Shown here: piece by piece, positions 1-64,000 of the stretch
Position numbering within the stretch: position 1 is the stretch's first letter
Layout: the number at the start of each line of letters is the position of its first letter
DNA from: Methylophilaceae bacterium
GTDB taxonomy: Bacteria; Pseudomonadota; Gammaproteobacteria; Burkholderiales; Methylophilaceae
NCBI GenBank assembly: GCA_036561085.1
Contig: DATBPY010000023.1
Span: forward strand, 8,367-72,366
Reading direction: 5' to 3'
DNA: 64,000 nucleotides
The notes under the pieces: generated by a model
The model's input: the letters and a program-made list of their open reading frames with translations, nothing else
The model's database searches: none
What the model was told of the DNA's origin: nothing
Program-made: the position numbers and the translations under genes

Positions 1-42
1 ATACTTTGCAGACTATGCAACAAGGAATGCAAAAGAATCAAT

Positions 43-1422
43 ATGAGCACATCTAAAGTGTGGTCCGGCCGTTTCTCCGAGCCCGTGGACGCGTTAGTGA
101 AACGCTATACCGCGTCGGTGAGTTTCGATCAACGTCTGGCCGAATTCGACATCCAGGGGTCGCTGGCACACGCCAATATGCTGGCAACGCAAGGCATCAT
201 AAGCAAGGATGATCTCGCCTCGATCCAGCGCGGCATGGCGGAGATACTGCAAGAGATACGCTCCGGCAAATTCGAATGGTCGCTGGATCTGGAAGATGTG
301 CATCTCAATATCGAAAAACGCCTGACGGATAAAGTAGGCGATGCCGGTAAGCGTTTGCATACCGCGCGCTCGCGCAACGACCAGGTGGCGACGGATATCC
401 GTCTGTGGCTGCGTGCGGCCGTGGATGACATTCTTGGTCTGATCCACAAGTTGCAACTCTCTATTCTCGACCTCGCCGAGCAGCATGTTGATACGGTGAT
501 GCCGGGCTTTACCCATTTGCAGGTGGCGCAACCGGTGACATTCGGCCATCACCTGATGGCGTATTTCGAGATGCTCAAGCGTGATGCGGGGCGCATGACC
601 GACTGTAGAAAACGCATTAATATATTACCGCTGGGTGCGGCTGCGCTAGCAGGTAGCGGGTACCCTGTGGACAGGGAATCCGTAGCAAAAGAACTGGGTT
701 TCGACGGCGTGTGTGAAAACTCGCTGGATGCAGTGTCGGATCGGGATTTCGCCATCGAATTCACAGCCGCCGCTGCACTGGTAATGACACATCTGTCGCG
801 TTTTTCCGAAGAACTGATCCTCTGGTCCAGTCCAAGATTCGGTTTTGTAGACATTGCCGACCGTTATTGCACCGGGTCTTCCATCATGCCGCAAAAAAAG
901 AACCCCGATGTGCCGGAACTGGTGCGAGGCAAGACAGGGCGCGTGAATGGTCACTTGGTAGCTTTGCTGACTTTGATGAAAGGCCAGCCGCTGGCCTACA
1001 ATAAAGACAATCAGGAAGACAAGGAGCCGTTGTTCGATACCGTCGATACTCTGATGGATACGCTCACCATCTACGCCGACATGCTGCGCGGAATCAAGGT
1101 GAACAAGGAAGCGATGCGTCGTGCGGTGCTGGAAGGTTTTGCCACCGCGACCGATCTGGCCGATTATCTGGTGAAAAAAGGGTTGCCGTTCCGCGATGCG
1201 CACGAGGTTGTTGCACTGGCCGTGCGCCATGCGGAATCCAAGAATTGCGCTCTGGAAGATTTATCGTTGGCGGAATTGCAGAAGTTTTCTGCCTTGGTAG
1301 CTGATGATGTTTATGCTGTGTTAACGGTGGAAGGCTCTCTTGCCTCACGCAAGCACATTGGCGGAACCGCGCCGGAACAGGTGAAGAAGGCAATCACTAA
1401 AGCCAGGAAAACGCTGAGCTAA
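43..1422 (+). CDS. argH: argininosuccinate lyase
   Basis: 459-aa ORF. N-terminus 'WSGRFSEP' and fumarate-lyase signature region '[12 protein letters not shown]' are typical of ArgH. Confidence 0.95.
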
Positions 1423-2570
1423 CTAGGCAGAAATAGCTGCAGTAGCTCATTCAAAAAACGCTGACCCAACAGCGTGGGGGCGATATGCAGATGGTCGCGC
1501 TGTATCAAGCCTTTGGCCTGTGCCTGTTCCAGGCCTGCATTGACCAAACTGATAGGATATCCGGTTCGTTCCTGGAACAGCGCCACAGGAAAGCCGTCGA
1601 TCAGCCTTAGCGTATTCATCATGAATTCAAACCCCAGATCCTGCCGTGTCAGCGTGTGCTCGCTTTCAATATGGGTACTGGTTGCCGTGGCCTGCATATA
1701 GCTGGCTGGATGTTTGAGCCGCGCCTGGCGGAATATTTTGTCATGATGGGTGATCTTGCTGTGCGCCCCAGCGCCTATACCCAGGTAATCGCCGAACTGC
1801 CAGTAGTTGAGATTGTGGCGACATTGCCGGTTCTTCTGCGCGAAAGCAGAGGTCTCGTAGTGTTCATAGCCAGCTGCCGCCAACTCGCTTTCAATCGCTT
1901 CCTGCATGGCACTGCTGGTATCGTCGTCCGGCAGTACCGGCGGTTTATGATGAAAAGCGGTGTTGGGTTCTATGGTGAGGTGATAGGCTGAGATGTGCTG
2001 CGGCGCGAATGACACTGCACTGGCAATATCTTGCAGCGCTTGTTCCATGCTTTGACCGGGCAATGCGTACATCAGATCCAGATTCACGTTATCGAAAATG
2101 CTCAGAGCGATCTCGGCGGCTTTTCTGGCTTCTGTGCTGTCATGGATGCGACCTAACGCTTTTAAGTGAGCATCGTTAAAGCTCTGTATGCCCAAAGATA
2201 TGCGGTTAACGCCTGCATCTTTAAAACCTTTGAAGCGCGCGGCTTCGACCGTGCCTGGGTTGGCTTCCAGCGTGATCTCGGCATCGTAGTTGATATGCAA
2301 CAGTGCACGCACCTGGCTCAAAAGCCGGTCTATGCTTTCGGCAGAAAACAGACTAGGAGTGCCGCCGCCAAAGAATATGGAGGAGATGCGCCGCCCCCAC
2401 ACCAATGGTAGCGCTTGTTCGAGATCGCGGATAACAGCTTCGCTATAGGCTTGCTGCGGAATCTCGCCGCGCGATTCATGTGAATTGAAATCGCAATAGG
2501 GGCATTTACGCACGCACCAGGGGATGTGGACATAAAGTGCGAGTGGTGGCGGTGCCGGTATTTGCATCAT
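1419..2570 (-). CDS. hemW: radical SAM heme chaperone HemW (YggW, oxygen-independent coproporphyrinogen oxidase-like)
   Basis: Radical-SAM motif '[14 protein letters not shown]'. The track ORF (to 2804) runs into rdgB, so I start it at the internal ATG ATG (2570), which overlaps the rdgB stop. Confidence 0.85.
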
Positions 2571-3160
2571 GAAGCGTTTAATTTTTCTACCAATGCGGCT
2601 AGGGCTAATCCGCGATGACTGATACGATTCTTGGTCTCCAGCGGTAATTCCGCACCGGTTTGACCAAGTTGCGTATCCAGGAACAAAGGGTCGTAACCGA
2701 AGCCGCCTTCGCCGCGTGGGGTGGTGAGTATCTCGCCGTACCAGCTGCCTTCGGCGATCACCGGTTGCGGATCGTCCGCATGACGTACCAGCACCATGAC
2801 GCAATGGTAGTGCGCTTTGCGATTCGACTGATTCTTCATGGTATCCAGCAGATGGTCATTATTACGTTCATCTGAGCGCGGTTCCCCTGCGTAGCGCGCA
2901 GAGATCACTCCCGGAGCACCGCCCAGGACATCGACGCAGATACCTGAATCATCTGCCAACGCAGGCAAACCGGTCAGCTGGCTGGCATGGCGCGCTTTGG
3001 CAAGCGCATTCTCGACAAAAGTGCAGTGCGGTTCAGCTGCTTCCGGTACATTGAAATCGGATTGCGGTAGCACTTCGATCTGCAGCGGTGCCAGCAACAA
3101 ACGGATTTCCTTTAATTTCCCGGCGTTACCGGTAGCGATCACTAGCTTGCTTATATCCAT
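2567..3160 (-). CDS. rdgB: dITP/XTP pyrophosphatase (non-canonical purine NTP pyrophosphatase)
   Basis: 197 aa. Motifs 'ATGNAGKLKE' and 'GFGYDPLF' are characteristic of the RdgB/HAM1 family. Confidence 0.9.
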   Translation of the reverse strand: MDISKLVIATGNAGKLKEIRLLLAPLQIEVLPQSDFNVPEAAEPHCTFVENALAKARHASQLTGLPALADDSGICVDVLGGAPGVISARYAGEPRSDERNNDHLLDTMKNQSNRKAHYHCVMVLVRHADDPQPVIAEGSWYGEILTTPRGEGGFGYDPLFLDTQLGQTGAELPLETKNRISHRGLALAALVEKLNAS

Positions 3161-3250
3161 AGATTTGATTCCATGGGCTGAATTTTACCCGCAATAGGTA
3201 TAATCGATACATTCGGCAAAAAATATCAGACATCGTTAAAGGGCTTGCTC

Positions 3251-6175
3251 ATGAACAAATACCTGAAATATTCCCTTATCGGCGTTGGCGGTTTGATCGT
3301 ATTGTTGTTAGTGGCCGTTGCTGTCATTAGCGCCACGTTCAACCCCAATGATTACAAACCGCTGATCGTTAAATTGGTCAAGGATAAGAAGCAGCGCACG
3401 CTGAATATAGAGGGTGATATCAAGCTGGCATTCTGGCCCAAACTCGGGGCCGATCTGGGCAAGGTCTCGTTGTCCGAACATAACGGCGACAAAGAGTTCG
3501 CATCCATACAAAGCGCCAAAGTCTTCCTGGCCGTGATACCGCTGTTAAGCAAACAGCTGGTGGTGGATACGGTGCATATAGATGGCGTGCATGCCAACAT
3601 CAAGCGCTTCAAGGACGGCACGACCAACTTTGATGACCTATTGAGCAAGGACAAGTCGGACGAGGCGATCAAGTTCGATGTCGATGGCGTGCAGGTGACT
3701 AACTCCAGCGTTAGCCTGAATGACGAAATGGGCGGTCGTAATTTTGCTATCAGCGATATCAAGCTGAAGACCGGGCATCTGGCTCCCAACGCTCCGATCG
3801 ATGTGGAAACCCAATTCACACTACAAGGCGATAATCCGAAGATCGCTGCCAAGATGCAGTTCAAGGGCACCCTGTTGGCCGATACTGAGCACAAGCAATA
3901 CGGTGCAAAAGGGATGGATATAGCGTTACAGGGCGACGTGGCAACATTGAAAGCCCTCGACCTCAAATTATCAGGCGATGTGGATGCGAAACCGGAAGCC
4001 AAGGAGTTCGAGCTGAATGACCTGAAACTGTCAGCCAAAGCCGATATGCAGGGCAAGAAACTGATCATTGATCTGGATGCACCTAGTTTGATCGCTAAAA
4101 ATAATGAAGTCAGCGGCAAGGAAGCACATTTGAACCTGACGCAAACCGCAGGTGCCGATACATTCAATGCCAAGATCACCATTGCTAATCTGCAAGGTTC
4201 GACCAAGGCCTTTCAAAGTTCCGGCGTCAGTGGCGATCTTTCCGGTAAGCAAGGCCAACGTACTTTGTCAGGCAAGTTCACCTCACCTTTCAGCGGTAAT
4301 CTGGATGGGCAAGTGTTTAATCTGCCAAAACTGGCAGGCGAAATAAATGTGAAGGACCCGGCGTTACCCAATGGTGCGATGAAAGCCAGTTTTAACGTCA
4401 ATGCGCATGCCGATCTGAAGCAGGAGCAGGCAACCGTGGGTTTGGGTGCCGATATCGATGGCAGCAAGCTTAACGGCAATGTGGCTGTGACCAGTTTTTC
4501 CAAGCCTAGCGTCAAATTCGACATGACGGCGGATGAGCTGGATCTGAACAAGATACTCGGCAAGCAAAAAGACACAGCTCCCAAACCTGCTGCAGATAAA
4601 CCGGCAGACCTGTCAGTCCTTAAAAATGTATTGGCCGAAGGCAAGCTCAATGTGGGCAGTATTGTTTACGACAAATACCATATCGCCAACCTGGCGCTGG
4701 CGATCAAGGCGGATGGGCAAGCGCTCACCGTTAAGCCGCTATCGGCCAAGTTCGATGATAGCGAGATCAAGGGCAGTGTCGGCATCAGTCATTTTGAAAA
4801 ACCTCTATATACCTTCGACCTGGACATAGATAAGGTGGATGCAGACCGTTATATTCCGCCCAGCGATCCTAAAGCTGCCCCCAAGCCGCTCGATCTGTCT
4901 GCACTCAAAGCATTGAACGCGACGGGTAGTATCCGTATCGCCAGCCTGAAATACGGCAAAGTGCAAAGCTCCAATATCCGTATCGATTTGAAAGGCGATG
5001 GCGAAAAGCTTAGCCTGGATCCCTTCAGCGCCAAGATAGATGATAGCCAGGTCAAGGCGGTGCTTGGCATCACGCGATTTCAAAGCCCGCAATTCAGCTT
5101 CAACATAGACATAGACAAGCTGGATGCCGACCGCTACATCACCAAAAGCGACCCGGCAGCCAAGCCGAAGGCCACGAATGCCGATACCCGCATAGACCTT
5201 AGCGCGCTGAAAACGCTGAGTGCCAGCGGTGAAGCGCATTTCGGTTCGCTTAAGGTTGCCAATATCAAGACGGCTAACGTCAAATTAGGGATGAAAGCGG
5301 ATGGCGGCATAGTGGTGCTGGCACCGTTTTCGGCTGATCTATATCAAGGCAGCATGAGCGGGTCGCTGAATGTGGATGCACGTGCGGTTCCTGCCATCAC
5401 CTTCAAACAGGAAATGAAAAGTGTCGCGGTGGGGCCGTTGATGGTGGATGCCATCAATAACGATATGCTGGAGGGAAAAGGAACGGTAAAGGTCGATGTT
5501 TCCACTCAAGGCAGCACTGTGAACGCCCTGAAAAAAGCGCTGAACGGGTCAGCTGCGCTCAATTTGGCTGATGGTGCGATCAAGGGTATAGACATCGCCG
5601 GTACCATACGCAACATCAAGAGCAAGTTCAATTTCAGCGGTAATAGCGTGAGTTCCGACCAGAAGCAAAAGACGGATTTCAGCGAGATGTCAGCCAGTTT
5701 CAATATTAAGAATGGCGTAGCGCACAATGAAGACCTCAGTATCAAGGCGCCGATACTCAGAATCACAGGGAGCGGCGACATCGATATCGGCAACGAAACC
5801 TTGAACTATGTTGCCAAGCCCACCGTGGTTGCTTCACTGAAAGGTCAGGGAGGAAATGATCTGGATAAATTAAATGGTTTGACGTTCCCCATCAAACTGA
5901 CAGGGACTTTCAGCGCACCTAAATACGGTCTGGACTTCTCGGCTATCGGTACCGAGATCGCCAAGAAAGGGTTATTGGATAAAGTGGGCGGCAGCAAAGG
6001 CGCTGTACTCCAGAGTCTTGTTGGAGGCGACAAAGCCGGTGCTTTGGGAAGTTTGCTAGGCAAGGATAAAGCAGCAGCACCGGCATCATCAGATGCTGCA
6101 CCATCCACACCGCCACCTGCAAGCACTCCCGCAGATAAAGCGAAGAAGAAGCTGAATAAACTGCTAGGGTTTTAA
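3251..6175 (+). CDS. asmA: AsmA family outer-membrane biogenesis protein
   Basis: About 974 aa with an N-terminal membrane anchor, a long beta-rich repetitive body and an Ala/Pro/Lys-rich tail. ATG at 3251 is preferred over the track's TTG at 3245. Confidence 0.8.
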   Translation: MNKYLKYSLIGVGGLIVLLLVAVAVISATFNPNDYKPLIVKLVKDKKQRTLNIEGDIKLAFWPKLGADLGKVSLSEHNGDKEFASIQSAKVFLAVIPLLSKQLVVDTVHIDGVHANIKRFKDGTTNFDDLLSKDKSDEAIKFDVDGVQVTNSSVSLNDEMGGRNFAISDIKLKTGHLAPNAPIDVETQFTLQGDNPKIAAKMQFKGTLLADTEHKQYGAKGMDIALQGDVATLKALDLKLSGDVDAKPEAKEFELNDLKLSAKADMQGKKLIIDLDAPSLIAKNNEVSGKEAHLNLTQTAGADTFNAKITIANLQGSTKAFQSSGVSGDLSGKQGQRTLSGKFTSPFSGNLDGQVFNLPKLAGEINVKDPALPNGAMKASFNVNAHADLKQEQATVGLGADIDGSKLNGNVAVTSFSKPSVKFDMTADELDLNKILGKQKDTAPKPAADKPADLSVLKNVLAEGKLNVGSIVYDKYHIANLALAIKADGQALTVKPLSAKFDDSEIKGSVGISHFEKPLYTFDLDIDKVDADRYIPPSDPKAAPKPLDLSALKALNATGSIRIASLKYGKVQSSNIRIDLKGDGEKLSLDPFSAKIDDSQVKAVLGITRFQSPQFSFNIDIDKLDADRYITKSDPAAKPKATNADTRIDLSALKTLSASGEAHFGSLKVANIKTANVKLGMKADGGIVVLAPFSADLYQGSMSGSLNVDARAVPAITFKQEMKSVAVGPLMVDAINNDMLEGKGTVKVDVSTQGSTVNALKKALNGSAALNLADGAIKGIDIAGTIRNIKSKFNFSGNSVSSDQKQKTDFSEMSASFNIKNGVAHNEDLSIKAPILRITGSGDIDIGNETLNYVAKPTVVASLKGQGGNDLDKLNGLTFPIKLTGTFSAPKYGLDFSAIGTEIAKKGLLDKVGGSKGAVLQSLVGGDKAGALGSLLGKDKAAAPASSDAAPSTPPPASTPADKAKKKLNKLLGF
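4510..5400 (+). repeat. three tandem ~98-aa (about 295-nt) degenerate repeats inside asmA
   Basis: Recurring blocks 'FDMTADELDLNKIL', 'FDLDIDKVDADRYI' and 'FNIDIDKLDADRYI', each followed by 'DLSxLKxL..G....S..Y....' and 'L...PxSAKxDDSxxKG'. Confidence 0.6.
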
Positions 6176-6178
6176 ATA

Positions 6179-7438
6179 TTACCCGCGACGCATGGAGTCG
6201 AAGAACTCGTTGTTGTTCTTTGTTGCTTTGATTTTATCCAACAAGAACTCCATCGCTTCAAGGTCGTCCATCGGATAGAGCAATTTGCGCAGTACCCAGA
6301 TCTTTTGCAGCACGCTTTGCTCTATCAGTAACTCTTCGCGGCGTGTACCGGAGCGGTTGACGTTGATGGCGGGGTAGAGGCGTTTCTCGGCCATACGTCT
6401 ATCCAGATGGATTTCCATATTGCCGGTACCCTTGAATTCTTCATAGATCACATCATCCATACGGCTGCCGGTATCGACCAGCGCAGTTGCAATGATGGTG
6501 AGCGAACCACCTTCTTCGATATTACGTGCAGCGCCGAAGAAGCGTTTGGGGCGTTGCAGGGCGTTAGCATCCACACCGCCCGTCAGTACTTTGCCTGAAG
6601 CTGGTACTACCGTGTTGTAAGCGCGTGCCAGACGGGTGATCGAATCGAGCAGGATAACCACGTCTTTTTTATGTTCAACCAGGCGCTTGGCTTTTTCCAG
6701 CACCATTTCTGCAACCTGAACGTGGCGTGTAGCTGGTTCGTCGAAGGTAGAGGCGACCACTTCACCGCGTACGGTACGGGTCATTTCCGTCACTTCTTCA
6801 GGACGTTCGTCTATCAGTAGTACGATCAATACTACGTCGGGGTGGTTGGAAGTGATGGCATGCGCAATATGCTGCAGCATCACTGTCTTGCCCGACTTGG
6901 GGCTCGCTACCAGCAATCCGCGTTGACCTTTACCTATAGGGGCGATCATGTCGATCACACGACCGGTGATGTTTTCATCACTCTTGATGTCACGTTCCAG
7001 AATAAGCGGTTGGGTGGGGAATAACGGGGTGAGGTTTTCAAACAGTATTTTGTGCTTGGTACTATCCGGTGCTTCATCGTTGACGCTATCTACTTTTACT
7101 AATGCAAAATAACGCTCGCCATCTTTGGGGGTACGAATCTCACCGGTAATGGTGTCGCCTGTATGTAAATTGAAACGGCGTATCTGTGAAGGTGAAACAT
7201 AAATATCGTCAGGCCCTGCCAAATATGAGCTATCCGGTGACCGCAAGAATCCGAAGCCGTCGGAAAGAACTTCCAGAGTCCCATTGCCAAAAATGCTTTC
7301 GCCTTTTTTGCCTTTGTTCTTAAGCAACGCGAAAATAAGGTCCTGTTTGCGTAACCGGTTTGCACCTTCGATTTCATTGGCAATGGCCATTTCGACCAGT
7401 TCGGTCACGGGAGTTTGTTTCAGTTCGGATAAGTGCAT
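6179..7438 (-). CDS. rho: transcription termination factor Rho
   Basis: N-terminus '[18 protein letters not shown]' resembles E. coli Rho, and a Walker A 'PKSGKT' is present. Starting at the internal ATG gives 419 aa. Confidence 0.95.
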
Positions 7439-7450
7439 ACGGATACAGCC

Positions 7451-7503
7451 TTGTTCAGGAAGTTGGGTGGGTCTGGAAATAGTAAGGGGAAAAAGGGATT
7501 TGG
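7451..7503 (-). promoter_or_regulatory. C-rich/G-poor stretch in the rho 5' leader (candidate rut-like autoregulatory site)
   Basis: On the mRNA strand I count 22 C and 2 G in 53 nt, ending 13 nt upstream of the rho ATG. Confidence 0.35.
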
Positions 7504-7596
7504 TTACAGACGGCTTATTGCGCACATCTTTTTTTGAAACCCCTGAATACGACGTTTTGAGACCAAAACGCGGATTCAGGTGCTAGCGTAAGTGTT

Positions 7597-7923
7597 TTAT
7601 ATATTGCTGTCAATAAAAGCTGTTAATTGAGATTTCGAGAGTGCGCCGACTTTGGTCGCCTCTACATTGCCGTTCTTGAACAGCATCAGGGTCGGGATGC
7701 CGCGAATACCGTATTTTGGCGGTGTCGCCTGGTTCTCGTCGATGTTGAGTTTGGCGATTTTAATACGATCACCATATTCTTTAACGATCTCGTCCAGGAT
7801 AGGTGCGATCATTTTGCATGGGCCGCACCATTCAGCCCAGTAGTCGACCAGCACTGGAACAGTCGATTCCAGCACATCTTGCTGAAACGACGCATCGCTA
7901 ATATGAATAATTTGTTCGCTCAT
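7597..7923 (-). CDS. trxA: thioredoxin
   Basis: 108 aa with active site '[10 protein letters not shown]'. Confidence 0.95.
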
Positions 7924-8103
7924 GGAAAACCTCGATTACGTGTTCTGGGAAAATGAGAATTGGGAAGTTCGTTGTTGCTATCGTAGCGAAAAAAAGCCGG
8001 TTCGTGAAGCGCTAAATCATTTTTCCCTACGCATATTGTGTATTCACCTTCTTCTCGTAGGTTGTAAGATGAGGGCATGTCGTGACAGTTCAAGGGCTTG
8101 TTG

Positions 8104-8565
8104 ATGAAACTAAAATATTTAAAGTACGCCATTTTTTTTGCTTTGGTGCTATTGAGTCACTCCGTCAGAGCAGACGGCTTCAATGTGACTGACTTGAATG
8201 GCAAGGCGCATGCATTGTCTGACTATAGAGGTAAATGGGTGCTGGTGAATTTCTGGGCAACTTGGTGTCCGCCATGTTTGGAAGAGATTCCTGATCTGCT
8301 TGCCTTGGAGGAAGCTCATAAAGAGTTGGCCGTCATCGGCGTAGCGATGGATTACAAAAGCAAAAAAGAGGTCATGGATTTTGCGGATGACAACCTGATG
8401 AGCTATCCATTGGTGTTGGGCGATGAAAAAACCGTGAGTCAGTTCGGGGATGCTGAAGTGTTACCCACTACCTATCTCTACAATCCTCAAGGCAAGCTCG
8501 TGAAACGTTACCGGGGCAGTATTTCACGAGCTGCCGTAGAAAAATTACTATCCGGTAAGTCTTAA
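8104..8565 (+). CDS. TlpA/ResA-family periplasmic thiol:disulfide oxidoreductase
   Basis: Signal peptide followed by 'WATWCPPC'. ATG at 8104 is preferred over the TTG at 8098. Confidence 0.8.
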   Translation: MKLKYLKYAIFFALVLLSHSVRADGFNVTDLNGKAHALSDYRGKWVLVNFWATWCPPCLEEIPDLLALEEAHKELAVIGVAMDYKSKKEVMDFADDNLMSYPLVLGDEKTVSQFGDAEVLPTTYLYNPQGKLVKRYRGSISRAAVEKLLSGKS

Positions 8566-9131
8566 GAGATATATTCAAACACTCTAACTACCTTGGTTAC
8601 GCCTTCTGTGCTACGCGCTATGTCCGTTGCATCGTCTGCTTCCTTGTGTGTCACCAGACCCATCAGATAAACCACTGAGGCTTCGGTGACCACTTTGACG
8701 TAATTGGCCGGGAAGCGGTTCTCACTCACCATGCGCGTTTTCACCTTGGACGTGATGTACGTGTCGTTGGTGCGGTTGCTGATGGTACTGATCATGCCTA
8801 CCGTAAGTTCATTTGTGACATTGCGCACATGCGGTATGGTTTTTGCGATCGCCTCTGCTTTGCTCTTGGTTTCTTCGTCAGTCGCCTCACCGGTGAGCAA
8901 CACGTTGTAATTATAGCTGGCGGCATTCACATGAATCTTGTCTTGTAGCTGCGTGGAAATCTGAGTCTCAGCTTTCAGTTCTATGCCTTTATCGTCTATG
9001 AATGCGCCGGATGAACGACGGTCGGCCGCCATCACTCCGCCAGTAGCGGCTCCCCCGGCAATGATCGGTAAACAGCCATTGAGGGTAGTTACCAATACCA
9101 CGGTGGTGATTAAATATAAAAATAAACGCAT
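8562..9131 (-). CDS. dual-BON-domain lipoprotein (YraP/DolP-like)
   Basis: Lipobox 'LNGC' and two BON-like repeats. It sits in the conserved yraP-yraN-lpoA/rsmI neighbourhood. Confidence 0.75.
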   Translation of the reverse strand: MRLFLYLITTVVLVTTLNGCLPIIAGGAATGGVMAADRRSSGAFIDDKGIELKAETQISTQLQDKIHVNAASYNYNVLLTGEATDEETKSKAEAIAKTIPHVRNVTNELTVGMISTISNRTNDTYITSKVKTRMVSENRFPANYVKVVTEASVVYLMGLVTHKEADDATDIARSTEGVTKVVRVFEYIS

Positions 9132-9155
9132 ATTCAGATTCCTTAAAAAGTTGAT

Positions 9156-9494
9156 TCAGGTTGCAAAAGCATTCTTGATCCATTCTATATTGCGTTCGCC
9201 GTCCAACACGACTACATCGAACCGGCAAGCCATTTCCCGGCTTTGTTGTTGCAAATAGATTTGTGCAGCTCGGATAATGCGACCTTGCTTGGCGCTAGTA
9301 ATACTGCCGACCGCGCCGCCGAAATGCGGGTTAGTACGCAGCCTTACTTCCACAAATACCAGCGTCGTCCCATCATGCAGAATCAGGTCGATCTCACCGA
9401 AGCGGCAGAGAAAGTTGGATTCTATTAATTGCAGTCCGTTCCGTTGCAAATACTCTGAGACTAATTGCTCGGCTGCAGCTCCGTCATTTTTCAC
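9156..9494 (-). CDS. yraN: YraN family (UPF0102) endonuclease-like protein
   Basis: 112 aa with 'GEIDLILHD' and 'FVEVRLR' motifs. Synteny with lpoA and rsmI supports the call. Confidence 0.8.
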   Translation of the reverse strand: MKNDGAAAEQLVSEYLQRNGLQLIESNFLCRFGEIDLILHDGTTLVFVEVRLRTNPHFGGAVGSITSAKQGRIIRAAQIYLQQQSREMACRFDVVVLDGERNIEWIKNAFAT

Positions 9495-11188
9495 GGCGTG
9501 CTTTCTATGGCCACTCCGTCATGACGAAATTGTGCCAGCGGCAGTTCGCGTGCCAACACGCCATGCTCTCCCCAGGAGATCTTTCCTGTGGCACCATCCA
9601 ATAAGACATCATTGCCTGATCTGCCCTGCAATTTCGGTAGGATGTTATAAGCATCCAGTCCCAGTGCAAAAAGACGCTGCAATTCCACTCCGATAAACCG
9701 GGTGGCCGTCGCACGAAAAAGCGCGAATGCAGAACTATCAGGTACCAATATCCACGGAATATCCACAAAATGTATCGCGTTCAAATCCGCATTCTGCGAA
9801 TTGCCGGAGGCGCCATCATAAAGATAGGACGTACCGTAAGTTGGAACCGAAGCATCCAGATAGGGGCGTACTCGCTTGGCGTAAGTAGCGTTGGCTGCCA
9901 GAAAGATCATATCTGCCGGATTTGCCGCAGTAGATTTTAAAGTCGCAAGTTTACCGACATCACTGGGGATCTCAATTTGGGCCGTTATTTTACCGTCCAT
10001 AGCCTGCCATTGCGACGCGAAGGCCTTGGCGATGCGTTTTGCCAATGCGGAATCGGCAACGATGATTTGTGCTGTTTGCAAACCGTTATTGCGTGCGAAG
10101 GTGGCTATCTGTTTCGCCTCAGCCTCTGGCGAGAGCGTTAGCATGGTGAGGTTTTCCTGCGGTTTGACTTCCTTATAGGGTTGGTTAAGGGCCAACGTAG
10201 GCACTTGCACCGGTGCAGAAGTGATCAGCGTTACTTCATCTTTGGTCAGAGGTCCCACGATGAAATCCGCACCCTCAGCGATCGCTCTTTTGTAGACCAA
10301 CTCCGTCTCCAAAGGAGTCCCGGTTTCATAAGCTTGTATTTCAGGCTTGTTGGGCATGGTGTCTGCGGCATAAGCAGCCATAAAACCGGCTTGCACTGCT
10401 TGCGCGGCATCGCCATATAACTTGGATTTAAGAGGCAGCAATAAGGCGATCTTGCCGAAACTGCCCATGTTGGCAGGTGGTGTCGCAACTTTGTCAGCAC
10501 CGGTCGGCCCTTGAGCGATCTTGGCTAGCAATGCTTCACTAATGACATGGCTGGGATACGCCAAGCGCCATCGTTCTATATTCTGGGCTCTATGATCTGC
10601 ATTGTTTGCCGCTAATGCCAGATCGATCCAGCCTTGTTCAGTACTATCATTAACTGCGCCGCGCATTTGCAGCAACATTTCTTTCGGTTGTGTGGATACC
10701 AACGCCCAGATAGCATCTTCAAACGCGTGCGGGTCAATGTATGCGCAGGCTTGAGTATATTGATCCAACGCCCGCAGAGGGTTATCCGCATGCACATAGG
10801 CTTGCGCCAGGGTTGCGTGTAAACTGGCATAAGCCAAGGGTAATAGGTTGACTTCTGCCTGTATAGGAATGAGCAGGCGCAAGGCCGTATCGTAATCGCC
10901 TTTCGATGCAGCGATCTGTCCTTCAAGTATCTTGCTGTAAGGCGAAGCTGGGTTAATCAGCGCCCAGTCTAGTTGAGCACAGTTGGCATCAGAGGCACCG
11001 AGGCAGGAAAGAGCTTCGAGATAGAGTTGTTCGGAGGTTTTGGACGACGTTTTCTGAACTTGCGCAGCAGGAGCGGCGGGGGCAGGTTGTTTTGCGGCAT
11101 CCTTAACGTCGGCGGCATAGACGCCAGACGCAAATGTGGGCAACAGTACTAGAGAGACAATAAAACGTTGAATCAGCCATTTGATCAT
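9491..11188 (-). CDS. lpoA: penicillin-binding protein activator LpoA-like
   Basis: 565 aa with a signal peptide, a TPR-like N-terminal half and a periplasmic-binding-fold C-terminal half. It is divergent from rsmI, as in E. coli. Confidence 0.7.
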   Translation of the reverse strand: MIKWLIQRFIVSLVLLPTFASGVYAADVKDAAKQPAPAAPAAQVQKTSSKTSEQLYLEALSCLGASDANCAQLDWALINPASPYSKILEGQIAASKGDYDTALRLLIPIQAEVNLLPLAYASLHATLAQAYVHADNPLRALDQYTQACAYIDPHAFEDAIWALVSTQPKEMLLQMRGAVNDSTEQGWIDLALAANNADHRAQNIERWRLAYPSHVISEALLAKIAQGPTGADKVATPPANMGSFGKIALLLPLKSKLYGDAAQAVQAGFMAAYAADTMPNKPEIQAYETGTPLETELVYKRAIAEGADFIVGPLTKDEVTLITSAPVQVPTLALNQPYKEVKPQENLTMLTLSPEAEAKQIATFARNNGLQTAQIIVADSALAKRIAKAFASQWQAMDGKITAQIEIPSDVGKLATLKSTAANPADMIFLAANATYAKRVRPYLDASVPTYGTSYLYDGASGNSQNADLNAIHFVDIPWILVPDSSAFALFRATATRFIGVELQRLFALGLDAYNILPKLQGRSGNDVLLDGATGKISWGEHGVLARELPLAQFRHDGVAIESTP

Positions 11189-12022
11189 GTTGGCACATTA
11201 TATGTGGTTGCCACGCCGATTGGAAATCTGCAGGACATAACTTTTCGTGCGCTGGAGATACTCAAAGCGGCGGATATCATCGCTGCTGAAGATACCCGTC
11301 ACAGCGCCACCCTCCTTAACCACTTTGCTATCCAGACCAAACTTACCGCTCTGCATGAGCATAACGAACGCAGTGCGGGTGAAAAACTGATCGCCAAGAT
11401 GCAGGACGGGCAATCGGTAGCGTTGATCTCGGATGCCGGCACCCCGGCAATTTCCGACCCCGGCGCACTGCTGGTGAATCTGGCACACCAAGCCGGTATC
11501 CGCGTGGTACCTATCCCCGGTGCCAATGCGGCGATAGCAGCTTTGTCGGCCTCGGGGCTGCTGCTGCCGAGATTTCTGTTCATCGGTTTTCTACCGGCTA
11601 AAAGCGGGCATCGTAAACAAGTGCTGGAGGCGATAAGCGACGTACCCGCGACATTGGTATTTTACGAAGCACCTCATCGTATTGTTGAATGCGTCGTCGA
11701 TTTGGCTGCGATATTCGGCAATCGCCTACTAGTCTTTGCGCGAGAACTCACCAAAACTTTTGAAACTATCCATAGTTGTAGCGCCGACGTAGCCTTGGAG
11801 TGGCTCCAAGCCGACCCTAACCGGCAACGTGGCGAATTCGTGTTGCTAGTGGAAGGCGCCCCTCATCCTGATGAACAAGAGATCCCCAAGGATGCGCAGC
11901 GCACCTTGGAAATATTGTTAAGTGAACTTCCACTCAAACAAGCGGTAAAATTGGCGGCAGATATCAGCGGGGCAAAAAAGAACGCCCTTTACGAACTTGC
12001 ACTGACCTTGAAACCGACATGA
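11168..12022 (+). CDS. rsmI: 16S rRNA (cytidine1402-2'-O)-methyltransferase
   Basis: '[15 protein letters not shown]', 'AAEDTRH' and '[12 protein letters not shown]' match RsmI. The only in-frame start that keeps the conserved N-terminus is TTG at 11168. Confidence 0.9.
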
Positions 12023-13050
12023 CACAACTCATCATCACCCGCCCCGACGACTGGCACCTGCATTTGAGAGATGGCGATATGCTGCGCGATGTGTTGCCGG
12101 ATACTGCAAAACAATTCGCTCGCGCTATCGTCATGCCTAATCTCAAGCCGCCCGTTACTACCACGGAACACGCTATCGCTTATCGCAACCGCATTCTGGG
12201 GGTACTGCCGCAGGGCATGCCTTTCGAACCGTTGATGACGCTTTATCTAACCGACAATACGCCGCCAGCAGAGATCACCAAGGCGAAACAGAGCGGCGTG
12301 GTGCATGGCGTAAAACTTTATCCTGCGGGTGCGACAACCAACTCGGATGCCGGCGTGAGCGACCTTGCAAAATGTGATGCCGTACTGGAAGCCATGCAGA
12401 AACAGGGTTTACCGTTATTAGTACACGCCGAAGTCACCGATCCGGAGGTGGATGTATTCGACCGCGAAGCCGTATTCATTGAGCGTCATATGATTCCTTT
12501 GGTGAAGAAATTTCCTGCCCTGAAGATCGTGTTCGAACATATCACCACCAAGAACGCTGTGGATTTCGTCACCGCCGCAGCCGGTAACATCGCCGCTACT
12601 CTGACTGCGCATCATTTGCTCATGAACCGCAATGCCATGTTCGCCGGCGGCATGCGCCCGCATCATTACTGCCTGCCTGTGCTCAAACGCGAAAGCCATA
12701 GAAAAGCATTGGTCGCCGCTGCCGCTTCCGGCAATCCTAAATTCTTCCTCGGCACCGACAGCGCTCCGCATTCCAAGTCATCCAAAGAATCGTCTTGCGG
12801 TTGTGCGGGCATGTACACCGCCCATGCCGCAATAGAATTGTATGCAGAAGCTTTTGAGAAAGCAGGGGCGTTGGATAAGCTGGAAGCTTTCGCCAGTTTT
12901 TACGGTGCAGACTTTTACGGCCTGCCGCGTAATACGGACAGGATCACGCTGGTAAAAGAAAGCTGGACGGTGCCGGAAACGCTTAAGTTTAACGGCGAAC
13001 AACTGGTTCCGCTAAGGGCTGGGCAAAGCGTTGACTGGCGATTAAGCTAA
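12019..13050 (+). CDS. pyrC: dihydroorotase (homodimeric type)
   Basis: '[10 protein letters not shown]' metal-binding HxH motif. 343 aa. Confidence 0.9.
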
Positions 13051-13060
13051 GTTTGCGGCT

Positions 13061-14539
13061 TTAATTGTCCAGTCCATCCAGCACCATCTCGGCTGCCCGT
13101 AATACGGCCCGTGCCTTATTCCGAGTTTCCGTCCACTCACTCTCAGGCACTGAGTCGGCCACGATACCTGCTCCAGCTTGCACGTAGAGCGTCTGGTCTT
13201 TAACTACTGCGGTGCGGATGGCAATCGCCAGATCCATATCTCCATTGAATCCCAGATACCCCACAGCACCTGCGTAGATGCCGCGTTTGGTGGGTTCCAG
13301 TTCGTCGATGATTTCCATCGCCCTGACCTTGGCAGCGCCGGATACGGTTCCGGCGGGGAAGGTGGCTTTTAGTACATCGATCGCATCCAGCCCCCGCTTG
13401 AGTTTGCCTTCGACATTAGAGACGATGTGCATGACGTGCGAGTAGCGTTCGATGATCATCTTGTCGGTGAGCGTGACACTGCCTTCTGTCGCGACACGAC
13501 CAACATCGTTGCGCCCCAGATCGATCAGCATGACATGTTCGGCGCATTCCTTAGGGTCAGCCAGCAGTTCTTCAGCCAGTGCGATATCCTGCTCGCGGGT
13601 TTGTCCACGCGGACGAGTACCGGCAATGGGACGCGAAGTGACCGTGTCGTTTTCCAGCCGCACCAATATCTCCGGCGAGGCACCCACCACATGATGGTCA
13701 TCCATATCGTAATAGAACATGTAGGGCGAGGGGTTGAGGCTGCGCAGGGCGCGATACAGCGACAACGGCTCGGCAGCAAAAGGTTGTGACATGCGTTGCG
13801 ACAGCACGACCTGCATGATGTCGCCATCGAAAATGTACTGTTTGGCTTTTTCTACTGCGGCTTTGAATCCGGCTTCGCCGAATTCGGAAGTCGCAGTGAC
13901 CGGCTTCATGGCGGGTGCCTCGGCAATCTGGGCCGGTTGACGTATGGTTTGTACCAGTTCCTGCAGCCGGTATCGTGCTTGCTCATAAGCACCCGGTTTG
14001 GCCGGATCAGCATGCACGATGAAAGTCAGCCGCCCTGAAAGGTTATCGATGACTGCCAGTTCTTCGGTAAGCAGCAGCAGAATGTCCGGGGTGCCGAGTA
14101 CATCCGGTTTTTGTGTGTGCGTAAGTTTATGTTCGATATAACGCACGGTTTCATAGCCGAAATAACCTGCCAGACCGCCGGTAAAGCGCGGCAAGTCTTT
14201 TAGCGGTGCGGCTTTGAATTGCGCTTGATAGTGTTTGATAAAGTCCAAAGGGTTCTTATCATCATGCGTTTCAATGACGGTAGAACCTTCGATCACTTGT
14301 ATCTGAGACCCGTAAATCTGGATGCGAGTGCTGGCAGGCAACCCGATGAAAGAGTAGCGTCCGAAACGCTCGCCGCCTTGCACAGATTCCAGTAAATAGG
14401 AGTAAGGCTTATTAGCGAGTTTCAGGTATAGAGATAGCGGCGTATCGAGATCTGCAAACGTCTCGGTCACCAGAGGAATACGGTTGTAACCTTGCTTGGC
14501 AAGTTCGTCGAACTGCTGTTGGGTAATGGAGTGCAGCAT
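13061..14539 (-). CDS. trpE: anthranilate synthase component I
   Basis: '[18 protein letters not shown]' and the C-terminal chorismate-binding region 'GIYAGAVGY'. Confidence 0.95.
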
Positions 14540-14564
14540 GAAAATCCTTAAATGTTAAATGAGT

Positions 14565-14600
14565 AAAAAAGTGCCTGTGCTGTAAGGTTTCAGCAGCACC
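14565..14600 (-). terminator. candidate intrinsic terminator or attenuator between gph and trpE
   Basis: The minus-strand RNA is GGUGCUGCUG-AAACCUUA-CAGCA(CAG)GCAC followed by UUUUUU. That gives about 9 bp of stem with a 3-nt bulge. Confidence 0.5.
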
Positions 14601-14674
14601 ATCGCTCACTATTTATCAAAGGACTGTTCATCGGGTTCATGTTTTTCCGGCTAGGTCTTTATTATTCCGTTTTA

Positions 14675-15367
14675 TCACGCTTTTATTATCAGAGTGCTGG
14701 CTACCAAAATGCTGTCTACAACAGCATCAAGATCCAGATCGCGCACATCTGTACCGCGATTATAGCCGTAAGGCACACAAAACACATGACATCCGGCTGC
14801 TCTTGCTGCCTGGGTATCGTTCAGAGAGTCGCCGATCAGCAACATCTTATCCGGCGCGATACCGAATTTTTCGCATGCATGCAGTAGCGGTAGCGGGTCC
14901 GGCTTGCGTCTGGGCAGGCTGTCGCCGGAGAGTATCAGCTCAAAGTAATCGTACAGACCGGTATCCTTGAGTAAAGGAATCGTGAATTTTTCTGCCTTGT
15001 TGGTAATGCAGGCCAGGCGATAACCGGTTTGTTTCAGTACATCCAAACCTGCGATCACATCCGGGAATGGGCGGCTGCTCAGGCTGACCACTTCGGCGTA
15101 ATGTTTTTCGTAGATAGGTTGGGCGCGTGCGAAGGTCGCAGCATCGGGTTCGCCTTCCATGTCGCGGGCAAGCACGCGCTTGATCAGGCGCGATACTCCA
15201 TTGCCGACAAAAGTGGTGATGAGTTTTTCATCAATTGGGGGTAGCTGCAGTTCCGCCAACATACGGTTGGCGGCTTCAGCGAGATCGGGCGCGGTATGAA
15301 GCAGGGTACCGTCAAGGTCTATCACCACCGCTTCCACCGCTAGAGGGAGCGGGATGCTGTGCTTCAT
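14675..15367 (-). CDS. gph: phosphoglycolate phosphatase (HAD family)
   Basis: HAD motif I 'IDLDGTL'. Conserved rpe-gph-trpE context. Confidence 0.85.
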   Translation of the reverse strand: MKHSIPLPLAVEAVVIDLDGTLLHTAPDLAEAANRMLAELQLPPIDEKLITTFVGNGVSRLIKRVLARDMEGEPDAATFARAQPIYEKHYAEVVSLSSRPFPDVIAGLDVLKQTGYRLACITNKAEKFTIPLLKDTGLYDYFELILSGDSLPRRKPDPLPLLHACEKFGIAPDKMLLIGDSLNDTQAARAAGCHVFCVPYGYNRGTDVRDLDLDAVVDSILVASTLIIKA

Positions 15368-15374
15368 TTGCTAA

Positions 15375-15713
15375 TTATTCGTCTTTACTGTTTTTGCTAT
15401 CTTTAGAATCTTTACTATCCTTGCTGTCGTCATCCTTGCTATCTTCATCGTCTTTCGGTCTTACTGTGTTGCTCATGCTTGGATCGACCACGCCGTTCTT
15501 GATCTCGTCATCGGTCTTCTGCCAGCCGGAGAGTATGTGCGCGGGTGACTGCTTGGGGTTTTCTGCCATGCACACGCTAGGCTGTTTCTGCGCCAATCGG
15601 CATGCCGCGCCAATCGCTTGTGCGTCAGCCACTTTACTATCGACCAAACCGGCTAACTTATCGCAACCGTTGAGCATCAGAGCTGCCAATAAAAGTACGA
15701 GTATGCGCATCAT
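15375..15713 (-). CDS. small lipoprotein with acidic (D/S/K)n low-complexity tail
   Basis: Lipobox 'LNGC', two further Cys and a C-terminal 'DDEDSKDDDSKDSKDSKDSKNSKDE'. Its ATG directly abuts the rpe stop. Confidence 0.6.
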   Translation of the reverse strand: MMRILVLLLAALMLNGCDKLAGLVDSKVADAQAIGAACRLAQKQPSVCMAENPKQSPAHILSGWQKTDDEIKNGVVDPSMSNTVRPKDDEDSKDDDSKDSKDSKDSKNSKDE

Positions 15714-16412
15714 TTAGACCTTTCCTAGTTCGGCACGCAGGGCGCCTATAATGGAATCATAACGGTGCGGATCGCTTTCCTTGCCGGCGCCGAATAAGGC
15801 AGAACCAGCAACAAAAGTATCAGCTCCAGCACGGGCAATATCGGCAATATTAGCGACATTTACGCCGCCGTCAATCTCCAACCATATTTCACGCCCGGTC
15901 TCGGCAGTATAAGCGTCGATCTTGGCGCGCGCTAGACGTAGTTTGTTAAGCGCTTGAGGAATGAATTTTTGGCCGCCGAATCCGGGGTTCACCGACATCA
16001 GCAGGATCATGTCGATCTTGTCCATCACGTAGTCCATGTAATCGAGCGGGGTGGCGGGATTGAACACCAACCCGGCTTTGCATCCGTTATCTTTGATCAA
16101 TGCCAAGGTGCGATCGATATGATCGGAGCCTTCCGGGTGAAAAGTAATGATATTGGCGCCTGCTTTGGCGAAGTCGGGGATGATGCGGTCCACCGGTTTT
16201 ACCATCAGATGTACATCAATGATGGCATCGGTGACCGGGCGTAATGCTTCGCATACCAGAGGGCCTATGGTCAGGTTAGGTACGAAATGGTTATCCATGA
16301 CATCAAAGTGCACGATGTCAGCGCCTGAAGCGATCGCGTTAGTGACTTCTAGGCCCAGCGTGGCGAAATTGGCAGAAAGAATACTGGGGGCGATTCGAAA
16401 CTGTTTACCCAT
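15714..16412 (-). CDS. rpe: ribulose-phosphate 3-epimerase
   Basis: '[14 protein letters not shown]' and '[10 protein letters not shown]' motifs. Confidence 0.95.
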
Positions 16413-16482
16413 GGCAAATCCTCAACATAAAGGTGCAAAAGTGGCTATTTTAACCATAATTGCGTCTTAAAACATAGTTTAG

Positions 16483-17079
16483 TCAAAGTGCCAGATGCCG
16501 CAGCAAGCTGGTCGCCAGCTTATCGCGGTCGGTGGTCGCCGCCAAATCGGACATCTGCGTGACTTCCATGCCCTGGAAACCGCAAGGGTCTATGGCGTGG
16601 AATGGAGACAAGTCCATGTCTACGTTGAGGCTCAAACCGTGATAACAGCAGCTGTTCTTAAGTCGCAAACCCAGCGAAGCGATCTTGCGCTCATCTACAT
16701 ACACTCCGGGTGCGTCGCTACGTGCGACGGCCTGAATATGATCTTCTGCCAAGAGCGCGATCACGGCATCTTCCATTCGGCTGACCAGTTGTCGTACATT
16801 GATACCGTAGCGTTTGATGTCCACCAACAGATACACGATCATCTGCCCCGGACCGTGATAAGTGATCTTGCCGCCGCGGTCGGTTTGCACCACCGGGATA
16901 TCGCTACGTAACGGAAGGGTGACGCCCTTTTTGTTCAAACCCAATGTATATACCGGAGCATGCTCGGTCAACCATAATTCGTCTGGAGTATGGTCTTTGC
17001 GGCTTGCGGTAAAGCTTTGCATGGCGTGCCAGGTGGTTTGATAGTCAGTCAATCCCAGCCGCTTGACAACGATATTCAC
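16483..17079 (-). CDS. lipB: octanoyltransferase (lipoyl(octanoyl) transferase)
   Basis: '[12 protein letters not shown]' signature. Confidence 0.9.
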
Positions 17080-17366
17080 AGTACCATACGCACCATGGGG
17101 TGAGCGGACAATTCACGATACAGATCATCCAGTTGCGGTTTGGAAGTGGCATTGACAGTACAAGTCAAACTGACATATTTTCCGCCGGAACTGACCTTCT
17201 GCGTGACGCTGTCAGGATCAAAATCCGGCGCATGACGCATCACGATATCTTGCACCACCTGCAAAAATTCGACTTGCGCCTCTCCCACAATCTTCAGAGG
17301 AAAGTCGCAAGGGAATTCCAACAAGGTTTCCCGTTCTTCTACAGTGTTGGTAATGATTTTAGTCAT
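17076..17366 (-). CDS. ybeD: YbeD-like DUF493 protein
   Basis: '[11 protein letters not shown]'. The internal ATG at 17366 overlaps the upstream aminotransferase stop. Conserved position ahead of lipB. Confidence 0.75.
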
Positions 17367-18226
17367 AGTTGTGCCTGGCGCATCACGCGTTGTTTGTAAT
17401 CCTGATAAAGGCCGTACATCTTTCGGAATATGGGGCCGGATTTGCCGTTTCCAATCATTTGCCCATCCAGTTCGATGATGGGCATGATCTCTTTGGTGGA
17501 AGAAGTGAGCCATAACTCGTCGGCTGCGCGTATTCTTGTTTCAGTAAAACTCCCTATTTCCATAGTGATGTCATGTGCTTGAGCGAGTTCCAGTATCAAG
17601 TCATAGGTGATACCGGGCAACAAGTGATTATCTTTGGGAGGGGCCAGGATGCACCCGCGTTCTACTGCGAATATATTACTAGCCGAGCCTTCGGTAAGTA
17701 TGCCGTCACGAAACATGACCGTTTCCACTGCGCCTGCGTCTATTGCCAGTTGGCGCATCAGTACATTAGGCAGTAAGGCGATTGCCTTGATGTCGCAGCG
17801 ATCCCAGCGATTATCCGCCGCGCTGATGGCTTTGATGCCAGCTTCGCACTGTGCCTGCGTTGAAGTCACCAACGGGTTGCTCATCATGAACACGGTGGGC
17901 GGTGTGTTCCTGGGAAAAGCATGGTCGCGCGGAGCTACGCCACGGGTGATATGCAGATAAACAGACTGGTCTTCGCTTTCATTATTAGCTACCAGTTCGC
18001 TGATCAGTTTCGTCCATTCCGCGTCGGAGTAAGGGTTATCCAGACGAATGCCATTGAGGCTGGCTTGCAGGCGCTTTAGATGTTCCTGTAACCTGAAAAG
18101 ATGGCGTGAGTAGACGGGAATGACCTCGTAAACGCCATCACCAAAGATAAAACCGCGATCCAGCACCGGTATGAAGGCTTGTTCTATCGGCAGGAATTTT
18201 CCATTGAGATAAACGATTTGCGACAT
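17363..18226 (-). CDS. class IV aminotransferase (D-amino-acid transaminase-like)
   Basis: 'DRGFIFGDGVYEVIPVY' and 'EGSASNIF' motifs of fold-type IV PLP enzymes. Confidence 0.8.
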   Translation of the reverse strand: MSQIVYLNGKFLPIEQAFIPVLDRGFIFGDGVYEVIPVYSRHLFRLQEHLKRLQASLNGIRLDNPYSDAEWTKLISELVANNESEDQSVYLHITRGVAPRDHAFPRNTPPTVFMMSNPLVTSTQAQCEAGIKAISAADNRWDRCDIKAIALLPNVLMRQLAIDAGAVETVMFRDGILTEGSASNIFAVERGCILAPPKDNHLLPGITYDLILELAQAHDITMEIGSFTETRIRAADELWLTSSTKEIMPIIELDGQMIGNGKSGPIFRKMYGLYQDYKQRVMRQAQL

Positions 18227-18229
18227 ACG

Positions 18230-21200
18230 TTACTCCAGATTAGGTGCCAGCCAGCGTTCCAGATAATCTTTGGATAGGCCGCGCCGTTCGGCCATATCGG
18301 CTAGCTGGTCTTTGCCTATTTTGTCCACGCTGAAATATTTAGATTCGGCATGGGCAAAGTAGAAACCGGAAACCGATGCCGCAGGCAGCATGGCAAATGA
18401 TTCCGTAAGTGTCATGCCTATCTCTTCACACCCCAGGAATCTGAATAGATCTGCCTTGACCGTATGGTCGGGGCAAGCTGGGTAACCGGGAGCCGGACGT
18501 ATCCCCTGGTATTGTTCCTTGATCATTGCTTCTACGGTTAAATCCTCATTGGCGGCATAACCCCAGAAATCGGTGCGTACACGTTGGTGCAGATATTCGG
18601 CAAAGGCCTCTGCCAGGCGGTCTGCCAGTGCCTTGAGCATGATGCTGTTGTAATCGTCGTTATTGGCTTCGAATTTTTGTAGCTGTTTTTCAATGCCGAT
18701 GCCGCTGGTGACAGCGAAGAGTCCGATATAGTCTGGAGTACCTTTAGGCGCGATGAAGTCTGCTAGGCATTGATTCGGCTTGGGCACGCCATCGATCACA
18801 GGTTTCTCGGTCTGCTGACGCATGCCGTAGTAAGTGAATGCAACTTCCGAGCGGGTCTCGTCGCTATAGATCTCGATGTCGTCGTCATGCACGCTGTTGG
18901 CAGGCAGCAGTGCTACCACGCCGTTGGCGGTGAACCAGCGACCATCTATGATCTGCTTGAGCATCAGGCGCGCATCATTGAATACTCTGGTCGCAGCTTC
19001 ACCCACCACCTCATCCTTCAGTATCGCCGGATACGCACCTGCCAGATCCCATGTCTGGAAGAACGGGCCCCAGTCTATGTATTGGGCAATAGAGATCAAA
19101 TCTATATTGCTTAGTACGCGGCGTCCGATGAACTTGGGTTTGACCGGCGCATACTGGCCGGTGAATTCTAATTTAGCCTTGTTTGCACGTGCCCCCGCGA
19201 TACTCAGCATCGGTGTGCCTTTTTTATTGGCATGCTGGGTACGTGCTTTTTCGTAGTCATTCGCCACTTCGGCGATGTAAGCATCCCGCTGTTCCGGCGT
19301 GAGCAGCGACTGCATCACCGCTACCGAGCGTGACGCATCAGGCACATACACCACCGGCCCGTCATAATGCGGAGCGATCTTGACTGCAGTGTGGGCACGG
19401 GAAGTGGTTGCGCCGCCGATCAGCAATGGTGTTTTCAGGCCCAAAAAATACGGGTCGCGCTGCATTTCCCTGGCCACATGCGCCATCTCTTCCAGAGAAG
19501 GTGTGATCAGGCCAGACAAACCGACAATGTCCGCATTCTCAGCTTTTGCCATCGCCAAGATCTCTGAAGTCGGCACCATGACGCCCATATTCACCACTTC
19601 GAAGTTATTACATTGCAACACCACCGATACGATGTTTTTACCGATATCGTGCACGTCACCCTTGACCGTGGCGATGACGATCTTACCTTTAGCTTTGGCT
19701 TTGAAGCCGGTACGCTGCTCTTCCTTCAGTTTTTCTTCTTCGATGAACGGGATCAAATGTGCCACGGCCTGCTTCATGACGCGTGCCGATTTGACCACCT
19801 GTGGCAGGAACATCTTGCCTTGCCCGAACAGATCGCCCACTATATTCATGCCGTCCATCAATGGACCTTCGATAACATTGATCGGCCGCCCGCCATCATT
19901 GAATACCTGCTGGCGCGCTTCTTCGGTGTCCTCGACGATAAAGTCGGTGATGCCATGCACCAATGCGTGTGCAATGCGTTTACCGACCGGCACCGGAGCT
20001 TCAGGCGTACCGCGCCATTCCAATGTCGCTTCTTCTTTTTTGCCGCTGCCGGTCAAGGTCGCAGCAAACTCTATCATGCGTTCAGTCGCATCCGGACGAC
20101 GATTGAGCACCACATCTTCGGCGCGTTCGCGCAGTTCGGCGGGCAAGTCGTCATATACCCCGACCATACCGGCATTGACGATACCCATGGTCATGCCTGC
20201 CTTAATAGCGTGATACAGAAATACGGTATGGATCGCTTCGCGGGCAGGGTCATTACCGCGGAAACTGAAACTGACGTTGGAAACACCGCCGGAAATCTTG
20301 GCATAAGGCAGGTTTTCTTTGATCCAGCGCGTGGCATTAATGAAATCCACCGCATAGTTGTTATGCTCTTCAATACCTGTGGCAATGGCAAAGATATTGG
20401 GGTCGAAAATGATATCTTCCGGCGGAAAGTCGACCTTTTCAACCAATAGATCGTAGGCGCGTTTACAGATAGCAGTCTTGCGCTCAAAAGTATCTGCCTG
20501 GCCCTGTTCGTCGAACGCCATCACGATCACTGCCGCGCCATAACGGCGGCAAAGCTTGGCCTGGCGCAGGAATTCCTGCTCGCCTTCTTTCATGGAGATC
20601 GAATTGACAATGGACTTGCCTTGAACGCACTTCAAACCTGCTTCGATCACCGACCACTTGGATGAGTCGATCATGACCGGAACGCGCGCGATATCAGGCT
20701 CGGATGCAATCAGGTTGAGGAAGTGAGTCATGGCGGCAACCGCATCCAGCATGCCTTCATCCATGTTGATATCGATGACCTGGGCGCCGTTTTCTACCTG
20801 TTGTCGTGCGACAGCTAGAGCTTGATCGAATTGGCCACCCAGAATCATGCGCGCAAACGCTTTGGAGCCGGTGACATTGGTGCGCTCGCCGACGTTGACG
20901 AACAGCGAAGTGTCATCAATGGTAAAGGGTTCCAAACCGGACAGTCGCGTCGCATGTTGCGGTGCCGAAGGCTTGCGCGGAGCGATCTTACTCACCGTTT
21001 CGGCGATGGCCTGGATATGCGGCGGCGTAGTGCCGCAGCACCCGCCGGCGACGTTAACCAGACCGCTCTCGGCGAATTCTCTGATGAGCGAAGAAGTATC
21101 TGCCGGTTTTTCGTCAAAGCCGGTATCGCTCATGGGGTTGGGCAATCCGGCATTGGGATAAATGCAGACAAAAGTGTCGGAGGTTCTGGAGATTTCTTCG

Positions 21201-22060
21201 GCATAAGGTCGCATCAAAGCTGCACCTAATGCGCAATTCAAGCCCACAGTAAGCGGCTTGGCATGGCGTACCGAATTCCAGAATGCGGTAACTGTTTGTC
21301 CGGAAAGAATACGTCCGGAAGCATCGGTGACCGTGCCTGAGATCATGATAGGCAGGCGTTTGCCGCTTTCTTCAAAGAAGGTGTCTATGGCAAACAATGC
21401 GGCTTTGCAATTGAGTGTGTCGAAGATGGTTTCCACCAGCAGGATATCCGCGCCGCCTTCCACCAAACCCCGCGTTTGTTCCAGGTAGGCTGCGACGAGT
21501 TGGTCGAAAGTCACGTTGCGTGCTGCAGGGTCGTTCACATCAGGAGAGATGGACGCGGTTTTAGGGGTGGGTCCAAGAGCACCGGCAACGAAACGGGGTT
21601 TATCCGGAGTGGAATATTTGTCGCATGCGGCGCGCGCGATCCTGGCGGCTTCCACATTCATTTCGTAGGCCAGATGACCCATGTGGTAATCGTCTTGCGC
21701 TACGGTGGTCGCGCCAAAGGTATTGGTTTCAACGATATCGGCACCTGCTGCCAGATAGTTTTCGTGGATTTCCTGAATGATTTGAGGCTGAGTCAGGGTC
21801 AGGAGTTCGTTATTACCCTTAACGAATAATTCACGCGAGGGTACGGCTGGCGGCGCATGGTTCTTACCGCAGTTACAGCCGGTACCTTTGGGGCAGAATT
21901 CGATGCTGCCATCGCCGGGTTTGAAATCAGCGAAGCGTACGCCGCGATAGTCAGCCTCGGTCAGCTTGTATTGCTGAATCATGGTGCCCATGGCGCCGTC
22001 GAGAATGAGGATGCGCCGGGACAACAAGTCGCGCAATAATGTTTCTGTAGGGGAAATCAC
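18230..22060 (-). CDS. metH: cobalamin-dependent methionine synthase
   Basis: 1276 aa. Contains 'GGCCGTTP', the B12-binding '[11 protein letters not shown]' and the C-terminal AdoMet-activation domain. GTG start. Confidence 0.95.
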
Positions 22061-22074
22061 TTCTGGTTTTGTAT

Positions 22075-23322
22075 TTAGTTTGCGTCTTTGTGCAGATTAC
22101 CGGCCCATTGCATTGCTGCCAGTTGTGCATCGCTGAGTTGAACAGGGCTGATATTCAACTCTTTTAATAGCTCAGCGACAGCATCGAATTCTTCGGTTTC
22201 ACATTTTTCTACCAATAATAGTAATTTGCCAAGGAACCCTTCACGGTTAAGGATCGCTTGCCGTACTTCGTCTATCAGGCCTAATTGATCGAGAATCTCA
22301 TTAATATCGACCCCAAGCGCTGCATCCACCAAAGACAGGATGCCTGTCATAAAAGCGTGGTCGGTGGCTTCCTGAGATGCATAACGCTTGTCTACATGGT
22401 GCTGACTGAGAAGTTCCATGGTCTTTGCCCGAACCGCGGCCATTTGCATCAACGGGCCGGCTGCCGTATTGCCGCTTTTTGCGTACATCAACAGTTGCAC
22501 CCACCGTTGTAGTTGCTGGCGACCGAGAATGACCAAAGCCTGGTGCAGAGTACCTATCTTACGCGTTAAACCCATGCCTACCGAGTTGACCAGGCGTAAT
22601 AGGCCCAACATCAGATCGGGGCTTTCCTTGAAAGGGCGCTCGATCTCGTCTACTTCGGCATCACTCATGAGCAGGCCAAGCGCACGTAATAGAGTGATTT
22701 GATTAGGGTTACTCTTTTTTGTCGAGAGTACCGAAGGTTTAGCAAAGAAATAGCCTTGATAGAGATTGAAATTCAATGTCTTGAAGTAATCGAATTCCTC
22801 TTGGGTCTCTACTTTTTCGGCCAACATTTTAAGGTGCGGCCAACGCTTGAGAATAGTTAAAGTCTTGGTGATCTCCTCACGGCTGGAGAGCATGACATCG
22901 AATTTGATGATATCCACGATGGGGAATAATGCGTCATAGACAGGCGTATATTCAAAATCATCCAGTGCCAAGCGGAATCCCTGAGCCTTGAGTTGGCGGC
23001 AACGCTCTATCACGTCGTTATCAATTTCTACCGTTTCCAGTAGTTCTATGACGATACGATTGTGAGGCAGCAATTCCAGCACATCACCCATTAACAGGGA
23101 GCGTGAGACATTGATGAAACCGGCATGATTCTCCAAGACGCTATCCAGACCCAGTTCACTGATCGTGTTGATAATGACAGTGGCCGAGGCCAGCAGATCA
23201 TCGGTTACACCCGCGGTAAGATGCTGACCGGAGCGGAACAATAATTCGTAGGCAAAAGTCCCCTGCTGGGCATCCAGAATAGGCTGCCTTCCAAGGAAAA
23301 TCTCTGTTGACTGATCATTCAT
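22075..23322 (-). CDS. EAL + HDOD domain c-di-GMP signalling protein
   Basis: EAL-type residues are retained ('YELLFR', 'IELLE', 'LDDF', 'KFD', 'EKVET', 'QGYFF'). The HDOD-type segment is '[12 protein letters not shown]....LHQALVILG'. Confidence 0.8.
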
Positions 23323-23366
23323 GCGTTATTAATTTTCGATACCAGTTGCAAATTTAAGTTCAAATG

Positions 23367-25721
23367 TTACTGGTCTGATGACCGGCCCAGATCGTGGACC
23401 CAACGCAGGGTTTCTCTTTGAGTACGGTTGAGGTCTCTGCCCGATGTGCCTATCTTCTTTAGCATGGACTCGGCTTCCTCGAATTTGGAATGTTCCATTT
23501 TTTCGGCCAGCACCAGCAGGTCGCCCAAAAAGCCCTGATGAGTGAGCAGGGCTTGTTTTACATCGTCTTCCAGGCCGATCTGTTCCAAAACTTCTTCCAG
23601 GTTGATTCCCAGCAATACATCGGTAAGCGACAAAATACCTACGCTGAATGCACGATCACGGTAGGCTTCATGGCGTTTGTCGGCATCCGGGTGGATAGCA
23701 CATATCCCATCCATCAATTTGGCGCGAACAGTTGCCATATGCATCAGCACTTTGGCGGATTTCAGATCGCTGTGCTTATACAGCAGCACTTGTACCCAGC
23801 GCATCAACTGACGACGTCCCAGAATCACCAAAGCCTGCTGTAGGGAATCGACAGTACGCGCTAATCCCATGCCGGCAGAATTGACCAGTGCCAGTAGATT
23901 GGTGACAAGCTCGGTGCGCCCAAGGAAGGTGTGTTCTATGCGTGGCAACTCTACATCGGTAAGTAATTGACCCATCACCACCAGCAAGGCAGCCTGGTCC
24001 GGGTTGGCATTGCCTCTGGCGGCGGCTTCAGGATGCGCGAAGAAGAATCCTTCCATCAAACCGAATTCCAGCGCACGGCAGGTCTCGAACATCCGCGGCG
24101 ATTCCACGTTTCTGGCTATCGCGACCGTATGATTGGTAGAGCGCAATCTACGTAAAGCTTTGATCGCTTCAAGCTTGGAGACAGTTTGCACGTCTATCTT
24201 GGCGAAGTCGATCATGCGTAATAGCGAATCATTCACAGGAGCCTGGAAGTAATCGCTCAATCCCAGTTTGAATCCTCTCGCCTTGATTTCGATCAGTCGC
24301 GAAATATTACGATCCGACAGATTACTTACATCATCCAACTCTAATACCATGCGGTTAGCGCCGACCAACGACGCCACTTGATTGGTCATCAAGTCTTTCA
24401 TCGCAACCGGTATAAACCCAAAATGGTCGCTCACTACCCGATCTGCACCTATGTCATTCATCACTCTGCCCATATCCCCGAGACTCATCTTCGAGGAAGT
24501 ACCTTGTTTGCTGGCATATAGGGAGAGTGAGTAGCCGTTAAGCGATTGATCCGGCAACACAACGGGGACGCGCCCCAAATATAATAATTCAATATTGATC
24601 GGAGGTTGATCGGCTTCGATCTCATCGGCTTCTTCTTCGGGCGTTTTAGCCGTTTGTTCTGTAGTAGCCGGTGTCGGAGTGCCATCTGTTTTTTCTGCTG
24701 ACGTTGGGGCGGAGACTCCACTACCGCCTTCCAACTGTACATCTGTGATGGTGCGATTACGCCCGCGCTTTTTAGCCTGATATAACGCGGCATCTGCACG
24801 TTTGATAAGGGATTGCACCTCGTCATCTTGGGTCAGTTCAGCGACGCCTGCACTAAAGGTGACAGGAATGGCTTCATTCCCCTTATCGGCATTTTCAGGA
24901 GGGGTGGCTGCGATTCTTTTATGTAATTTTTCCAGCATCTGTACCGCTGTTTGGCGATCGGTCTGCGGCATCAGCAATAGAAATTCTTCTCCGCCGTAAC
25001 GGAAAAGCGTATCTGACTCGCGTATGGATTTCATGGAAATATCGGCAAAATGGGCAAGTACGGTATCGCCTACATCATGGCCGTGGTTATCATTGATGTT
25101 TTTGAAATGGTCGATATCCAACATGGCTACAGAAGCCTTTGTGTGTCGACGTTTTGCACGCGTCAATTCCCGCTCGACGTTATGTTCCATGTTTTGGCGA
25201 TTACGCGCGCCGGTCAGCGGATCTATCAGCATCTGCTGTTTGGTTTCCGTAAGCTCGGTACTTACGCCATTAAGCGCTTCGCGCGTGCTTTCCAGTTCGG
25301 TATGAGAGGCTTTTACCGAACTTCTAGCGGCGTCCATCAAAGTGAGAATAGGCTGTAATAACTCGGCAACATGTAATTTGTCGCCTGAAGCCTGAACGTC
25401 CACCATGAATTTCAAAATACCTTCATGCTGTTGTTGTAGCTTGTCTGTGAGGTCGCCAGCACTGGTGGCAACGCTGGCAGTGAGTTCTCCCAGATACTCC
25501 ACCAGCATGCGGTTGTTCTTGATGATTTCCTGGGCATTTTGCATTTCTACGCCCATATCCGATGTTTCCGGTTCGCCGTTGCCGGATAAAACAATGGTAG
25601 CAGGCGGTTCTTCCCCACTTACTTCATAGTAGATTTTTGCGTAGTTTTGCGGGGTAGGCGCAAGCCCCCGCTCATTCATAATGAGAAGGGCGCTACGTGC
25701 ATTTTTGACGATATTACTCAT
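23367..25721 (-). CDS. GGDEF (GGEEF, with RxxD I-site) + degenerate EAL-like + HDOD protein
   Basis: 'RESDTLFRYGGEEF'. The EAL-like region has substituted catalytic positions ('SLSLYA', 'LSDY', 'ARNVES', 'EGFFF'). The HDOD segment is 'LLALVNSAGMGL....LQQALVILG'. Confidence 0.8.
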   Translation of the reverse strand: MSNIVKNARSALLIMNERGLAPTPQNYAKIYYEVSGEEPPATIVLSGNGEPETSDMGVEMQNAQEIIKNNRMLVEYLGELTASVATSAGDLTDKLQQQHEGILKFMVDVQASGDKLHVAELLQPILTLMDAARSSVKASHTELESTREALNGVSTELTETKQQMLIDPLTGARNRQNMEHNVERELTRAKRRHTKASVAMLDIDHFKNINDNHGHDVGDTVLAHFADISMKSIRESDTLFRYGGEEFLLLMPQTDRQTAVQMLEKLHKRIAATPPENADKGNEAIPVTFSAGVAELTQDDEVQSLIKRADAALYQAKKRGRNRTITDVQLEGGSGVSAPTSAEKTDGTPTPATTEQTAKTPEEEADEIEADQPPINIELLYLGRVPVVLPDQSLNGYSLSLYASKQGTSSKMSLGDMGRVMNDIGADRVVSDHFGFIPVAMKDLMTNQVASLVGANRMVLELDDVSNLSDRNISRLIEIKARGFKLGLSDYFQAPVNDSLLRMIDFAKIDVQTVSKLEAIKALRRLRSTNHTVAIARNVESPRMFETCRALEFGLMEGFFFAHPEAAARGNANPDQAALLVVMGQLLTDVELPRIEHTFLGRTELVTNLLALVNSAGMGLARTVDSLQQALVILGRRQLMRWVQVLLYKHSDLKSAKVLMHMATVRAKLMDGICAIHPDADKRHEAYRDRAFSVGILSLTDVLLGINLEEVLEQIGLEDDVKQALLTHQGFLGDLLVLAEKMEHSKFEEAESMLKKIGTSGRDLNRTQRETLRWVHDLGRSSDQ

Positions 25722-25952
25722 AGACTTTTAGCTAAAGTTCAACTGTTAGATTGTCCGAAGCTCTTAAACTCCTCTATCATAACGCAATTGCAGTAAATTT
25801 GACCTCACTATGCACTAATATGAGAAATCGCTCAACCATTGCCAGCGGGAACAGTTTCGCGATTTGGCAATTTTTGCATCACTCGGGTAGAAGGCAGTTC
25901 TGTCCCAATTTTCGCGTTTTACCCTTTTAATTTTTTTCGACGAGCGACTTTT

Positions 25953-27293
25953 ATGCATATCCATATCCTCGGTATCTGTGGCACTTTTATGGGCGGTATC
26001 GCAGTGCTGGCAAAATCAGCTGGGCACCACGTCACAGGCTGCGATGCCAATGTGTATCCGCCGATGAGTACTCAGCTGGAGGCGCAAGGCATCGCGCTGA
26101 CAGAAGGCTTTGCTCCTGAGCAGGCTGATATAGGCGCGGATATTTTTGTGATCGGGAATGTAGTGTCGCGCGGCAATCCGCTGATGGAAGAGATACTCAA
26201 TCGCGGTCTGCCTTATATTTCCGGACCGCAATGGTTGGCGGAAAACGTATTGCGAGATAAATGGGTGCTGGCAGTAGCCGGAACTCACGGAAAAACCACG
26301 ACCAGTTCCATGCTGGCCTGGATATTGGAATATGCTGGGATGCAGCCTGGTTTTTTAATTGGCGGCGTTCCGCAAAACTTCGGAATTTCGGCGCGTTTAG
26401 GAGAAACTCCTTTTTTTGTGATTGAGGCGGATGAATACGACACCGCTTTCTTCGACAAGCGTTCCAAGTTCGTACATTATCATCCGCGCACCGCTGTGTT
26501 GAATAATCTTGAATTCGATCATGCTGACATTTTCGGCGATCTTGCTGCGATTGAAACGCAATTCCATCATTTGGTGCGGACTGTGCCTGCAAAGGGGTTG
26601 ATCGTTAGTAACGGCCGGGATGCGAATCTTGATCGAGTGCTGGAACGCGGATGCTGGACGCCTGTGGAGCGTTTCGGAACTGACTGGCACGCGATAGATG
26701 TGACACCCGACGGTAGTTGCGAGATTTTACTCAATAAGCAATCCCAAGGGCGCTTGCATTGGGATCTGCTCGGCGAACATAATCGTATGAATGCGCTTGC
26801 GGCGATCGCAGCGGCACGCCATGTCGGCGTGTCGCCAGGGATTGGAATCGAGGCACTAAGCAAATTTCAGAATGTCAAACGTCGCATGGAATTACGGGGT
26901 GTGATTAACGGCATCAGTGTATATGACGATTTCGCACATCACCCCACGGCTATCGATACCACCATTGCGGGTTTACGCGCCAAAGTGGGCAACCAGCGTA
27001 TCTTTGCCGTGCTTGAGCCGCGTTCGAATACGATGAAGCTGGGCGCCGTTAAGGACCTATTGCCGGAAAGCCTTAAACAAGCGGATCTAACCTTTTGCTA
27101 TGTCGCCAATCTGGGGTGGGATGCTGCTGCAACCTTGGCCCCGTTAGGGAAAACGGCTAGTACATATAACGATCTGGACGTGATGGTAGAGTGTATTGCG
27201 CAACAGGCGCAGCATGGAGATCATATTCTGGTGATGAGTAACGGCGGATTTGGCGGCATACACGAAAAATTGTTGAAGAGACTAGCAGCTTGA
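25953..27293 (+). CDS. mpl: UDP-N-acetylmuramate:L-alanyl-gamma-D-glutamyl-meso-DAP ligase
   Basis: 'MHIHILGICGTFMGG' N-terminus and P-loop 'GTHGKTTT'. The ATG at 25953 removes an implausible N-terminal extension. Confidence 0.9.
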   Translation: MHIHILGICGTFMGGIAVLAKSAGHHVTGCDANVYPPMSTQLEAQGIALTEGFAPEQADIGADIFVIGNVVSRGNPLMEEILNRGLPYISGPQWLAENVLRDKWVLAVAGTHGKTTTSSMLAWILEYAGMQPGFLIGGVPQNFGISARLGETPFFVIEADEYDTAFFDKRSKFVHYHPRTAVLNNLEFDHADIFGDLAAIETQFHHLVRTVPAKGLIVSNGRDANLDRVLERGCWTPVERFGTDWHAIDVTPDGSCEILLNKQSQGRLHWDLLGEHNRMNALAAIAAARHVGVSPGIGIEALSKFQNVKRRMELRGVINGISVYDDFAHHPTAIDTTIAGLRAKVGNQRIFAVLEPRSNTMKLGAVKDLLPESLKQADLTFCYVANLGWDAAATLAPLGKTASTYNDLDVMVECIAQQAQHGDHILVMSNGGFGGIHEKLLKRLAA

Positions 27294-28246
27294 AAGAGGC
27301 TATCCAACGCCAGAATCGTCTAGGCATGATGCTTGGGGTATCGATCATGCTGCATGTCGCAGTGTTTTTGGGCGTCAAATTCAGTCCGCTGGATCCCGGC
27401 AGTCTTAAGCATCTCACTGATAAGCTGCCGCCATTGGAAGTCGTCCTGGTAAATGCCAAAACGGAGTCTGAACCTCTCCAGGCGCAGGTGCTGGCGCAGA
27501 ACAACTTGGATCGGGGTGGAGATACCGACGCCGATAAACGTATGAAGACACCGTTGCCGACTAAACCTTCTTTAGTAAGGGCACTCAAACCCGAACCTCG
27601 GCAAGATATGGAAACTCGTCAGGCCAGTAAGCACTCTAACAAGATAGTTGAGCAGGTTAAGCATACGCAACAGCAGGTAAAGGAAATTGAAAAGCAGGTA
27701 AAGCAGGTCATCACCCAGCTAAATAGTAAACCGCTGGAGCAAACCAGTGCCCCGCAAGCTTCACAGGAGTCGAGCACTCCCAATATCACGCAATTCAATG
27801 CGCATGATGCGGTATCCCATGCATTGAGTGGTGAAATACGCCACGAAGAAGCGGAGCTGGCACGAGAAGTTGAGGAATATCAAAAGCGTCCGGTGCGCAA
27901 GGTTTATGGCGTCAATGCCAAGGGTTATCGTTTCGCACTATATGTCGAAGAGTGGAGGCAAAAGGTAGAGGGCATTGGCAGGCTTAATTTTCCTGAAGAG
28001 GCAAAGACACAAAAGATCTACGGTAGCTTGATCATGACGGTTTCGCTGCGCGCCGACGGCAGCATAGAAAAGCTGGATATCGGTAAAAGTTCGGGCTACA
28101 AGATGCTGGATGATGCCGCACGCCGTATTGTTGAGTTGGGAGCTCCGTATAACGCATTTTCAGCAGATATGAAGAATGACACGGACATACTTGAAATCAC
28201 ACGCACTTGGACATTTACTCGTGAAGAAACGCTTTCGAGCAAATAA
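27290..28246 (+). CDS. TonB C-terminal-domain protein (no proline-rich spacer)
   Basis: N-terminal TM helix containing His, a Q/K/E-rich middle and a C-terminal 'SSGYKMLDDAARRIV' TonB-like domain. The TTG start overlaps the mpl stop, and the start is uncertain (ATG alternative at 27326). Confidence 0.6.
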   Translation: MKEAIQRQNRLGMMLGVSIMLHVAVFLGVKFSPLDPGSLKHLTDKLPPLEVVLVNAKTESEPLQAQVLAQNNLDRGGDTDADKRMKTPLPTKPSLVRALKPEPRQDMETRQASKHSNKIVEQVKHTQQQVKEIEKQVKQVITQLNSKPLEQTSAPQASQESSTPNITQFNAHDAVSHALSGEIRHEEAELAREVEEYQKRPVRKVYGVNAKGYRFALYVEEWRQKVEGIGRLNFPEEAKTQKIYGSLIMTVSLRADGSIEKLDIGKSSGYKMLDDAARRIVELGAPYNAFSADMKNDTDILEITRTWTFTREETLSSK

Positions 28247-28278
28247 AGAAAGCCATTAGGAAAAACTGAAGAATTATT

Positions 28279-28587
28279 ATGAGCTATTACAAACATCACG
28301 TATTTTTCTGCCTGAATGAGCGCGAAGATGGCGCAGCATGCTGCTGCGACCACAATGCGAAGGCGATCTTCGATGCGACTAAGCGCAAGGTAAAGAACAT
28401 GAACCTGAACGGCAAGGGCAAGGTAAGAATGAATCGCGCCGGGTGTCTAGACCGTTGCTCAGAAGGGCCGGTGCTGGTGGTCTACCCGGAGGCAGTGTGG
28501 TACACGTATGTCGATCAGGAGGATGTGGACGAGATCGTCGAATCGCACCTGAAGAACGGCAAAGTGGTGGAGCGGCTGAAGATTTAA
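28279..28587 (+). CDS. thioredoxin-like [2Fe-2S] ferredoxin-domain protein
   Basis: 102 aa. Cys ligand pattern 'FFCLNER....CCC' and 'AGCLDRCSEGP'. Confidence 0.7.
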   Translation: MSYYKHHVFFCLNEREDGAACCCDHNAKAIFDATKRKVKNMNLNGKGKVRMNRAGCLDRCSEGPVLVVYPEAVWYTYVDQEDVDEIVESHLKNGKVVERLKI

Positions 28588-28994
28588 CTTAAGGCCGCAA
28601 TCACTTTCCTTCGTAAGTCTTCAATATCTACCGTACGTTTATCTGCATTCCGCCTGGTTGTCCCCCAAATGGGATTGGGGAAGTGTTTGTCATCGGTGAA
28701 TCGTGGGATCACATGCCAGTGCATATGCGGCACCACATTGCCCAAGCTGGCGAGATTGATCTTTTGCGGTTGTACCGCTTCCCGCACTACTTGCTCCACG
28801 GCGAATACCACAGCCATTAAACGGTTGCGCTCGGCAGCACTCAAATCCGTCATCTCCTGCACATGACGATTCAAGATCACGCGGCAAAAACCGGGGTAAT
28901 CAATATCATTCACCAGTACTACACGGCAGAAGTCGTCGCGCCATAGAGGTTCTCCTCCGTCGCTGTCGCAAAGTTCGCAGGTCACTAAATTCAT
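28584..28994 (-). CDS. HIT family hydrolase
   Basis: Histidine triad 'HMHWHVIPR'. Confidence 0.8.
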   Translation of the reverse strand: MNLVTCELCDSDGGEPLWRDDFCRVVLVNDIDYPGFCRVILNRHVQEMTDLSAAERNRLMAVVFAVEQVVREAVQPQKINLASLGNVVPHMHWHVIPRFTDDKHFPNPIWGTTRRNADKRTVDIEDLRRKVIAALS

Positions 28995-29088
28995 GATTAT
29001 TTATATTTGATTCTTAAAAAGATCATAAGACCATGATACTAAATGGCACTCCGCCTGTGATTTTTTATTAGAGAACGACATAAATCGG

Positions 29089-29131
29089 TTGACGTGCTAT
29101 CGATTATTAATTGATAATGATTCTTATTAAG
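29089..29131 (+). promoter_or_regulatory. sigma70-like promoter (TTGACG-18 nt-GATAAT) overlapped by a Fur-box-like sequence
   Basis: 29113-29131 GATAATGATTCTTATTAAG matches 14 of 19 positions of the classical GATAATGATAATCATTATC. It overlaps the -10 element. Confidence 0.5.
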
Positions 29132-29266
29132 ATTGTTTTAACTAAATCAGGTCGAGCTTACCGCTTACCGAGCAATTCTCTCAGCTACTCCAGAATGTCT
29201 GATTGCGGATTAAATTAGAACGGATAAGACATTCCACAGGCAATTCAAGTAAATCGAAACCATACT

Positions 29267-30421
29267 ATGAAAACTTCTCATCGAATATCAACCTCAATAG
29301 CGATCCTGCTGAGTCTCGCAGCTTTGCATACTGCCCCCGTGAGGGCCGATGCCAGTAGCAAAGCCCTGCTGGAAACCATACATCACCACAAAGTACTGAC
29401 TTCCACTATCCCGGAAAATGGCGATGTTAATCCATACGCAGTAGTGATCGCACCTGTATCGGCCGGAGCTATCGTCAAGGACGATGTGTTGGTGGACAAT
29501 TTTAATAACATCGGCAATCTACAGGGCGCCGGTACTACCATCATCAGATATCGTCCAAGCACCAAGGAAACCAAGCTATTTGCACAAGTCCCGCGCAATC
29601 TGAAGGAATGTCCTGGTGGTGTTGGATTGACCACCGCGATGACCATATTGAAGAGTGGCTGGGTAATCGTAGGCAGTCTACCAAGTACCGATGGCACGAC
29701 AGCTACCAAAGGCGATGGCTGCATGCTGGTATTAGATGCTAATGGGCATCACGTCGCCACCTGGTCCGGCCCAAAGATCAACGGGCCATGGGGCGATATC
29801 GCGACCATAGACCACGGCGACAGCGCGACCTTGTTCATCAGCATGGCAGGGTTTGGTATTCAAGGGCCGGATGTTCTCGATCCCGCTACGCATGCTTCGG
29901 TCGTTGTGCATAAAGCAACTGTGTTACGCCTCGATCTGACTATCGCCAATGGCAAGATACCCGTCATAAAAAATCAGACAGTGATAGGTGATGGTTTCTC
30001 GCAACAGGCCGATAAAGGCAGCTTTTTGTTCGGCCCCACCGGGCTGGCATTGGGGCAGGACGATACGCTTTATATAACGAATGGATTGGATAACGAAATC
30101 ACGGCGATCACCCAGGCCAGCACTCGTACTACCAGTGCCAGGACGGGGCGGCTGGTGACTAAGGGTGGCATGCTAGCCGGGCCGCTGGCGATGGTGATGA
30201 CGCCTGCAGGTCATTTAGTCGTATGTAATGGTAGGAACGGTCAGGCAGTTGAGATCGATCCTGTTTCGGGCAAGCAACTTTACGCGCATTGGCTGGATCA
30301 AAACCAAGCCCAGTCCCCTCCCGGCAATGGTGATCTGTTCGGGATCGCATTGACCCCGGATGGCAAGGGTTTCTATTATGTTGAAGATGAAGTTAACGCT
30401 TTGGTATTGGCTACACCATGA
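29267..30421 (+). CDS. secreted beta-propeller (NHL-like repeat) protein, function unknown
   Basis: Signal peptide ending 'VRA/DA', with repeated 'G(P)xGxAL.....LY(V)xN' blades. The stop overlaps the start of the DyP gene (ATGA). Confidence 0.6.
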   Translation: MKTSHRISTSIAILLSLAALHTAPVRADASSKALLETIHHHKVLTSTIPENGDVNPYAVVIAPVSAGAIVKDDVLVDNFNNIGNLQGAGTTIIRYRPSTKETKLFAQVPRNLKECPGGVGLTTAMTILKSGWVIVGSLPSTDGTTATKGDGCMLVLDANGHHVATWSGPKINGPWGDIATIDHGDSATLFISMAGFGIQGPDVLDPATHASVVVHKATVLRLDLTIANGKIPVIKNQTVIGDGFSQQADKGSFLFGPTGLALGQDDTLYITNGLDNEITAITQASTRTTSARTGRLVTKGGMLAGPLAMVMTPAGHLVVCNGRNGQAVEIDPVSGKQLYAHWLDQNQAQSPPGNGDLFGIALTPDGKGFYYVEDEVNALVLATP

Positions 30422-31668
30422 ATGGTTTTAAGAATTCCGCCAGTAGATTTTCCGTGAGCAGTTTTATACGCGATGTGTCGTTGGCTGCGTTTATTACATT
30501 TGCCAGTTTGAACGCGCATGCCCAAACCCAGACTGAGCCTTTTTGGGGAGAGCATCAGGCTGGAATCACCACGCCGATGCAGAGCCATACCTACTTCATC
30601 GCTTTCGATCTGCAGACCACCAAACGCGAGGACGTCATCGCACTGTTGAAAGCATGGACCGATGCCGCAGCCAGTATGACTCAAGCTCAGGCAGATGGAA
30701 CCGCAAAAGTAGATGCAAACGGAGTCGCCAAAGATTCCGGGGCCACCATCGGCTTATCGCCGGCTCGTCTGACCATTACATTTGGATTCGGGCCCACCCT
30801 GTTTGAAAAAGATGGCGTGGATAGATACGGATTAGCCAGCCGTCGTCCCGCAGCACTTGCCGATCTGCCGCGTTTTGCCGGGGATCAACTGATTGCAGAG
30901 CGAACCGGCGGCGATCTGTCGGTGCAGGCATGTTCAGACGATCCCCAAGTTGTGGAGTACGCGATCCGCCGCCTGGCTACGTTGGCTAACGGCATCGCCA
31001 GCATCCGCTGGGGCCAGCCCGGGTTCAGCGGAGACTTTAAAGCGGGCGAGACGCCGCGCAATCAAATGGGTTTCAAGGACGGTACCCTGAATGTTTCGAC
31101 CAAAGACGCCAAGCTCATGCAGCAGTTTGTCTGGGTCGGCGAAGAAGGTCCGGCGTGGATGCGCGGCGGCAGCTATATGGTGATACGACCTACCCGCATC
31201 GCACTGGAGCACTGGGACCAGATGAAATTGGGGTTTCAGGAACAAACCATAGGCCGCCAGAAATATTCCGGCGCGCCTATCGGCAAACAACATGAAATGG
31301 ATCCGCTCGATCTTAAGGCCGTCGATAAGGAGGGCAACCCGGTCACTGCCGAGCTTTCCCATGCCGCGATGGCAGCGCCCGAGAATAACGACGGCGCGCA
31401 GATCCTGCGTAGGGCCTACTCATACGATAATGGATTGATCCATGTCGCGGAGCGTTGGCCCCCTTGGTTGCAGACCACTACCTTCGATGCCGGTTTGTTA
31501 TTCGAGTGTTATCAGCGCGACCCGAGAACCGGGTTCGTCAGGATATTTGGAAAAATGTCGCAGCTCGACATGCTGAATCAATTTGTAACGCCGGTTGGAA
31601 GCGGTTTATTCGCTATCGCCCCAGGTGCCAAGCCTGGAGAATATATCGGTCAGCGCCTGTTCGAATAA
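30418..31668 (+). CDS. efeB: DyP-type peroxidase (EfeB/deferrochelatase family)
   Basis: 'PFWGEHQAGI' N-terminal region and DyP 'GFKDGT' (GxxDG) motif. 416 aa. Confidence 0.85.
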   Translation: MNGFKNSASRFSVSSFIRDVSLAAFITFASLNAHAQTQTEPFWGEHQAGITTPMQSHTYFIAFDLQTTKREDVIALLKAWTDAAASMTQAQADGTAKVDANGVAKDSGATIGLSPARLTITFGFGPTLFEKDGVDRYGLASRRPAALADLPRFAGDQLIAERTGGDLSVQACSDDPQVVEYAIRRLATLANGIASIRWGQPGFSGDFKAGETPRNQMGFKDGTLNVSTKDAKLMQQFVWVGEEGPAWMRGGSYMVIRPTRIALEHWDQMKLGFQEQTIGRQKYSGAPIGKQHEMDPLDLKAVDKEGNPVTAELSHAAMAAPENNDGAQILRRAYSYDNGLIHVAERWPPWLQTTTFDAGLLFECYQRDPRTGFVRIFGKMSQLDMLNQFVTPVGSGLFAIAPGAKPGEYIGQRLFE

Positions 31669-31675
31669 AACCTAA

Positions 31676-32629
31676 TTAGTCGGCTATGCTCACGCCTGCT
31701 CCATGCGCTTGCTGGTCGGCGTGGTAGCTGCTTCTCACCATGGCTCCGCAGGCTGCTTGCGAAAAACCCATCGCTAGCGCTTGTTGTTCAAATAAGACAA
31801 AACGGGCAGGTTCTACAAAGCGCATTACCGGCAGATGATGCGGACTGGGTTGCAGATATTGTCCCAACGTCAGCATTTCCACATTATGGTCGCGCAAATC
31901 TTGCATCACTTGCAGAATCTCTTCATCCGTTTCGCCCAAGCCGAGCATCAAACCTGACTTGGTCGGGATATGCGGATGTTGTGCTTTGAATTCCGCCAGC
32001 AGTTTTAGCGAATGCGCGTAGTCCGCGCCGGGGCGAGCCTGTTTGTAAAGCCGTGGCACGGTCTCCAGATTATGGTTGAGGACATCGGGTGGGTTATCTA
32101 CCATCGCAGCCAGTGCGGGAGCCAGGCGTCCGCGGAAATCAGGCACCAGCGTTTCAATGCGGATATTCGGGCTTGCTGCTCTTACTGCCTGGATGCAGTC
32201 CGAGAAATGTTTGGCACCGCCATCGCGCAGATCATCCCTGTCTACACTGGTGATCACCACATACTTCAATTGCATCTGTGCAATGGTGCGTGCCAGATTA
32301 GCCGGTTCGTCCGCATCCGGGGGCAGCGGTTTGCCGTGAGCTACATCACAGAATGGGCAGCGCCGCGTACATAGATCACCCAGTATCATGAATGTCGCCG
32401 TGCCACCGCTAAAGCATTCGCCTATGTTCGGGCAACTGGCTTCTTCGCACACGGTATGCAGATTGTTATCGCGCAGTATTTGTTTGATTTCGCGGAAACG
32501 TGCGCTGTCAGGCACTTTCATGCGTATCCATTCCGGTTTGCGCAATGCGGGCTGCGGAATGATCTTGATAGGGATGCGCGCGGTTTTAGCAGCGCCCTTT
32601 TGTTTTTCTGGTTGCTTTTCTGGAATCAT
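31676..32629 (-). CDS. lipA: lipoyl synthase
   Basis: '[12 protein letters not shown]' and radical-SAM 'CTRRCPFC'. The internal ATG at 32629 overlaps the upstream reductase stop (ATGA). Confidence 0.95.
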
Positions 32630-33648
32630 ATCGCTGCCATTTTTGCTGCAAAAGTGAATGCATCGGAGAAAAACTCGTCTTCCGGCAAGCCATTGGCAGT
32701 GAAGTCGCGATGAATAGCTTCTACCATCGCCGGTGCACCGCAGCAATAAACCTGTACTGAACGTAGGTCTATCTTATCTGCCAACACTGCCTGATGTACC
32801 AATCCGGTACGGCCTGTCCAGTCATCTTGAGGCATGGGGTCTGACAGAACCGGAATAAAATCGAAATTATCATGCTCAATCGCCCATTTTTCCGGCAACT
32901 CGGGCATATACAGGTCACGTTTGGCGAGAGCACCCCAATACAGCGTCATCTGGCGCTTGCTGCCAGCATCAAAGGCGTGTTCTATCATGCCTTTGATAGG
33001 AGCGAAGCCGGTACCGCCTGCCACAAAAATGATGGGTTTGTCGCTTTTCTCCCGTAGGTAGAAACTACCTAACGGGCCTTCGATACGTAGGATGGCTTTT
33101 TCCGGCATTTCATGGGTTACATATTCGGTGAATTTTCCGCCCGGAATCAAGCGTGCATGTAACTCCAGCAAATTGTCATGGGATGGCGAATTCGCCAGCG
33201 AATAGGCTCGACGACTACCATCTTTGAGCAGGAATTCCAGATATTGCCCAGCCATGAATTGCAAACGCTCGTTGGCCGGAAGGCGTAAGAATAAAGCCAC
33301 TACATCATGCGCTAACTGAATCTTTTTCTCCACGCGACAAGGCAGGATACGCGGCGGGATCGCTGTATTTTCTAGTTCTCGGCAGGCAATGATGAGATCG
33401 GACGTGGCCTGGGCGCAGCAAAAGAGCGCTTTACCTGCTGCAACGTCTACCACGGTCAAGGCGCTGATAGGCGTATCGCCATATTCTACCGTGCCGGAAA
33501 CCACCTCGCCTTTGCATGAACCGCAACTTCCGTTGCGGCAACCGTAGGGCAGGTTATACCCTGCATTGAGCGCGGCGTTAAGTACGGTTTCGCCTTCAGC
33601 GGCGGTAAAGGTATGGCCGCTGGATTGAATGGTGATGTGGAAAGGCAT
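32626..33648 (-). CDS. 2Fe-2S ferredoxin / FAD / NAD(P)H oxidoreductase (CDP-6-deoxy-delta-3,4-glucoseen reductase-like)
   Basis: Plant-type cluster motif '[11 protein letters not shown]....C', FAD motif 'RAYSLAN' and NAD motif 'GGTGFAP'. The start is either 33648 (MPFHI) or 33660. Confidence 0.8.
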
Positions 33649-33729
33649 CGGATTACACAATGCTACGCGAAAACAGCCATTTTATCATAGGCGGATAGGA
33701 GCAATGCCTTACTCACTATGGCGCAAATA

Positions 33730-34104
33730 TCACTCTTCGCGACGCCACTCTCCTTCGATCGCATCATCTGTAGTCATGGGAGCTTTTGATTTGGGCATGG
33801 GGATGAGCAATATGATCAGCGCCAGAACATCGCTGATGACGCCGGGCAAAATCAGTAATATGCCCGCCAGCAAGCGCTTGGCGCTTGTCAGCAGCGCCCA
33901 TATCGGCGACTGTCCGCTTTGGGTAATATGGAATAGCCGCCCGAACACAGCCAGGCGTTCTCCTTGTATCAACGTCCATCCCAAGGCAGCGGAGCATAAC
34001 AGGTAAAAACCGACCCACCAGCCATAATGCTCACCCAGCTTGATTAAAATGAATAATTCGAGAATGGGGAAACCAAGTAAAATAATAAGTATGAATAATC
34101 GCAT
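33730..34104 (-). CDS. fxsA: FxsA family inner-membrane protein
   Basis: 'MRLFILIILLGFPILELFILIKLG' N-terminus is typical of FxsA. The track ORF extension upstream overlaps cutA and was discarded. Confidence 0.75.
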   Translation of the reverse strand: MRLFILIILLGFPILELFILIKLGEHYGWWVGFYLLCSAALGWTLIQGERLAVFGRLFHITQSGQSPIWALLTSAKRLLAGILLILPGVISDVLALIILLIPMPKSKAPMTTDDAIEGEWRREE

Positions 34105-34116
34105 GCAGTGCGCCCG

Positions 34117-34425
34117 ATGAAGCTGGTGATAACCAACATGCCCAATCTTAAGGCCGCCGAACAGTTGGCGCAACAGTTGATTGAGTCGCATGTGGCGGCG
34201 TGTGTCAACATTCTGGCACCCTGCACCTCGATCTATCATTGGGCAGGGAGGGTCGAAAACACGCAAGAGTTTCCCCTGCTGATTAAAACTACCGAAGTAC
34301 GTTACCAAGAAGTTCAGAGCATGATACGGGAGCATCACCCGTACGAACTTCCAGAGATTATCTGTGTCGCAGTAGAGGCTGGTTTGCCGGATTATTTGAA
34401 TTGGGTTGAGAACGAAACGAAATGA
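34117..34425 (+). CDS. cutA: divalent-cation tolerance protein CutA
   Basis: 'AACVNILAPCTSIYHWAGRVE' and 'HPYELPEI'. It precedes dsbD as in E. coli. The start is ATG 34117 or GTG 34108. Confidence 0.85.
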   Translation: MKLVITNMPNLKAAEQLAQQLIESHVAACVNILAPCTSIYHWAGRVENTQEFPLLIKTTEVRYQEVQSMIREHHPYELPEIICVAVEAGLPDYLNWVENETK

Positions 34426-36275
34426 AGAAATTTGTATGGCTGTTACTGCTTTGCATTCTGCCTGCGCAAGCAGGCTTGATATCTGACCGACCTGCTTCGA
34501 ATGAGAAATCGTCGATTGCCGATATTTTCGACGAGAAACGCGGCCAGGACGACTTTCTGTCGCCGGATCAGGCTTTCAAGTTATTAGTGCATGCACAGGA
34601 TGATCAAACGCTCATTGCCGATTTTGAAGTCGCTCCGGGTCATTACCTCTACCAATCGCGCATTTCGTTCACACTCAACGATCCCAAAACCAGTGAGATC
34701 ACCAAAGTCGATCTGCCGAAAGGTGAAATCAAGGACGATCCGAACTTCGGAAAACTGGAGGTCTATCACCACTCATTTCAAGCCAGAATCCTGTTGCATC
34801 ATCCGGGCACTAACCCGCAACACATCATGCTGGCAGCTAGCTATCAGGGATGTAGCGAAAAAGGGTTGTGTTATGCACCGATTAAAAAGACTTTCGATAT
34901 TGATCTGAGCAGTGTCAATAAGAATGGCGCAACCGAATCTGATTCAGAGCCGGATAAGCTAGGGCGCGCCCTAGCGAGCGGTAAATTGTGGCTGGTGGCA
35001 TTGCTGTTTTTTGGCGTGGGCGTTGGACTTTCTTTGACTCCATGCGTATACCCCATGATCCCTATCCTGTCCGGCATCATCGTCAGGCAAAGCGATCACC
35101 CTAGTCGCGCCCATGCTTTTAACCTCTCGCTTGCTTATACCTTGGGCATGGCCATCACCTATGCGTTAGCAGGCATCGCCGCAGGACTCTCTGGGCATCT
35201 GATCAGTAATGCTTTGCAAAACCCATGGGCATTGGGTTTTGGCGCGGTTGTATTCGTTTTTCTGGCACTTTCCATGTTTGATATCTACGAGCTCAGATTG
35301 CCCAGTGCACTGGAAACACGTGTAGCAGAGGCGAGCAATCGTATCAAGGGCGGGCGCTTTATCGGGGTGTTTGCCATGGGAGCGCTATCCGCACTACTCG
35401 TTAGTCCTTGCGTGGCAGCGCCTCTGGCAGGTGCATTGCTTTACATCGGCAAAACTCATGACGTGATACTGGGCGGCATTGCGTTATTTGCCATGGCCAT
35501 GGGGATGGGGATTCCTTTATTGGTATTAGGGCTTTCGGCGGGCAAAGTGTTACCTAAAACAGGTGAGTGGATGACCATAGTGCGCAATCTTTTTGGTGTG
35601 CTGATGCTGGCGATGGCAATCTGGATTATCGTCCCGGTCATTCCCGTCGCCGTGCAGATGGGGTTGTGGGCATTGCTGCTGATAGGCCTATCCATATTCT
35701 TGCATGCAATTGATGCCTTGCCTGCGGCTTCTTCTAATGCTGCAAAGCTTGGCAAAGGGCTGGGTGTGGCCGTGCTGATTACAGGGATAGCGTTGCTGGT
35801 GGGAGCGTTGTCTGGCAGCCGCGATCCGATGCAGCCTTTAGCTGGGATCTTTTCTGCATCCGGCAGCAGCCGGCAAGATACAGTTCCATTCAAGCGCATT
35901 AAAAATCTGGCCGAGCTTGATGAGGCGATCCATGCGGCAAAAGGCCATTATGTGATGCTCGATTTCTACGCCGACTGGTGTGCCTCGTGCAAGGAATATG
36001 AGCGCACGACTTTTGCCGATGTTCGTGTGCGCAAGCAGCTTGAACGGGTGACGCTATTGCAAGCCGATGTCACCAGAGATACGGATGAGGATAGGGCTTT
36101 ATTGTCACGTTTCGGCTTTTATGGTCCGCCTGGAATTGTATTTTTTGATGAGTCAGGGCAGGAGATCACTCCGCTAAAAGTAGCGGGGTACCAAGCGGAA
36201 GAGCAATTCCTAGGTACACTCGCTCGGGTTTTTTCCAGTAAAGGTGGGGTATGTCCAAAACTACAAGAGTGCTGA
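34422..36275 (+). CDS. dsbD: thiol:disulfide interchange protein DsbD
   Basis: N-terminal domain Cys pair 'YQGCSEKGLCYAP', TM cysteines 'TPCVYPMIP' and 'SPCVAAPL', and C-terminal 'WCASCK'. Confidence 0.9.
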   Translation: MKKFVWLLLLCILPAQAGLISDRPASNEKSSIADIFDEKRGQDDFLSPDQAFKLLVHAQDDQTLIADFEVAPGHYLYQSRISFTLNDPKTSEITKVDLPKGEIKDDPNFGKLEVYHHSFQARILLHHPGTNPQHIMLAASYQGCSEKGLCYAPIKKTFDIDLSSVNKNGATESDSEPDKLGRALASGKLWLVALLFFGVGVGLSLTPCVYPMIPILSGIIVRQSDHPSRAHAFNLSLAYTLGMAITYALAGIAAGLSGHLISNALQNPWALGFGAVVFVFLALSMFDIYELRLPSALETRVAEASNRIKGGRFIGVFAMGALSALLVSPCVAAPLAGALLYIGKTHDVILGGIALFAMAMGMGIPLLVLGLSAGKVLPKTGEWMTIVRNLFGVLMLAMAIWIIVPVIPVAVQMGLWALLLIGLSIFLHAIDALPAASSNAAKLGKGLGVAVLITGIALLVGALSGSRDPMQPLAGIFSASGSSRQDTVPFKRIKNLAELDEAIHAAKGHYVMLDFYADWCASCKEYERTTFADVRVRKQLERVTLLQADVTRDTDEDRALLSRFGFYGPPGIVFFDESGQEITPLKVAGYQAEEQFLGTLARVFSSKGGVCPKLQEC

Positions 36276-36766
36276 TCCCTATAGTATTGATTCTCTGCCT
36301 GGTCGCGTTCTTCCTATTCAGATTTTCCGCCGCTAATGCACCAGCTACGACTCAGGCGTTATTCGCTGCCAGTTTCCCCGATGCGCAAAACAAACCGCAA
36401 AGCCTTGCACAATGGCGCGGCAAGGTGATGGTGGTCAACTTCTGGGCGAGTTGGTGTCCGCCCTGCCGCGAGGAAATGCCGGGATTGGATGCTTTGCAAA
36501 CAAAGTATCTATCCAACGGTGTGCAATTCGTCGGTATTTCTGCTGAAGATGTAAATAAGTTAAATCAATTTTCCAAGGAGGTGAAAGTCAGTTATCCTCT
36601 ATTGGCGGGTGACTTTGACGCCATGTCTTTGGCGCAATATCTTGGTAATGACAAAAGCATATTGCCATACACGGTTGTGATTGATAAGGCTGGTAAAATC
36701 GTTAAAATCTGGTTTGGAATAGTTGACGATTCCGAGTTGGAAAAAACCATTGCAGCCTTGATTTGA
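36251..36766 (+). CDS. TlpA-family thiol:disulfide oxidoreductase
   Basis: 'WASWCPPCREEMP'. The start overlaps the dsbD 3' end by 25 nt. Confidence 0.8.
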   Translation: MSKTTRVLIPIVLILCLVAFFLFRFSAANAPATTQALFAASFPDAQNKPQSLAQWRGKVMVVNFWASWCPPCREEMPGLDALQTKYLSNGVQFVGISAEDVNKLNQFSKEVKVSYPLLAGDFDAMSLAQYLGNDKSILPYTVVIDKAGKIVKIWFGIVDDSELEKTIAALI

Positions 36767-36899
36767 ACCACGCTTGAACAACTCGCTGTAATCCGCTGAA
36801 AAGACAGTAACTTCTTTTAATTTCGGCAATTGTGCTGGACAACTACCCCCAATTTGCGGCAAACTCCCATTTCCTCTTTGGGTTAATTCATCACCGACG

Positions 36900-37361
36900 A
36901 TGACGACAAAAAACAGCGCCAAGCGCATTCTTGTGCTTCATGGCCCCAACCTGAATTTGTTGGGGCAACGAGAACCGGAACATTACGGTGCAGATACGCT
37001 GGAAACGATCAATCAGCGTCTTGAAGCCAAAGCAACTGCCGTAAAGGTCACTTTGGAGTGCTTTCAAAGCAATGCGGAAGCCGAATTAGTCACTAAGTTG
37101 CAAGGACTGTTTCAACAACCCGTCGATTTCATCATTATCAATCCAGCCGCTTTTACCCATACTTCCGTTGCGCTTCGCGATGCTTTAGCCGCAGTGAAAA
37201 CCCCATTCGTTGAGGTGCATCTATCCAATGTGCATGCTCGCGAGGCTTTCCGTCACCACTCTTACTTCTCCGATCTGGCAGTAGGTGTGGTTTGTGGTTT
37301 GGGTGCTGCAGGGTACGAATATGCGCTGGATTTTGCCATACACCACATCAATTCTAATTAG
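36900..37361 (+). CDS. aroQ: type II 3-dehydroquinate dehydratase
   Basis: '[21 protein letters not shown]' and '[16 protein letters not shown]'. Confidence 0.95.
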
Positions 37362-37372
37362 GAACATTAACG

Positions 37373-37822
37373 ATGGATTTGAGAAAACTTAAAAAGCTGA
37401 TCGACCTGGTGGAAGAGTCCGGTATTTCAGAACTTGAACTGACCGAAGGCGAAGAAAAGGTGCGCATCAGCCGCCAGCAACAAGGTCAAGGTCAGGTGAT
37501 GCAATATGCACCTTCTTACATGCAGGCTCCACCTCAGATGGCAGCCCCTGCGGCTGCACCGGTAGAGGCAGAGATCGCTGTTGTTGACGGACATGTGATG
37601 AAATCGCCTATGGTAGGTACTTTCTATCGCTCACCTTCCCCGGAAGCCAAGGCTTTTGTGGAAATAGGCGCCAGTGTGAATGTCGGCGATACCTTATGCA
37701 TCATCGAAGCCATGAAACTGCTCAACACCATAGAGGCTGATCATAGCGGCGTAATCAAAGCTATTCTGGTAGAAAATGGGCATCCGGTAGAGTACGGTGA
37801 GCCACTTTTCATTATCGGCTAA
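37373..37822 (+). CDS. accB: acetyl-CoA carboxylase biotin carboxyl carrier protein
   Basis: Biotinylation motif '[10 protein letters not shown]'. Confidence 0.95.
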
Positions 37823-37833
37823 CAGGGCACCCC

Positions 37834-39180
37834 ATGTTTGAAAAAATATTAATCGCTAATCGCGGTGAAATTGCTCTCAGAATCCAGCGCGCTTGTCGCG
37901 AACTAGGCATCAAGACTGTATGTGTTTATTCGGAAGCCGATCGTGAAGCCAAGTACGTCAAGTTGGCGGATGAGTCGGTGTGCATAGGCCCGGCTTCTTC
38001 CAGTCAGTCCTACCTGAATGTGCCGGCTGTGATCAGTGCGGCGGAAGTCACCGACGCTGAAGCCATCCATCCTGGCTATGGATTTTTGTCTGAGAACGCA
38101 GATTTTGCAGAGCGGGTAGAGCAAAGCGGTTTTGTTTTTATCGGTCCGCGTGCTGAAACCATCCGCCTGATGGGCGACAAGGTCAGCGCCAAAGAAGCGA
38201 TGAAGAAAGCCGGTGTGCCGTGTGTGCCAGGCTCGGACGGCGCATTGCCGGAAGATCCGGAGGAAGTGCTGCGCATGGGACGCGAGACCGGTTATCCCGT
38301 CATTATCAAGGCAGCAGGCGGCGGCGGCGGACGCGGAATGCGCGTGGTGCATGAAGAGTCTGCCCTACTGGCATCGGTGGAAATGACCAAAGCGGAAGCC
38401 CAAGCAGCATTCGGCAATCCCGTGGTGTATATGGAAAAATTCCTACTACAGCCGCGCCACATAGAGATCCAGGTATTGGCCGATCAACACGGCAACGCGG
38501 TGTATCTGGGCGAGCGCGATTGCTCCATGCAACGCCGGCACCAAAAGATCATCGAAGAAGCGCCTGCACCGGGCGTGCCGCGCAAACTGATCGAAAAGGT
38601 GGGTGAACGTTGCGCCGAGGCATGCCGTACCATAGGCTATCGCGGTGCCGGAACGTTCGAGTTCCTGTACGAAAACAATGAATTCTATTTTATCGAGATG
38701 AATACCCGTGTGCAGGTAGAACATCCTGTGACTGAGCAGATCAGTGGTATCGATATTGTGCAGATGCAACTAAGGGTAGCCGCGGGAGAAAAACTGCCGT
38801 TCACCCAAAAAGACATCAAACTGCACGGCCATGCCATTGAGTGCCGTATCAATGCCGAAGATCCGCACAACTTCATGCCTTCACCAGGACGTTTGACGGC
38901 TTTTCACATGCCGGGAGGCCCCGGCATACGTGTGGATACCCATGCCTACCATGGTTATATGGTACCGCCGCATTACGACTCCATGATAGGCAAGCTGATC
39001 GCTTATGGCGACACGCGCGAACAGGCGATAGCCCGTATGCGGATCGCATTGTCGGAAATGGTGGTAGAAGGTATCAAGACCAATATTCCCCTGCATATCG
39101 AGTTGATGCATGATGAGGCATTCCAGAAGGGTGGCACCAGTATTCACTATCTGGAACATAAGCTAGGTATTCATTTCTAA
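37834..39180 (+). CDS. accC: acetyl-CoA carboxylase biotin carboxylase subunit
   Basis: '[14 protein letters not shown]' and ATP-grasp '[10 protein letters not shown]'. Confidence 0.95.
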
Positions 39181-39223
39181 AAGATGAATCCTCTTAAGTG
39201 GACTTCATTTTTGGATATTTAGT

Positions 39224-40111
39224 ATGAGTTGGCAGTCGCTGAAGATACAAGCCAACGCAACGATCGCCGAAGCCTTAAGTGATGCCCTGACAGGCTTGGG
39301 TGCTTTGTCGGTCAGTATCGAAGACGCGGATGCAGAGTCGGCGCATGAAACGCCGATCTTTGGCGAGCCTGGCATGCAAGAAGCTACGTTGTGGCATCAC
39401 AACATGGTGAGTGCATTGTTCGATCAGGATGCCGATCTGTTGTCTATCGTCCACCAAGCCGCTGCTGAAATCGGCCTGGAATCCTTACCTTATACCATTG
39501 AAGACGTTCCCGAACAGAATTGGGTGCTGACGACGCAAGCGCAGTTCGCACCGATACAGATCCGTGAGAACTTATGGATAGTCCCTACTTGGCATGACGT
39601 GCCGCAACCTGACAGTATCAATATCATTCTTGATCCTGGCATGGCTTTCGGTACCGGTAGTCACCCCACCACACATCTATGTTTGTCCTGGCTAGTTGAT
39701 AACGTAACAACCGGCGATAGCGTATGCGATTACGGATGCGGTTCCGGCATCCTGGCGATCGCAGCCAAAAAACTGGGCGCCGGAAATGTAGTAGGGACTG
39801 ATATAGATGAGCAAGCTATCCTTGCCAGTCGTCAGAACGCCCAGCAAAATACGGTTGAAGTGAGTTTTTATTCGGCAGATGACATACCGGTCCTGCAGGT
39901 GGATATCGTCGTCGCCAATATTCTCTCTTTGCCATTAAAATTACTCGCGCCTGCGTTGGCCGGGGCATGCCGGATAGGCGGAAAGATCGCGTTATCGGGC
40001 ATACTCAGAGAACAGGCGAGTGAAATATCCGCGATATATGCGGAATGGTTTGCAATGAACCCCCCGGTTTTCATGGAAAATTGGGTATTGCTGAATGGAG
40101 TCAAACGTTGA
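39224..40111 (+). CDS. prmA: ribosomal protein L11 methyltransferase
   Basis: 'DPGMAFGTGSHPTT' and the SAM motif 'DYGCGSGILA'. Confidence 0.9.
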   Translation: MSWQSLKIQANATIAEALSDALTGLGALSVSIEDADAESAHETPIFGEPGMQEATLWHHNMVSALFDQDADLLSIVHQAAAEIGLESLPYTIEDVPEQNWVLTTQAQFAPIQIRENLWIVPTWHDVPQPDSINIILDPGMAFGTGSHPTTHLCLSWLVDNVTTGDSVCDYGCGSGILAIAAKKLGAGNVVGTDIDEQAILASRQNAQQNTVEVSFYSADDIPVLQVDIVVANILSLPLKLLAPALAGACRIGGKIALSGILREQASEISAIYAEWFAMNPPVFMENWVLLNGVKR

Positions 40112-40947
40112 GCCTAGTCACCACCTGCCCGGCTTGCGGCACCATGTTCAAGGTACAGCGGGATCAGTTGGCCGCCGGCACCGGCGAGGGGCGTTGCAGC
40201 GTATGCCAGCATGTGTTCAATGCTTTCGAACACCAATCTGAAATCCCTGATGACGCAGTAGAAAACGTCTCGCCTGCTCCCCAGGCGCAATCATTTGAAA
40301 CTCCACCAGCAGTATCGGAAGCTGAATCGATAGTTCCTGAAGCTCCGCTAGTAATTGAGGCAGAAATGCCTGCCCCGCTTTTCACCACGCCGCCGACATT
40401 GCCTGAAAACTTATTCAAGCGCCGCCGCTTTGTCTGGCCGGCAGCTTTGAAGACATTGACTGCGGTGATGGTGTTGCTGGCGATCGCAGTCGTGCAAAGT
40501 GCATTTCATTATCGCACGCACGTCATTGAGAAGCTTCCGCGCAGCTATCCGGTTTTTGCTGCGGTATGCCAGTTATTCGGTTGTAGTGTCGCGTTGCCGC
40601 ATCAGGCCGCACTGGTCAACATCGAGGATCATCGCCTGTTGAGCGACCCATTGCACGACGACGTGCTGATATTGGAAAGCACCTTGGATAATCGCGCCGA
40701 ATTCCCTCAAGTCTATCCCTTGATCGAACTCACGCTGATGGATGCGAATAATCAGGCAGTGGCGACGCGCACGTTTAGACCGCAAGAATACCTGCCCAAC
40801 AATCTTAATATTGCTTCAGGCCTCGCAGCACATGCTACGGTACCGATACGCTTGACGCTGGGCGTAGCCGGTATCAAATCGAGCAGTTATCAACTCCTCA
40901 CTAAAGACGAGGCACCTCCTGCCCCGGTAGTCGACACTAGTAGTTGA
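40108..40947 (+). CDS. zinc-ribbon (MJ0042-type) / DUF3426-like membrane protein
   Basis: 'TTCPACGTMFKV....GRCSVCQHVFNA' zinc ribbon, one TM helix and a C-terminal beta domain. TTG at 40108 overlaps the prmA stop. Confidence 0.65.
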   Translation: MSLVTTCPACGTMFKVQRDQLAAGTGEGRCSVCQHVFNAFEHQSEIPDDAVENVSPAPQAQSFETPPAVSEAESIVPEAPLVIEAEMPAPLFTTPPTLPENLFKRRRFVWPAALKTLTAVMVLLAIAVVQSAFHYRTHVIEKLPRSYPVFAAVCQLFGCSVALPHQAALVNIEDHRLLSDPLHDDVLILESTLDNRAEFPQVYPLIELTLMDANNQAVATRTFRPQEYLPNNLNIASGLAAHATVPIRLTLGVAGIKSSSYQLLTKDEAPPAPVVDTSS

Positions 40948-41042
40948 TACAGATTAAGATTGCGTTCGTTGCCGTTTTCGCGGATAATCGCGCGCTTTAT
41001 TGCAATCGTCATTGCATGTCAGCCTTGTAAGGAGTGTTGAAA

Positions 41043-41243
41043 ATGAAGCCAGAAACCCATCCAGATTACGAAGAAATCAATGTTGCCTGCAGCTGCGGCA
41101 ACAAGTTCAAGACCCGTTCTACAGCCGGTCACGATCTGAATATCGAAGTATGCTCGCAATGCCATCCGTTTTACACCGGTAAGCAGAAGATCGTGGATAC
41201 CGCAGGTCGTGTTGAGAAATTCCGTCAAAAATACAGCATGTAA
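41043..41243 (+). CDS. rpmE: 50S ribosomal protein L31 (Cys-containing type A)
   Basis: 'MKPETHPDY', 'CSCGN' and '[12 protein letters not shown]'. An AAGGAG sequence lies 9 nt upstream of the ATG at 41043. Confidence 0.9.
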
Positions 41244-41256
41244 TTGTTGTTGATAC

Positions 41257-41287
41257 AAAAAAGGCAGCCTAGGCTGCCTTTTTTATT
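41257..41287 (+). terminator. Rho-independent terminator after rpmE
   Basis: Perfect 20-nt palindrome AAGGCAGCCTAGGCTGCCTT followed by TTTTTAT. Confidence 0.85.
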
Positions 41288-41339
41288 TGCTAGAATGAAT
41301 AGCATTTAATAATCAAAAAGCCTTAATCAAACAAATCCT

Positions 41340-42980
41340 ATGTCGCCCGGACTAGATCACGATTGGCATTCCGTATTTGCCACCCCTAAGCCCAATGTCG
41401 GCGAGCGTACCAAAATACGTTTGCTCATCATATTGTGTACGCTATGGCTACTCTTCGGTTTAGTCGGGCATATGCCGTGGAAGCCCGACGAGCTTCAAAG
41501 CATCAGCATCATCAAGCATCTGCTCAACGGTGGCGATTGGCTTATTCCGATGATGGCGGGAGATGCGTTTCTAAAGAATCCGCCCCTGTATTATCTTTCT
41601 GCAGCCCTTTCCGCCAAATTATTTTCACCGTTGTTTGGCATGCATGATGCGGCAAGGTTAGTCAGCGGCATATGGATGACGTTGACCTTGTTATTTGTGG
41701 GCATGACAGGGCGTGAGCTTTGGGGAACTGGTTCCGGACGGCAAGCGACCCTGATCTTTATCAGTTCCATAGGGATGGTGTTTTCCGCGCACATGATCAG
41801 TCCCGAGGTGGCCGGGCTGATGTCATATGCGATGGTGTTCTACGGTTTGGCGCTGGCTCCCCGGCGACCATTACGAGCCGGATTGATCCTTGGTTTGGGG
41901 GTCGGTATCGGATTTCTTGCCAAGGGTTTGCTTAATCTTGAAGTCATGTTGACCACGGCATTGATGCTGCCCTTGTTGTCCAATCATTGGCGGCGTACAT
42001 CGTATGCGCAAACCTTGGGCATCATGGTGATAGTCGCTGCGCCATGGATCGCGCCATGGCTGATCCTGCTGCATCAAAAATCTCCGGATTTATTCAATAC
42101 CTGGCTGACCGACAGCCGGGCGATTGCCAACCATACCGGTTACGTCGTCAAAGGACTGGCATGGTATGCCTGGCCTGCGCTTCCTCTCGCCTTATGGACT
42201 TTATGGAGCATGCGTCCCAACCATAGTTCGGTACAGATATCGCTATTATTCTTTCTGGTGCAATTCGCGATTCTAGGTACCGGCATCAATAATAACGACG
42301 TCTATCTGTTACCGTTCTTGTTGCCGTTGACCCTGTTGGCCACTCCCGCCATCGATAAATTACAACGTAGTTTTGCCAGTATTCTCAGCTGGTTCGGCGT
42401 GATGTTGTTCGGCGCATTGGCTGTCTTCGTATGGACTGGTTGGGTGGCGATGACGATGGGCGTGCCGACGAAGCTGGCTGGACGTGCACATATATTGTCC
42501 AGCAGTTATGTGCCGCACTTCAATTTTGTAGCTATCGCATTGGCAATCGCAATGACATTGCTGTGGGCGGCGGTGGTCTTCAAAAGCCACCGCTCGAACC
42601 GTGCAGCTGTCACCGATTGGGCGGTAGGCATGACCATGGCCTGGGCGCTGGTGATGACTTTATGGCTGCCCTGGCTGGACGCTGCCAAAAGTTATCAACC
42701 GGTATTTGCGTCCATGCAAAAAACCCTTCCCAAGCAATTCGGTTGCATCATTAGTCGAGACGTAGGGCCATCGCAGCGCGCAGCTATCGATTACTACATT
42801 AACCTGAAAGTACAGCGTTTCGAACTGATGCAAAATCTGCGCGCCTGTGATTTGTATCTGATCCAGGATGAGCGTGATCAGCAGAAGATAGATCCCGGTA
42901 GCGACTGGAAACTGATCTGGCAAGGTAAACGCTCTAGCGATAGACATGAGAGCTTCAGATTGTTCCAGTACCTGAATTAA
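41340..42980 (+). CDS. GT39/ArnT-like (PMT_2) membrane glycosyltransferase
   Basis: 546 aa and polytopic. The N-terminal loop '[38 protein letters not shown]' resembles the ArnT/PMT family. Confidence 0.65.
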
Positions 42981-43912
42981 TCGCTACGTTTTTTCTGCGG
43001 CTCTCCGATGTGGGCCCGCCCTTGCTTTAGCGCTAATTCCACTTGCAACTGCCGTTCCGCGGCGCTGGCTCGCTTCTCTTCAGTCAGTTTTTCTATACAG
43101 TGCGGGCAGGAGACTCCCTGTACGAAGTCTGGCGACATCTTGTCTTCTGCAGAAATCGGATGGCGGCAGGTGTAACACTGATCGTAATGTCCGAGTTCCA
43201 ATCCTTGCCCAACCGCTACCCGCTGGTCGAACACAAAACATTCGCCCTGCCACAGGCTTTGTTCGGCAGGAACTTCTTCCAGGTATTTCAGTATCCCGCC
43301 CTGGAGATGGTAAACCTCTTCAAACCCTAGTTCCATCATCAATGAACTGGCTTTTTCACAACGTATACCCCCGGTGCAAAACATGGCGACTTTTTTATGT
43401 TTGGCCGGATCAAGATTCTTTTCCACGTATTCAGGGAACTCCCTGAACGTAGTAGTATGGGGATCGAGTGCGCCACGAAAGGTACCGATGTCATGCTCAT
43501 AACTATTACGCGTGTCGATCAGCACCACCTCAGGATCTGAAATAAGATCATTCCAGGCTTGCGGTGCGACATAAGTCCCCACTTTGTGGGTAGGGCTGAT
43601 ACCCGCAACTCCCAGAGTCACGATCTCTTTTTTCAGTCGCACTTTCATGCGGTAAAAAGGTGTTTTCACGGCAAGCGATTCTTTATGCTCGATATCTTGC
43701 AATCGAACATCCGCTTTGAGAAAAGCCATGAGCGCATCGATTCCTGCACGACTTCCTGCAACTGTACCGTTAATGCCTTCCTCAGCCAATAATAGCGTAC
43801 CTTTCAGCTTTTGCAGGAGGCAAAAATCCAGTAGCTTGGGCTGCAATTCGCGATAATCCGGCAGCTTGGCGAATTTATATAAAGCAGCGACGACGATGGA
43901 TGGATCAGACAC
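42977..43912 (-). CDS. trhO: rhodanese-domain tRNA U34 hydroxylase TrhO (YceA/UPF0176)
   Basis: Rhodanese active site '[12 protein letters not shown]' and a C-terminal Cys cluster 'CYTCRHP...CPHC'. Confidence 0.85.
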
Positions 43913-44024
43913 ACGGATTTCCTATGGTTGCAGCATCCCAGAAAATGCGGGTGCTAATAAACTTGTTACTCATGAAAAGGTCTTATAAAAAGAGTGGTTC
44001 GGGAAAAATGGTAGGATATAACAT

Positions 44025-45035
44025 ATGAAATCCAATGTTGACAACATCTCGCCGTTAATTGATCGCTTCGGGCGTAAGGTGGACTATATCCGTTTGTCTA
44101 TCACCGACCGTTGTGACTTTCGTTGCCTCTATTGCATGAGCGAAGAGATGACATTCTTGCCGCGTGAGGAAGTTTTGACGCTGGAGGAATGCGCGCGACT
44201 GGTAAAAGTCTTTGTAGGCTTGGGTGTAAACAAGGTGCGGATCACCGGGGGCGAGCCGTTGGTACGCAAGAACGCGCTGTGGTTATTTAACGAGATCGGA
44301 CAACTGCCGGGGTTGCGTGAACTAGTGACCACCACCAACGGTTCGCAACTTGAACAGTATGCAGATGCGTTGCGTGCAGCAGGTGTCGACCGTATCAATA
44401 TCAGTGTAGATAGTCTGGATGCACAGCGCTTCAAACGAATCACGCGTACTGGAGACTTGAATAAGGTATTGCGCGGCCTGGCAGCAGCCAAAAAGGCCGG
44501 TTTCAAAGGCATCAAGATCAATACAGTATTGATGCACGGCATCAATGATGATGAAGCTGAAGGTCTTGTGCAGTTCGCGGTAGAGCACGAGGTTGACATC
44601 TCTTTCATCGAAGAAATGCCGCTGGGCGAAGTAGACCACAGTCGCGATTCCTCTTGCGTAAGCAATGACGAGACGCTGATCAGACTGCAAAAGTCTTTTA
44701 CGCTGATCCCTAGCACCGAGAATACAGGCGGCCCTGCGCGATATTGGCGTATTCCGAACAGCAAGACTAAGGTCGGTTTTATCTCTCCGCACAGCCATAA
44801 TTTTTGTGAAGCCTGCAATCGGGTACGTATCACCTGCAATGGTCAATTGTATTTATGTCTGGGGCAGGACGACAAAGTGGACTTGATGACCATACTGCGC
44901 GAACATCCTGAGGATGATGAACCGTTGCGCGTCGCCATCCTGCAAAGTATGCAAGTCAAACCCAAAGGGCACGATTTCGATTTGAGGCGTGTTCAGCCGG
45001 CCGTAGTACGTTTCATGTCAGTCACCGGCGGTTAA
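44025..45035 (+). CDS. moaA: GTP 3',8-cyclase (molybdenum cofactor biosynthesis protein A)
   Basis: Radical-SAM 'CDFRCLYC' and C-terminal 'FCEACNRVRIT'. Confidence 0.95.
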   Translation: MKSNVDNISPLIDRFGRKVDYIRLSITDRCDFRCLYCMSEEMTFLPREEVLTLEECARLVKVFVGLGVNKVRITGGEPLVRKNALWLFNEIGQLPGLRELVTTTNGSQLEQYADALRAAGVDRINISVDSLDAQRFKRITRTGDLNKVLRGLAAAKKAGFKGIKINTVLMHGINDDEAEGLVQFAVEHEVDISFIEEMPLGEVDHSRDSSCVSNDETLIRLQKSFTLIPSTENTGGPARYWRIPNSKTKVGFISPHSHNFCEACNRVRITCNGQLYLCLGQDDKVDLMTILREHPEDDEPLRVAILQSMQVKPKGHDFDLRRVQPAVVRFMSVTGG

Positions 45036-45064
45036 TCCGTTGGTGAGATTGAAGGTATCGGGGT

Positions 45065-45634
45065 ATGAAAATCACGGGTATCGTTTTGGCAGGGGGGCTA
45101 GGCCGTCGCATGGGTGGCGTGGACAAAGGTCTGATGACATTGCATGGCAGGACAATGGTGCAGCATGTGCTGGAACGTTTGGCTCCACAGGTAGACGAAT
45201 TGTTAGTGAATGCTAACCAGAATCTTGAACAATATGCCGCTTTTGGCTATCGCGTCATTGCAGACAACCTATCTGAATATGCCGGGCCTTTAGCGGGATT
45301 ACAAGCCGGTTTGACTGAGGCACGCAATGACTGGGTGGCAACAGTGCCTTGCGATTCACCGTTTTTACCGCTCGATTTGATTGCGCGATTAAAAGCAGCT
45401 TTGCTGGAACATAAAACTGAGGTTGCGATAGCAACGACCTTAGGCCAACCGCATCCCGTGTTTTGTCTTTGTCAGCGTAGCGTGCTGCCGCATCTGACAT
45501 CCTTTCTGGATAGCGGGGGGCGCAGATTCGAGATGTGGTATGCCGATTTGAAAGTGGTAGAAGTCAATTTCGACGATCAAGCCGATGCCTTCAAAAACAT
45601 CAATACACCGCAGGAATTGGCAGCGGAAAATTGA
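45065..45634 (+). CDS. mobA: molybdenum cofactor guanylyltransferase
   Basis: 'GIVLAGGLGRRMGGVDKGL' N-terminus. Confidence 0.9.
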   Translation: MKITGIVLAGGLGRRMGGVDKGLMTLHGRTMVQHVLERLAPQVDELLVNANQNLEQYAAFGYRVIADNLSEYAGPLAGLQAGLTEARNDWVATVPCDSPFLPLDLIARLKAALLEHKTEVAIATTLGQPHPVFCLCQRSVLPHLTSFLDSGGRRFEMWYADLKVVEVNFDDQADAFKNINTPQELAAEN

Positions 45635-46146
45635 CTACGCCCTTACTCGGATTCTGCGCATACGCTAGCGGCACGGGCAAAACAACTCTGCTCATCAGTC
45701 TCATTCCTTTATTAAATGAGGCTGGCTTGCGCATATCGGTCATCAAACATACTCACCATCCTGTTGATATCGATCAACCGGGCAAGGACAGTTACAGATT
45801 ACGCAAATCCGGCGCAGTACAGATGTTGTTGAGTTCAAATGAGCGATTGGCATTGATGACTGAGCGAACGCGGGCGGAAAAAGATACTGAGCCTGATTTG
45901 CAAGAGCTGTTGCGCCAAATGGACACCAGCCTCGCGGATTTGATCGTAGTAGAAGGATTCAAACATGCACCTATTCCCAAAATAGAGATTTATCGTCCTT
46001 CCCTAGGTACTCCATTGCTGGCGGAACATGATGCGCACATTATCGCTATTGCCGCAGACGGTGAAGTGAAAACCAAACTGCCGGTACTGGATCTGAATAA
46101 TCCGGTTAACATTTGCGCATTCGTACAGACGTGGTTGAAGGGGTAG
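45631..46146 (+). CDS. mobB: molybdopterin-guanine dinucleotide biosynthesis adapter MobB
   Basis: Walker A 'SGTGKTTL' and 'VIKHTHH'. TTG at 45631 overlaps the mobA stop. Confidence 0.8.
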   Translation: MTTPLLGFCAYASGTGKTTLLISLIPLLNEAGLRISVIKHTHHPVDIDQPGKDSYRLRKSGAVQMLLSSNERLALMTERTRAEKDTEPDLQELLRQMDTSLADLIVVEGFKHAPIPKIEIYRPSLGTPLLAEHDAHIIAIAADGEVKTKLPVLDLNNPVNICAFVQTWLKG

Positions 46147-46163
46147 ATGATGAGTACAAGTAA

Positions 46164-47432
46164 ATGAGTAAAGATAAAGTGGATTTCATAGCCGCCAGTT
46201 GCACTGATGATTACGATCCGAATTCGATGCCGGTGGAGCAGGCTAGGCGGCTTATACGGCAATACCTTACTCCTGTGCATGACCAGGAATCGTTACCCAT
46301 TCGTGAAGCTTTGGGACGAGTATTGGCGGCCGATATATTGTCGCCTTGCAATGTACCTAATCATGACAATTCAGCGATGGATGGCTACGCTTTTAATGGC
46401 GATGACATTGCAACTGAAATTGCGCTGAAGTTGATCGGCACGGCTTTCGCCGGAAAACCCTATAGCGGAAAAGTAGGTCGCGGCGAATGCGTGCGCATCA
46501 TGACGGGCGCGGTGATGCCGGATAAAACCGATACCGTGGTTCCGCAAGAGCAGGCGCAAGTCGAAGGCGAAAGCGTAACTTTTATGGCAGGACCCAAGCG
46601 CGGCCAGCATCGCCGTTTTGCGGGTGAAGATTTGAAGTTGGGGCAAGTGGTATTGTCTAGGGGGCATTTGATCCGGCCGGCGGATTTGGGGTTGGTAGCA
46701 TCACTGGGCATGGGAGAAGTGAGCATGTACCGCAGCTTACGAGTAGCTTTCTTTTCCACGGGCGATGAACTTACTGGTGTCGGCCAGGCGTTGGAAACGG
46801 GACAAGTCTACGATAGCAACCGCTACACCATTTACGGCATGTTGATGAGGCTGGGTGTAGAAGTGATCGATATGGGAGTGGTGCGTGACGATCCCGCTTT
46901 GCTGGAACAAGCGCTGATCACCGCCTCAACCTCTGCCGATGTCGTGATGACAAGCGGCGGTGTCTCCGTAGGCGAAGCCGATTTCATGAAGCTGCTATTA
47001 GAAAAGCTGGGCCAGGTAGTGTTTTGGAAAATCGCCATGAAACCGGGACGACCGTTGGCGTACGGTAAAGTCGGCAATGCGCATTATTTTGGATTGCCTG
47101 GCAATCCGGTGTCAGTGATGGTGACTTTCTATCAGTTCGTGCGCGAGGCCTTGCTGCTGTTGATGGGAAACAGCCATCCAACGGCGATACCGTTGTTGTC
47201 CGCCATGTGTGTCGACGAGATCAAAAAAGCGCCCGGGCGCACGGAATTCCAGCGCGGGATATTAAGCCGGGGTGCCGAGGGTGCATGGAAAGTACGCCTT
47301 ACGGGCAACCAAGGCTCGGGTATATTAAGCTCAATGAGCGAAGCCAATTGCTTTGTGGTGTTGGCTGAAGATTGCGCCAATGTGCCTGCAGGAACCGTAG
47401 TGCAAGTACAAATTATGGACGGATTGGTGTAA
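46164..47432 (+). CDS. moeA: molybdopterin molybdotransferase
   Basis: 'NSAMDGYA', 'TSGGVSVGEADF' and 'KPGRPL' motifs. Confidence 0.9.
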   Translation: MSKDKVDFIAASCTDDYDPNSMPVEQARRLIRQYLTPVHDQESLPIREALGRVLAADILSPCNVPNHDNSAMDGYAFNGDDIATEIALKLIGTAFAGKPYSGKVGRGECVRIMTGAVMPDKTDTVVPQEQAQVEGESVTFMAGPKRGQHRRFAGEDLKLGQVVLSRGHLIRPADLGLVASLGMGEVSMYRSLRVAFFSTGDELTGVGQALETGQVYDSNRYTIYGMLMRLGVEVIDMGVVRDDPALLEQALITASTSADVVMTSGGVSVGEADFMKLLLEKLGQVVFWKIAMKPGRPLAYGKVGNAHYFGLPGNPVSVMVTFYQFVREALLLLMGNSHPTAIPLLSAMCVDEIKKAPGRTEFQRGILSRGAEGAWKVRLTGNQGSGILSSMSEANCFVVLAEDCANVPAGTVVQVQIMDGLV

Positions 47433-47437
47433 AGTAT

Positions 47438-47465
47438 TTGTTTTACAGGCACTTACGTCTATAAT
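47438..47465 (+). promoter_or_regulatory. candidate sigma70-like promoter TTGTTT-16 nt-TATAAT immediately upstream of flhB
   Basis: The -10 TATAAT (47460-47465) lies only 10 nt before the flhB ATG. Sequence-only call. Confidence 0.3.
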
Positions 47466-47475
47466 CTGAGACACT

Positions 47476-48633
47476 ATGGCAGAACAAGAAAGCGACCTTG
47501 AAAGAACCGAGCCGGCCTCGCAACGAAGGCTGGACGAGGCTCGCGAGAAAGGCAACATCCCGCGCTCCAGAGAGCTCAACACATTCGCCATCACCATGGC
47601 TGGGGCAGTTTCGCTGCTGATATTGGGTGCTGGGTTCGCAGATGGCTTGCGTGCGCTGATGCAGCACTGGTTCACATTCAATTATCGCATGCTGTCAGAC
47701 CCCATGTTGATGTGGCATGGTTTTATAGATTCAGTCATCGCCGTGCTATTTTTATTTATCCCTTTTATGGTGATTCTGGTGTTGGCAGCTCTCATGGCAC
47801 CGATGTCGATCGGCGGTTGGATGTTCAGTTCGGATGCGCTACAGCCGGATTTCAGCCGCCTTAATCCATTAAAAGGTTTCGCCCGCGTTTTTTCCCTGAA
47901 TGGTTTGGCAGAACTGGTGAAAGCGATATTCAAGGCACTCTTGGTAGGCGGCTTGGGTTTCTGGATCATCTGGGGAAAAAGGGAAGAGATACTGAGTCTT
48001 GCTGCTGAGCCCGTCAGTGGTGGCATTCCGCATGCGTTGCATATCATGGCATGGAGTTTTGTAATGATCACTGCGGCGATGCTGGTGATCGTTCTTATGG
48101 ATGTGCCCTATCAGCTTTGGCAATACCATCACAAACTACGCATGACCAAAGAAGAAATACGCAAAGAAATGCGCGAGAGCGAAGGCGATCCGCATATCAA
48201 AGGGCGTATTAGATCTTTACAACGCGAAGCAGCACGCAAACGCATGATGGCCGAAGTGCCTACGGCAGACGTGATTGTTACCAACCCTACTCACTACGCA
48301 GTCGCTTTGCTTTATAAGCCGGAAAGCATGCGTGCGCCTAAAGTACTGGCCAAGGGTAGCTATCTACTGGCCCAACGCATCCGTGAGTTGGGCGAGGAAA
48401 ACAATGTACCCATCCTGGAAGCCCCTTCTTTGGCACGTGCGCTTTACCGACATGCAGAGATAGAACAAGAGATACCTTCTGCATTGTTTGCGGCGGTGGC
48501 CGAAGTTCTGGCGTATATTTACCAACTTCACAGCTATAATAGCGGCGAAGGTGCGCAACCATTGATGCCTAAAGATCTGCCGGTGCCCAAGGAATTGGAT
48601 TTCGAGCCGCCGGAAGATGCAGTGTTTAACTAA
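47476..48633 (+). CDS. flhB: flagellar type III export apparatus protein FlhB
   Basis: N-terminus 'EQESDLERTEPASQRRLDEAREKGNIPRSRE' and autocleavage site 'NPTH'. Confidence 0.9.
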   Translation: MAEQESDLERTEPASQRRLDEAREKGNIPRSRELNTFAITMAGAVSLLILGAGFADGLRALMQHWFTFNYRMLSDPMLMWHGFIDSVIAVLFLFIPFMVILVLAALMAPMSIGGWMFSSDALQPDFSRLNPLKGFARVFSLNGLAELVKAIFKALLVGGLGFWIIWGKREEILSLAAEPVSGGIPHALHIMAWSFVMITAAMLVIVLMDVPYQLWQYHHKLRMTKEEIRKEMRESEGDPHIKGRIRSLQREAARKRMMAEVPTADVIVTNPTHYAVALLYKPESMRAPKVLAKGSYLLAQRIRELGEENNVPILEAPSLARALYRHAEIEQEIPSALFAAVAEVLAYIYQLHSYNSGEGAQPLMPKDLPVPKELDFEPPEDAVFN

Positions 48634-48684
48634 AGATTAACCAAGCAATTAATTAAGTAAAAAGCAGCACACAGGAGTGCGTGA

Positions 48685-50760
48685 ATGGCGATTGAAGCCC
48701 CAAAAGTAGGGATGCGGGAATTTGCACTACCACTGCTCATCATCATGATTCTGGGCATGATGGTATTGCCCCTGCCTACCATTTTGCTCGATCTGTTATT
48801 CACCTTCAATATCGCTTTGGCCATGATCGTCATCATGGTCAGTATCTACACCCTTAAACCTTTGGATTTCGCAGCATTTCCTACAGTGCTGCTGCTGACG
48901 ACATTGCTGCGTCTGTCGCTGAATGTGGCTTCGGCGCGTGTCGTGCTGCTGCAGGGGCATACCGGGCCGGACGCGGCTGGTAAGGTGATCGAAGCCTTCG
49001 GCCACTTCCTGGTGGGCGGTAATTACGCCGTCGGTATCATCGTGTTCACCATTCTGGTGATCATCAATTTCGTGGTAATTACCAAAGGTGCCGGCCGTAT
49101 CGCTGAAGTGAGCGCACGGTTCACTTTGGACGCGATGCCGGGTAAGCAAATGGCCATCGATGCCGACCTCAATGCCGGCATGATAGGCGAAGACGATGCC
49201 AGAAGGCGTCGTGCAGAAATCGCGCAAGAAGCAGATTTTTACGGCGCCATGGACGGTGCCAGTAAGTTCGTGCGCGGTGACGCCGTAGCCGGTATTTTGA
49301 TCGTATTCATTAACATTATCGGCGGTTTGATCGTCGGTATGGTGCAGCATGGGCTGGATTTCGCCACTGCACTGAACAATTACACGTTGCTCACCATCGG
49401 TGACGGCCTGGTAGCGCAAATCCCCGCGCTGATCATCTCTACTGCCGCAGGTATCGTGGTGACCCGAGTCGGCGGCGATGACGATAAAGACATCGGTACC
49501 CAACTGTTGGGTCAGATGTTTGCAAACTCCAAAGTGCTATACCTCACTGGCGGGCTATTGTGCATCATGGGCTTGATCCCTGGTATGCCACACTTCGCTT
49601 TCCTGTTGTTGGGTAGCGGTGCCGCCTGGATAGGCTATACCATGGACAAGCGTGCCCGTCTGGCGATTGAAGGTACTGATAACGTCAAAGCCGTATTGCC
49701 TCCGCCTACCGACGAGATGCCGGAAGTGGGCTGGGAAGATGTGCAGTCGGTAGACGTGATCGGTCTGGAAGTCGGCTATCGCCTGATTCCGTTAGTGGAT
49801 CGTGGGCAAGATGGCGAATTGCTGCGTCGTATTCGGGGTATCCGTAAGAAGTTTGCATTGGATTCCGGGTTTCTGGTTCCCCCCGTGCATATCCGCGACA
49901 ATCTTGAATTGAAGCCGAATGTTTATCGCGTGGTGCTCAAAGGCGTAGAGATCGGCCAAGGCGAAGGTTTTGTGAACCAATACCTTGCCATTAATCCAGG
50001 TCGCGTGAGCGGTGAGTTGATCGGCGTACAAACCAAAGACCCGACTTTCGGTTTGCCTGCGGTATGGATCGAGAATGAAATGCGCGACCAAGCACAAGCT
50101 TATGGTTATACCGTGGTAGATGCATCTACCGTGATCGCGACCCATCTTTCCAATGTGATCCAAACGCATGCTTCTGAATTGCTGGGACGAGAAGAAACAC
50201 AGCAATTGGTGGATCGTGTGGCTAAAGAATCGCCCAAGCTGGTGGAAGATCTTATTCCCAAGACCTTGCAGCTCAGTACCTTGCAGAAAGTGTTGCAGAA
50301 CCTGTTGGCTGAAGGCGTGCATATCCGTGACATGCGTACCATATTGGAAGTATTGGCGGATCACGCGATGCGTACCCAGGATACGGAAGTGCTGACCGCG
50401 GCTGTGCGTACCGCCTTGGGTCGTGCCATTACCCAGCAGCTATTCGCCGGTAATGAAGAGATACAGGTGATCGCGCTTGAACCTCGTTTGGAAAGTATGT
50501 TGATGCATGCCACGCAGACTCCGGGCATGGATGGCCCAGGGCTGGAACCAGGTCTGGCAGAGCAATTGCTGGAAGGCGTCAGTCAATCTGCTGCCGAGCA
50601 GGAGCAGATGGGTGTGCCTTCGGTGTTGCTGGTGCCCAGCCAGTTGCGTTCCGTATTGTCGCGTTTTCTGCGCCGCTCCGTACCTAATCTCAGCGTGCTG
50701 GCCCATAACGAGATTCCGGATGGCCGCACCATCCGCATCGTGCACACTGTTGGCGGTTAA
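48685..50760 (+). CDS. flhA: flagellar type III export apparatus protein FlhA
   Basis: Collinear with E. coli FlhA as I remember it ('MVLPLP..LLDLLFTFNIAL', 'GAGRIAEVSARFTLDAMPGKQMAIDADL'). 691 aa. Confidence 0.95.
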   Translation: MAIEAPKVGMREFALPLLIIMILGMMVLPLPTILLDLLFTFNIALAMIVIMVSIYTLKPLDFAAFPTVLLLTTLLRLSLNVASARVVLLQGHTGPDAAGKVIEAFGHFLVGGNYAVGIIVFTILVIINFVVITKGAGRIAEVSARFTLDAMPGKQMAIDADLNAGMIGEDDARRRRAEIAQEADFYGAMDGASKFVRGDAVAGILIVFINIIGGLIVGMVQHGLDFATALNNYTLLTIGDGLVAQIPALIISTAAGIVVTRVGGDDDKDIGTQLLGQMFANSKVLYLTGGLLCIMGLIPGMPHFAFLLLGSGAAWIGYTMDKRARLAIEGTDNVKAVLPPPTDEMPEVGWEDVQSVDVIGLEVGYRLIPLVDRGQDGELLRRIRGIRKKFALDSGFLVPPVHIRDNLELKPNVYRVVLKGVEIGQGEGFVNQYLAINPGRVSGELIGVQTKDPTFGLPAVWIENEMRDQAQAYGYTVVDASTVIATHLSNVIQTHASELLGREETQQLVDRVAKESPKLVEDLIPKTLQLSTLQKVLQNLLAEGVHIRDMRTILEVLADHAMRTQDTEVLTAAVRTALGRAITQQLFAGNEEIQVIALEPRLESMLMHATQTPGMDGPGLEPGLAEQLLEGVSQSAAEQEQMGVPSVLLVPSQLRSVLSRFLRRSVPNLSVLAHNEIPDGRTIRIVHTVGG

Positions 50761-50832
50761 AAGAGAGCCTGAACGAGCCCCCATTTCCGTTGTCTACTGC
50801 TATATCCACAGTGTTACTTTGAAGGATTTCTG

Positions 50833-51612
50833 ATGAAACGGTTTTTTGTCCTGCTCTGCTTATTAACCTGCAGTTTTTTAAGCCTGAATGCATTTGCGGA
50901 AGCGGACTCCAATCTATGGCCGGTGCTGAAAAAAAGCTTCTTCGGCGACAAACAGATCGATGCTGCTGGTTCCATGAAGCTGGAAGGACCGAGACGCGCT
51001 GAAAGCGGTGCGCAAGTGCCCATCACTTTGACCATAGATAAGCCGGATGCCTTCAAGAATGTATATCTGTTCGTGGATGCCAATCCCATTCCTTTGGCTG
51101 CGGTATACCACTTCACGGCACTTAACGGCAAAGCACAGTTATCTACTCGCATTCGCATGCAGACCGATTCCTTCATTCATGCCGTGGGCGAGACTGCCGA
51201 CGGTAAATTGTCTATGGCTGATATGGTGATACGTGCAGCGGGTGGCTGCGGCGGGGCGGTGGATGGCGACGATACGGAAATTCGCGCGGCCGCCGGCAAA
51301 ATCAAGCTAAGCGTGGAAACACCGGTCAAGTTCGGTGAAGCTAACCCGGTCACGTTTTTAATCAAGCACCCCATGTTCACAGGTCTGCAGCGTGATTTAG
51401 TCTCCGGAGGCTATAAACCGGCATTCTTCATCAGCAAGGTAAGTTTCAGCTATAACAGCAAACCGGTAATGGACGCTGACTTCGGTGTGGCAATTTCAGA
51501 AGATCCTTACATGCGCTTCTTTTACTTGCCTGATGCACCGGGAAAGCTTGATGTGACTGCCTTGGATAACGAAGGCAAAGCATTCACTCATGAGGTGAAT
51601 GTCAGTAATTAA
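50833..51612 (+). CDS. periplasmic SoxY-SoxZ fusion, quinoprotein-dehydrogenase-associated SoxYZ-like carrier
   Basis: Signal peptide, then a SoxY-like half ending in the carrier motif 'AAGGCGG'. The SoxZ-like half carries 'IKHPMFTGLQRD'. Confidence 0.75.
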   Translation: MKRFFVLLCLLTCSFLSLNAFAEADSNLWPVLKKSFFGDKQIDAAGSMKLEGPRRAESGAQVPITLTIDKPDAFKNVYLFVDANPIPLAAVYHFTALNGKAQLSTRIRMQTDSFIHAVGETADGKLSMADMVIRAAGGCGGAVDGDDTEIRAAAGKIKLSVETPVKFGEANPVTFLIKHPMFTGLQRDLVSGGYKPAFFISKVSFSYNSKPVMDADFGVAISEDPYMRFFYLPDAPGKLDVTALDNEGKAFTHEVNVSN

Positions 51613-51652
51613 TCGTAATTGAACGAGCCGGATTAACTTAATGCGGCGCAAC

Positions 51653-51686
51653 AAATAGAAATGGGCGCTATGCGCCCATTTCTATT
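51653..51686. terminator. bidirectional hairpin between the convergent SoxYZ-like and cytochrome b561 genes
   Basis: AAATAGAAATGGGCGC-TAT-GCGCCCATTTCTATTT, a 16-nt perfect inverted repeat with A/T-rich flanks on both sides. Confidence 0.7.
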
Positions 51687-51710
51687 TGAAAATTGCCGGT
51701 AATTCCGAAG

Positions 51711-52304
51711 CTATTTACCGAGTGACATGCGCCTCATGACCTCATCCTTGTCTACGATCATGTGTTTTAAGGCGGCCAGCATATGGATTACAACCAGAGT
51801 CACTAGCAGCCATGCGATCGTCTCGTGTATCTCCTTGAAGACGAGGCGCAGGGGTTCATTGTCAAGACCGGTGATGACAGGGATGCCGAACCATTTCACA
51901 CCGTATTTGCTATAGGCACCCATGATCAGGCCGCTTAGCGGCATCAGGAACATCAACAAATAGAGCAAGTGATGGGATGCATGAGCGGCTTTTTGTTGCC
52001 AAGCGACCATAGAGGCTGGCAAAGGCGGTGCAGCATGGGTGAGACGCCAGAGGATACGCAGTAATATCAAGGCGGCGACAGTAATACCGAATGATTTATG
52101 CAAATTGAAATAATAGGATCTGAGAGAGATAGCTTCAGTGAACTGTACGGTATGCAGGTGCCAATTGAATAGATCAACAGACATGACCTTGGCAGCATCT
52201 TTGGGCAAGGTAGACATATACCAACCTAAAGCCAGCATGCCGATTATCATTACCGCAATCAGCCAGTGCAGGATAATGGCAACTTTGGTGTAGCGTGTGT
52301 TCAT
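51711..52304 (-). CDS. cytochrome b561 family (CybB-like) membrane protein
   Basis: 'KVAIILHWLIAV', four TM helices with conserved His ('HKSFG', 'HHLLY', 'IHMLAALKH'). A GGAGA sequence precedes the ATG at 52304. Confidence 0.8.
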   Translation of the reverse strand: MNTRYTKVAIILHWLIAVMIIGMLALGWYMSTLPKDAAKVMSVDLFNWHLHTVQFTEAISLRSYYFNLHKSFGITVAALILLRILWRLTHAAPPLPASMVAWQQKAAHASHHLLYLLMFLMPLSGLIMGAYSKYGVKWFGIPVITGLDNEPLRLVFKEIHETIAWLLVTLVVIHMLAALKHMIVDKDEVMRRMSLGK

Positions 52305-52453
52305 GTAATATCTCCATATCAAACATTGAAAAATTACTGCGCTTAATTAGTCCGAGGCGCATGCTTTAAGTTCATGGCAACCAGATGACATGCGCGCGGT
52401 CAAAAGTATGACCGTCATCATAACCTGAACTCCTAATACAGAGGTTTAACATA

Positions 52454-53386
52454 TTGTATCGTTCGCTTGCACTGATGCTGTTTCACGCCTCGCTCTATAG
52501 CACGTTTTTTTTCTCGCTCATCGCGGCGGCCGAGCCGTTGCCGGTTACGGAAGTTGCCCCCGGTGTTTTTGTACATCAAGGCGTGCATGAAGAGTTGACC
52601 GAAGGTTATCACGGCGACATCGCCAACATCGGTTTTGTGGTGGGTAAAACTGCCGTGGCGGTAATTGATACCGGCGGCACACTGGAAGTCGGTAAGCGCT
52701 TGCGCGAAGCGGTACGTCAAGTCACCGATCTACCTATTGCCTATGTCATCAACACGCATGTTCACCCGGACCATATTTACGGTGACGCAGCATTTTTGCA
52801 AGATCATCCGCAGTTCGTAGGACATTTCAAACTGGCCGATGCGTTGGAGTTGCGTCGGGATATGTACCAGAGAAATAACCTAGAAGTATTGGGAGCTGCT
52901 TTTGCCGGTAGTGAGATAGTAAAGCCCACATTGTTAGTTAAGGATACACGGGAGCTTGATCTGGGTAACCGTGTTCTGCAACTCAAGGCATGGTCGCCCG
53001 CGCATACCAATACGGATCTGACGGTGTTTGATACCGCCAGCCAGACTTTATGGACAGGCGATCTGTTGTTCATTGAGCGAACTCCTGCCATGGATGGAGA
53101 TACCCGCAATTGGCTCAAACTCATCCCATTACTCAAAGCGATCCCCGCGAAAATGGTTATTCCTGGACATGGCAGACCCACTGCGCAAGGACAACAGGCT
53201 TTCGATCGCGAGCAACATTATTTTGAGGTGATACTGGCCGACATTCGTGCCAGCATCAAAAAAGGTGAGACCATGGAAAGCACCATGGATCATGCGGCCG
53301 CCAGTGAAAAAGATTCCTGGGTACTATTTTCTACCGTCAATCGTCGTAATATCAACTTACTGTATCCGCAGCTGGAATGGGAGTGA
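52454..53386 (+). CDS. periplasmic metallo-beta-lactamase-fold hydrolase (quinoprotein-relay-type / SoxH-like)
   Basis: Signal peptide and zinc motif 'NTHVHPDHIYGD', with later 'PAHTNTD' and 'PGHG'. TTG start with AGAGG upstream. Confidence 0.8.
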   Translation: MYRSLALMLFHASLYSTFFFSLIAAAEPLPVTEVAPGVFVHQGVHEELTEGYHGDIANIGFVVGKTAVAVIDTGGTLEVGKRLREAVRQVTDLPIAYVINTHVHPDHIYGDAAFLQDHPQFVGHFKLADALELRRDMYQRNNLEVLGAAFAGSEIVKPTLLVKDTRELDLGNRVLQLKAWSPAHTNTDLTVFDTASQTLWTGDLLFIERTPAMDGDTRNWLKLIPLLKAIPAKMVIPGHGRPTAQGQQAFDREQHYFEVILADIRASIKKGETMESTMDHAAASEKDSWVLFSTVNRRNINLLYPQLEWE

Positions 53387-53443
53387 CAAGGTTGATCTAA
53401 GCACGTGATTGTTACTGCTATAATCCCAGCCTTTCAATGTTTT

Positions 53444-54220
53444 ATGTCGCGCAACATGGCGCATCCTACCCATTCCATTCACCCAAATAATGACCTGCTG
53501 CTGTGGGCATTGGTATTGTCTATCGGCCTGCATAGCGCAGCACTGGGATTGTTGCCTGGGTTCAGTTTTAGCCATCCTATAAACAGGATAGAACCGTTGA
53601 CGGTGGAGTTGCAACAACTGCCGCCCCCTCCAGCAGTAGAGCCGGAAAAACCGAAACCACCTGAGCCGCCAAAACCGCAACCCAAACCCAGGCAGGAGAA
53701 ATTACCGCCTAAAGTGGTGCCGCAACCGGTGACGCCTCCCTCCGCTCCTGCCGTGGTGCCGCAGCATAATGAACCTCCTCCACCTGTTGTCACGTCAGAG
53801 CCTCCTAAGGCTGCGCCATCGCCCGCTGTAATTGTGGAGCAGAAACCTGTTGAATCGCACCCGGCAATTACTGTGCCTGTGGCGACACCGAGCGCTCCCG
53901 CACCCGATGAAGACACTTTGGGTGAAGTAAGAGCTGCTTATGGCCGGTTGTTAAATAGCGAATTCTCCAAACACACCAGATACCCTCCTGTAGCAGCACT
54001 GAAAGGCTGGGAAGGGAAAGTACACATCAAGCTACAGATCGATAAAGATGGAAATGTGATTGGAACGCCTGAAGTCACTGAAGGTAGCGGTTACAAAATG
54101 CTCGATGACGACGCAGTCAAGACCATACTGAAATGTTCCCCACTGCCTTTGCCTCCTGCAGCATTGTTTACCAAGCCGGTATTTATCAATACCATTATTG
54201 ACTATCATAAACAGCGATGA
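53444..54220 (+). CDS. tonB: energy transducer TonB
   Basis: TM anchor with 'LHSAAL', a long Pro-rich spacer (EPEKPKPPEPPKPQPKP...) and a C-terminal 'GSGYKMLDDDAVKTI' domain. Confidence 0.75.
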   Translation: MSRNMAHPTHSIHPNNDLLLWALVLSIGLHSAALGLLPGFSFSHPINRIEPLTVELQQLPPPPAVEPEKPKPPEPPKPQPKPRQEKLPPKVVPQPVTPPSAPAVVPQHNEPPPPVVTSEPPKAAPSPAVIVEQKPVESHPAITVPVATPSAPAPDEDTLGEVRAAYGRLLNSEFSKHTRYPPVAALKGWEGKVHIKLQIDKDGNVIGTPEVTEGSGYKMLDDDAVKTILKCSPLPLPPAALFTKPVFINTIIDYHKQR

Positions 54221-54307
54221 ATGGTCTATAACCACTATTCAGTGCTTGCCTTGTTTGCCGTTTTTCACAACAATGAGGGTATTCTTTGATACCGATGTGT
54301 TCATTAC

Positions 54308-54763
54308 ATGCTTAATCAAGTTGTGCCTGATTTCAGTCTGCCCATGACGGGTGGAAATGACTTTCAACTGCATGAGTTTAAAAATAAAAAGCTGGTGATT
54401 TATTTTTATCCTAAAGATGCTACCCCAGGATGTACGACAGAAGGTCAGCAATTTCGCGATCTATATGCACAATTCCAGGCCGCAGATGCAGAGGTATTTG
54501 GCGTCTCGCGCGATTCCATCAAATCTCATGAAGCTTTCAAAGCCAAGCTCGGTTTACCTTTCCAACTGCTGAGCGACGACGAAGAACTGGCATGCCGGCT
54601 GTTCGATGTCATCAGGATGAAGAATATGTATGGTAAACAGGTTAGAGGCATCGAACGCAGCACGTTTTTGATAGACGCGTCCGGTGTGCTCAAACAAGAA
54701 TGGCGCAAAGTAAAGGTAGACGGTCACGCGCTTGCAGTGCTTGAAGCAGTCAAAACTATTTAA
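54308..54763 (+). CDS. bcp: thioredoxin-dependent peroxiredoxin Bcp
   Basis: 'FYPKDATPGCTTE' peroxidatic Cys motif. Confidence 0.9.
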   Translation: MLNQVVPDFSLPMTGGNDFQLHEFKNKKLVIYFYPKDATPGCTTEGQQFRDLYAQFQAADAEVFGVSRDSIKSHEAFKAKLGLPFQLLSDDEELACRLFDVIRMKNMYGKQVRGIERSTFLIDASGVLKQEWRKVKVDGHALAVLEAVKTI

Positions 54764-54788
54764 ACTTTTAGGAACCTCGGATCGATTC

Positions 54789-56186
54789 ATGGCAAAAAAC
54801 CCCAGTGCAACCACAAAATTATTTGTTCTAGATACCAACGTGATGATGCACGATCCCTCCAGTCTATTCAGATTCGAGGAGCATGATGTCTACCTGCCCA
54901 TGGTGACGCTGGAAGAACTGGACAACAGCAAGAAAGGCATGACGGAAGTCGCGCGTAATGCACGTCAGGCCAGCCGCTTTATCGAAGAGGTGATCGGTAC
55001 CAACCTGAACGATCTGGAACTAGGCTTTCCGCTTGCTCAGAACGGCAATAAATTCAGTAGCGGACGTTTATTCCTGCAAACACAACCGGCCACCGAAGAG
55101 CTTCCCATGCTGGCCGGCAGCAAGGCCGATAACCAGATCCTGGGCGTCGTCGCCCAACTGCAAAAGAACTTCCCCCAGCGTCAGGTCATTCTGGTCAGCA
55201 AGGATATCAACATCCGCATCAAAGCACGTGCGATGGGGATCTCTGCCGAAGATTACTTTAACGACAAAGTACTGGAAGATACCGATCTACTCTATACCGG
55301 CGTGAGGGAATTGCCGCGGGATTTTTGGGAGAGCCATAGCAAGGAAATGGAATCCTGGCAGGAATCTGGGCGCATGTTTTACCGCCTGCATGGGCCGCTT
55401 TGCTCTTCATTATTGATCAATCAGTTCGTGTACTACGAGCACGAAGCACCTTTCTATGCCATCGTTTGCAAACAGGAAGGCAACTCGGCTGTACTGGAAG
55501 TATTGAAGGATTATACGCAGCAGAAGCATAACGTATGGGGCATCACTGCACGTAATCGCGAGCAGAGTTTTGCGCTGGATTTGCTAATGAATCCGGAGAT
55601 CGACTTCGTGAGCTTGCTGGGGCAAGCAGGTACCGGCAAGACGTTGCTTACTTTGGCCGCAGCCTTGACGCAGACGCTGGACAAGAAGATCTATAGCGAA
55701 ATCATCATGACGCGGGTCACGGTTCCCATGGGTGAAGATATCGGCTTCCTGCCCGGTACCGAAGAAGAAAAAATGACGCCATGGATGGGCGCATTGGAAG
55801 ATAATCTGGATGTATTGAACAAGACCGATGACGAAGCTGGAGACTGGGGGCGGGCTGCCACTCAGGACCTGATACGGACTCGCATCAAGGTAAAATCGAT
55901 GAACTTTATGCGCGGGCGTACCTTCCTGCACAAGTTCTTGATCATTGATGAAGCACAGAACCTGACTCCCAAACAAATGAAATCGCTGATCACTCGGGCC
56001 GGACCGGGCACCAAGGTGGTCTGCCTCGGCAATATTGCGCAGATCGATACACCCTATCTGACCGAGGGCAGTTCCGGTCTGACCTATGTGGTGGATCGCT
56101 TCAAGGGTTGGCCGCATAACGGACATATCACGCTGACGCGCGGTGAACGTTCGCGCCTGGCCGATTTCGCTGCCGAGGTTCTTTAG
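54789..56186 (+). CDS. PIN-domain + PhoH-like ATPase (YlaK family)
   Basis: N-terminal 'FVLDTNVMMHDP' PIN motif and Walker A 'GQAGTGKTLL'. Start at the internal ATG at 54789. Confidence 0.85.
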   Translation: MAKNPSATTKLFVLDTNVMMHDPSSLFRFEEHDVYLPMVTLEELDNSKKGMTEVARNARQASRFIEEVIGTNLNDLELGFPLAQNGNKFSSGRLFLQTQPATEELPMLAGSKADNQILGVVAQLQKNFPQRQVILVSKDINIRIKARAMGISAEDYFNDKVLEDTDLLYTGVRELPRDFWESHSKEMESWQESGRMFYRLHGPLCSSLLINQFVYYEHEAPFYAIVCKQEGNSAVLEVLKDYTQQKHNVWGITARNREQSFALDLLMNPEIDFVSLLGQAGTGKTLLTLAAALTQTLDKKIYSEIIMTRVTVPMGEDIGFLPGTEEEKMTPWMGALEDNLDVLNKTDDEAGDWGRAATQDLIRTRIKVKSMNFMRGRTFLHKFLIIDEAQNLTPKQMKSLITRAGPGTKVVCLGNIAQIDTPYLTEGSSGLTYVVDRFKGWPHNGHITLTRGERSRLADFAAEVL

Positions 56187-56204
56187 TCGATCTGACTATT
56201 TGAT

Positions 56205-57365
56205 ATGAATCGCGGTTTTTACACTATTTTGTCGGCGCAGTTTTTATCTGCATTGGCTGACAATGCCTTGTTGTTCGCCGCGATTGCCATGCTGGCTGAG
56301 CGGCATGCGCCGAATTGGCATGTGCCGCTATTACAGCAGTTCTTTGTCATTTCCTATATTGTGCTGGCTCCTTTTGTTGGGCCGTTCGCCGATTCCATAC
56401 CCAAAGGCCGCGTTATGTTTATCGCAAACGCGATCAAGTTCATAGGCTGCGCTGCTATGTGGATGGGGTTGCCTCCGCTGTATGCATATAGCATCGTAGG
56501 TTTTGGCGCTGCGGCTTACTCTCCGGCCAAATACGGTATCTTGACGGAATTTCTGCCACAAGAGGACTTGGTAAAAGCGAATGGCTGGATGGAAGGTACC
56601 ACAGTAGGCGCTATTATTCTGGGGGCCATTGTAGGCGGGCATATGGCGAGTATCAGCCCCTATTTCGCATTAGGCATGATTATTTGCCTGTATCTGATTG
56701 CGGCGCTGTTTAACTTATATATTCCCCAGGTAGCGATAGACCATGAGATACCTCAACGCAACTTATTTTATCTGTTGCGGGATTTTTGGCGCTCTTTCGC
56801 CATTTTATGGCGCGACCCACAAGGCCAGGTATCGCTGGCGGTAACTACCTTATTCTGGGGCGTAGGTTCTACCATGCGTCTGGTGATCATCACATGGGCT
56901 GCTGCTGCCTTGCATTTCGGATTGGATCGCGCTACCCAGTTGACGGCAATGGTAGCACTGGGAATCGCTTTCGGTTCGGTATTCGCCGCGCGTTACGTCA
57001 AACTGGAAGACTCGGTGAAAGTATTGCCCGCAGGCATCCTGATGGGGGTATGTGTGATGGCGATGTACTTTATTTCCGACTGGCATTTGGCCGCCATCAA
57101 TCTGTTCATACTTGGTGTGTTGTCGGGATATTTCGTGGTGCCGCTCAATGCCTTGTTGCAGCATCGGGGGCACCATTTGATCGGTGCCGGTCATTCGATT
57201 GCAGTGCAGAATTTCAATGAGAATATCGGCATCCTGCTACTGACAGGACTCTATACCTTGATGGTGAAGATTGAACTGCCCATTCTGTGGATCGTGGTGA
57301 TCTTCGGTGCTTTTGTGAGCCTGATCATGGCAGCCATCAACCGGCACTATCGCAAGACATGCTGA
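56205..57365 (+). CDS. lplT: MFS lysophospholipid transporter LplT-like
   Basis: 386 aa with about 12 TM helices. N-terminus 'FYTILSAQFLSALADNALLFA' resembles LplT. Confidence 0.7.
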   Translation: MNRGFYTILSAQFLSALADNALLFAAIAMLAERHAPNWHVPLLQQFFVISYIVLAPFVGPFADSIPKGRVMFIANAIKFIGCAAMWMGLPPLYAYSIVGFGAAAYSPAKYGILTEFLPQEDLVKANGWMEGTTVGAIILGAIVGGHMASISPYFALGMIICLYLIAALFNLYIPQVAIDHEIPQRNLFYLLRDFWRSFAILWRDPQGQVSLAVTTLFWGVGSTMRLVIITWAAAALHFGLDRATQLTAMVALGIAFGSVFAARYVKLEDSVKVLPAGILMGVCVMAMYFISDWHLAAINLFILGVLSGYFVVPLNALLQHRGHHLIGAGHSIAVQNFNENIGILLLTGLYTLMVKIELPILWIVVIFGAFVSLIMAAINRHYRKTC

Positions 57366-57394
57366 TAGTGCCGATGGATTGTAGTCGAAACAGA

Positions 57395-58750
57395 TTAATG
57401 CAGTTTGACGTGGGGGGAGGCGCGGCGCGTGATGATCTGCGCGATGGTGTCTAAAACCACCTTGGTCAATCCATGCAATGCGAACAAGTGCATTTTGTAT
57501 AGCATGCGATACATAAGCCCGGCAAAACTGCCTTGAATGAACAGTGCTCCACCTGTCAGTCCACCCATTAGATTCCCCACCGTACTATATTTGCCTAGGC
57601 TCACCAAAGAGCCGAAATCGCGATAACTGTACTCTGGTAAGGATTTACCTTTGAGTCTGCGTTTAACGGATTTAAGCAGCATGGAAGCCTGCTGGTGGGC
57701 AGCTTGCGCGCGAGCCGGTACCAGAATGTCTCTGCCTTGAGCGTCTTTTCCCTGAGCAACCCACGGGCATGCAGCGCAATCGCCGAGAGCGAAAATATTA
57801 TCGTCATTAGTGGTCTGTAAGGTGGTTTTGACGACCAACTGATTCGACCAATTGGTCTCCAGACCATCCATGTTTTTCAGGAAATCCGGGGCTTTGATCC
57901 CGGCAGCCCATACGACGAGGCTGGCGGCCACCAAGAGTCCATCTTTGGTATGCACCCCTTCTGCATCTACTTTCGTAACGCGTTGACCCAGCTTTAGCTC
58001 AACATTCAGCTTTTCCAATTGGCGCTGCACTTCCAGCGAGATATCTTCCGGGAGTGCCGGCAGAATCCTCGGTGCAGCCTCGATAATGCTTAATTTCACA
58101 TCCCGGTCAGGATTGATGTTATCCAGCCCGTGCGCAGCCAACTGGCGTGTCGTATTGTGTAATTCAGCCGACAATTCCACTCCGGTTGCGCCGCCGCCAA
58201 TGATGGCCACGTTCAAATGTCCTTGGTGGCTGTCGGTGGGAGCTACTTGAGTACGAATACAAGCGTTGATCAGGCGGCGATGGAAGGTAGCAGCTTCGGC
58301 TTGGGTTTCCAGTGCTACAGCGTATTCCTGAACTCCGGGAATGCCAAAATCGTTGGAAACACTGCCTACTGCAATGATCAGCGTGTCATAGTGAATTTCC
58401 CGTACCGGAATCAACACCTTGCCATCTTCATCATGAGTAGGTGAGAGGGTGATGATCTGTTTGCTCCTATCCAGCTTTTCCAGCGCGCCCAGACGGAAAT
58501 TGAAATGATGCCAGTAACCCTGGGCAATGTATTCAATTTCGTGTTCATCCATATCCATGCTACCCGCCGCTACTTCATGCAGCAGCGGTTTCCACATATG
58601 CGTGGAATATTTATCTACCAGAGTCACCATGGCTTTTCCCCGCTTGCCGAGCTGATCTCCCAAGCGAGTGGCTAATTCCAAACCTCCAGCCCCACCACCT
58701 ACAACTACAACGTGGTGTAATTCTTTTCCAACCTGGTTTACTACAGACAT
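57395..58750 (-). CDS. ndh: type II NADH:quinone oxidoreductase (NDH-2)
   Basis: Two dinucleotide folds, 'VVVGGGAGGLE' and 'IIGGGATGVE'. Confidence 0.9.
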   Translation of the reverse strand: MSVVNQVGKELHHVVVVGGGAGGLELATRLGDQLGKRGKAMVTLVDKYSTHMWKPLLHEVAAGSMDMDEHEIEYIAQGYWHHFNFRLGALEKLDRSKQIITLSPTHDEDGKVLIPVREIHYDTLIIAVGSVSNDFGIPGVQEYAVALETQAEAATFHRRLINACIRTQVAPTDSHQGHLNVAIIGGGATGVELSAELHNTTRQLAAHGLDNINPDRDVKLSIIEAAPRILPALPEDISLEVQRQLEKLNVELKLGQRVTKVDAEGVHTKDGLLVAASLVVWAAGIKAPDFLKNMDGLETNWSNQLVVKTTLQTTNDDNIFALGDCAACPWVAQGKDAQGRDILVPARAQAAHQQASMLLKSVKRRLKGKSLPEYSYRDFGSLVSLGKYSTVGNLMGGLTGGALFIQGSFAGLMYRMLYKMHLFALHGLTKVVLDTIAQIITRRASPHVKLH

Positions 58751-58767
58751 GATGACTCCAAAACTAT

Positions 58768-59295
58768 TTATTCGTTACCCGTGGTTTTGCCGTGGGATCT
58801 AATCCATGCGATTACTTGCAGCACTTCGTCCGGCGTCAGACCATTAGTTGGATCCGTTGGATCCATCAGGCCTTTGCCCTTTGCGCCCATACCGTTATTG
58901 GTGCCATGCCATATGGTTTCGAACATACCCTTGTTAGTGGCGTTCTTCGGGTAGTGGAAATCGGGACCATGCAGGCTGGGGCCCGTTTGCCCTTGTGCAT
59001 CTCCGCCATGACATTGCGTGCAGGAGTATGCCTGGAATAATTTTTTCCCCTTGGCCTCTGCATCTGCATTGCCAACGTAGGGGTCTTTGCCGGTAGAAGC
59101 AAATTCTTTTGCCTGGGGAGTGTCAAACAATTCAGGCTTGATGGCTAAAGCCGAACCATCCTGAGTCGAGACAAAATCCAACATCTTTCCATCACCGCCA
59201 CCCGCAGCAGCTGCTTTATCGCCCCCTTTGTTACCGCAAGCAGTTAGAGCCAAGGCCAGCATGCCAGAAATGACGACCAAATTAATTTTGTTCAT
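58768..59295 (-). CDS. lipoprotein c-type cytochrome (XoxG-like paralogue 2)
   Basis: Lipobox 'LTAC', heme motif 'CTQCHG' and 'GMGAKG' Met-ligand region. GGAGG lies upstream of the ATG at 59295. Confidence 0.75.
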   Translation of the reverse strand: MNKINLVVISGMLALALTACGNKGGDKAAAAGGGDGKMLDFVSTQDGSALAIKPELFDTPQAKEFASTGKDPYVGNADAEAKGKKLFQAYSCTQCHGGDAQGQTGPSLHGPDFHYPKNATNKGMFETIWHGTNNGMGAKGKGLMDPTDPTNGLTPDEVLQVIAWIRSHGKTTGNE

Positions 59296-59345
59296 ACCTA
59301 ACACCTCCCTAAAAAAAGAAGTAATTCTACCTGAAACTGGTGCCA

Positions 59346-59385
59346 TAAAAAAACAAACGGCCATTGCATCATGCAATGGCCGTTT
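59346..59385 (-). terminator. Rho-independent terminator between the two cytochrome c genes
   Basis: 14-bp perfect stem AAACGGCCATTGCA/TGCAATGGCCGTTT with a 3-nt loop. On the minus strand it is followed by GTTTTTTTAT. Confidence 0.85.
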
Positions 59386-59407
59386 ATAGGGTACTGATTA
59401 AACCTGA

Positions 59408-59911
59408 TTATTCGTTGCCGGACGGATGGTTTCCGCCTTCGTTACGAATCCAGGAGATGATCTTCAATACTTCGTCAGGCTTCAAACCATCGGTAGGATC
59501 GGTAGGGTTCATCAGACCTAAGCCTTTAGCACCCATGCCCCCATTGGTGCCGTTCCAGATGGTTTCAAACATACCTTTATTGGTAGCATCTTTTGGATAT
59601 CTGAAGGTAGGGCCTAACAAGCCAGGGCCTACTTGACCTTTAGCTTCAGGTCCGTGGCACTGAGTACAGGAGTAATAGCCGAATCTTTTTTTACCGGCTT
59701 TGATAGCCTCTTCGTTACCGATATAAGGATTCTTGCCGGTTGCCAAGAATTCCTTAGCGGCCGGAGTATCGAATAATTCCGGCGCAATCTTGATTGGCGA
59801 GCCATCGGTTGTGGTTACCAGATCGATCGCCGCAGCCTTCAGGGGCAGTGCTAGTGCAGCGAGTGCGAGCATAGAAACCAAGAAAGTGGTTTTTACTTTA
59901 TTGCCTAACAT
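59408..59911 (-). CDS. xoxG: periplasmic c-type cytochrome (XoxG-like paralogue 1)
   Basis: Signal peptide, 'CTQCHG' and 'GMGAKG'. It follows xoxJ. Confidence 0.8.
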   Translation of the reverse strand: MLGNKVKTTFLVSMLALAALALPLKAAAIDLVTTTDGSPIKIAPELFDTPAAKEFLATGKNPYIGNEEAIKAGKKRFGYYSCTQCHGPEAKGQVGPGLLGPTFRYPKDATNKGMFETIWNGTNGGMGAKGLGLMNPTDPTDGLKPDEVLKIISWIRNEGGNHPSGNE

Positions 59912-59949
59912 GACATCTCCTCTTTGATAATTGTATTCAAGTTGTAATT

Positions 59950-59992
59950 TAAAAAAAATGCACTAGTTCGTACTTGAATAACGAACTAGCGC
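59950..59992 (-). terminator. Rho-independent terminator after xoxJ
   Basis: Minus-strand GCGCTAGTTCG-TTATTCAAGTA-CGAACTAGTGC followed by ATTTTTTTT. Confidence 0.7.
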
Positions 59993-60030
59993 AAATCCCG
60001 TTGACGACAGAATTATGCCAGAAAAAAGCC

Positions 60031-60939
60031 TTATTCTGACTTCGGTATGACATCTCCCTTTGGTTCATCTTTTCTCTTGAATTCCAGCTTGTCGCCTTCA
60101 ACAACAGGTACGTGAGGAACGCCATAGTCATCCAGTATCTTGTTGATTTTATCCACATTGCGATCAAGAGCGCCTTGTATCATCGCCATACGTTCCTTGT
60201 CTTTATGGCGCACACCTATAGAGATATTCCAGTACTCTTTGCCTTTAGGGTTGACTCCCTCATATTCAGGAATAGGTACTACCACCAAAGGTATTTTGGC
60301 ATGTTTAGCGAAATAGCCGCCTATCGGACCCCAATCAATGACAATGTCTGCTTTTCCGGCGACCAAGTCGTCAACCAGATAGCTGGACGGCAAGTTCAAA
60401 TCGCGTTGCATACGATATGGGTGTGCATTTTCCATCAGATCGTGGTCTCTGAGCGGAATGGTCGCAGGGCTTTGCCCGTCGATGGCGATGACGCCTTTGC
60501 GTAGATCAGGAGAATCCCAATCTTTAATGTTGTAACCACTATCCTTGCGATAAATAAATACATGGCCGGAGCGGTAATAAGGTTTCGACGTTCTCATCAT
60601 GTCGTTATCGCTGGTAGTGCTCATGACTACATCGCAACGGTTGGCGTTAAGAGTATTACGGATAAAACCCATGCGGTCAGGCCAGAACTGAAAGGACAGT
60701 TTTTTGCCTAAATCGGCAGCCAATACGGCTGCTATCTTGTTCTCGAAACCTTCTTGTTTGGAGTTGGAGTAAGGCAGAAAGTCTGGATCTGCACATACTT
60801 TGAATTCGGTACCATCATCTACACGCATTGCTTCGCCTGGCCTACCTGAATTCAAGTCAACAGGTATATCGTCGGCGGCATATGCAATGCCTGCCATCGT
60901 TAAGGCAAGAATTAAAAATGTAAGTTTTTTTAGCATCAT
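60031..60939 (-). CDS. xoxJ: MxaJ/XoxJ-type periplasmic binding protein (quinoprotein dehydrogenase-associated)
   Basis: 302 aa with a signal peptide and a type-2 periplasmic-binding fold ('KVCADPDFLPYS'). It lies immediately downstream of xoxF. Confidence 0.8.
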   Translation of the reverse strand: MMLKKLTFLILALTMAGIAYAADDIPVDLNSGRPGEAMRVDDGTEFKVCADPDFLPYSNSKQEGFENKIAAVLAADLGKKLSFQFWPDRMGFIRNTLNANRCDVVMSTTSDNDMMRTSKPYYRSGHVFIYRKDSGYNIKDWDSPDLRKGVIAIDGQSPATIPLRDHDLMENAHPYRMQRDLNLPSSYLVDDLVAGKADIVIDWGPIGGYFAKHAKIPLVVVPIPEYEGVNPKGKEYWNISIGVRHKDKERMAMIQGALDRNVDKINKILDDYGVPHVPVVEGDKLEFKRKDEPKGDVIPKSE

Positions 60940-60991
60940 AATTTCCTAGTTAATTAGTCGTCTCGGGCTCTCAATAGTCTAGCCTGGCAGA

Positions 60992-61021
60992 TAAAAAGCA
61001 CCCCGCCGAGGCGGGGTGCTT
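60992..61021 (-). terminator. Rho-independent terminator after xoxF
   Basis: Minus-strand AGCACCCCGCC-TCG-GCGGGGTGCT followed by TTTTTAT. Confidence 0.85.
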
Positions 61022-61077
61022 ATGTGACACACTAACTAACGGTTAGTTCTGTAAATTTAGAGTCTTACGACTTTAAA

Positions 61078-62973
61078 TTACAGGCTGAACACGTTCAGTA
61101 CACCGCCGCCAGGAGCAGCATTGTACTTCGTCAGTTCAGCATAACCACCAGCAGCACCAAGAGCGTCTGTTGGAGTGGTCAGACCCAGGTTCATCGCCAC
61201 GCCAGCCCAACCGCCGATACCGGACAGTACGCCAACGTATTGCTTACCTGCATGGCCGTAGGTGAAGGCATTGCCGATCACGCCGGAACCAACTTGGAAC
61301 TTCCACAGTTCCTTACCGGTGTTAGCGTCAAGAGCCTTGAACCAACGATCCAGGGTGCCGTAGAACACCAGATCAGAAGCGGTGGTCAGAGCACCACCCC
61401 AAGCGGAGAATTTCTCCTTGTTGTACCACTTGGCTTTGTTGGTCATAGGATCGTAAGCGCCGAAGCCGCCCATCACGCCATCAGGACCAGGGAACATGGT
61501 CAGGGTAGCGCCAACCCAAGGTTGACCTGCAACATACTTGGACTCAACTGGCTCGTAGGTCATGCAAACGTGGTTGAGTGGGGTATATACCAGGCCGGTA
61601 CGTGGGGAGTAAGCAGCTGGCTGCTGGTCCTTGGTACCCAATGCTGCTGGGCAAACACCCTTGGCATTGTAGTCTTGGTGGGTAGAAGCGGATGCCAACT
61701 TGTTAGGCACACCGGTCTTCATATCAACATCTGTTGCCCAGTTCACGAATGGGTGAACTTTTTGAGCTGCAATCAGAGTGCCGGTATGAGCATTCCAGGT
61801 GTAAGCGAAACCGTTACGGTCATGGTGCCAAGCGTAGGTCTTGCCGCCCTTGTCGAACAGGATTTCTTCGTTGATGCCATCATAATCCCACTCATCGTGT
61901 GGGGTCATTTGCATCGCCCATTTAGCCATACCGGTGTCCAGGTCGCGAGCCCAGGTGGTCATGGACCACTTGTTGTCGCCAGGACGTACGTCTGGATTCC
62001 AAACGGATGGGTTACCGGAACCGTAGTAAACCAGATTGGTACGTGGGTCATATGGCCACCAGCCCCATACGGAACCGCCACCATGTTGCCAACCGTCTTT
62101 AACTGCTTGTGGCTTGAGCCAGGTCTTTACGCCCAGGTCGGTTTCACCGATCTTCAGTTGGTCGTTAGGGATCTTCTTGAAGGAACCGCCTTGCTTGTTA
62201 CCGCCATTGACATCTTCGTATACAGACAGAGCGTTGTATTGAGGATTGTCTTTGTTGGTGTCAGCATTGATCAGCACTTCGCTGTCTGGGCCCATGCTGT
62301 ATGCGCGCCATGCCAAAGAACCGTCCTTGATGTTGTAAGCGCTGATGTGGCAACGAACACCGAATTCAGCACCGGAGCAACCGGTCAGGATCAAGTCTTT
62401 TCTGATTTGTGGAGCATTGGTGTTGGTAGCGCCAACCTTAGGATCGTTAACTTTAACGTCCCAAACTTTAGCACCGGTCTTTGCATCCAGAGCAATCAAC
62501 ACACCGTCGTTTTGTTGCAACAGTACCTTGCCGTCACCGAAGCCCAGACCACGGTTCACGTTGTCGCAGCACAGAACTGCTTGAACGGATGGATCTTGTT
62601 TAGGGAAATAAGCCCAAACGATCTTTTGATTGTCGTTCAGATCAAGTGCGTACACGTTGTTTGGGAATGCGGTATGAACATACATCATGTTACCGATAAC
62701 CAAAGGAGCACCTTCATGGCCGCGGTTTACACCGGTAGCGAAAGTCCAAGCTGCTTTAACGTTCTTGACGTTGCCTTTGTTGATTTGGGACAGTTTTGAA
62801 TAACCTTGGTTATCATATTGACCGCGTGGGTCTGCCCAGTTGTTTGCATCTTTCATTGCGGCTTCGTGGTCTGCAGCTGCAACAGCTACATTAGCAGCCG
62901 TCGCGGCCATAGGCATAGCTATGGACATACCAGCTGCCAGCCCGAGGGCCAACTTGATTTTATTAATCTCCAT
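61078..62973 (-). CDS. xoxF: PQQ-dependent methanol dehydrogenase, lanthanide-type XoxF
   Basis: Signal peptide, vicinal 'CC' disulfide pair ('AVLCCDNV') and 'WDYDG'. The extra Asp is diagnostic of Ln-dependent XoxF, where MxaF has DYAG. ATG at 62973 with GGAG upstream. Confidence 0.9.
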   Translation of the reverse strand: MEINKIKLALGLAAGMSIAMPMAATAANVAVAAADHEAAMKDANNWADPRGQYDNQGYSKLSQINKGNVKNVKAAWTFATGVNRGHEGAPLVIGNMMYVHTAFPNNVYALDLNDNQKIVWAYFPKQDPSVQAVLCCDNVNRGLGFGDGKVLLQQNDGVLIALDAKTGAKVWDVKVNDPKVGATNTNAPQIRKDLILTGCSGAEFGVRCHISAYNIKDGSLAWRAYSMGPDSEVLINADTNKDNPQYNALSVYEDVNGGNKQGGSFKKIPNDQLKIGETDLGVKTWLKPQAVKDGWQHGGGSVWGWWPYDPRTNLVYYGSGNPSVWNPDVRPGDNKWSMTTWARDLDTGMAKWAMQMTPHDEWDYDGINEEILFDKGGKTYAWHHDRNGFAYTWNAHTGTLIAAQKVHPFVNWATDVDMKTGVPNKLASASTHQDYNAKGVCPAALGTKDQQPAAYSPRTGLVYTPLNHVCMTYEPVESKYVAGQPWVGATLTMFPGPDGVMGGFGAYDPMTNKAKWYNKEKFSAWGGALTTASDLVFYGTLDRWFKALDANTGKELWKFQVGSGVIGNAFTYGHAGKQYVGVLSGIGGWAGVAMNLGLTTPTDALGAAGGYAELTKYNAAPGGGVLNVFSL

Positions 62974-63109
62974 GTTGAATCTCCGTAGTGATTTACTTAC
63001 TAAGGGTTTTAGAGAAGCCTCCCTTTTCGTCCGAGCCACTGTATAAAACATTAACTCACATCGATAGAAAAGATAGACTCCGCTGCATTTTGTATATGCA
63101 GCTAATGCG

Positions 63110-63138
63110 ATACTAGAGCAGTCATAATCGAATTGCAA
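63110..63138 (-). promoter_or_regulatory. candidate sigma70-like promoter for xoxF (TTGCAA-17 nt-TAGTAT)
   Basis: Sequence-only call. It would give a leader of about 130 nt containing a 7-bp hairpin GCTGCAT-N7-ATGCAGC (63082-63102). Confidence 0.25.
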
Positions 63139-63245
63139 TACTCATTTACAAATTTATTTACATGTTCGAACGAGTGCCCAGCGATGTTATGATGAAAGTA
63201 ATTGAAAATACTCCAAAAAACCTGTAATCGATCCATCATTTCTCT

Positions 63246-64000
63246 ATGATTTTACCTGTAAATAGCCCTCTTTTTCCTGAGCTGGAACCCTACCGCACGG
63301 GATTTTTGGCAGTCTCGGGAACGCATTCTATCTATTTCGAGGAATGTGGAAATCCTGCCGGCATGCCCGTCGTCGTATTGCACGGTGGCCCAGGGAGCGG
63401 ATGCAATCCCGGTCAGCGGCGTTATTTTGATCCTGTCTATTATCGAATCATACTTTTCGATCAACGCGGTTGCGGTCGTAGCCTGCCGCCGGGCAGTATC
63501 GAAGATAACACTACGCAACATCTAGCGGATGACATGGAGCGTTTGCGAGAGCATCTGAATATTCAACAATGGCTGATATTCGGCGGTTCATGGGGCAGCA
63601 CATTGGCGTTGTTTTACGCATCTATATATAAGGAGCGTGTCAAAGGATTGCTATTGAGAGGCATATTTTTGGCTAGCCCCGCAGAGATCAACTGGTTTTT
63701 ATACGATGTACGGCAATTTTTCCCGGACGCATGGGAAGAGTTCGTGGCACCTTTGTCGGCAGCAGAGCGCGGAATGGTTCTGGATGCCTATAGCCAACGT
63801 ATATTCGGAGTCCAACAGGCGGAAGCTATTGCTGCCGCCAAAAGATGGAACGCTTTTGAATCGGCGATCATGCGCCTTATTCCAGATCCACCTTCGTCAG
63901 CATCTAATGAGATGATAGTTGCGAGGCTAAGGGTGCATTTACATTACCTGATGAATGATTGTTTCCTGCCACAGCCATTGCTGGATCAAGTGGATAAATT
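63246..64000 (+). CDS. pip: proline iminopeptidase (alpha/beta hydrolase), 3'-truncated by the window edge
   Basis: Absent from the ORF track because no stop lies inside the window. The open frame from ATG 63246 reads 'LHGGPGSG', 'FDQRGCGRS' and nucleophile elbow 'GGSWGSTL'. Confidence 0.85.
   Translation, partial: MILPVNSPLFPELEPYRTGFLAVSGTHSIYFEECGNPAGMPVVVLHGGPGSGCNPGQRRYFDPVYYRIILFDQRGCGRSLPPGSIEDNTTQHLADDMERLREHLNIQQWLIFGGSWGSTLALFYASIYKERVKGLLLRGIFLASPAEINWFLYDVRQFFPDAWEEFVAPLSAAERGMVLDAYSQRIFGVQQAEAIAAAKRWNAFESAIMRLIPDPPSSASNEMIVARLRVHLHYLMNDCFLPQPLLDQVDK

Follow-up and report, generated by a model that had tools for sequence, protein, structure and literature searches.

The locus

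The window that we analyzed is a 64-kb stretch of DNA from a Methylophilaceae bacterium. It encodes a 259-amino-acid protein that joins a SoxY-like domain to a SoxZ-like domain, and we will call this protein the carrier. Its open reading frame begins with ATG (the coordinates in Table 1 include the stop codon), and the opposite strand has stop codons throughout. Downstream of the carrier are a convergent gene for a cytochrome b561-family protein (99 bp away), a gene for a SoxH-like hydrolase (which starts 842 bp away), and an xoxGGJF cluster for a lanthanide-type methanol dehydrogenase (7-11 kb away, with XoxF at 9.5 kb).

Table 1. Features of the carrier locus, with coordinates in the window
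Feature	Coordinates	Strand	Evidence
Fused SoxYZ-like carrier gene	50833..51612	+	ORF, TIGR04557, Pfam SoxY and SoxZ, PDB alignments, AF2, Foldseek
Carrier domains: signal, aa 1-22; SoxY-like, ~aa 29-141; linker, aa 142-155; SoxZ-like, aa 156-257			
Codons G137-G138-C139-G140-G141	51241..51255	+	Aligned with GGCGG at the C-terminus of SoxY structures
Interdomain linker, aa 142-155, AVDGDDTEIRAAAG	51256..51297	+	SoxY end and SoxZ start from PDB alignments
Hairpin (17 bp, perfect) in the gap between the carrier and cytochrome b561 genes, which converge	51652..51688	.	Sequence and folding
Cytochrome b561-family membrane di-heme protein	51711..52322	-	Pfam Ni_hydr_CYTB, E 4.6e-32
Type-2 SoxH-like "quinoprotein relay system" zinc metallohydrolase 2	52454..53386	+	TIGR04559, 398.7 bits (cutoff 280)
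TonB-family protein	53405..54220	+	TonB C-terminal domain
PrxQ/BCP-type thiol peroxidase	54308..54763	+	NCBIfam scan; 2.7 kb downstream of the carrier
Two tandem XoxG-like c-type cytochromes	58768-59376 and 59408-59911	-	Cytochrome c(L), TIGR03872
XoxJ-like periplasmic binding protein	60031..60939	-	TIGR03871, 264.9 bits (cutoff 212)
XoxF lanthanide-type PQQ methanol dehydrogenase	61078..63138	-	TIGR03075, 615 bits

A secreted SoxYZ fusion of the TIGR04557 family

The original prediction described the carrier as a secreted SoxY-SoxZ fusion, and our results bear this out. As read from the sequence, the N-terminus (MKRFFVLLCLLTCSFLSLNAFA, followed by EADS) is a Sec-type signal peptide that spans residues 1-22 and ends in AFA. 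Pfam's SoxY model matches residues 34-139 (E = 2.3e-31) and its SoxZ model matches residues 165-255 (E = 1.3e-26). The two sequence elements that had been pointed out are also where they were said to be: the SoxY-like half ends in AAGGCGG (residues 134-143 are RAAGGCGGAV), and the SoxZ-like half carries IKHPMFTGLQRD at residues 177-188. An AF2 model from a deeper alignment has a pLDDT of 90.6 and a pTM of 0.85, and it places a helix at residues 2-17, in the signal region. Foldseek found SoxZ (TM 0.90) and SoxY (TM 0.84). A search of a viral fold library (BFVD) with the carrier returned generic Ig-like matches only.

The original prediction also named a curated family of SoxYZ-like carriers that are associated with quinoprotein dehydrogenases. 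This family exists as TIGR04557 in NCBIfam, and the carrier is a full-length member of it (positions 1-226 of the 226-position profile; 235.1 bits versus a cutoff of 140; E = 5.9e-70). The SoxY, SoxZ, and TIGR04557 searches all gave strong matches, but the carrier does not reach the cutoffs for the true subunits of the Sox system: it scores 84.1 bits against SoxY_true_GGCGG (TIGR04488; cutoff 125) and 70.5 bits against SoxZ_true (TIGR04490; cutoff 76). It has the features of TIGR04557, with SoxY-like and SoxZ-like domains on one polypeptide and a GGC cysteine between them, and the genomic partners of the family are present as well, namely a SoxH-like hydrolase (TIGR04559) and a PQQ-dependent dehydrogenase (XoxF). 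The traits of canonical SoxY are missing: there is no free C-terminal GGCGG, no twin-arginine signal, and no soxAX, soxB, or soxCD in the 64-kb window. The carrier is an ordinary member of a catalogued family, so the window brings no new architecture, and both the SoxY-SoxZ fusion and its PQQ/XoxF context have already been published.

Canonical SoxY is exported by the Tat system, and SoxZ is co-exported with it. The carrier's N-terminus (MKRFF...) lacks an RR motif, which is also absent from all 116 close relatives, and RR-like motifs of any kind occur in only about 13-18% of the distant relatives. To judge from these N-termini, TIGR04557-type carriers are exported by Sec. Because the family would be exported unfolded through Sec, the fusion plausibly replaces the "hitch-hiking" of SoxZ on SoxY through Tat.

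The conserved cysteine lies between the two domains

Cys139 (codon at 51247-51249) is the only cysteine in the mature carrier, and it is presumably the attachment site. The solved SoxY chains 2ox5_Y, 2oxg_Y, and 2nnc_A stop exactly at carrier residue G141, so the cysteine that is C-terminal in canonical SoxY is internal in the carrier, as had been proposed. Another 118 residues come after the GGCGG motif, and residue 5 of SoxZ aligns to carrier residue 156. The 14-residue linker in between is conserved, with D146, A152, and G155 each at 90% or above, and AF2 predicts a short helix at residues 147-153. The linker ties down what canonical SoxY has as a free C-terminus.

The cysteine is nearly universal in orthologs. 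Of 129 divergent representatives, some with only about 28% identity, 128 keep this cysteine; a small clade (P0174, with five members) has lost it. Across the same 129 representatives, G137, G138, and C139 are 98-99% conserved, and they are invariant in our sequence sets A1 and A3. The GGCGG that the original prediction emphasized is present here, but it is not the hallmark of the family. Only GGC is conserved throughout: the major clade has GGCSAP, the window's own clade has GGC[GSA]G, and the full GGCGG is specific to that clade.

Within the confident AF2 model, the cysteine lies in coil, and no part of the mature chain has a lower pLDDT than its loop (~70-78). The loop looked disordered in a shallower model that was built from 20 close sequences (pLDDT 74). 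Because the deeper alignment gave ~70-78 for the loop, we call it flexible or less certain, rather than disordered.

Both folds, the position of GGC(GG), and the presumed covalent role of the cysteine are shared with canonical SoxYZ, as represented by the Paracoccus pantotrophus structures (2ox5, 2oxg, and 2oxh) and a Thermus structure (4uwq). In contrast to SoxYZ, which is two polypeptides with the cysteine on a free C-terminal arm, the carrier is a single chain whose cysteine is tethered on both sides. It also differs in its Sec-type signal, in falling below the equivalog cutoffs, and in lacking SoxAX, SoxB, and SoxCD as partners.

Genes around the carrier in the window

The hairpin between the carrier and cytochrome b561 genes has a folding energy of -33.9 kcal/mol (z = -6.4), and none of 200 shuffled sequences was as stable. 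It is probably a bidirectional terminator, in which case the carrier's transcript would stop there. A simple scan for promoters and terminators around the carrier gene found no promoter-like sites, and it missed this hairpin. The carrier, the cytochrome b561, and the hydrolase are separate transcription units in the window.

The hydrolase is a secreted protein of the metallo-beta-lactamase (MBL) fold that contains no cysteine. Its translation includes the motif THVHPDH...AHT...TGD...PGHG. Its nearest solved relatives are an uncharacterized MBL protein and a chlorothalonil dehalogenase, and there are weak matches to GloB and 2xf4. Like SoxH of P. pantotrophus and the other members of TIGR04558 and TIGR04559, it would be a periplasmic MBL-fold hydrolase with a binuclear metal site, encoded beside a SoxY-type carrier. 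Unlike the SoxH of sox clusters, it is of the PQQ-associated type 2 (399 bits) and has no cysteine. We presume that it is the partner enzyme of the carrier. The original prediction left out this hydrolase, which is the carrier's most telling neighbor.

The TonB-family gene begins 19 bp past the hydrolase gene and is probably co-transcribed with it. The PrxQ/BCP peroxidase is a conserved neighbor whose functional tie to the carrier is uncertain, and a gene of the flavoprotein disulfide-reductase family lies 5.8 kb downstream of the carrier. We also considered a VOC-fold neighbor as a direct partner, and rejected it because it is cytoplasmic, with no signal peptide.

XoxF had been named as the nearest redox system. 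XoxF is indeed in the window, but the cytochrome b561, the PrxQ/BCP peroxidase, and the flavoprotein are all closer. The best PDB matches of the XoxF reading frame are to XoxF (6oc5 and 6dam), and it contains PHDEWDYDG (with the DYD motif) and VLCCD (with vicinal cysteines); translation probably begins at the Met at 62973. For both of the XoxG-like cytochromes, the best match in NCBIfam is TIGR03872, at about 95 bits each, which is below the cutoff of 147.8. Because the housekeeping genes phoH and lplT separate the carrier region from the xox genes, which are 7-11 kb off, the local linkage may be inherited synteny. We rejected the Methylophilaceae gene order BCP-PhoH-LplT-flavoprotein-xoxG as functional evidence, since it is limited to one family and is interrupted by housekeeping genes.

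The claim that sox genes are missing also stands: among all sizeable open reading frames of the window, a scan with NCBIfam found no SoxAX, SoxB, or SoxCD.

Carriers in other genomes

The best 80 of 215 hits in our scan of a genome collection are all from Methylophilaceae, and we compared the loci of these 80. Among these 80, 43 have cytochrome b561 on the opposite strand, 45-185 bp downstream of the carrier; 41 have a TIGR04559-type hydrolase near the carrier; and 39 have PrxQ/BCP near the carrier. Divergent homologs of the TonB-family protein are found in the window and in 40 Methylophilaceae loci, which together match the set that has the hydrolase, and we confirmed that the TonB-family gene directly follows the hydrolase gene in two of them (L008 and L013). 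In 37 of the best 80, the carrier has housekeeping genes instead of such neighbors, and no PQQ-dependent dehydrogenase is encoded within 10 kb. The association of the carrier with PQQ genes is loose inside the Methylophilaceae, and looser than in other taxa.

For distant taxa, we examined nine contigs that encode carrier homologs. An MBL gene lies within 7 kb of the carrier in all nine, and in seven it is immediately upstream and co-directional, with gaps of -10 to +89 bp. All four of the MBL proteins that we scanned against NCBIfam are of type 2; three are adjacent to the carrier (L081 and L088) and one is 4 kb away (L084). These hydrolase-carrier pairs are usually beside XoxF-type PQQ dehydrogenases: PHDEWDYDG is present in 5 of the 6 neighboring dehydrogenases that we checked, and the vicinal cysteines are present in all 6. 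No sox genes were found in the nine loci. Orthologs in distant taxa accompany PQQ dehydrogenases and SoxH-like hydrolases, rather than sox genes.

Some carriers are naturally fused to other proteins. We found fusions to SoxH-like MBL proteins (P0160 and P0246/P0271) and to CXXCW rhodanese-like proteins of TIGR03865 (P0187/P0273). Both kinds are rare, yet each recurs on independent contigs. No CXXCW rhodanese or second MBL protein was found in the window or in the Methylophilaceae loci. In other lineages, a small uncurated protein with four cysteines is encoded next to the carrier.

Published examples of TIGR04557 include PP_2677 from Pseudomonas putida, the META1p1703-1705 locus of Methylobacterium extorquens, the Sox(YZ) fusion of Hyphomicrobium denitrificans, and "SoxYZ-S2/S4" (PMC11237559). 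The window resembles these in the full-length and above-cutoff match, the fused architecture, the loop cysteine, the secretion signal, and the presence of a TIGR04559 hydrolase and XoxF, XoxG, and XoxJ as neighbors. It differs in its motif (GGC[GSA]G instead of the GGCSAP of the major clade) and in the placement of the hydrolase gene, which in Methylophilaceae is downstream, beyond the convergent cytochrome b561, instead of immediately upstream. Also, the window lacks both the CXXCW rhodanese and the small cysteine-rich partner.

The original prediction stated that no cargo or function had been shown for the family, which agrees with PMC12997753, PMC11237559, and PMC11582611. We found no functional experiment in the literature on PP_2677, PP_2678, META1p1703-5, SoxH function, or 8D2Z. 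The supplement to a lanthanum proteome of P. putida lists PP_2666 alone, at a lower level with La on one substrate.

The role of the carrier and its possible cargo

We are very confident that the carrier is a Sec-exported, periplasmic, single-chain SoxYZ-type protein of TIGR04557 that acts outside of thiosulfate-oxidizing Sox, in an accessory module of lanthanide-type PQQ-dependent alcohol or methanol dehydrogenases (XoxF or PedH type). The SoxY-like and SoxZ-like domains would pack as in the SoxYZ heterodimer, with Cys139 at the tip of a loop of small residues (GGC-G/S-G/A). An adduct would attach covalently to the cysteine through a thio link, and the loop would offer it to the active sites of partner proteins. 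The type-2 hydrolase, as the constant partner with a binuclear metal site, would hydrolyze the adduct and restore the free thiol. In other lineages, this cysteine might trade sulfur or redox equivalents with the CXXCW rhodanese-like protein. We infer that an adduct forms, what it is, and which enzyme acts on it.

Our preferred cargo, which we propose tentatively and at somewhat less than an even chance, is an inorganic sulfur adduct (a persulfide, S-sulfonate, or thiosulfonate), so that the carrier and the hydrolase would form a two-component, Sox-derived cycle for the protection or repair of XoxF. Such an adduct might arise in XoxF when sulfide, sulfite, or thiosulfate reacts with PQQ, which is electrophilic, or with the strained disulfide of the vicinal cysteines; it would then pass to the carrier, to be released by the hydrolase. 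Both proteins derive from Sox-cluster proteins (SoxY, SoxZ, and SoxH), and the rhodanese-like protein, which recurs as a third partner, folds like a sulfurtransferase. In H. denitrificans, which has the fusion beside a PQQ enzyme, thiosulfate reportedly inhibits growth on methanol and not on formate, and it has been speculated that SoxH could release sulfate from SoxY. On the other side, no adduct has been reported in the literature for any member of the family, and RB-TnSeq of P. putida, which was performed without lanthanides, gave minimal phenotypes. Because Methylophilaceae and many of the other hosts are not sulfur oxidizers, a sulfur cargo would have to come from the environment. Also, the MBL fold leaves the hydrolyzed bond unspecified. 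The more general proposal that the carrier and the SoxH-like hydrolase comprise a minimal two-protein cycle of covalent catalysis on or with XoxF, whether it relays aldehydes or repairs sulfur adducts of PQQ or of the vicinal disulfide, is possible but on the doubtful side. If it is true, then the small four-cysteine protein would be a further, unrecognized component.

An aldehyde cargo seems rather unlikely to us. Cys139 would trap the aldehyde product of XoxF, and the resulting hemithioacetal would be oxidized to a thioester by XoxF itself or by a different oxidant. The MBL protein would then hydrolyze the thioester to an acid, as glyoxalase II does, and so restore the carrier. This would be a protein-bound, periplasmic analog of glutathione-dependent formaldehyde oxidation, in which, as in the glyoxalase system, a thiol captures an aldehyde, oxidation or isomerization turns the adduct into a thioester, and an MBL-fold enzyme (glyoxalase II) hydrolyzes this thioester. 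The analogy is mechanistic only, and the thiol would be a loop cysteine in the periplasm instead of cytoplasmic glutathione. The module is consistently tied to XoxF-type dehydrogenases, the hosts are mostly not sulfur oxidizers, and C1 genes such as Fae and H4MPT genes are found in two of the loci (L087 and L089). The hydrolase has the full THxHxDH...H...D...H site in common with glyoxalase II, along with its weak matches to GloB and 2xf4, but this motif is generic to the superfamily. A relay of aldehydes would also leave the Sox ancestry of both proteins, the recurrent rhodanese-like partner, and its fusion to the carrier unexplained. Furthermore, XoxF and PedH already oxidize free aldehydes, and the RuMP cycle of Methylophilaceae depends on free formaldehyde. 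The authors of PMC11237559 lean toward a role in carbon metabolism, and in Rhodobacter and a roseobacter soxH is part of the adhI-xoxF-gfa cluster.

It is less probable still that the module matures the dehydrogenase or supplies its cofactors, whether by forming or maintaining the vicinal disulfide, by chaperoning a thio-adduct of PQQ, or by processing a lanthanide or PQQ complex that was imported via TonB. Thiols bind hard Ln3+ ions poorly, the hydrolase has no obvious part in disulfide formation, many organisms with XoxF manage without the module, and there is no supporting phenotype. Such a role would fit the association with lanthanide-type enzymes (the DYD motif), including the presence of the carrier next to pedH and its absence from P. 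aeruginosa. It would also fit the adjacent pqqD/pqqE genes in four loci (L081, L083, L084, and L086), the TonB-family genes that accompany the hydrolase in Methylophilaceae, and the TonB-dependent receptor gene that adjoins the hydrolase gene in L082; and a published review suggests disulfide formation or cofactor stabilization. We think it very unlikely that the protein is cleaved after the cysteine motif, to yield a separate SoxZ and a SoxY of canonical form, with its C-terminal arm free. Although the alignment to SoxY stops exactly at GGCGG and a hydrolase is encoded nearby, most members of the family have GGCSAP, without a GG end; the length and sequence of the linker are conserved, with a packed helix predicted in it; and no peptidase is known among MBL-fold enzymes of this type. 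Finally, the similarity to SoxY and SoxZ, the retained GGCGG, and JGI's labeling of homologs as "sulfur-oxidizing protein SoxY" might suggest a genuine Sox carrier that serves thiosulfate oxidation, with the sox genes elsewhere in the genome. Given the scores below the curated cutoffs, the internal cysteine, the Sec signal, and the lack of sox genes in the window and the nine distant loci, we consider this extremely improbable. Also, a published phylogeny of SoxY sets the fusions apart from canonical SoxY, and their hosts cannot oxidize thiosulfate.

Implications for lanthanide-dependent alcohol oxidation

The comparison across genomes identifies GGC as the conserved unit of the family, the type-2 hydrolase as its constant partner, natural fusions to the hydrolase and to the rhodanese, and Sec as the probable route of export. 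Within the Methylophilaceae, a TonB-family gene accompanies the hydrolase, and cytochrome b561 accompanies the carrier. If the cysteine does act from an internal loop, then it would be a "finger" instead of a "swinging arm," which would be a new way of presenting carrier-bound intermediates. Either a relay of aldehydes or a repair cycle for XoxF would be a new biochemical role for the SoxYZ scaffold. Identifying the cargo would explain why methylotrophs, pseudomonads, and marine symbionts have a Sox-derived carrier and hydrolase that travel with lanthanide-dependent alcohol dehydrogenases, and it could reveal a periplasmic route for handling aldehydes or a protection mechanism that joins the sulfur and C1 cycles.

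A fused carrier with an internal cysteine

The carrier gene begins with ATG, the 72-bp gap on its 5' side holds a good ribosome-binding site (AAGGA), and the opposite strand is closed by stop codons. Its product starts with what reads as a Sec-type signal peptide (MKRFFVLLCLLTCSFLSLNAFA/EADS). Pfam finds SoxY at residues 34-139 (E = 2.3e-31) and SoxZ at 165-255 (E = 1.3e-26). The models for true SoxY (84.1, cutoff 125) and true SoxZ (70.5, cutoff 76) score it below their cutoffs, and the protein belongs to TIGR04557, the quinoprotein dehydrogenase-associated SoxYZ-like carriers. The cysteine motif RAAGGCGGAV spans residues 134-143, and IKHPMFTGLQRD spans 177-188 in the SoxZ-like half.

When aligned to solved structures, G141 coincides exactly with the end of canonical SoxY chains (...GGCGG-COOH), and residue 156 aligns with residue 5 of SoxZ. 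A 14-residue linker (142-155) lies between them, so the cysteine is internal, whereas in canonical SoxY it is penultimate on a free C-terminal arm. The original prediction of a 259-amino-acid secreted SoxY-SoxZ fusion with an internal carrier cysteine agrees in every particular with the reading frame, the Pfam matches, and this alignment.

A first structural model, from a shallow alignment, was mediocre (pLDDT 74). A second, built from 120 sequences at 30-85% identity, was confident (mean pLDDT 90.6, pTM 0.85) and gave the two-domain SoxYZ-like fold: two beta-sandwich domains, packed together, of which the C-terminal superimposes on SoxZ (TM 0.90, rmsd 1.5 Å) and the N-terminal on SoxY (TM 0.84). 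The cysteine loop (about 136-146) is modeled as coil, is the least confident part of the mature chain (block means of 78 and 70), and is followed by a short helix (147-153). Since the loop is coil of low confidence, Cys139 is probably exposed to solvent.

Conservation and export

An exhaustive search of representative sequences with the carrier found 1639 clusters (E ≤ 1e-3). GGCGG is invariant in close relatives. Among 129 full-length representatives, reaching down to about 28% identity, G137, G138, and C139 are 98-99% conserved, and 128 have the cysteine, whose conservation in orthologs the original prediction had made a test. Cys139 is the sole cysteine of the mature carrier, and the family has a nearly universal single cysteine on a flexible loop of small residues. 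The major clade (95/129) has GGCSAP; two small clades, that of the window (11 representatives) among them, have glycine at the second position after the cysteine (GGC[GSA]G). Because the two residues after the cysteine vary, the sequences indicate that the family hallmark is GGC, not GGCGG. In a cluster of five (P0174 and P0274-P0277), GFS replaces GGC, and this clade, at 219.9 bits, still passes the TIGR04557 cutoff. If the cysteine is essential, these proteins must function either in another way or not at all.

Twin-arginine motifs are absent from all 116 close relatives and rare among other relatives, which suggests that the family is mainly exported by Sec. Canonical SoxY leaves through Tat and takes SoxZ with it. 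Fusion would thus be a simple way to send both halves, unfolded, through Sec.

Gene neighborhood

Features in the window and, where a locus is named, in other carrier loci
Feature	Coordinates	Strand	Evidence or remark
Moco genes, flhB, flhA			upstream of carrier
Carrier	50833-51612	+	TIGR04557; 259 aa
Perfect 17-bp hairpin	51652-51688		-33.9 kcal/mol, z -6.4
Cytochrome b561	51711-52322	-	Pfam E 4.6e-32; convergent with carrier
Quinoprotein relay system zinc metallohydrolase 2	52454-53386	+	TIGR04559, 399 bits (cutoff 280)
TonB-family gene	53405-54220	+	19 bp past hydrolase
PrxQ/BCP, PhoH2-like, LplT, flavoprotein disulfide-reductase homolog	54308-58750
Two XoxG-like cytochromes and XoxJ-like binding protein	58768-60939	-	cytochromes at 58768-59376 and 59408-59911
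XoxF	61078-63138	-	best PDB matches 6oc5, 6dam
Periplasmic thiol-redox genes (DsbD; ResA-like)	34422-36766; 8098-8565	+	DsbD 584 bits
565-aa ORF	9491-11188	-	no NCBIfam match at E ≤ 1e-6
384-aa ORF	29267-30421	+	no NCBIfam match at E ≤ 1e-6
EfeB-like Dyp peroxidase	30418-31668		directly 3' of 384-aa ORF
VOC/glyoxalase-fold protein, 157 aa	L073:9439-9912	+	no signal peptide
Small secreted protein, 112-130 aa, conserved Cys	L081:9863-10219; L083:9848-10207; L087:9966-10325	-
Same type	L088:9905-10243; L089:9819-10211	-
Same type	L082:16392-16670	+
MAPEG-family gene	L083:613-1002	+
MAPEG-family gene	L085:6393-6782	-

A scan of all sizeable reading frames in the 64-kb window found no SoxAX, SoxB, or SoxCD, as originally predicted. 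The strongest functional clue, which the original prediction missed, is the SoxH-like hydrolase: it is secreted, lacks cysteine, and has a complete site (THVHPDH...AHT...TGD...PGHG). XoxF carries the motifs PHDEWDYDG and VLCCD. The carrier and cytochrome b561 genes converge on the inverted repeat AAATAGAAATGGGCGC..tat..GCGCCCATTTCTATTT, which probably terminates transcription in both directions; a consensus terminator scan did not detect it.

The tandem XoxG-like c-type cytochromes, which adjoin xoxJ and xoxF, each score about 95 bits against cytochrome c(L) (TIGR03872), below its cutoff; a tblastn census found a single copy in several related loci. The window's dsbD is followed by an overlapping gene for a TlpA/ResA-like thioredoxin-fold protein, and a second ResA-like protein is encoded near rho. 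These proteins could be a source or sink of reducing equivalents for a periplasmic cysteine carrier.

The best 80 of 215 loci from species-representative genomes, all from Methylophilaceae, show two arrangements. Class A, in which 43 loci have cytochrome b561 and 41 the hydrolase, shares the window's layout: carrier, b561 (reverse strand), then hydrolase-TonB(-histidine kinase)-BCP-PhoH-LplT-flavoprotein-xoxG-xoxJ, with a variable upstream side. In class B (37 loci, from Methylotenera and Methylophilus), the carrier sits amid housekeeping genes (aspS-apt-VOC-carrier-yjbQ-trhP), with no class A partner within 10 kb. Synteny between carrier and xox genes within this family is weak functional evidence, since housekeeping genes are scattered among them.

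Highly divergent homologs of the TonB-family gene occur in 40 of these 80 loci, directly 3' of the hydrolase in both that were checked (L008 and L013). A sensor histidine kinase comes next in 32 and is missing from the window. A VOC-fold gene, not in the window, adjoins the carrier in 43/80 loci of both classes. In about 33 class B loci it shares the carrier's strand and precedes it by 116-389 bp; in about 11 class A loci it is reversed relative to the carrier, at an upstream distance of 131-290 bp or about 2.5 kb.

Distant loci and natural fusions

Much stronger evidence comes from across phyla. In nine loci outside Methylophilaceae (Phyllobacterium, Kiloniellales, Geminicoccaceae, Gammaproteobacteria, and others), an MBL-fold gene is always within 7 kb of the carrier, and in seven it is directly upstream and co-directional (gaps of -10 to +89 bp). 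All four of these MBL proteins that were scanned against NCBIfam are type-2 hydrolases. The carrier's constant partner is a cysteine-free hydrolase with a binuclear metal site. XoxF-type neighbors recur as well: at least 5/9 loci have a PQQ dehydrogenase within 9 kb, all five of these enzymes have the vicinal CC, and four have PHDEWDYDG. Other recurrent neighbors are pqqD/pqqE, a pentapeptide protein, XoxG/XoxJ, and a CXXCW rhodanese (TIGR03865). No sox genes were seen in the nine loci; in these distant taxa the orthologs do accompany PQQ dehydrogenases rather than sox genes.

The carrier is also naturally fused to its partners. Fusions to the SoxH-like hydrolase form two independent clusters, P0160 and P0246/P0271 (the latter found independently in ENA and Logan), and P0187/P0273 join the carrier to the rhodanese. 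In L085 (4038-6415), the hydrolase gene runs 10 bp into the start of a carrier-rhodanese fusion gene.

Several distant loci encode a small secreted protein (DYPT..YV..CM..NG....CSCSID.IA...AET...PGE..FRD...KRAQ.EAE.RCF) that matches no Pfam or NCBIfam family. It is convergent with and directly 3' of the carrier in 5/9 loci; in a sixth it lies a short way ahead of the PQQ dehydrogenase, and it is absent from the window and the Methylophilaceae loci. Possibly it belongs to the module as a component not yet curated. Two unrelated loci have a MAPEG-family (membrane glutathione-transferase-like) gene close to the carrier; that of L085 is convergent and overlaps the 3' end of the fusion gene. In L082, a TonB-dependent receptor flanks the hydrolase.

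Possible functions

The family is already described. A 2026 review of the ped cluster lists PP_2677 (SoxYZ-like carrier), PP_2678 (SoxH-like hydrolase), and PP_2666 (rhodanese), which are absent from P. aeruginosa and conserved with lanthanide-dependent PQQ dehydrogenases; homologs in M. extorquens are META1p1703-1705. Without lanthanides, RB-TnSeq showed minimal phenotypes, and the review speculated about disulfide or cofactor maintenance, or shielding PQQ from sulfur nucleophiles. [quoted passage not shown] 2024). The family name given in the original prediction was right, and so was its statement that no cargo or function had been shown: we found no report of either a cargo or a phenotype.

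We propose that the hydrolase would free Cys139 of a covalently bound adduct. Tentatively, the adduct may be one of sulfur (persulfide, S-sulfonate, or thiosulfonate), because carrier and hydrolase were recruited jointly from Sox ancestry, the third partner that recurs has the fold of a sulfurtransferase and in some cases is part of the carrier's own chain, XoxF has two electrophiles open to sulfur nucleophiles (PQQ and the strained vicinal disulfide), and thiosulfate reportedly inhibits methanol-dependent growth in an organism with the module. A relay of aldehydes as hemithioacetals or thioesters is chemically attractive but leaves the rhodanese unexplained, and we consider it rather unlikely. 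The TonB and pqq links would fit a role in maturation or in supplying cofactor or lanthanide, which we think improbable.

Two further readings have still less to recommend them. The linker residues D146, A152, and G155 are at least 90% conserved in the 120-sequence alignment, which argues for a structured tether and not a cleavable spacer; cleavage of the carrier to a canonical arm seems very improbable. A true Sox function is hardly credible: in a 2024 study of the SoxY family (PMC11237559), hosts of the fused clades SoxYZ-S2 and SoxYZ-S4, which are linked to PQQ-ADH/soxH and xoxF/fdh, were unable to oxidise thiosulfate, and a 2026 paper on Sox evolution explicitly sets such proteins apart from genuine SoxY and SoxZ.

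Both the observation and the interpretation in the original prediction were right, and the finding was already known: the carrier brings no new architecture or system, being an unexceptional member of a family that is both curated and published. On the question of cargo, this window offers no better test than the model organisms already do, and it is on that question, for the family as a whole, that the significance of the carrier rests.

Follow-up and report, generated by a model that had tools for sequence, protein, structure and literature searches.

A predicted quinoprotein relay pair with an intervening cytochrome b561 gene near the xox cluster of a Methylophilaceae bacterium

Gene content of the locus

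Within the window, which is the whole 64,000-nucleotide stretch of Methylophilaceae DNA analysed, the four open reading frames that the initial annotation had joined into one periplasmic thiol-carrier relay were all found where it had placed them. These genes, their motifs and the nearby xox cluster are as follows:

50833–51612, plus strand: carrier, a SoxY-SoxZ fusion of 259 aa (TIGR04557; PF13501 and PF08770)
51241–51255, plus strand: GGCGG motif of the carrier (residues 137–141) with the presumed carrier cysteine Cys139, from alignments
51652–51688, no strand assigned: perfect 17-bp hairpin, likely a bidirectional terminator, from sequence and fold
51711–52322, minus strand: four-helix di-haem cytochrome b561 (PF01292), likely start at 52304
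52454–53386, plus strand: secreted, binuclear metallo-beta-lactamase (MBL)-fold hydrolase of 310 aa, quinoprotein relay system zinc metallohydrolase 2 (TIGR04559)
52757–52774, plus strand: HxHxDH metal-binding motif of the MBL (H102-V-H104-P-D106-H107), from alignment
53405–54220, plus strand: TonB (TIGR01352, PF03544)
58768–59376 and 59408–59911, minus strand: two tandem cytochrome cL-like (XoxG-like) genes (TIGR03872, about 95 bits each, under the cutoff of 147.8)
60031–60939, minus strand: XoxJ-like periplasmic binding-protein homologue (TIGR03871, 264.9 bits; cutoff 212)
61078–63138, minus strand: xoxF, encoding a XoxF-type lanthanide/PQQ methanol dehydrogenase, the presumed client (TIGR03075, 615 bits; start probably downstream of 63138)

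The carrier matched the curated family model TIGR04557 with 235.1 bits (cutoff 140) and combined SoxY and SoxZ Pfam domains with a signal-like N-terminus. A GenBank protein 100% identical to it already bears a quinoprotein relay name. The cysteine of the GGCGG motif was the same in 18/18 aligned Methylophilaceae homologues; throughout the alpha- and betaproteobacterial homologues GGC was invariant and the motif read GGCSAP. This cysteine, the only conserved one and not part of a CXXC pair, lies internally at the SoxY/SoxZ junction and has no free C-terminus, the SoxY domain aligning with the C-terminal GGCG(G), the reactive end of solved SoxY chains. The family match above cutoff, the two Sox domains and the invariant cysteine thus bear out the earlier assignment as a SoxYZ-like cysteine carrier.

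The MBL-fold hydrolase matched TIGR04559 with 398.7 bits (cutoff 280). Its HxHxDH motif, previously described as intact in a signal-peptide protein of this fold, was confirmed, and all seven metal-ligand positions (H102, H104, D106, H107, H184, D203 and H239) were kept in three proteobacterial classes. The closest solved structures were distant (8d2z and 6uxu, E about 1e-16 to 1e-14) and comprised one uncharacterised MBL and one dehalogenase. Membership of the glyoxalase II family was rejected (TIGR03413, 32 bits; cutoff 200.8).

Cytochrome b561 matched PF01292 with 111.7 bits and contained four hydrophobic (transmembrane) segments and conserved histidines at positions 13, 69, 111, 160, 174 and 181. 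Since the GenBank protein has 197 aa, its true start is likely at 52304. The TonB gene was complete, as annotated before: the N-terminal anchor of its product carries S-x3-H, and a Pro-rich spacer and a TonB_C domain are both present.

A single four-gene unit was not supported, with b561 located on the opposite strand and the hairpin separating the convergent carrier and b561 genes. This hairpin folded with −33.9 kcal/mol (z −6.4) and 0/200 shuffled sequences were as stable. The b561 and MBL genes are divergently transcribed. TonB starts 18 bp past the MBL stop, so cotranscription of these two genes is probable. This amounts to three or more transcription units for the four genes.

The xox cluster was located 4.5–8.9 kb downstream on the minus strand, in line with the distance given by the initial annotation. 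Between TonB and the xox operon lie genes for Bcp, PhoH2, LplT and an NDH-2-like protein, and the 12-kb gene order from the carrier to xoxF, including these unrelated genes, is conserved across the family. The best PDB match of the xoxF product was 6oc5 (XoxF1, E 1e-206); both the lanthanide Asp (WDYDG) and a vicinal Cys-Cys are present.

Distribution of the carrier and the hydrolase

In 23 of 32 diverse metagenome loci, the carrier and MBL genes stood side by side in the same orientation, and they were neighbours in most of 80 metagenome loci. Adjacent pairs were also found in seven alpha- and betaproteobacterial genera (Phyllobacterium, Azospirillum, Alloyangia, Sinorhizobium, Roseomonas, Azoarcus and Caballeronia), usually with xoxF/G/J and also with pqq genes or formaldehyde-pathway genes. 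In Roseomonas it comes after pqqE, and in Phyllobacterium pqqA-E are at most about 5 kb away; its neighbours include adhI, fghA and gfa in both Alloyangia and Sinorhizobium, and fae/H4MPT genes in Azospirillum and Azoarcus. In other taxa the pair is usually accompanied by a rhodanese-like CXXCW protein and by a secreted protein with four cysteines (4-Cys protein; 17 of 41 loci); near the Methylophilaceae window locus, neither of these nor the metallohydrolase 1 paralogue was found. Within the family, the carrier stood alone amid housekeeping genes in 22 of the 70 informative loci.

The same pair is reported to accompany PedH-type ethanol dehydrogenases as well (PedH/PedE-type in Pseudomonas), and recent papers already treat it alongside PedH/XoxF. 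Given these papers and the curated family names, a thiol relay serving a quinoprotein is not a new proposal. Judged by sequence and gene neighbourhood, the locus carries a Methylophilaceae form of the already catalogued "quinoprotein relay" pair that accompanies lanthanide/PQQ dehydrogenases across Proteobacteria, and the comparison supports the carrier and MBL as a predicted functional pair tied to PQQ dehydrogenases of the methanol/ethanol family. Of the co-occurrence with PQQ dehydrogenases expected for carrier, MBL and b561, the part concerning carrier and MBL was found in the seven genera and in the metagenome loci; the part concerning b561 essentially did not extend outside the family.

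Distribution of cytochrome b561 and TonB

Pairing of b561 with the MBL was found in 48/48 window-like Methylophilaceae loci and in five rearranged loci of the Methylotenera type (L088–L093). In the latter, the divergent b561-MBL pair was kept in another genomic context, with carrier and TonB elsewhere and a fae gene about 1 kb from the pair. PQQ-related genes were inserted right beside b561, namely xoxF in one locus (L015) and a YncE-like propeller, located between b561 and MBL, in five genomes. Of 41 diverse metagenome loci 6 kb or longer, one had b561, about 6 kb from the MBL; in this unrelated locus (L166, 66% GC) the pair lies within 7 kb of a PqqU-like receptor, and b561 directly follows the receptor. 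The seven plasmid or chromid loci carrying the pair yielded no b561 homologue. The role of b561 as a lineage-specific MBL partner, consistent only within Methylophilaceae, is partly supported, the link drawing on essentially one rearrangement in one family and the distant L166.

Within the family, 40 of 44 loci had TonB after the MBL, with a mean TonB identity of only about 34%. In relatives, TonB is flanked by a histidine kinase, which follows it, and by a PqqU-like outer-membrane receptor. A genome scan placed this receptor next to the carrier in 28 of 80 family loci (match to solved PqqU, E 8.5e-142). Receptor, YncE-like propeller and histidine kinase are all absent from the window. Beside the pair, TonB was essentially absent outside Methylophilaceae (1 of 41 metagenome loci) and missing in the rearranged Methylotenera-type loci. 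Together with the kinase and PqqU-like flanks, this argues against the earlier inclusion of TonB in the relay; TonB is probably part of an adjoining gene set resembling PQQ import (PqqU-like receptor, YncE-like propeller and kinase).

Proposed function and alternatives

By analogy with the parent families, the pair would act as SoxYZ does together with SoxB or SoxH: in the periplasm, the carrier cysteine would covalently bind a small group, with the quinoprotein and its cytochrome c serving as oxidant or source of that group, and the MBL would hydrolyse the group off the carrier, restoring the thiol. The divergent b561-MBL pairing suggests a lineage-specific electron link from this periplasmic chemistry to the quinone pool. 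A relay pair with Sox-like chemistry, linked to b561 and with TonB set apart, is the best overall explanation and is given about an even chance.

Tentatively, and at somewhat under even chances, the carried group could be a sulfur species, for example a thiosulfonate, sulfonate or persulfide, which might form when XoxF-type enzymes meet thiosulfate, sulfite or sulfide, whether these are oxidised or inhibitory. On this view the module would protect or maintain the dehydrogenase, with the main carbon flux passing elsewhere. This leaning derives from the companions of the pair elsewhere, the rhodanese-like CXXCW protein and the secreted 4-Cys protein, which point to sulfur or thiol chemistry at least as strongly as to a formaldehyde thiohemiacetal; because the Methylophilaceae locus has neither, the argument is borrowed from other lineages. 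Thiosulfate inhibits growth of Hyphomicrobium on methanol and not on formate, and thiosulfate oxidation has been reported for a XoxF-type enzyme. A thioredoxin-like gene that a review describes in the M. extorquens operon and the sulfate release from SoxY proposed for SoxH lean the same way. On the opposing side, the isolated carrier in 22 of 70 informative family loci and the internal position of its cysteine count against the relay reading as a whole. Counted against as well are the minimal phenotypes in P. putida RB-TnSeq data, obtained under lanthanide-free conditions, and the occurrence of fusion clades, as argued by the authors of an mSystems 2024 paper, in bacteria without thiosulfate oxidation, for which they favoured a role in carbon metabolism.

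That last preference, the carried intermediate implied by the curated name "relay system" and the formaldehyde-handling genes near the pair (adhI, fghA and gfa; fae/H4MPT; and fae in the Methylotenera-type loci) suit the proposal of the initial annotation, in which the carrier cysteine would trap formaldehyde as a thiohemiacetal, the bound adduct would be oxidised (XoxF together with XoxG being a plausible oxidant) while b561 passes electrons to the quinone pool, and the MBL would hydrolyse the thioester, giving a periplasmic, protein-bound analogue of the glutathione pathway. The ligand set of the MBL (HxHxDH + H + D + H) is also used by thiolesterases such as glyoxalase II. We nevertheless consider this unlikely. 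In Methylophilaceae, formaldehyde is assimilated in the cytoplasm via the RuMP cycle, so that its oxidation in the periplasm would waste carbon. Proximity of fae and gfa is weak evidence because methylotrophy genes form islands anyway, and the usual companions of the pair are sulfur/thiol proteins and not aldehyde enzymes. Service to PedH/PedE-type ethanol dehydrogenases implies a chemistry that is not formaldehyde-specific, P. putida mutants show minimal alcohol-growth phenotypes, and the MBL is far below the glyoxalase II cutoff, with only an uncharacterised MBL and a dehalogenase as nearest solved relatives. A role in maturation or redox maintenance, in which carrier and MBL would form, reduce or repair the vicinal Cys-Cys or insert or stabilise the cofactor of lanthanide enzymes, would agree with the vicinal cysteines of the window XoxF and with the secreted 4-Cys and CXXCW proteins of other taxa, which fit thiol-disulfide exchange. 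Such a role was proposed in a review of the ped cluster, from the steady link with adjacent-cysteine PQQ alcohol dehydrogenases and from a thioredoxin-like gene in the M. extorquens operon. It is, however, decidedly unlikely: the carrier has a single conserved cysteine and not a CXXC, disulfide exchange offers the hydrolase no obvious part, P. aeruginosa has ExaA with the same disulfide yet lacks the pair, and functional MxaFI, although calcium-dependent, assembles in E. coli with nine genes and without the pair.

The PqqU homologue beside the carrier, the propeller between b561 and MBL, the TonB after the MBL, the arrangement in L166 and the pqq genes near the pair in Roseomonas and Phyllobacterium could instead place PQQ itself at the centre, carrier thiol and hydrolase freeing scavenged or nucleophile-adducted PQQ and b561 setting its redox state alongside a PqqU-like import set; protection of PQQ from nucleophiles has been raised as a hypothesis in the review. 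Clustering of PQQ genes, receptors and dehydrogenases has many causes, though, neither a receptor nor b561 lies near the pair in the majority of loci, and the window lacks both receptor and propeller; this reading is highly unlikely. Least probable is inherited synteny, with only carrier and MBL paired and with b561 and TonB as unrelated housekeeping neighbours. The plainly unrelated genes within the conserved 12-kb order, the low conservation of TonB and the scarcity of b561 and TonB beside the pair outside the family (1/41 loci each) would be expected from it; against it, the divergent b561-MBL pair outlasts relocation without TonB and carrier, and PQQ-related insertions occur right by b561.

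Comparison with known systems

The carrier shares the SoxY and SoxZ folds and the GGCGG-borne reactive cysteine with canonical SoxYZ, and the MBL, like the accessory SoxH, proposed to free sulfate from SoxY, is a periplasmic MBL-fold protein. In contrast to SoxYZ, the subunits are fused, which makes the cysteine internal; as no free, swinging C-terminal arm carries it, the way in which Sox partners recognise each other may not hold here. Scores for true SoxY (84.1 bits; cutoff 125) and true SoxZ (70.5 bits; cutoff 76) were below cutoff, soxAX, soxB and soxCD are absent from the window, and the genomic partner is a PQQ dehydrogenase.

Thiol capture, oxidation and thioester hydrolysis, as proposed for formaldehyde, would follow the same logic as glutathione-dependent formaldehyde oxidation (Gfa, GS-formaldehyde dehydrogenase and S-formylglutathione hydrolase). 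S-formylglutathione hydrolase is, however, an esterase of a different fold from the MBL; glyoxalase II shares the binuclear ligand pattern, yet the MBL falls short of its family model (see above). In several hosts, the genuine glutathione pathway is already encoded immediately next to the pair.

Like E. coli CybB, of the superoxide:quinone oxidoreductase family, the window b561 is a four-helix di-haem protein matching PF01292 over its full length. On the CybB equivalog model it reached only 50.5 bits (cutoff 170). Its helices 1 and 2 are linked by a conserved loop of about 35 residues, and in Methylophilaceae its gene forms a specific pair with that of the relay MBL. Similarly, the PqqU homologue, YncE-like propeller and TonB flanking carrier-b561-MBL in relatives resemble the TonB-energised PqqU (YncD) and YncE of E. 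coli. The relatives' receptor matches 9c4o and 6v81 (E 8.5e-142) but reaches 564 bits on the PqqU equivalog model (cutoff 1200), so that PQQ is only a putative substrate; of this set, the window has TonB only.

Compared with the catalogued relay pair (P. putida PP_2677/PP_2678; M. extorquens META1p1703-1705), carrier and MBL in the window are split by the opposite-strand b561, the metallohydrolase 1 paralogue and the CXXCW and 4-Cys proteins are not found nearby, and the xox genes, elsewhere in one operon with the pair, are 4.5–9 kb off with four unrelated genes between. The carrier motif is GGCGG, as in true SoxY, where alpha- and betaproteobacterial relay homologues have GGCSAP. Both window proteins nevertheless score above the curated cutoffs and share with the catalogued pair the SoxY-SoxZ fusion, the GGC cysteine, the full MBL ligand set and the link with a methanol/ethanol-family PQQ dehydrogenase, a XoxJ-like protein and a cytochrome c.

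Gene content and transcription units

The four open reading frames of the initial annotation were all found in place and belong to the families it had named, which confirms that observation. They are as follows.

50833-51612, plus strand: carrier, 259 aa, signal-like N-terminus, SoxY and SoxZ domains
51711-52322, minus strand: cytochrome b561, PF01292, four hydrophobic segments
52454-53386, plus strand: metallo-beta-lactamase (MBL)-fold hydrolase, 310 aa, signal-like N-terminus, TIGR04559
53405-54220, plus strand: TonB, membrane anchor, proline-rich spacer, TonB_C domain

The four genes had been treated as one unit. Because the carrier and b561 genes converge and the b561 and MBL genes diverge, they are not a single transcription unit. 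A perfect 17-bp hairpin (51652-51688; read by hand and folded, −33.9 kcal/mol, z −6.4) lies where carrier and b561 converge. The b561 and MBL genes diverge from a 131-bp spacer; some 9-mers of this intergenic region are shared by as many as 13 of 49 loci, whereas shuffles gave no more than 4, a comparison confounded by common descent and by included coding margins. The TonB start lies 18 bp past the MBL stop, so TonB is probably co-transcribed with MBL. Promoter and terminator counts in 50600-54500 were no higher than in shuffles.

Upstream of the carrier lie flhB and flhA. Downstream, the plus strand carries bcp/prxQ, a PIN-PhoH2 gene and lplT, followed on the minus strand by an NDH-2-like flavoprotein gene, two cytochrome cL-like genes, a XoxJ-like gene (above the cutoff of TIGR03871) and a PQQ dehydrogenase gene of the methanol/ethanol family. 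The dehydrogenase scored 615 bits against TIGR03075 (cutoff 480) and its closest solved structure is XoxF1 (6oc5, E 1e-206). Its HDEWDYDGINE aligns with HDEWDFDGINE of XoxF1, and both the lanthanide Asp (WDYDG) and the vicinal Cys-Cys are present; by sequence, it is XoxF, the lanthanide-dependent methanol dehydrogenase. The rest of the 64-kb window consists of housekeeping genes. Among its scanned open reading frames, no sox genes (soxAX, soxB, soxCD), ExbB/ExbD, rhodanese-like protein or TonB-dependent receptor were found.

Several further features of the window were recorded. XoxF (61078-63138, minus strand) aligns with XoxF1 in two blocks; ORF residues ~294-333 form a stretch of ~40 residues where XoxF1 has ~11, an insertion of ~30. 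The NDH-2-like gene (57395-58750, minus strand) is separated by 17 bp from the second cytochrome cL-like gene upstream of it and shares the strand of xoxF-xoxJ-xoxG-xoxG; its position is constant family-wide, which makes co-transcription with the xox operon possible. Its product was considered as a carrier-linked sulfide:quinone reductase and rejected, since its solved-structure matches (9pxk, 5na1) are NDH-2-like. Bcp/PrxQ (54308-54763) was likewise rejected as a counterpart of the M. extorquens-type "thioredoxin-like" partner, because its translation lacks a signal-like N-terminus and the gene travels with PhoH2 in ordinary synteny. Periplasmic thiol-reducing functions are encoded elsewhere in the window by a DsbD protein-disulfide reductase gene with a TlpA/ResA-like thioredoxin-fold gene behind it (34422-36766, plus strand), and by a second TlpA/ResA-like gene (8098-8565, plus strand). 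At 29267-31668 (plus strand), an EfeB-like Dyp-type peroxidase/deferrochelatase gene, narrowly under the TIGR01412 cutoff, comes after an ORF of 384 aa without a family match, possibly an EfeO-like partner.

The carrier protein

The carrier matched TIGR04557 over its full length (positions 1-226 of 226) with 235.1 bits (cutoff 140) and is by this score a member of that family; an identical protein from a Methylophilaceae MAG is already in GenBank under the TIGR04557 name. PF13501 (SoxY, residues 34-139) and PF08770 (SoxZ, residues 165-255) lie on one polypeptide. In alignments, GGC was invariant among nine homologues from three classes and GGCGG among 18 family members, the motif being GGCGG in Methylophilaceae carriers and GGCSAP in alpha- and betaproteobacterial homologues.

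Aligned to a solved SoxY, the carrier differs from the Sox system, in which a separate SoxY bears GGCGG on a free C-terminal swinging arm. Here, GGCGG occupies residues 137-141 of 259, at the SoxY/SoxZ junction, with the SoxZ domain coming after it. Scores were also below the Sox equivalog cutoffs (SoxY TIGR04488, 84.1 vs 125; SoxZ TIGR04490, 70.5 vs 76). An AlphaFold2 model built on an 18-sequence alignment had a mean pLDDT of 65.5, with values below 50 in the GGCGG region, too low a confidence for a fold search or for conclusions on the exposure of the arm.

The MBL-fold hydrolase

The hydrolase scored 398.7 bits (cutoff 280) against TIGR04559, "quinoprotein relay system zinc metallohydrolase 2" (MBL2), and 193.5 bits against the paralogous TIGR04558, below the cutoff of 300. 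Ten MBL2 sequences share H102, H104, D106, H107, H184, D203 and H239, and the binuclear metal site is intact. The protein was rejected as a glyoxalase II (hydroxyacylglutathione hydrolase): it scored 32.4 bits against TIGR03413, with a cutoff of 200.8, and just a short N-terminal stretch was matched. Its nearest solved relatives are distant, namely 8d2z (an uncharacterised MBL) and 6uxu (chlorothalonil dehalogenase).

A second MBL of the metallohydrolase-1 type follows the carrier in Azoarcus (L085:11689-12642, plus strand). Its sequence reads SHGLPEF in place of HxHxDH; metal-dependent hydrolysis is improbable, and the protein may instead serve as a subunit for binding or as a scaffold.

Conservation in Methylophilaceae

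One genome per species was taken, yielding 80 Methylophilaceae loci onto which the window proteins were mapped; 70 were informative. The order carrier (plus), b561 (minus), MBL (plus) was kept in 48 of these 70, and TonB followed MBL in 40 of the 44 loci with sufficient sequence. The genes downstream to the xox operon, plainly unrelated ones included, are likewise syntenic in the family. In the remaining 22 informative loci, mostly Methylotenera-type, the carrier stood alone between aspS/apt and yjbQ/trhP. In the window, MBL lies 0.8 kb and the xoxF operon 7-11 kb downstream of the carrier; in one related genome (L015), xoxF directly adjoins the carrier, between it and b561.

The b561 protein scored 111.7 bits against PF01292 (gathering score 30.1) and 50.5 bits against the E. 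coli CybB equivalog (NF008566), below its cutoff of 170. His13, 69, 111, 160, 174 and 181 are each at least 95% conserved in 40 homologues, along with four hydrophobic segments; the GenBank start is an ATG giving 197 aa. The 120 proteins listed by homology search each showed 55% identity or more, and all those with a source name came from Methylophilaceae, so that the position of b561 in other families is not readable there and was judged indirectly, from plasmid and metagenome loci.

Five b561 homologues were looked up on long contigs. In the rearranged, Methylotenera-type loci (L088, L089/L090, L091, L093), MBL and b561 were still a divergent pair, in the order fae, acetyltransferase, doxX, MBL, b561, then hemE/gltBD or a ZnuD-like receptor. 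This MBL is the orthologue (48-57% identity over full length); no carrier or TonB was found within 6-8 kb of the pair. As the relocation represents roughly one independent rearrangement, it is suggestive, not strong, evidence for a b561-MBL pairing.

The rearranged pair adjoins genes for a DoxX-family membrane protein, an acetyltransferase and Fae (L088:5358-7877; same order in L089-L091 and L093). Since DoxX relatives act in thiosulfate:quinone and thiol-stress systems, the DoxX neighbour may be relevant.

Co-occurrence outside the family

Plasmid and chromid records of Phyllobacterium, Azospirillum, Alloyangia, Sinorhizobium and Roseomonas (Alphaproteobacteria) and of Azoarcus and Caballeronia (Betaproteobacteria) were examined. 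In all seven genera, MBL2 and carrier genes lie side by side, adjoining xoxF, cytochrome c, XoxJ-like, CXXCW rhodanese-like or pqq genes, or genes of H4MPT/glutathione formaldehyde oxidation. Azoarcus and Caballeronia have a co-directional run of xoxF, xoxJ, a 223-aa protein of unknown function, MBL2, carrier and second MBL, to which Azoarcus adds an annotated cytochrome c and a protein with four conserved cysteines (4-Cys protein). No b561 or TonB homologue was found in the seven plasmid/chromid loci.

A search of metagenomes with Azoarcus MBL2 as seed yielded 80 diverse loci; the co-occurrence sample thus comprised 80 + 80 loci and a few plasmids. Of the 32 metagenome loci flanked by at least 1.5 kb on either side, 23 had the carrier adjacent and co-directional to MBL2. 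Among the 41 loci of at least 6 kb, XoxJ was found in 13, XoxF in 10, b561 in one and TonB in one (a Methylophilaceae-like locus). With b561 and TonB this rare, and missing from the plasmid loci, the conserved core is two proteins, carrier and MBL2, not the four originally grouped together. Co-occurrence of carrier and MBL2 across taxa was thus borne out, as was their association with a quinoprotein client enzyme, the pair lying beside xoxF-type genes in many taxa; b561 accompanies the pair only within Methylophilaceae. It lies outside the general system, yet is more than a passive neighbour in that family.

The 4-Cys protein is secreted, measures ~105-117 aa (motifs GCM..NG, KC.CSID and a C-terminal CF) and adjoins carrier/MBL2 in alpha- and betaproteobacteria (L081:9901-10251, minus; L082:9742-10056, minus; L083:10707-11060, minus; L084:9803-10156, minus; L085:9570-9920, plus). 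It was also present in 17 of the 41 longer metagenome loci (among L094-L173). Annotated as "hypothetical" and lacking a Pfam or NCBIfam match, it looks like an unnamed third relay component. Two further secreted "hypothetical" families without a Pfam match recur beside the carrier/MBL2 pair or xoxJ in several genera, one of ~223 aa (L084:10153-10824, minus; L083:11057-11728, minus; L085:8839-9567, plus) and one of ~210 aa (L084:6916-7557, plus; L083:7086-7718, plus; L087:14061-14711, plus). No 4-Cys, ~223-aa, ~210-aa, rhodanese-like CXXCW or thioredoxin-family companion was found in the window or the Methylophilaceae loci.

TonB and a PqqU-like uptake set

TonB scored 50.5 bits against TIGR01352 (vs 27.1) and 45.5 bits against PF03544; its translation carries the N-terminal anchor LVLSIGLHSAALGLL (S-x3-H) and an EP/KP-rich spacer. 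In 28 of the 80 family loci (L092:7567-9672, minus; L013:7745-9820, plus; L002:4338-6434, plus; and ~25 others), a gene for a TonB-dependent receptor sits immediately upstream of the carrier gene or separates moeA from flhB. By far the best family for this receptor is PqqU, the TonB-energised PQQ importer (564 bits over the full length, next family 172), although the score is below the equivalog cutoff of 1200; among solved structures, E. coli PqqU/YncD alone matched below 1e-20 (E 8.5e-142). In the window, moeA is followed directly by flhB and no receptor was found in 45535-50833; the window and its nearest relatives have lost it from this position.

In about three quarters of the window-like loci, TonB is followed by a gene for a 488-aa sensor histidine kinase (L002:13358-14824, plus; L018:13492-14958, plus; and ~35 other family loci). 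No adjacent gene for a response regulator was seen. The kinase is absent between 54220 and 54308 of the window, where TonB and bcp are just 88 bp apart, and is also lacking in L001 and Methylopumilus-type loci. In five genomes, a PQQ-associated YVTN propeller gene stands between b561 and MBL on the b561 strand. Receptor, YncE-like propeller, TonB and kinase look like a PQQ-import-like and sensing set arranged around the carrier, b561 and MBL genes. TonB, initially assigned to the thiol relay, is best explained by this set, given its PqqU-like receptor, propeller and kinase context. A metagenome locus of unrelated origin (L166, 66% GC) encodes XoxJ, 4-Cys protein, MBL2 and carrier; next come a receptor and a propeller, and then a PqqU-like receptor (625 bits) with b561 directly after it.

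Proposed function

Family membership, the conserved cysteine, the intact metal site, the signal-like N-termini of carrier and MBL and the repeated genomic link to XoxF/PedH-type genes are the observed basis. By analogy with SoxYZ and SoxB or SoxH, a group would be attached to the carrier cysteine and then removed hydrolytically by MBL. We tentatively favour a sulfur species as this group, with a probability somewhat short of even. The homologous parts all come from sulfur chemistry, and the usual companions of the pair are a rhodanese-like protein and the 4-Cys protein. Literature pointing the same way includes the proposed release of sulfate from SoxY by SoxH, the reported oxidation of thiosulfate by a XoxF-type enzyme and, as cited by other papers, the inhibition by thiosulfate of methanol-based, not formate-based, growth of Hyphomicrobium.

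The initial annotation had instead proposed that the carrier thiol takes up the aldehyde product of the dehydrogenase. Formaldehyde genes are indeed often near the carrier-MBL pair, but methylotrophy genes cluster anyway and the pair also serves ethanol dehydrogenases; we regard an aldehyde cargo as rather unlikely. Slightly less credit is given to a function in maturing the Cys-Cys disulfide or the cofactor of the dehydrogenase, in which the hydrolase has no obvious role; MxaFI, moreover, assembles in E. coli without the pair. The PqqU-like context (receptor, YncE-like propeller, TonB, b561), present in Methylophilaceae and at least one unrelated high-GC lineage, raises a further alternative: embedded in a PQQ-import-like set with a dedicated b561, the module may act on the PQQ cofactor itself and not on the product of alcohol oxidation. 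Scavenged or nucleophile-adducted PQQ would then be released or redox-reset on the protein thiol, with b561 swapping electrons with the quinone pool. We consider this improbable; if true, it would constitute a periplasmic cofactor-salvage or repair system of an undescribed kind.

Whether the cargo is a sulfur species, an aldehyde or PQQ would bear on how methanol oxidation tolerates environmental reduced sulfur. Few uncharacterised accessory modules of lanthanide/PQQ alcohol dehydrogenases are as widespread as the carrier-hydrolase pair, which is found in methylotrophs, rhizobia, Pseudomonas and marine symbionts, and databases and reviews have so far offered only speculation on its role. The window refines the picture to a two-protein core, with b561 staying with the hydrolase in Methylophilaceae and TonB with the PqqU-like uptake set.

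Comparison with known systems

Both the pair and its quinoprotein link have been recognised and annotated before. For the Pseudomonas ped cluster, a 2026 review lists a SoxYZ-like carrier (PP_2677), a SoxH-like hydrolase (PP_2678) and a rhodanese (PP_2666), and describes these genes as consistently accompanying PQQ alcohol dehydrogenases and conserved in methylotrophs, citing META1p1703-1705 near xoxFGJ in M. extorquens. Their RB-TnSeq phenotypes are given there as minimal, and two hypotheses are offered, maturation or redox control and the shielding of PQQ from sulfur nucleophiles. In a 2024 survey of SoxY diversity, fusion clades were placed next to PQQ-ADH/soxH and xoxF, and a role in carbon metabolism or in protecting the dehydrogenase was suggested; a Hyphomicrobium paper made the same contextual observation on the pair. 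No report of an experiment on the function of the carrier-MBL pair was found in the literature.

The instance in the window is a new member with lineage-specific traits, not a new kind of system. It differs from the known quinoprotein relay pair elsewhere in that b561 is locked to MBL, the carrier motif is GGCGG instead of GGCSAP, the rhodanese, 4-Cys protein and second MBL are missing, and the xox operon lies several kb away.
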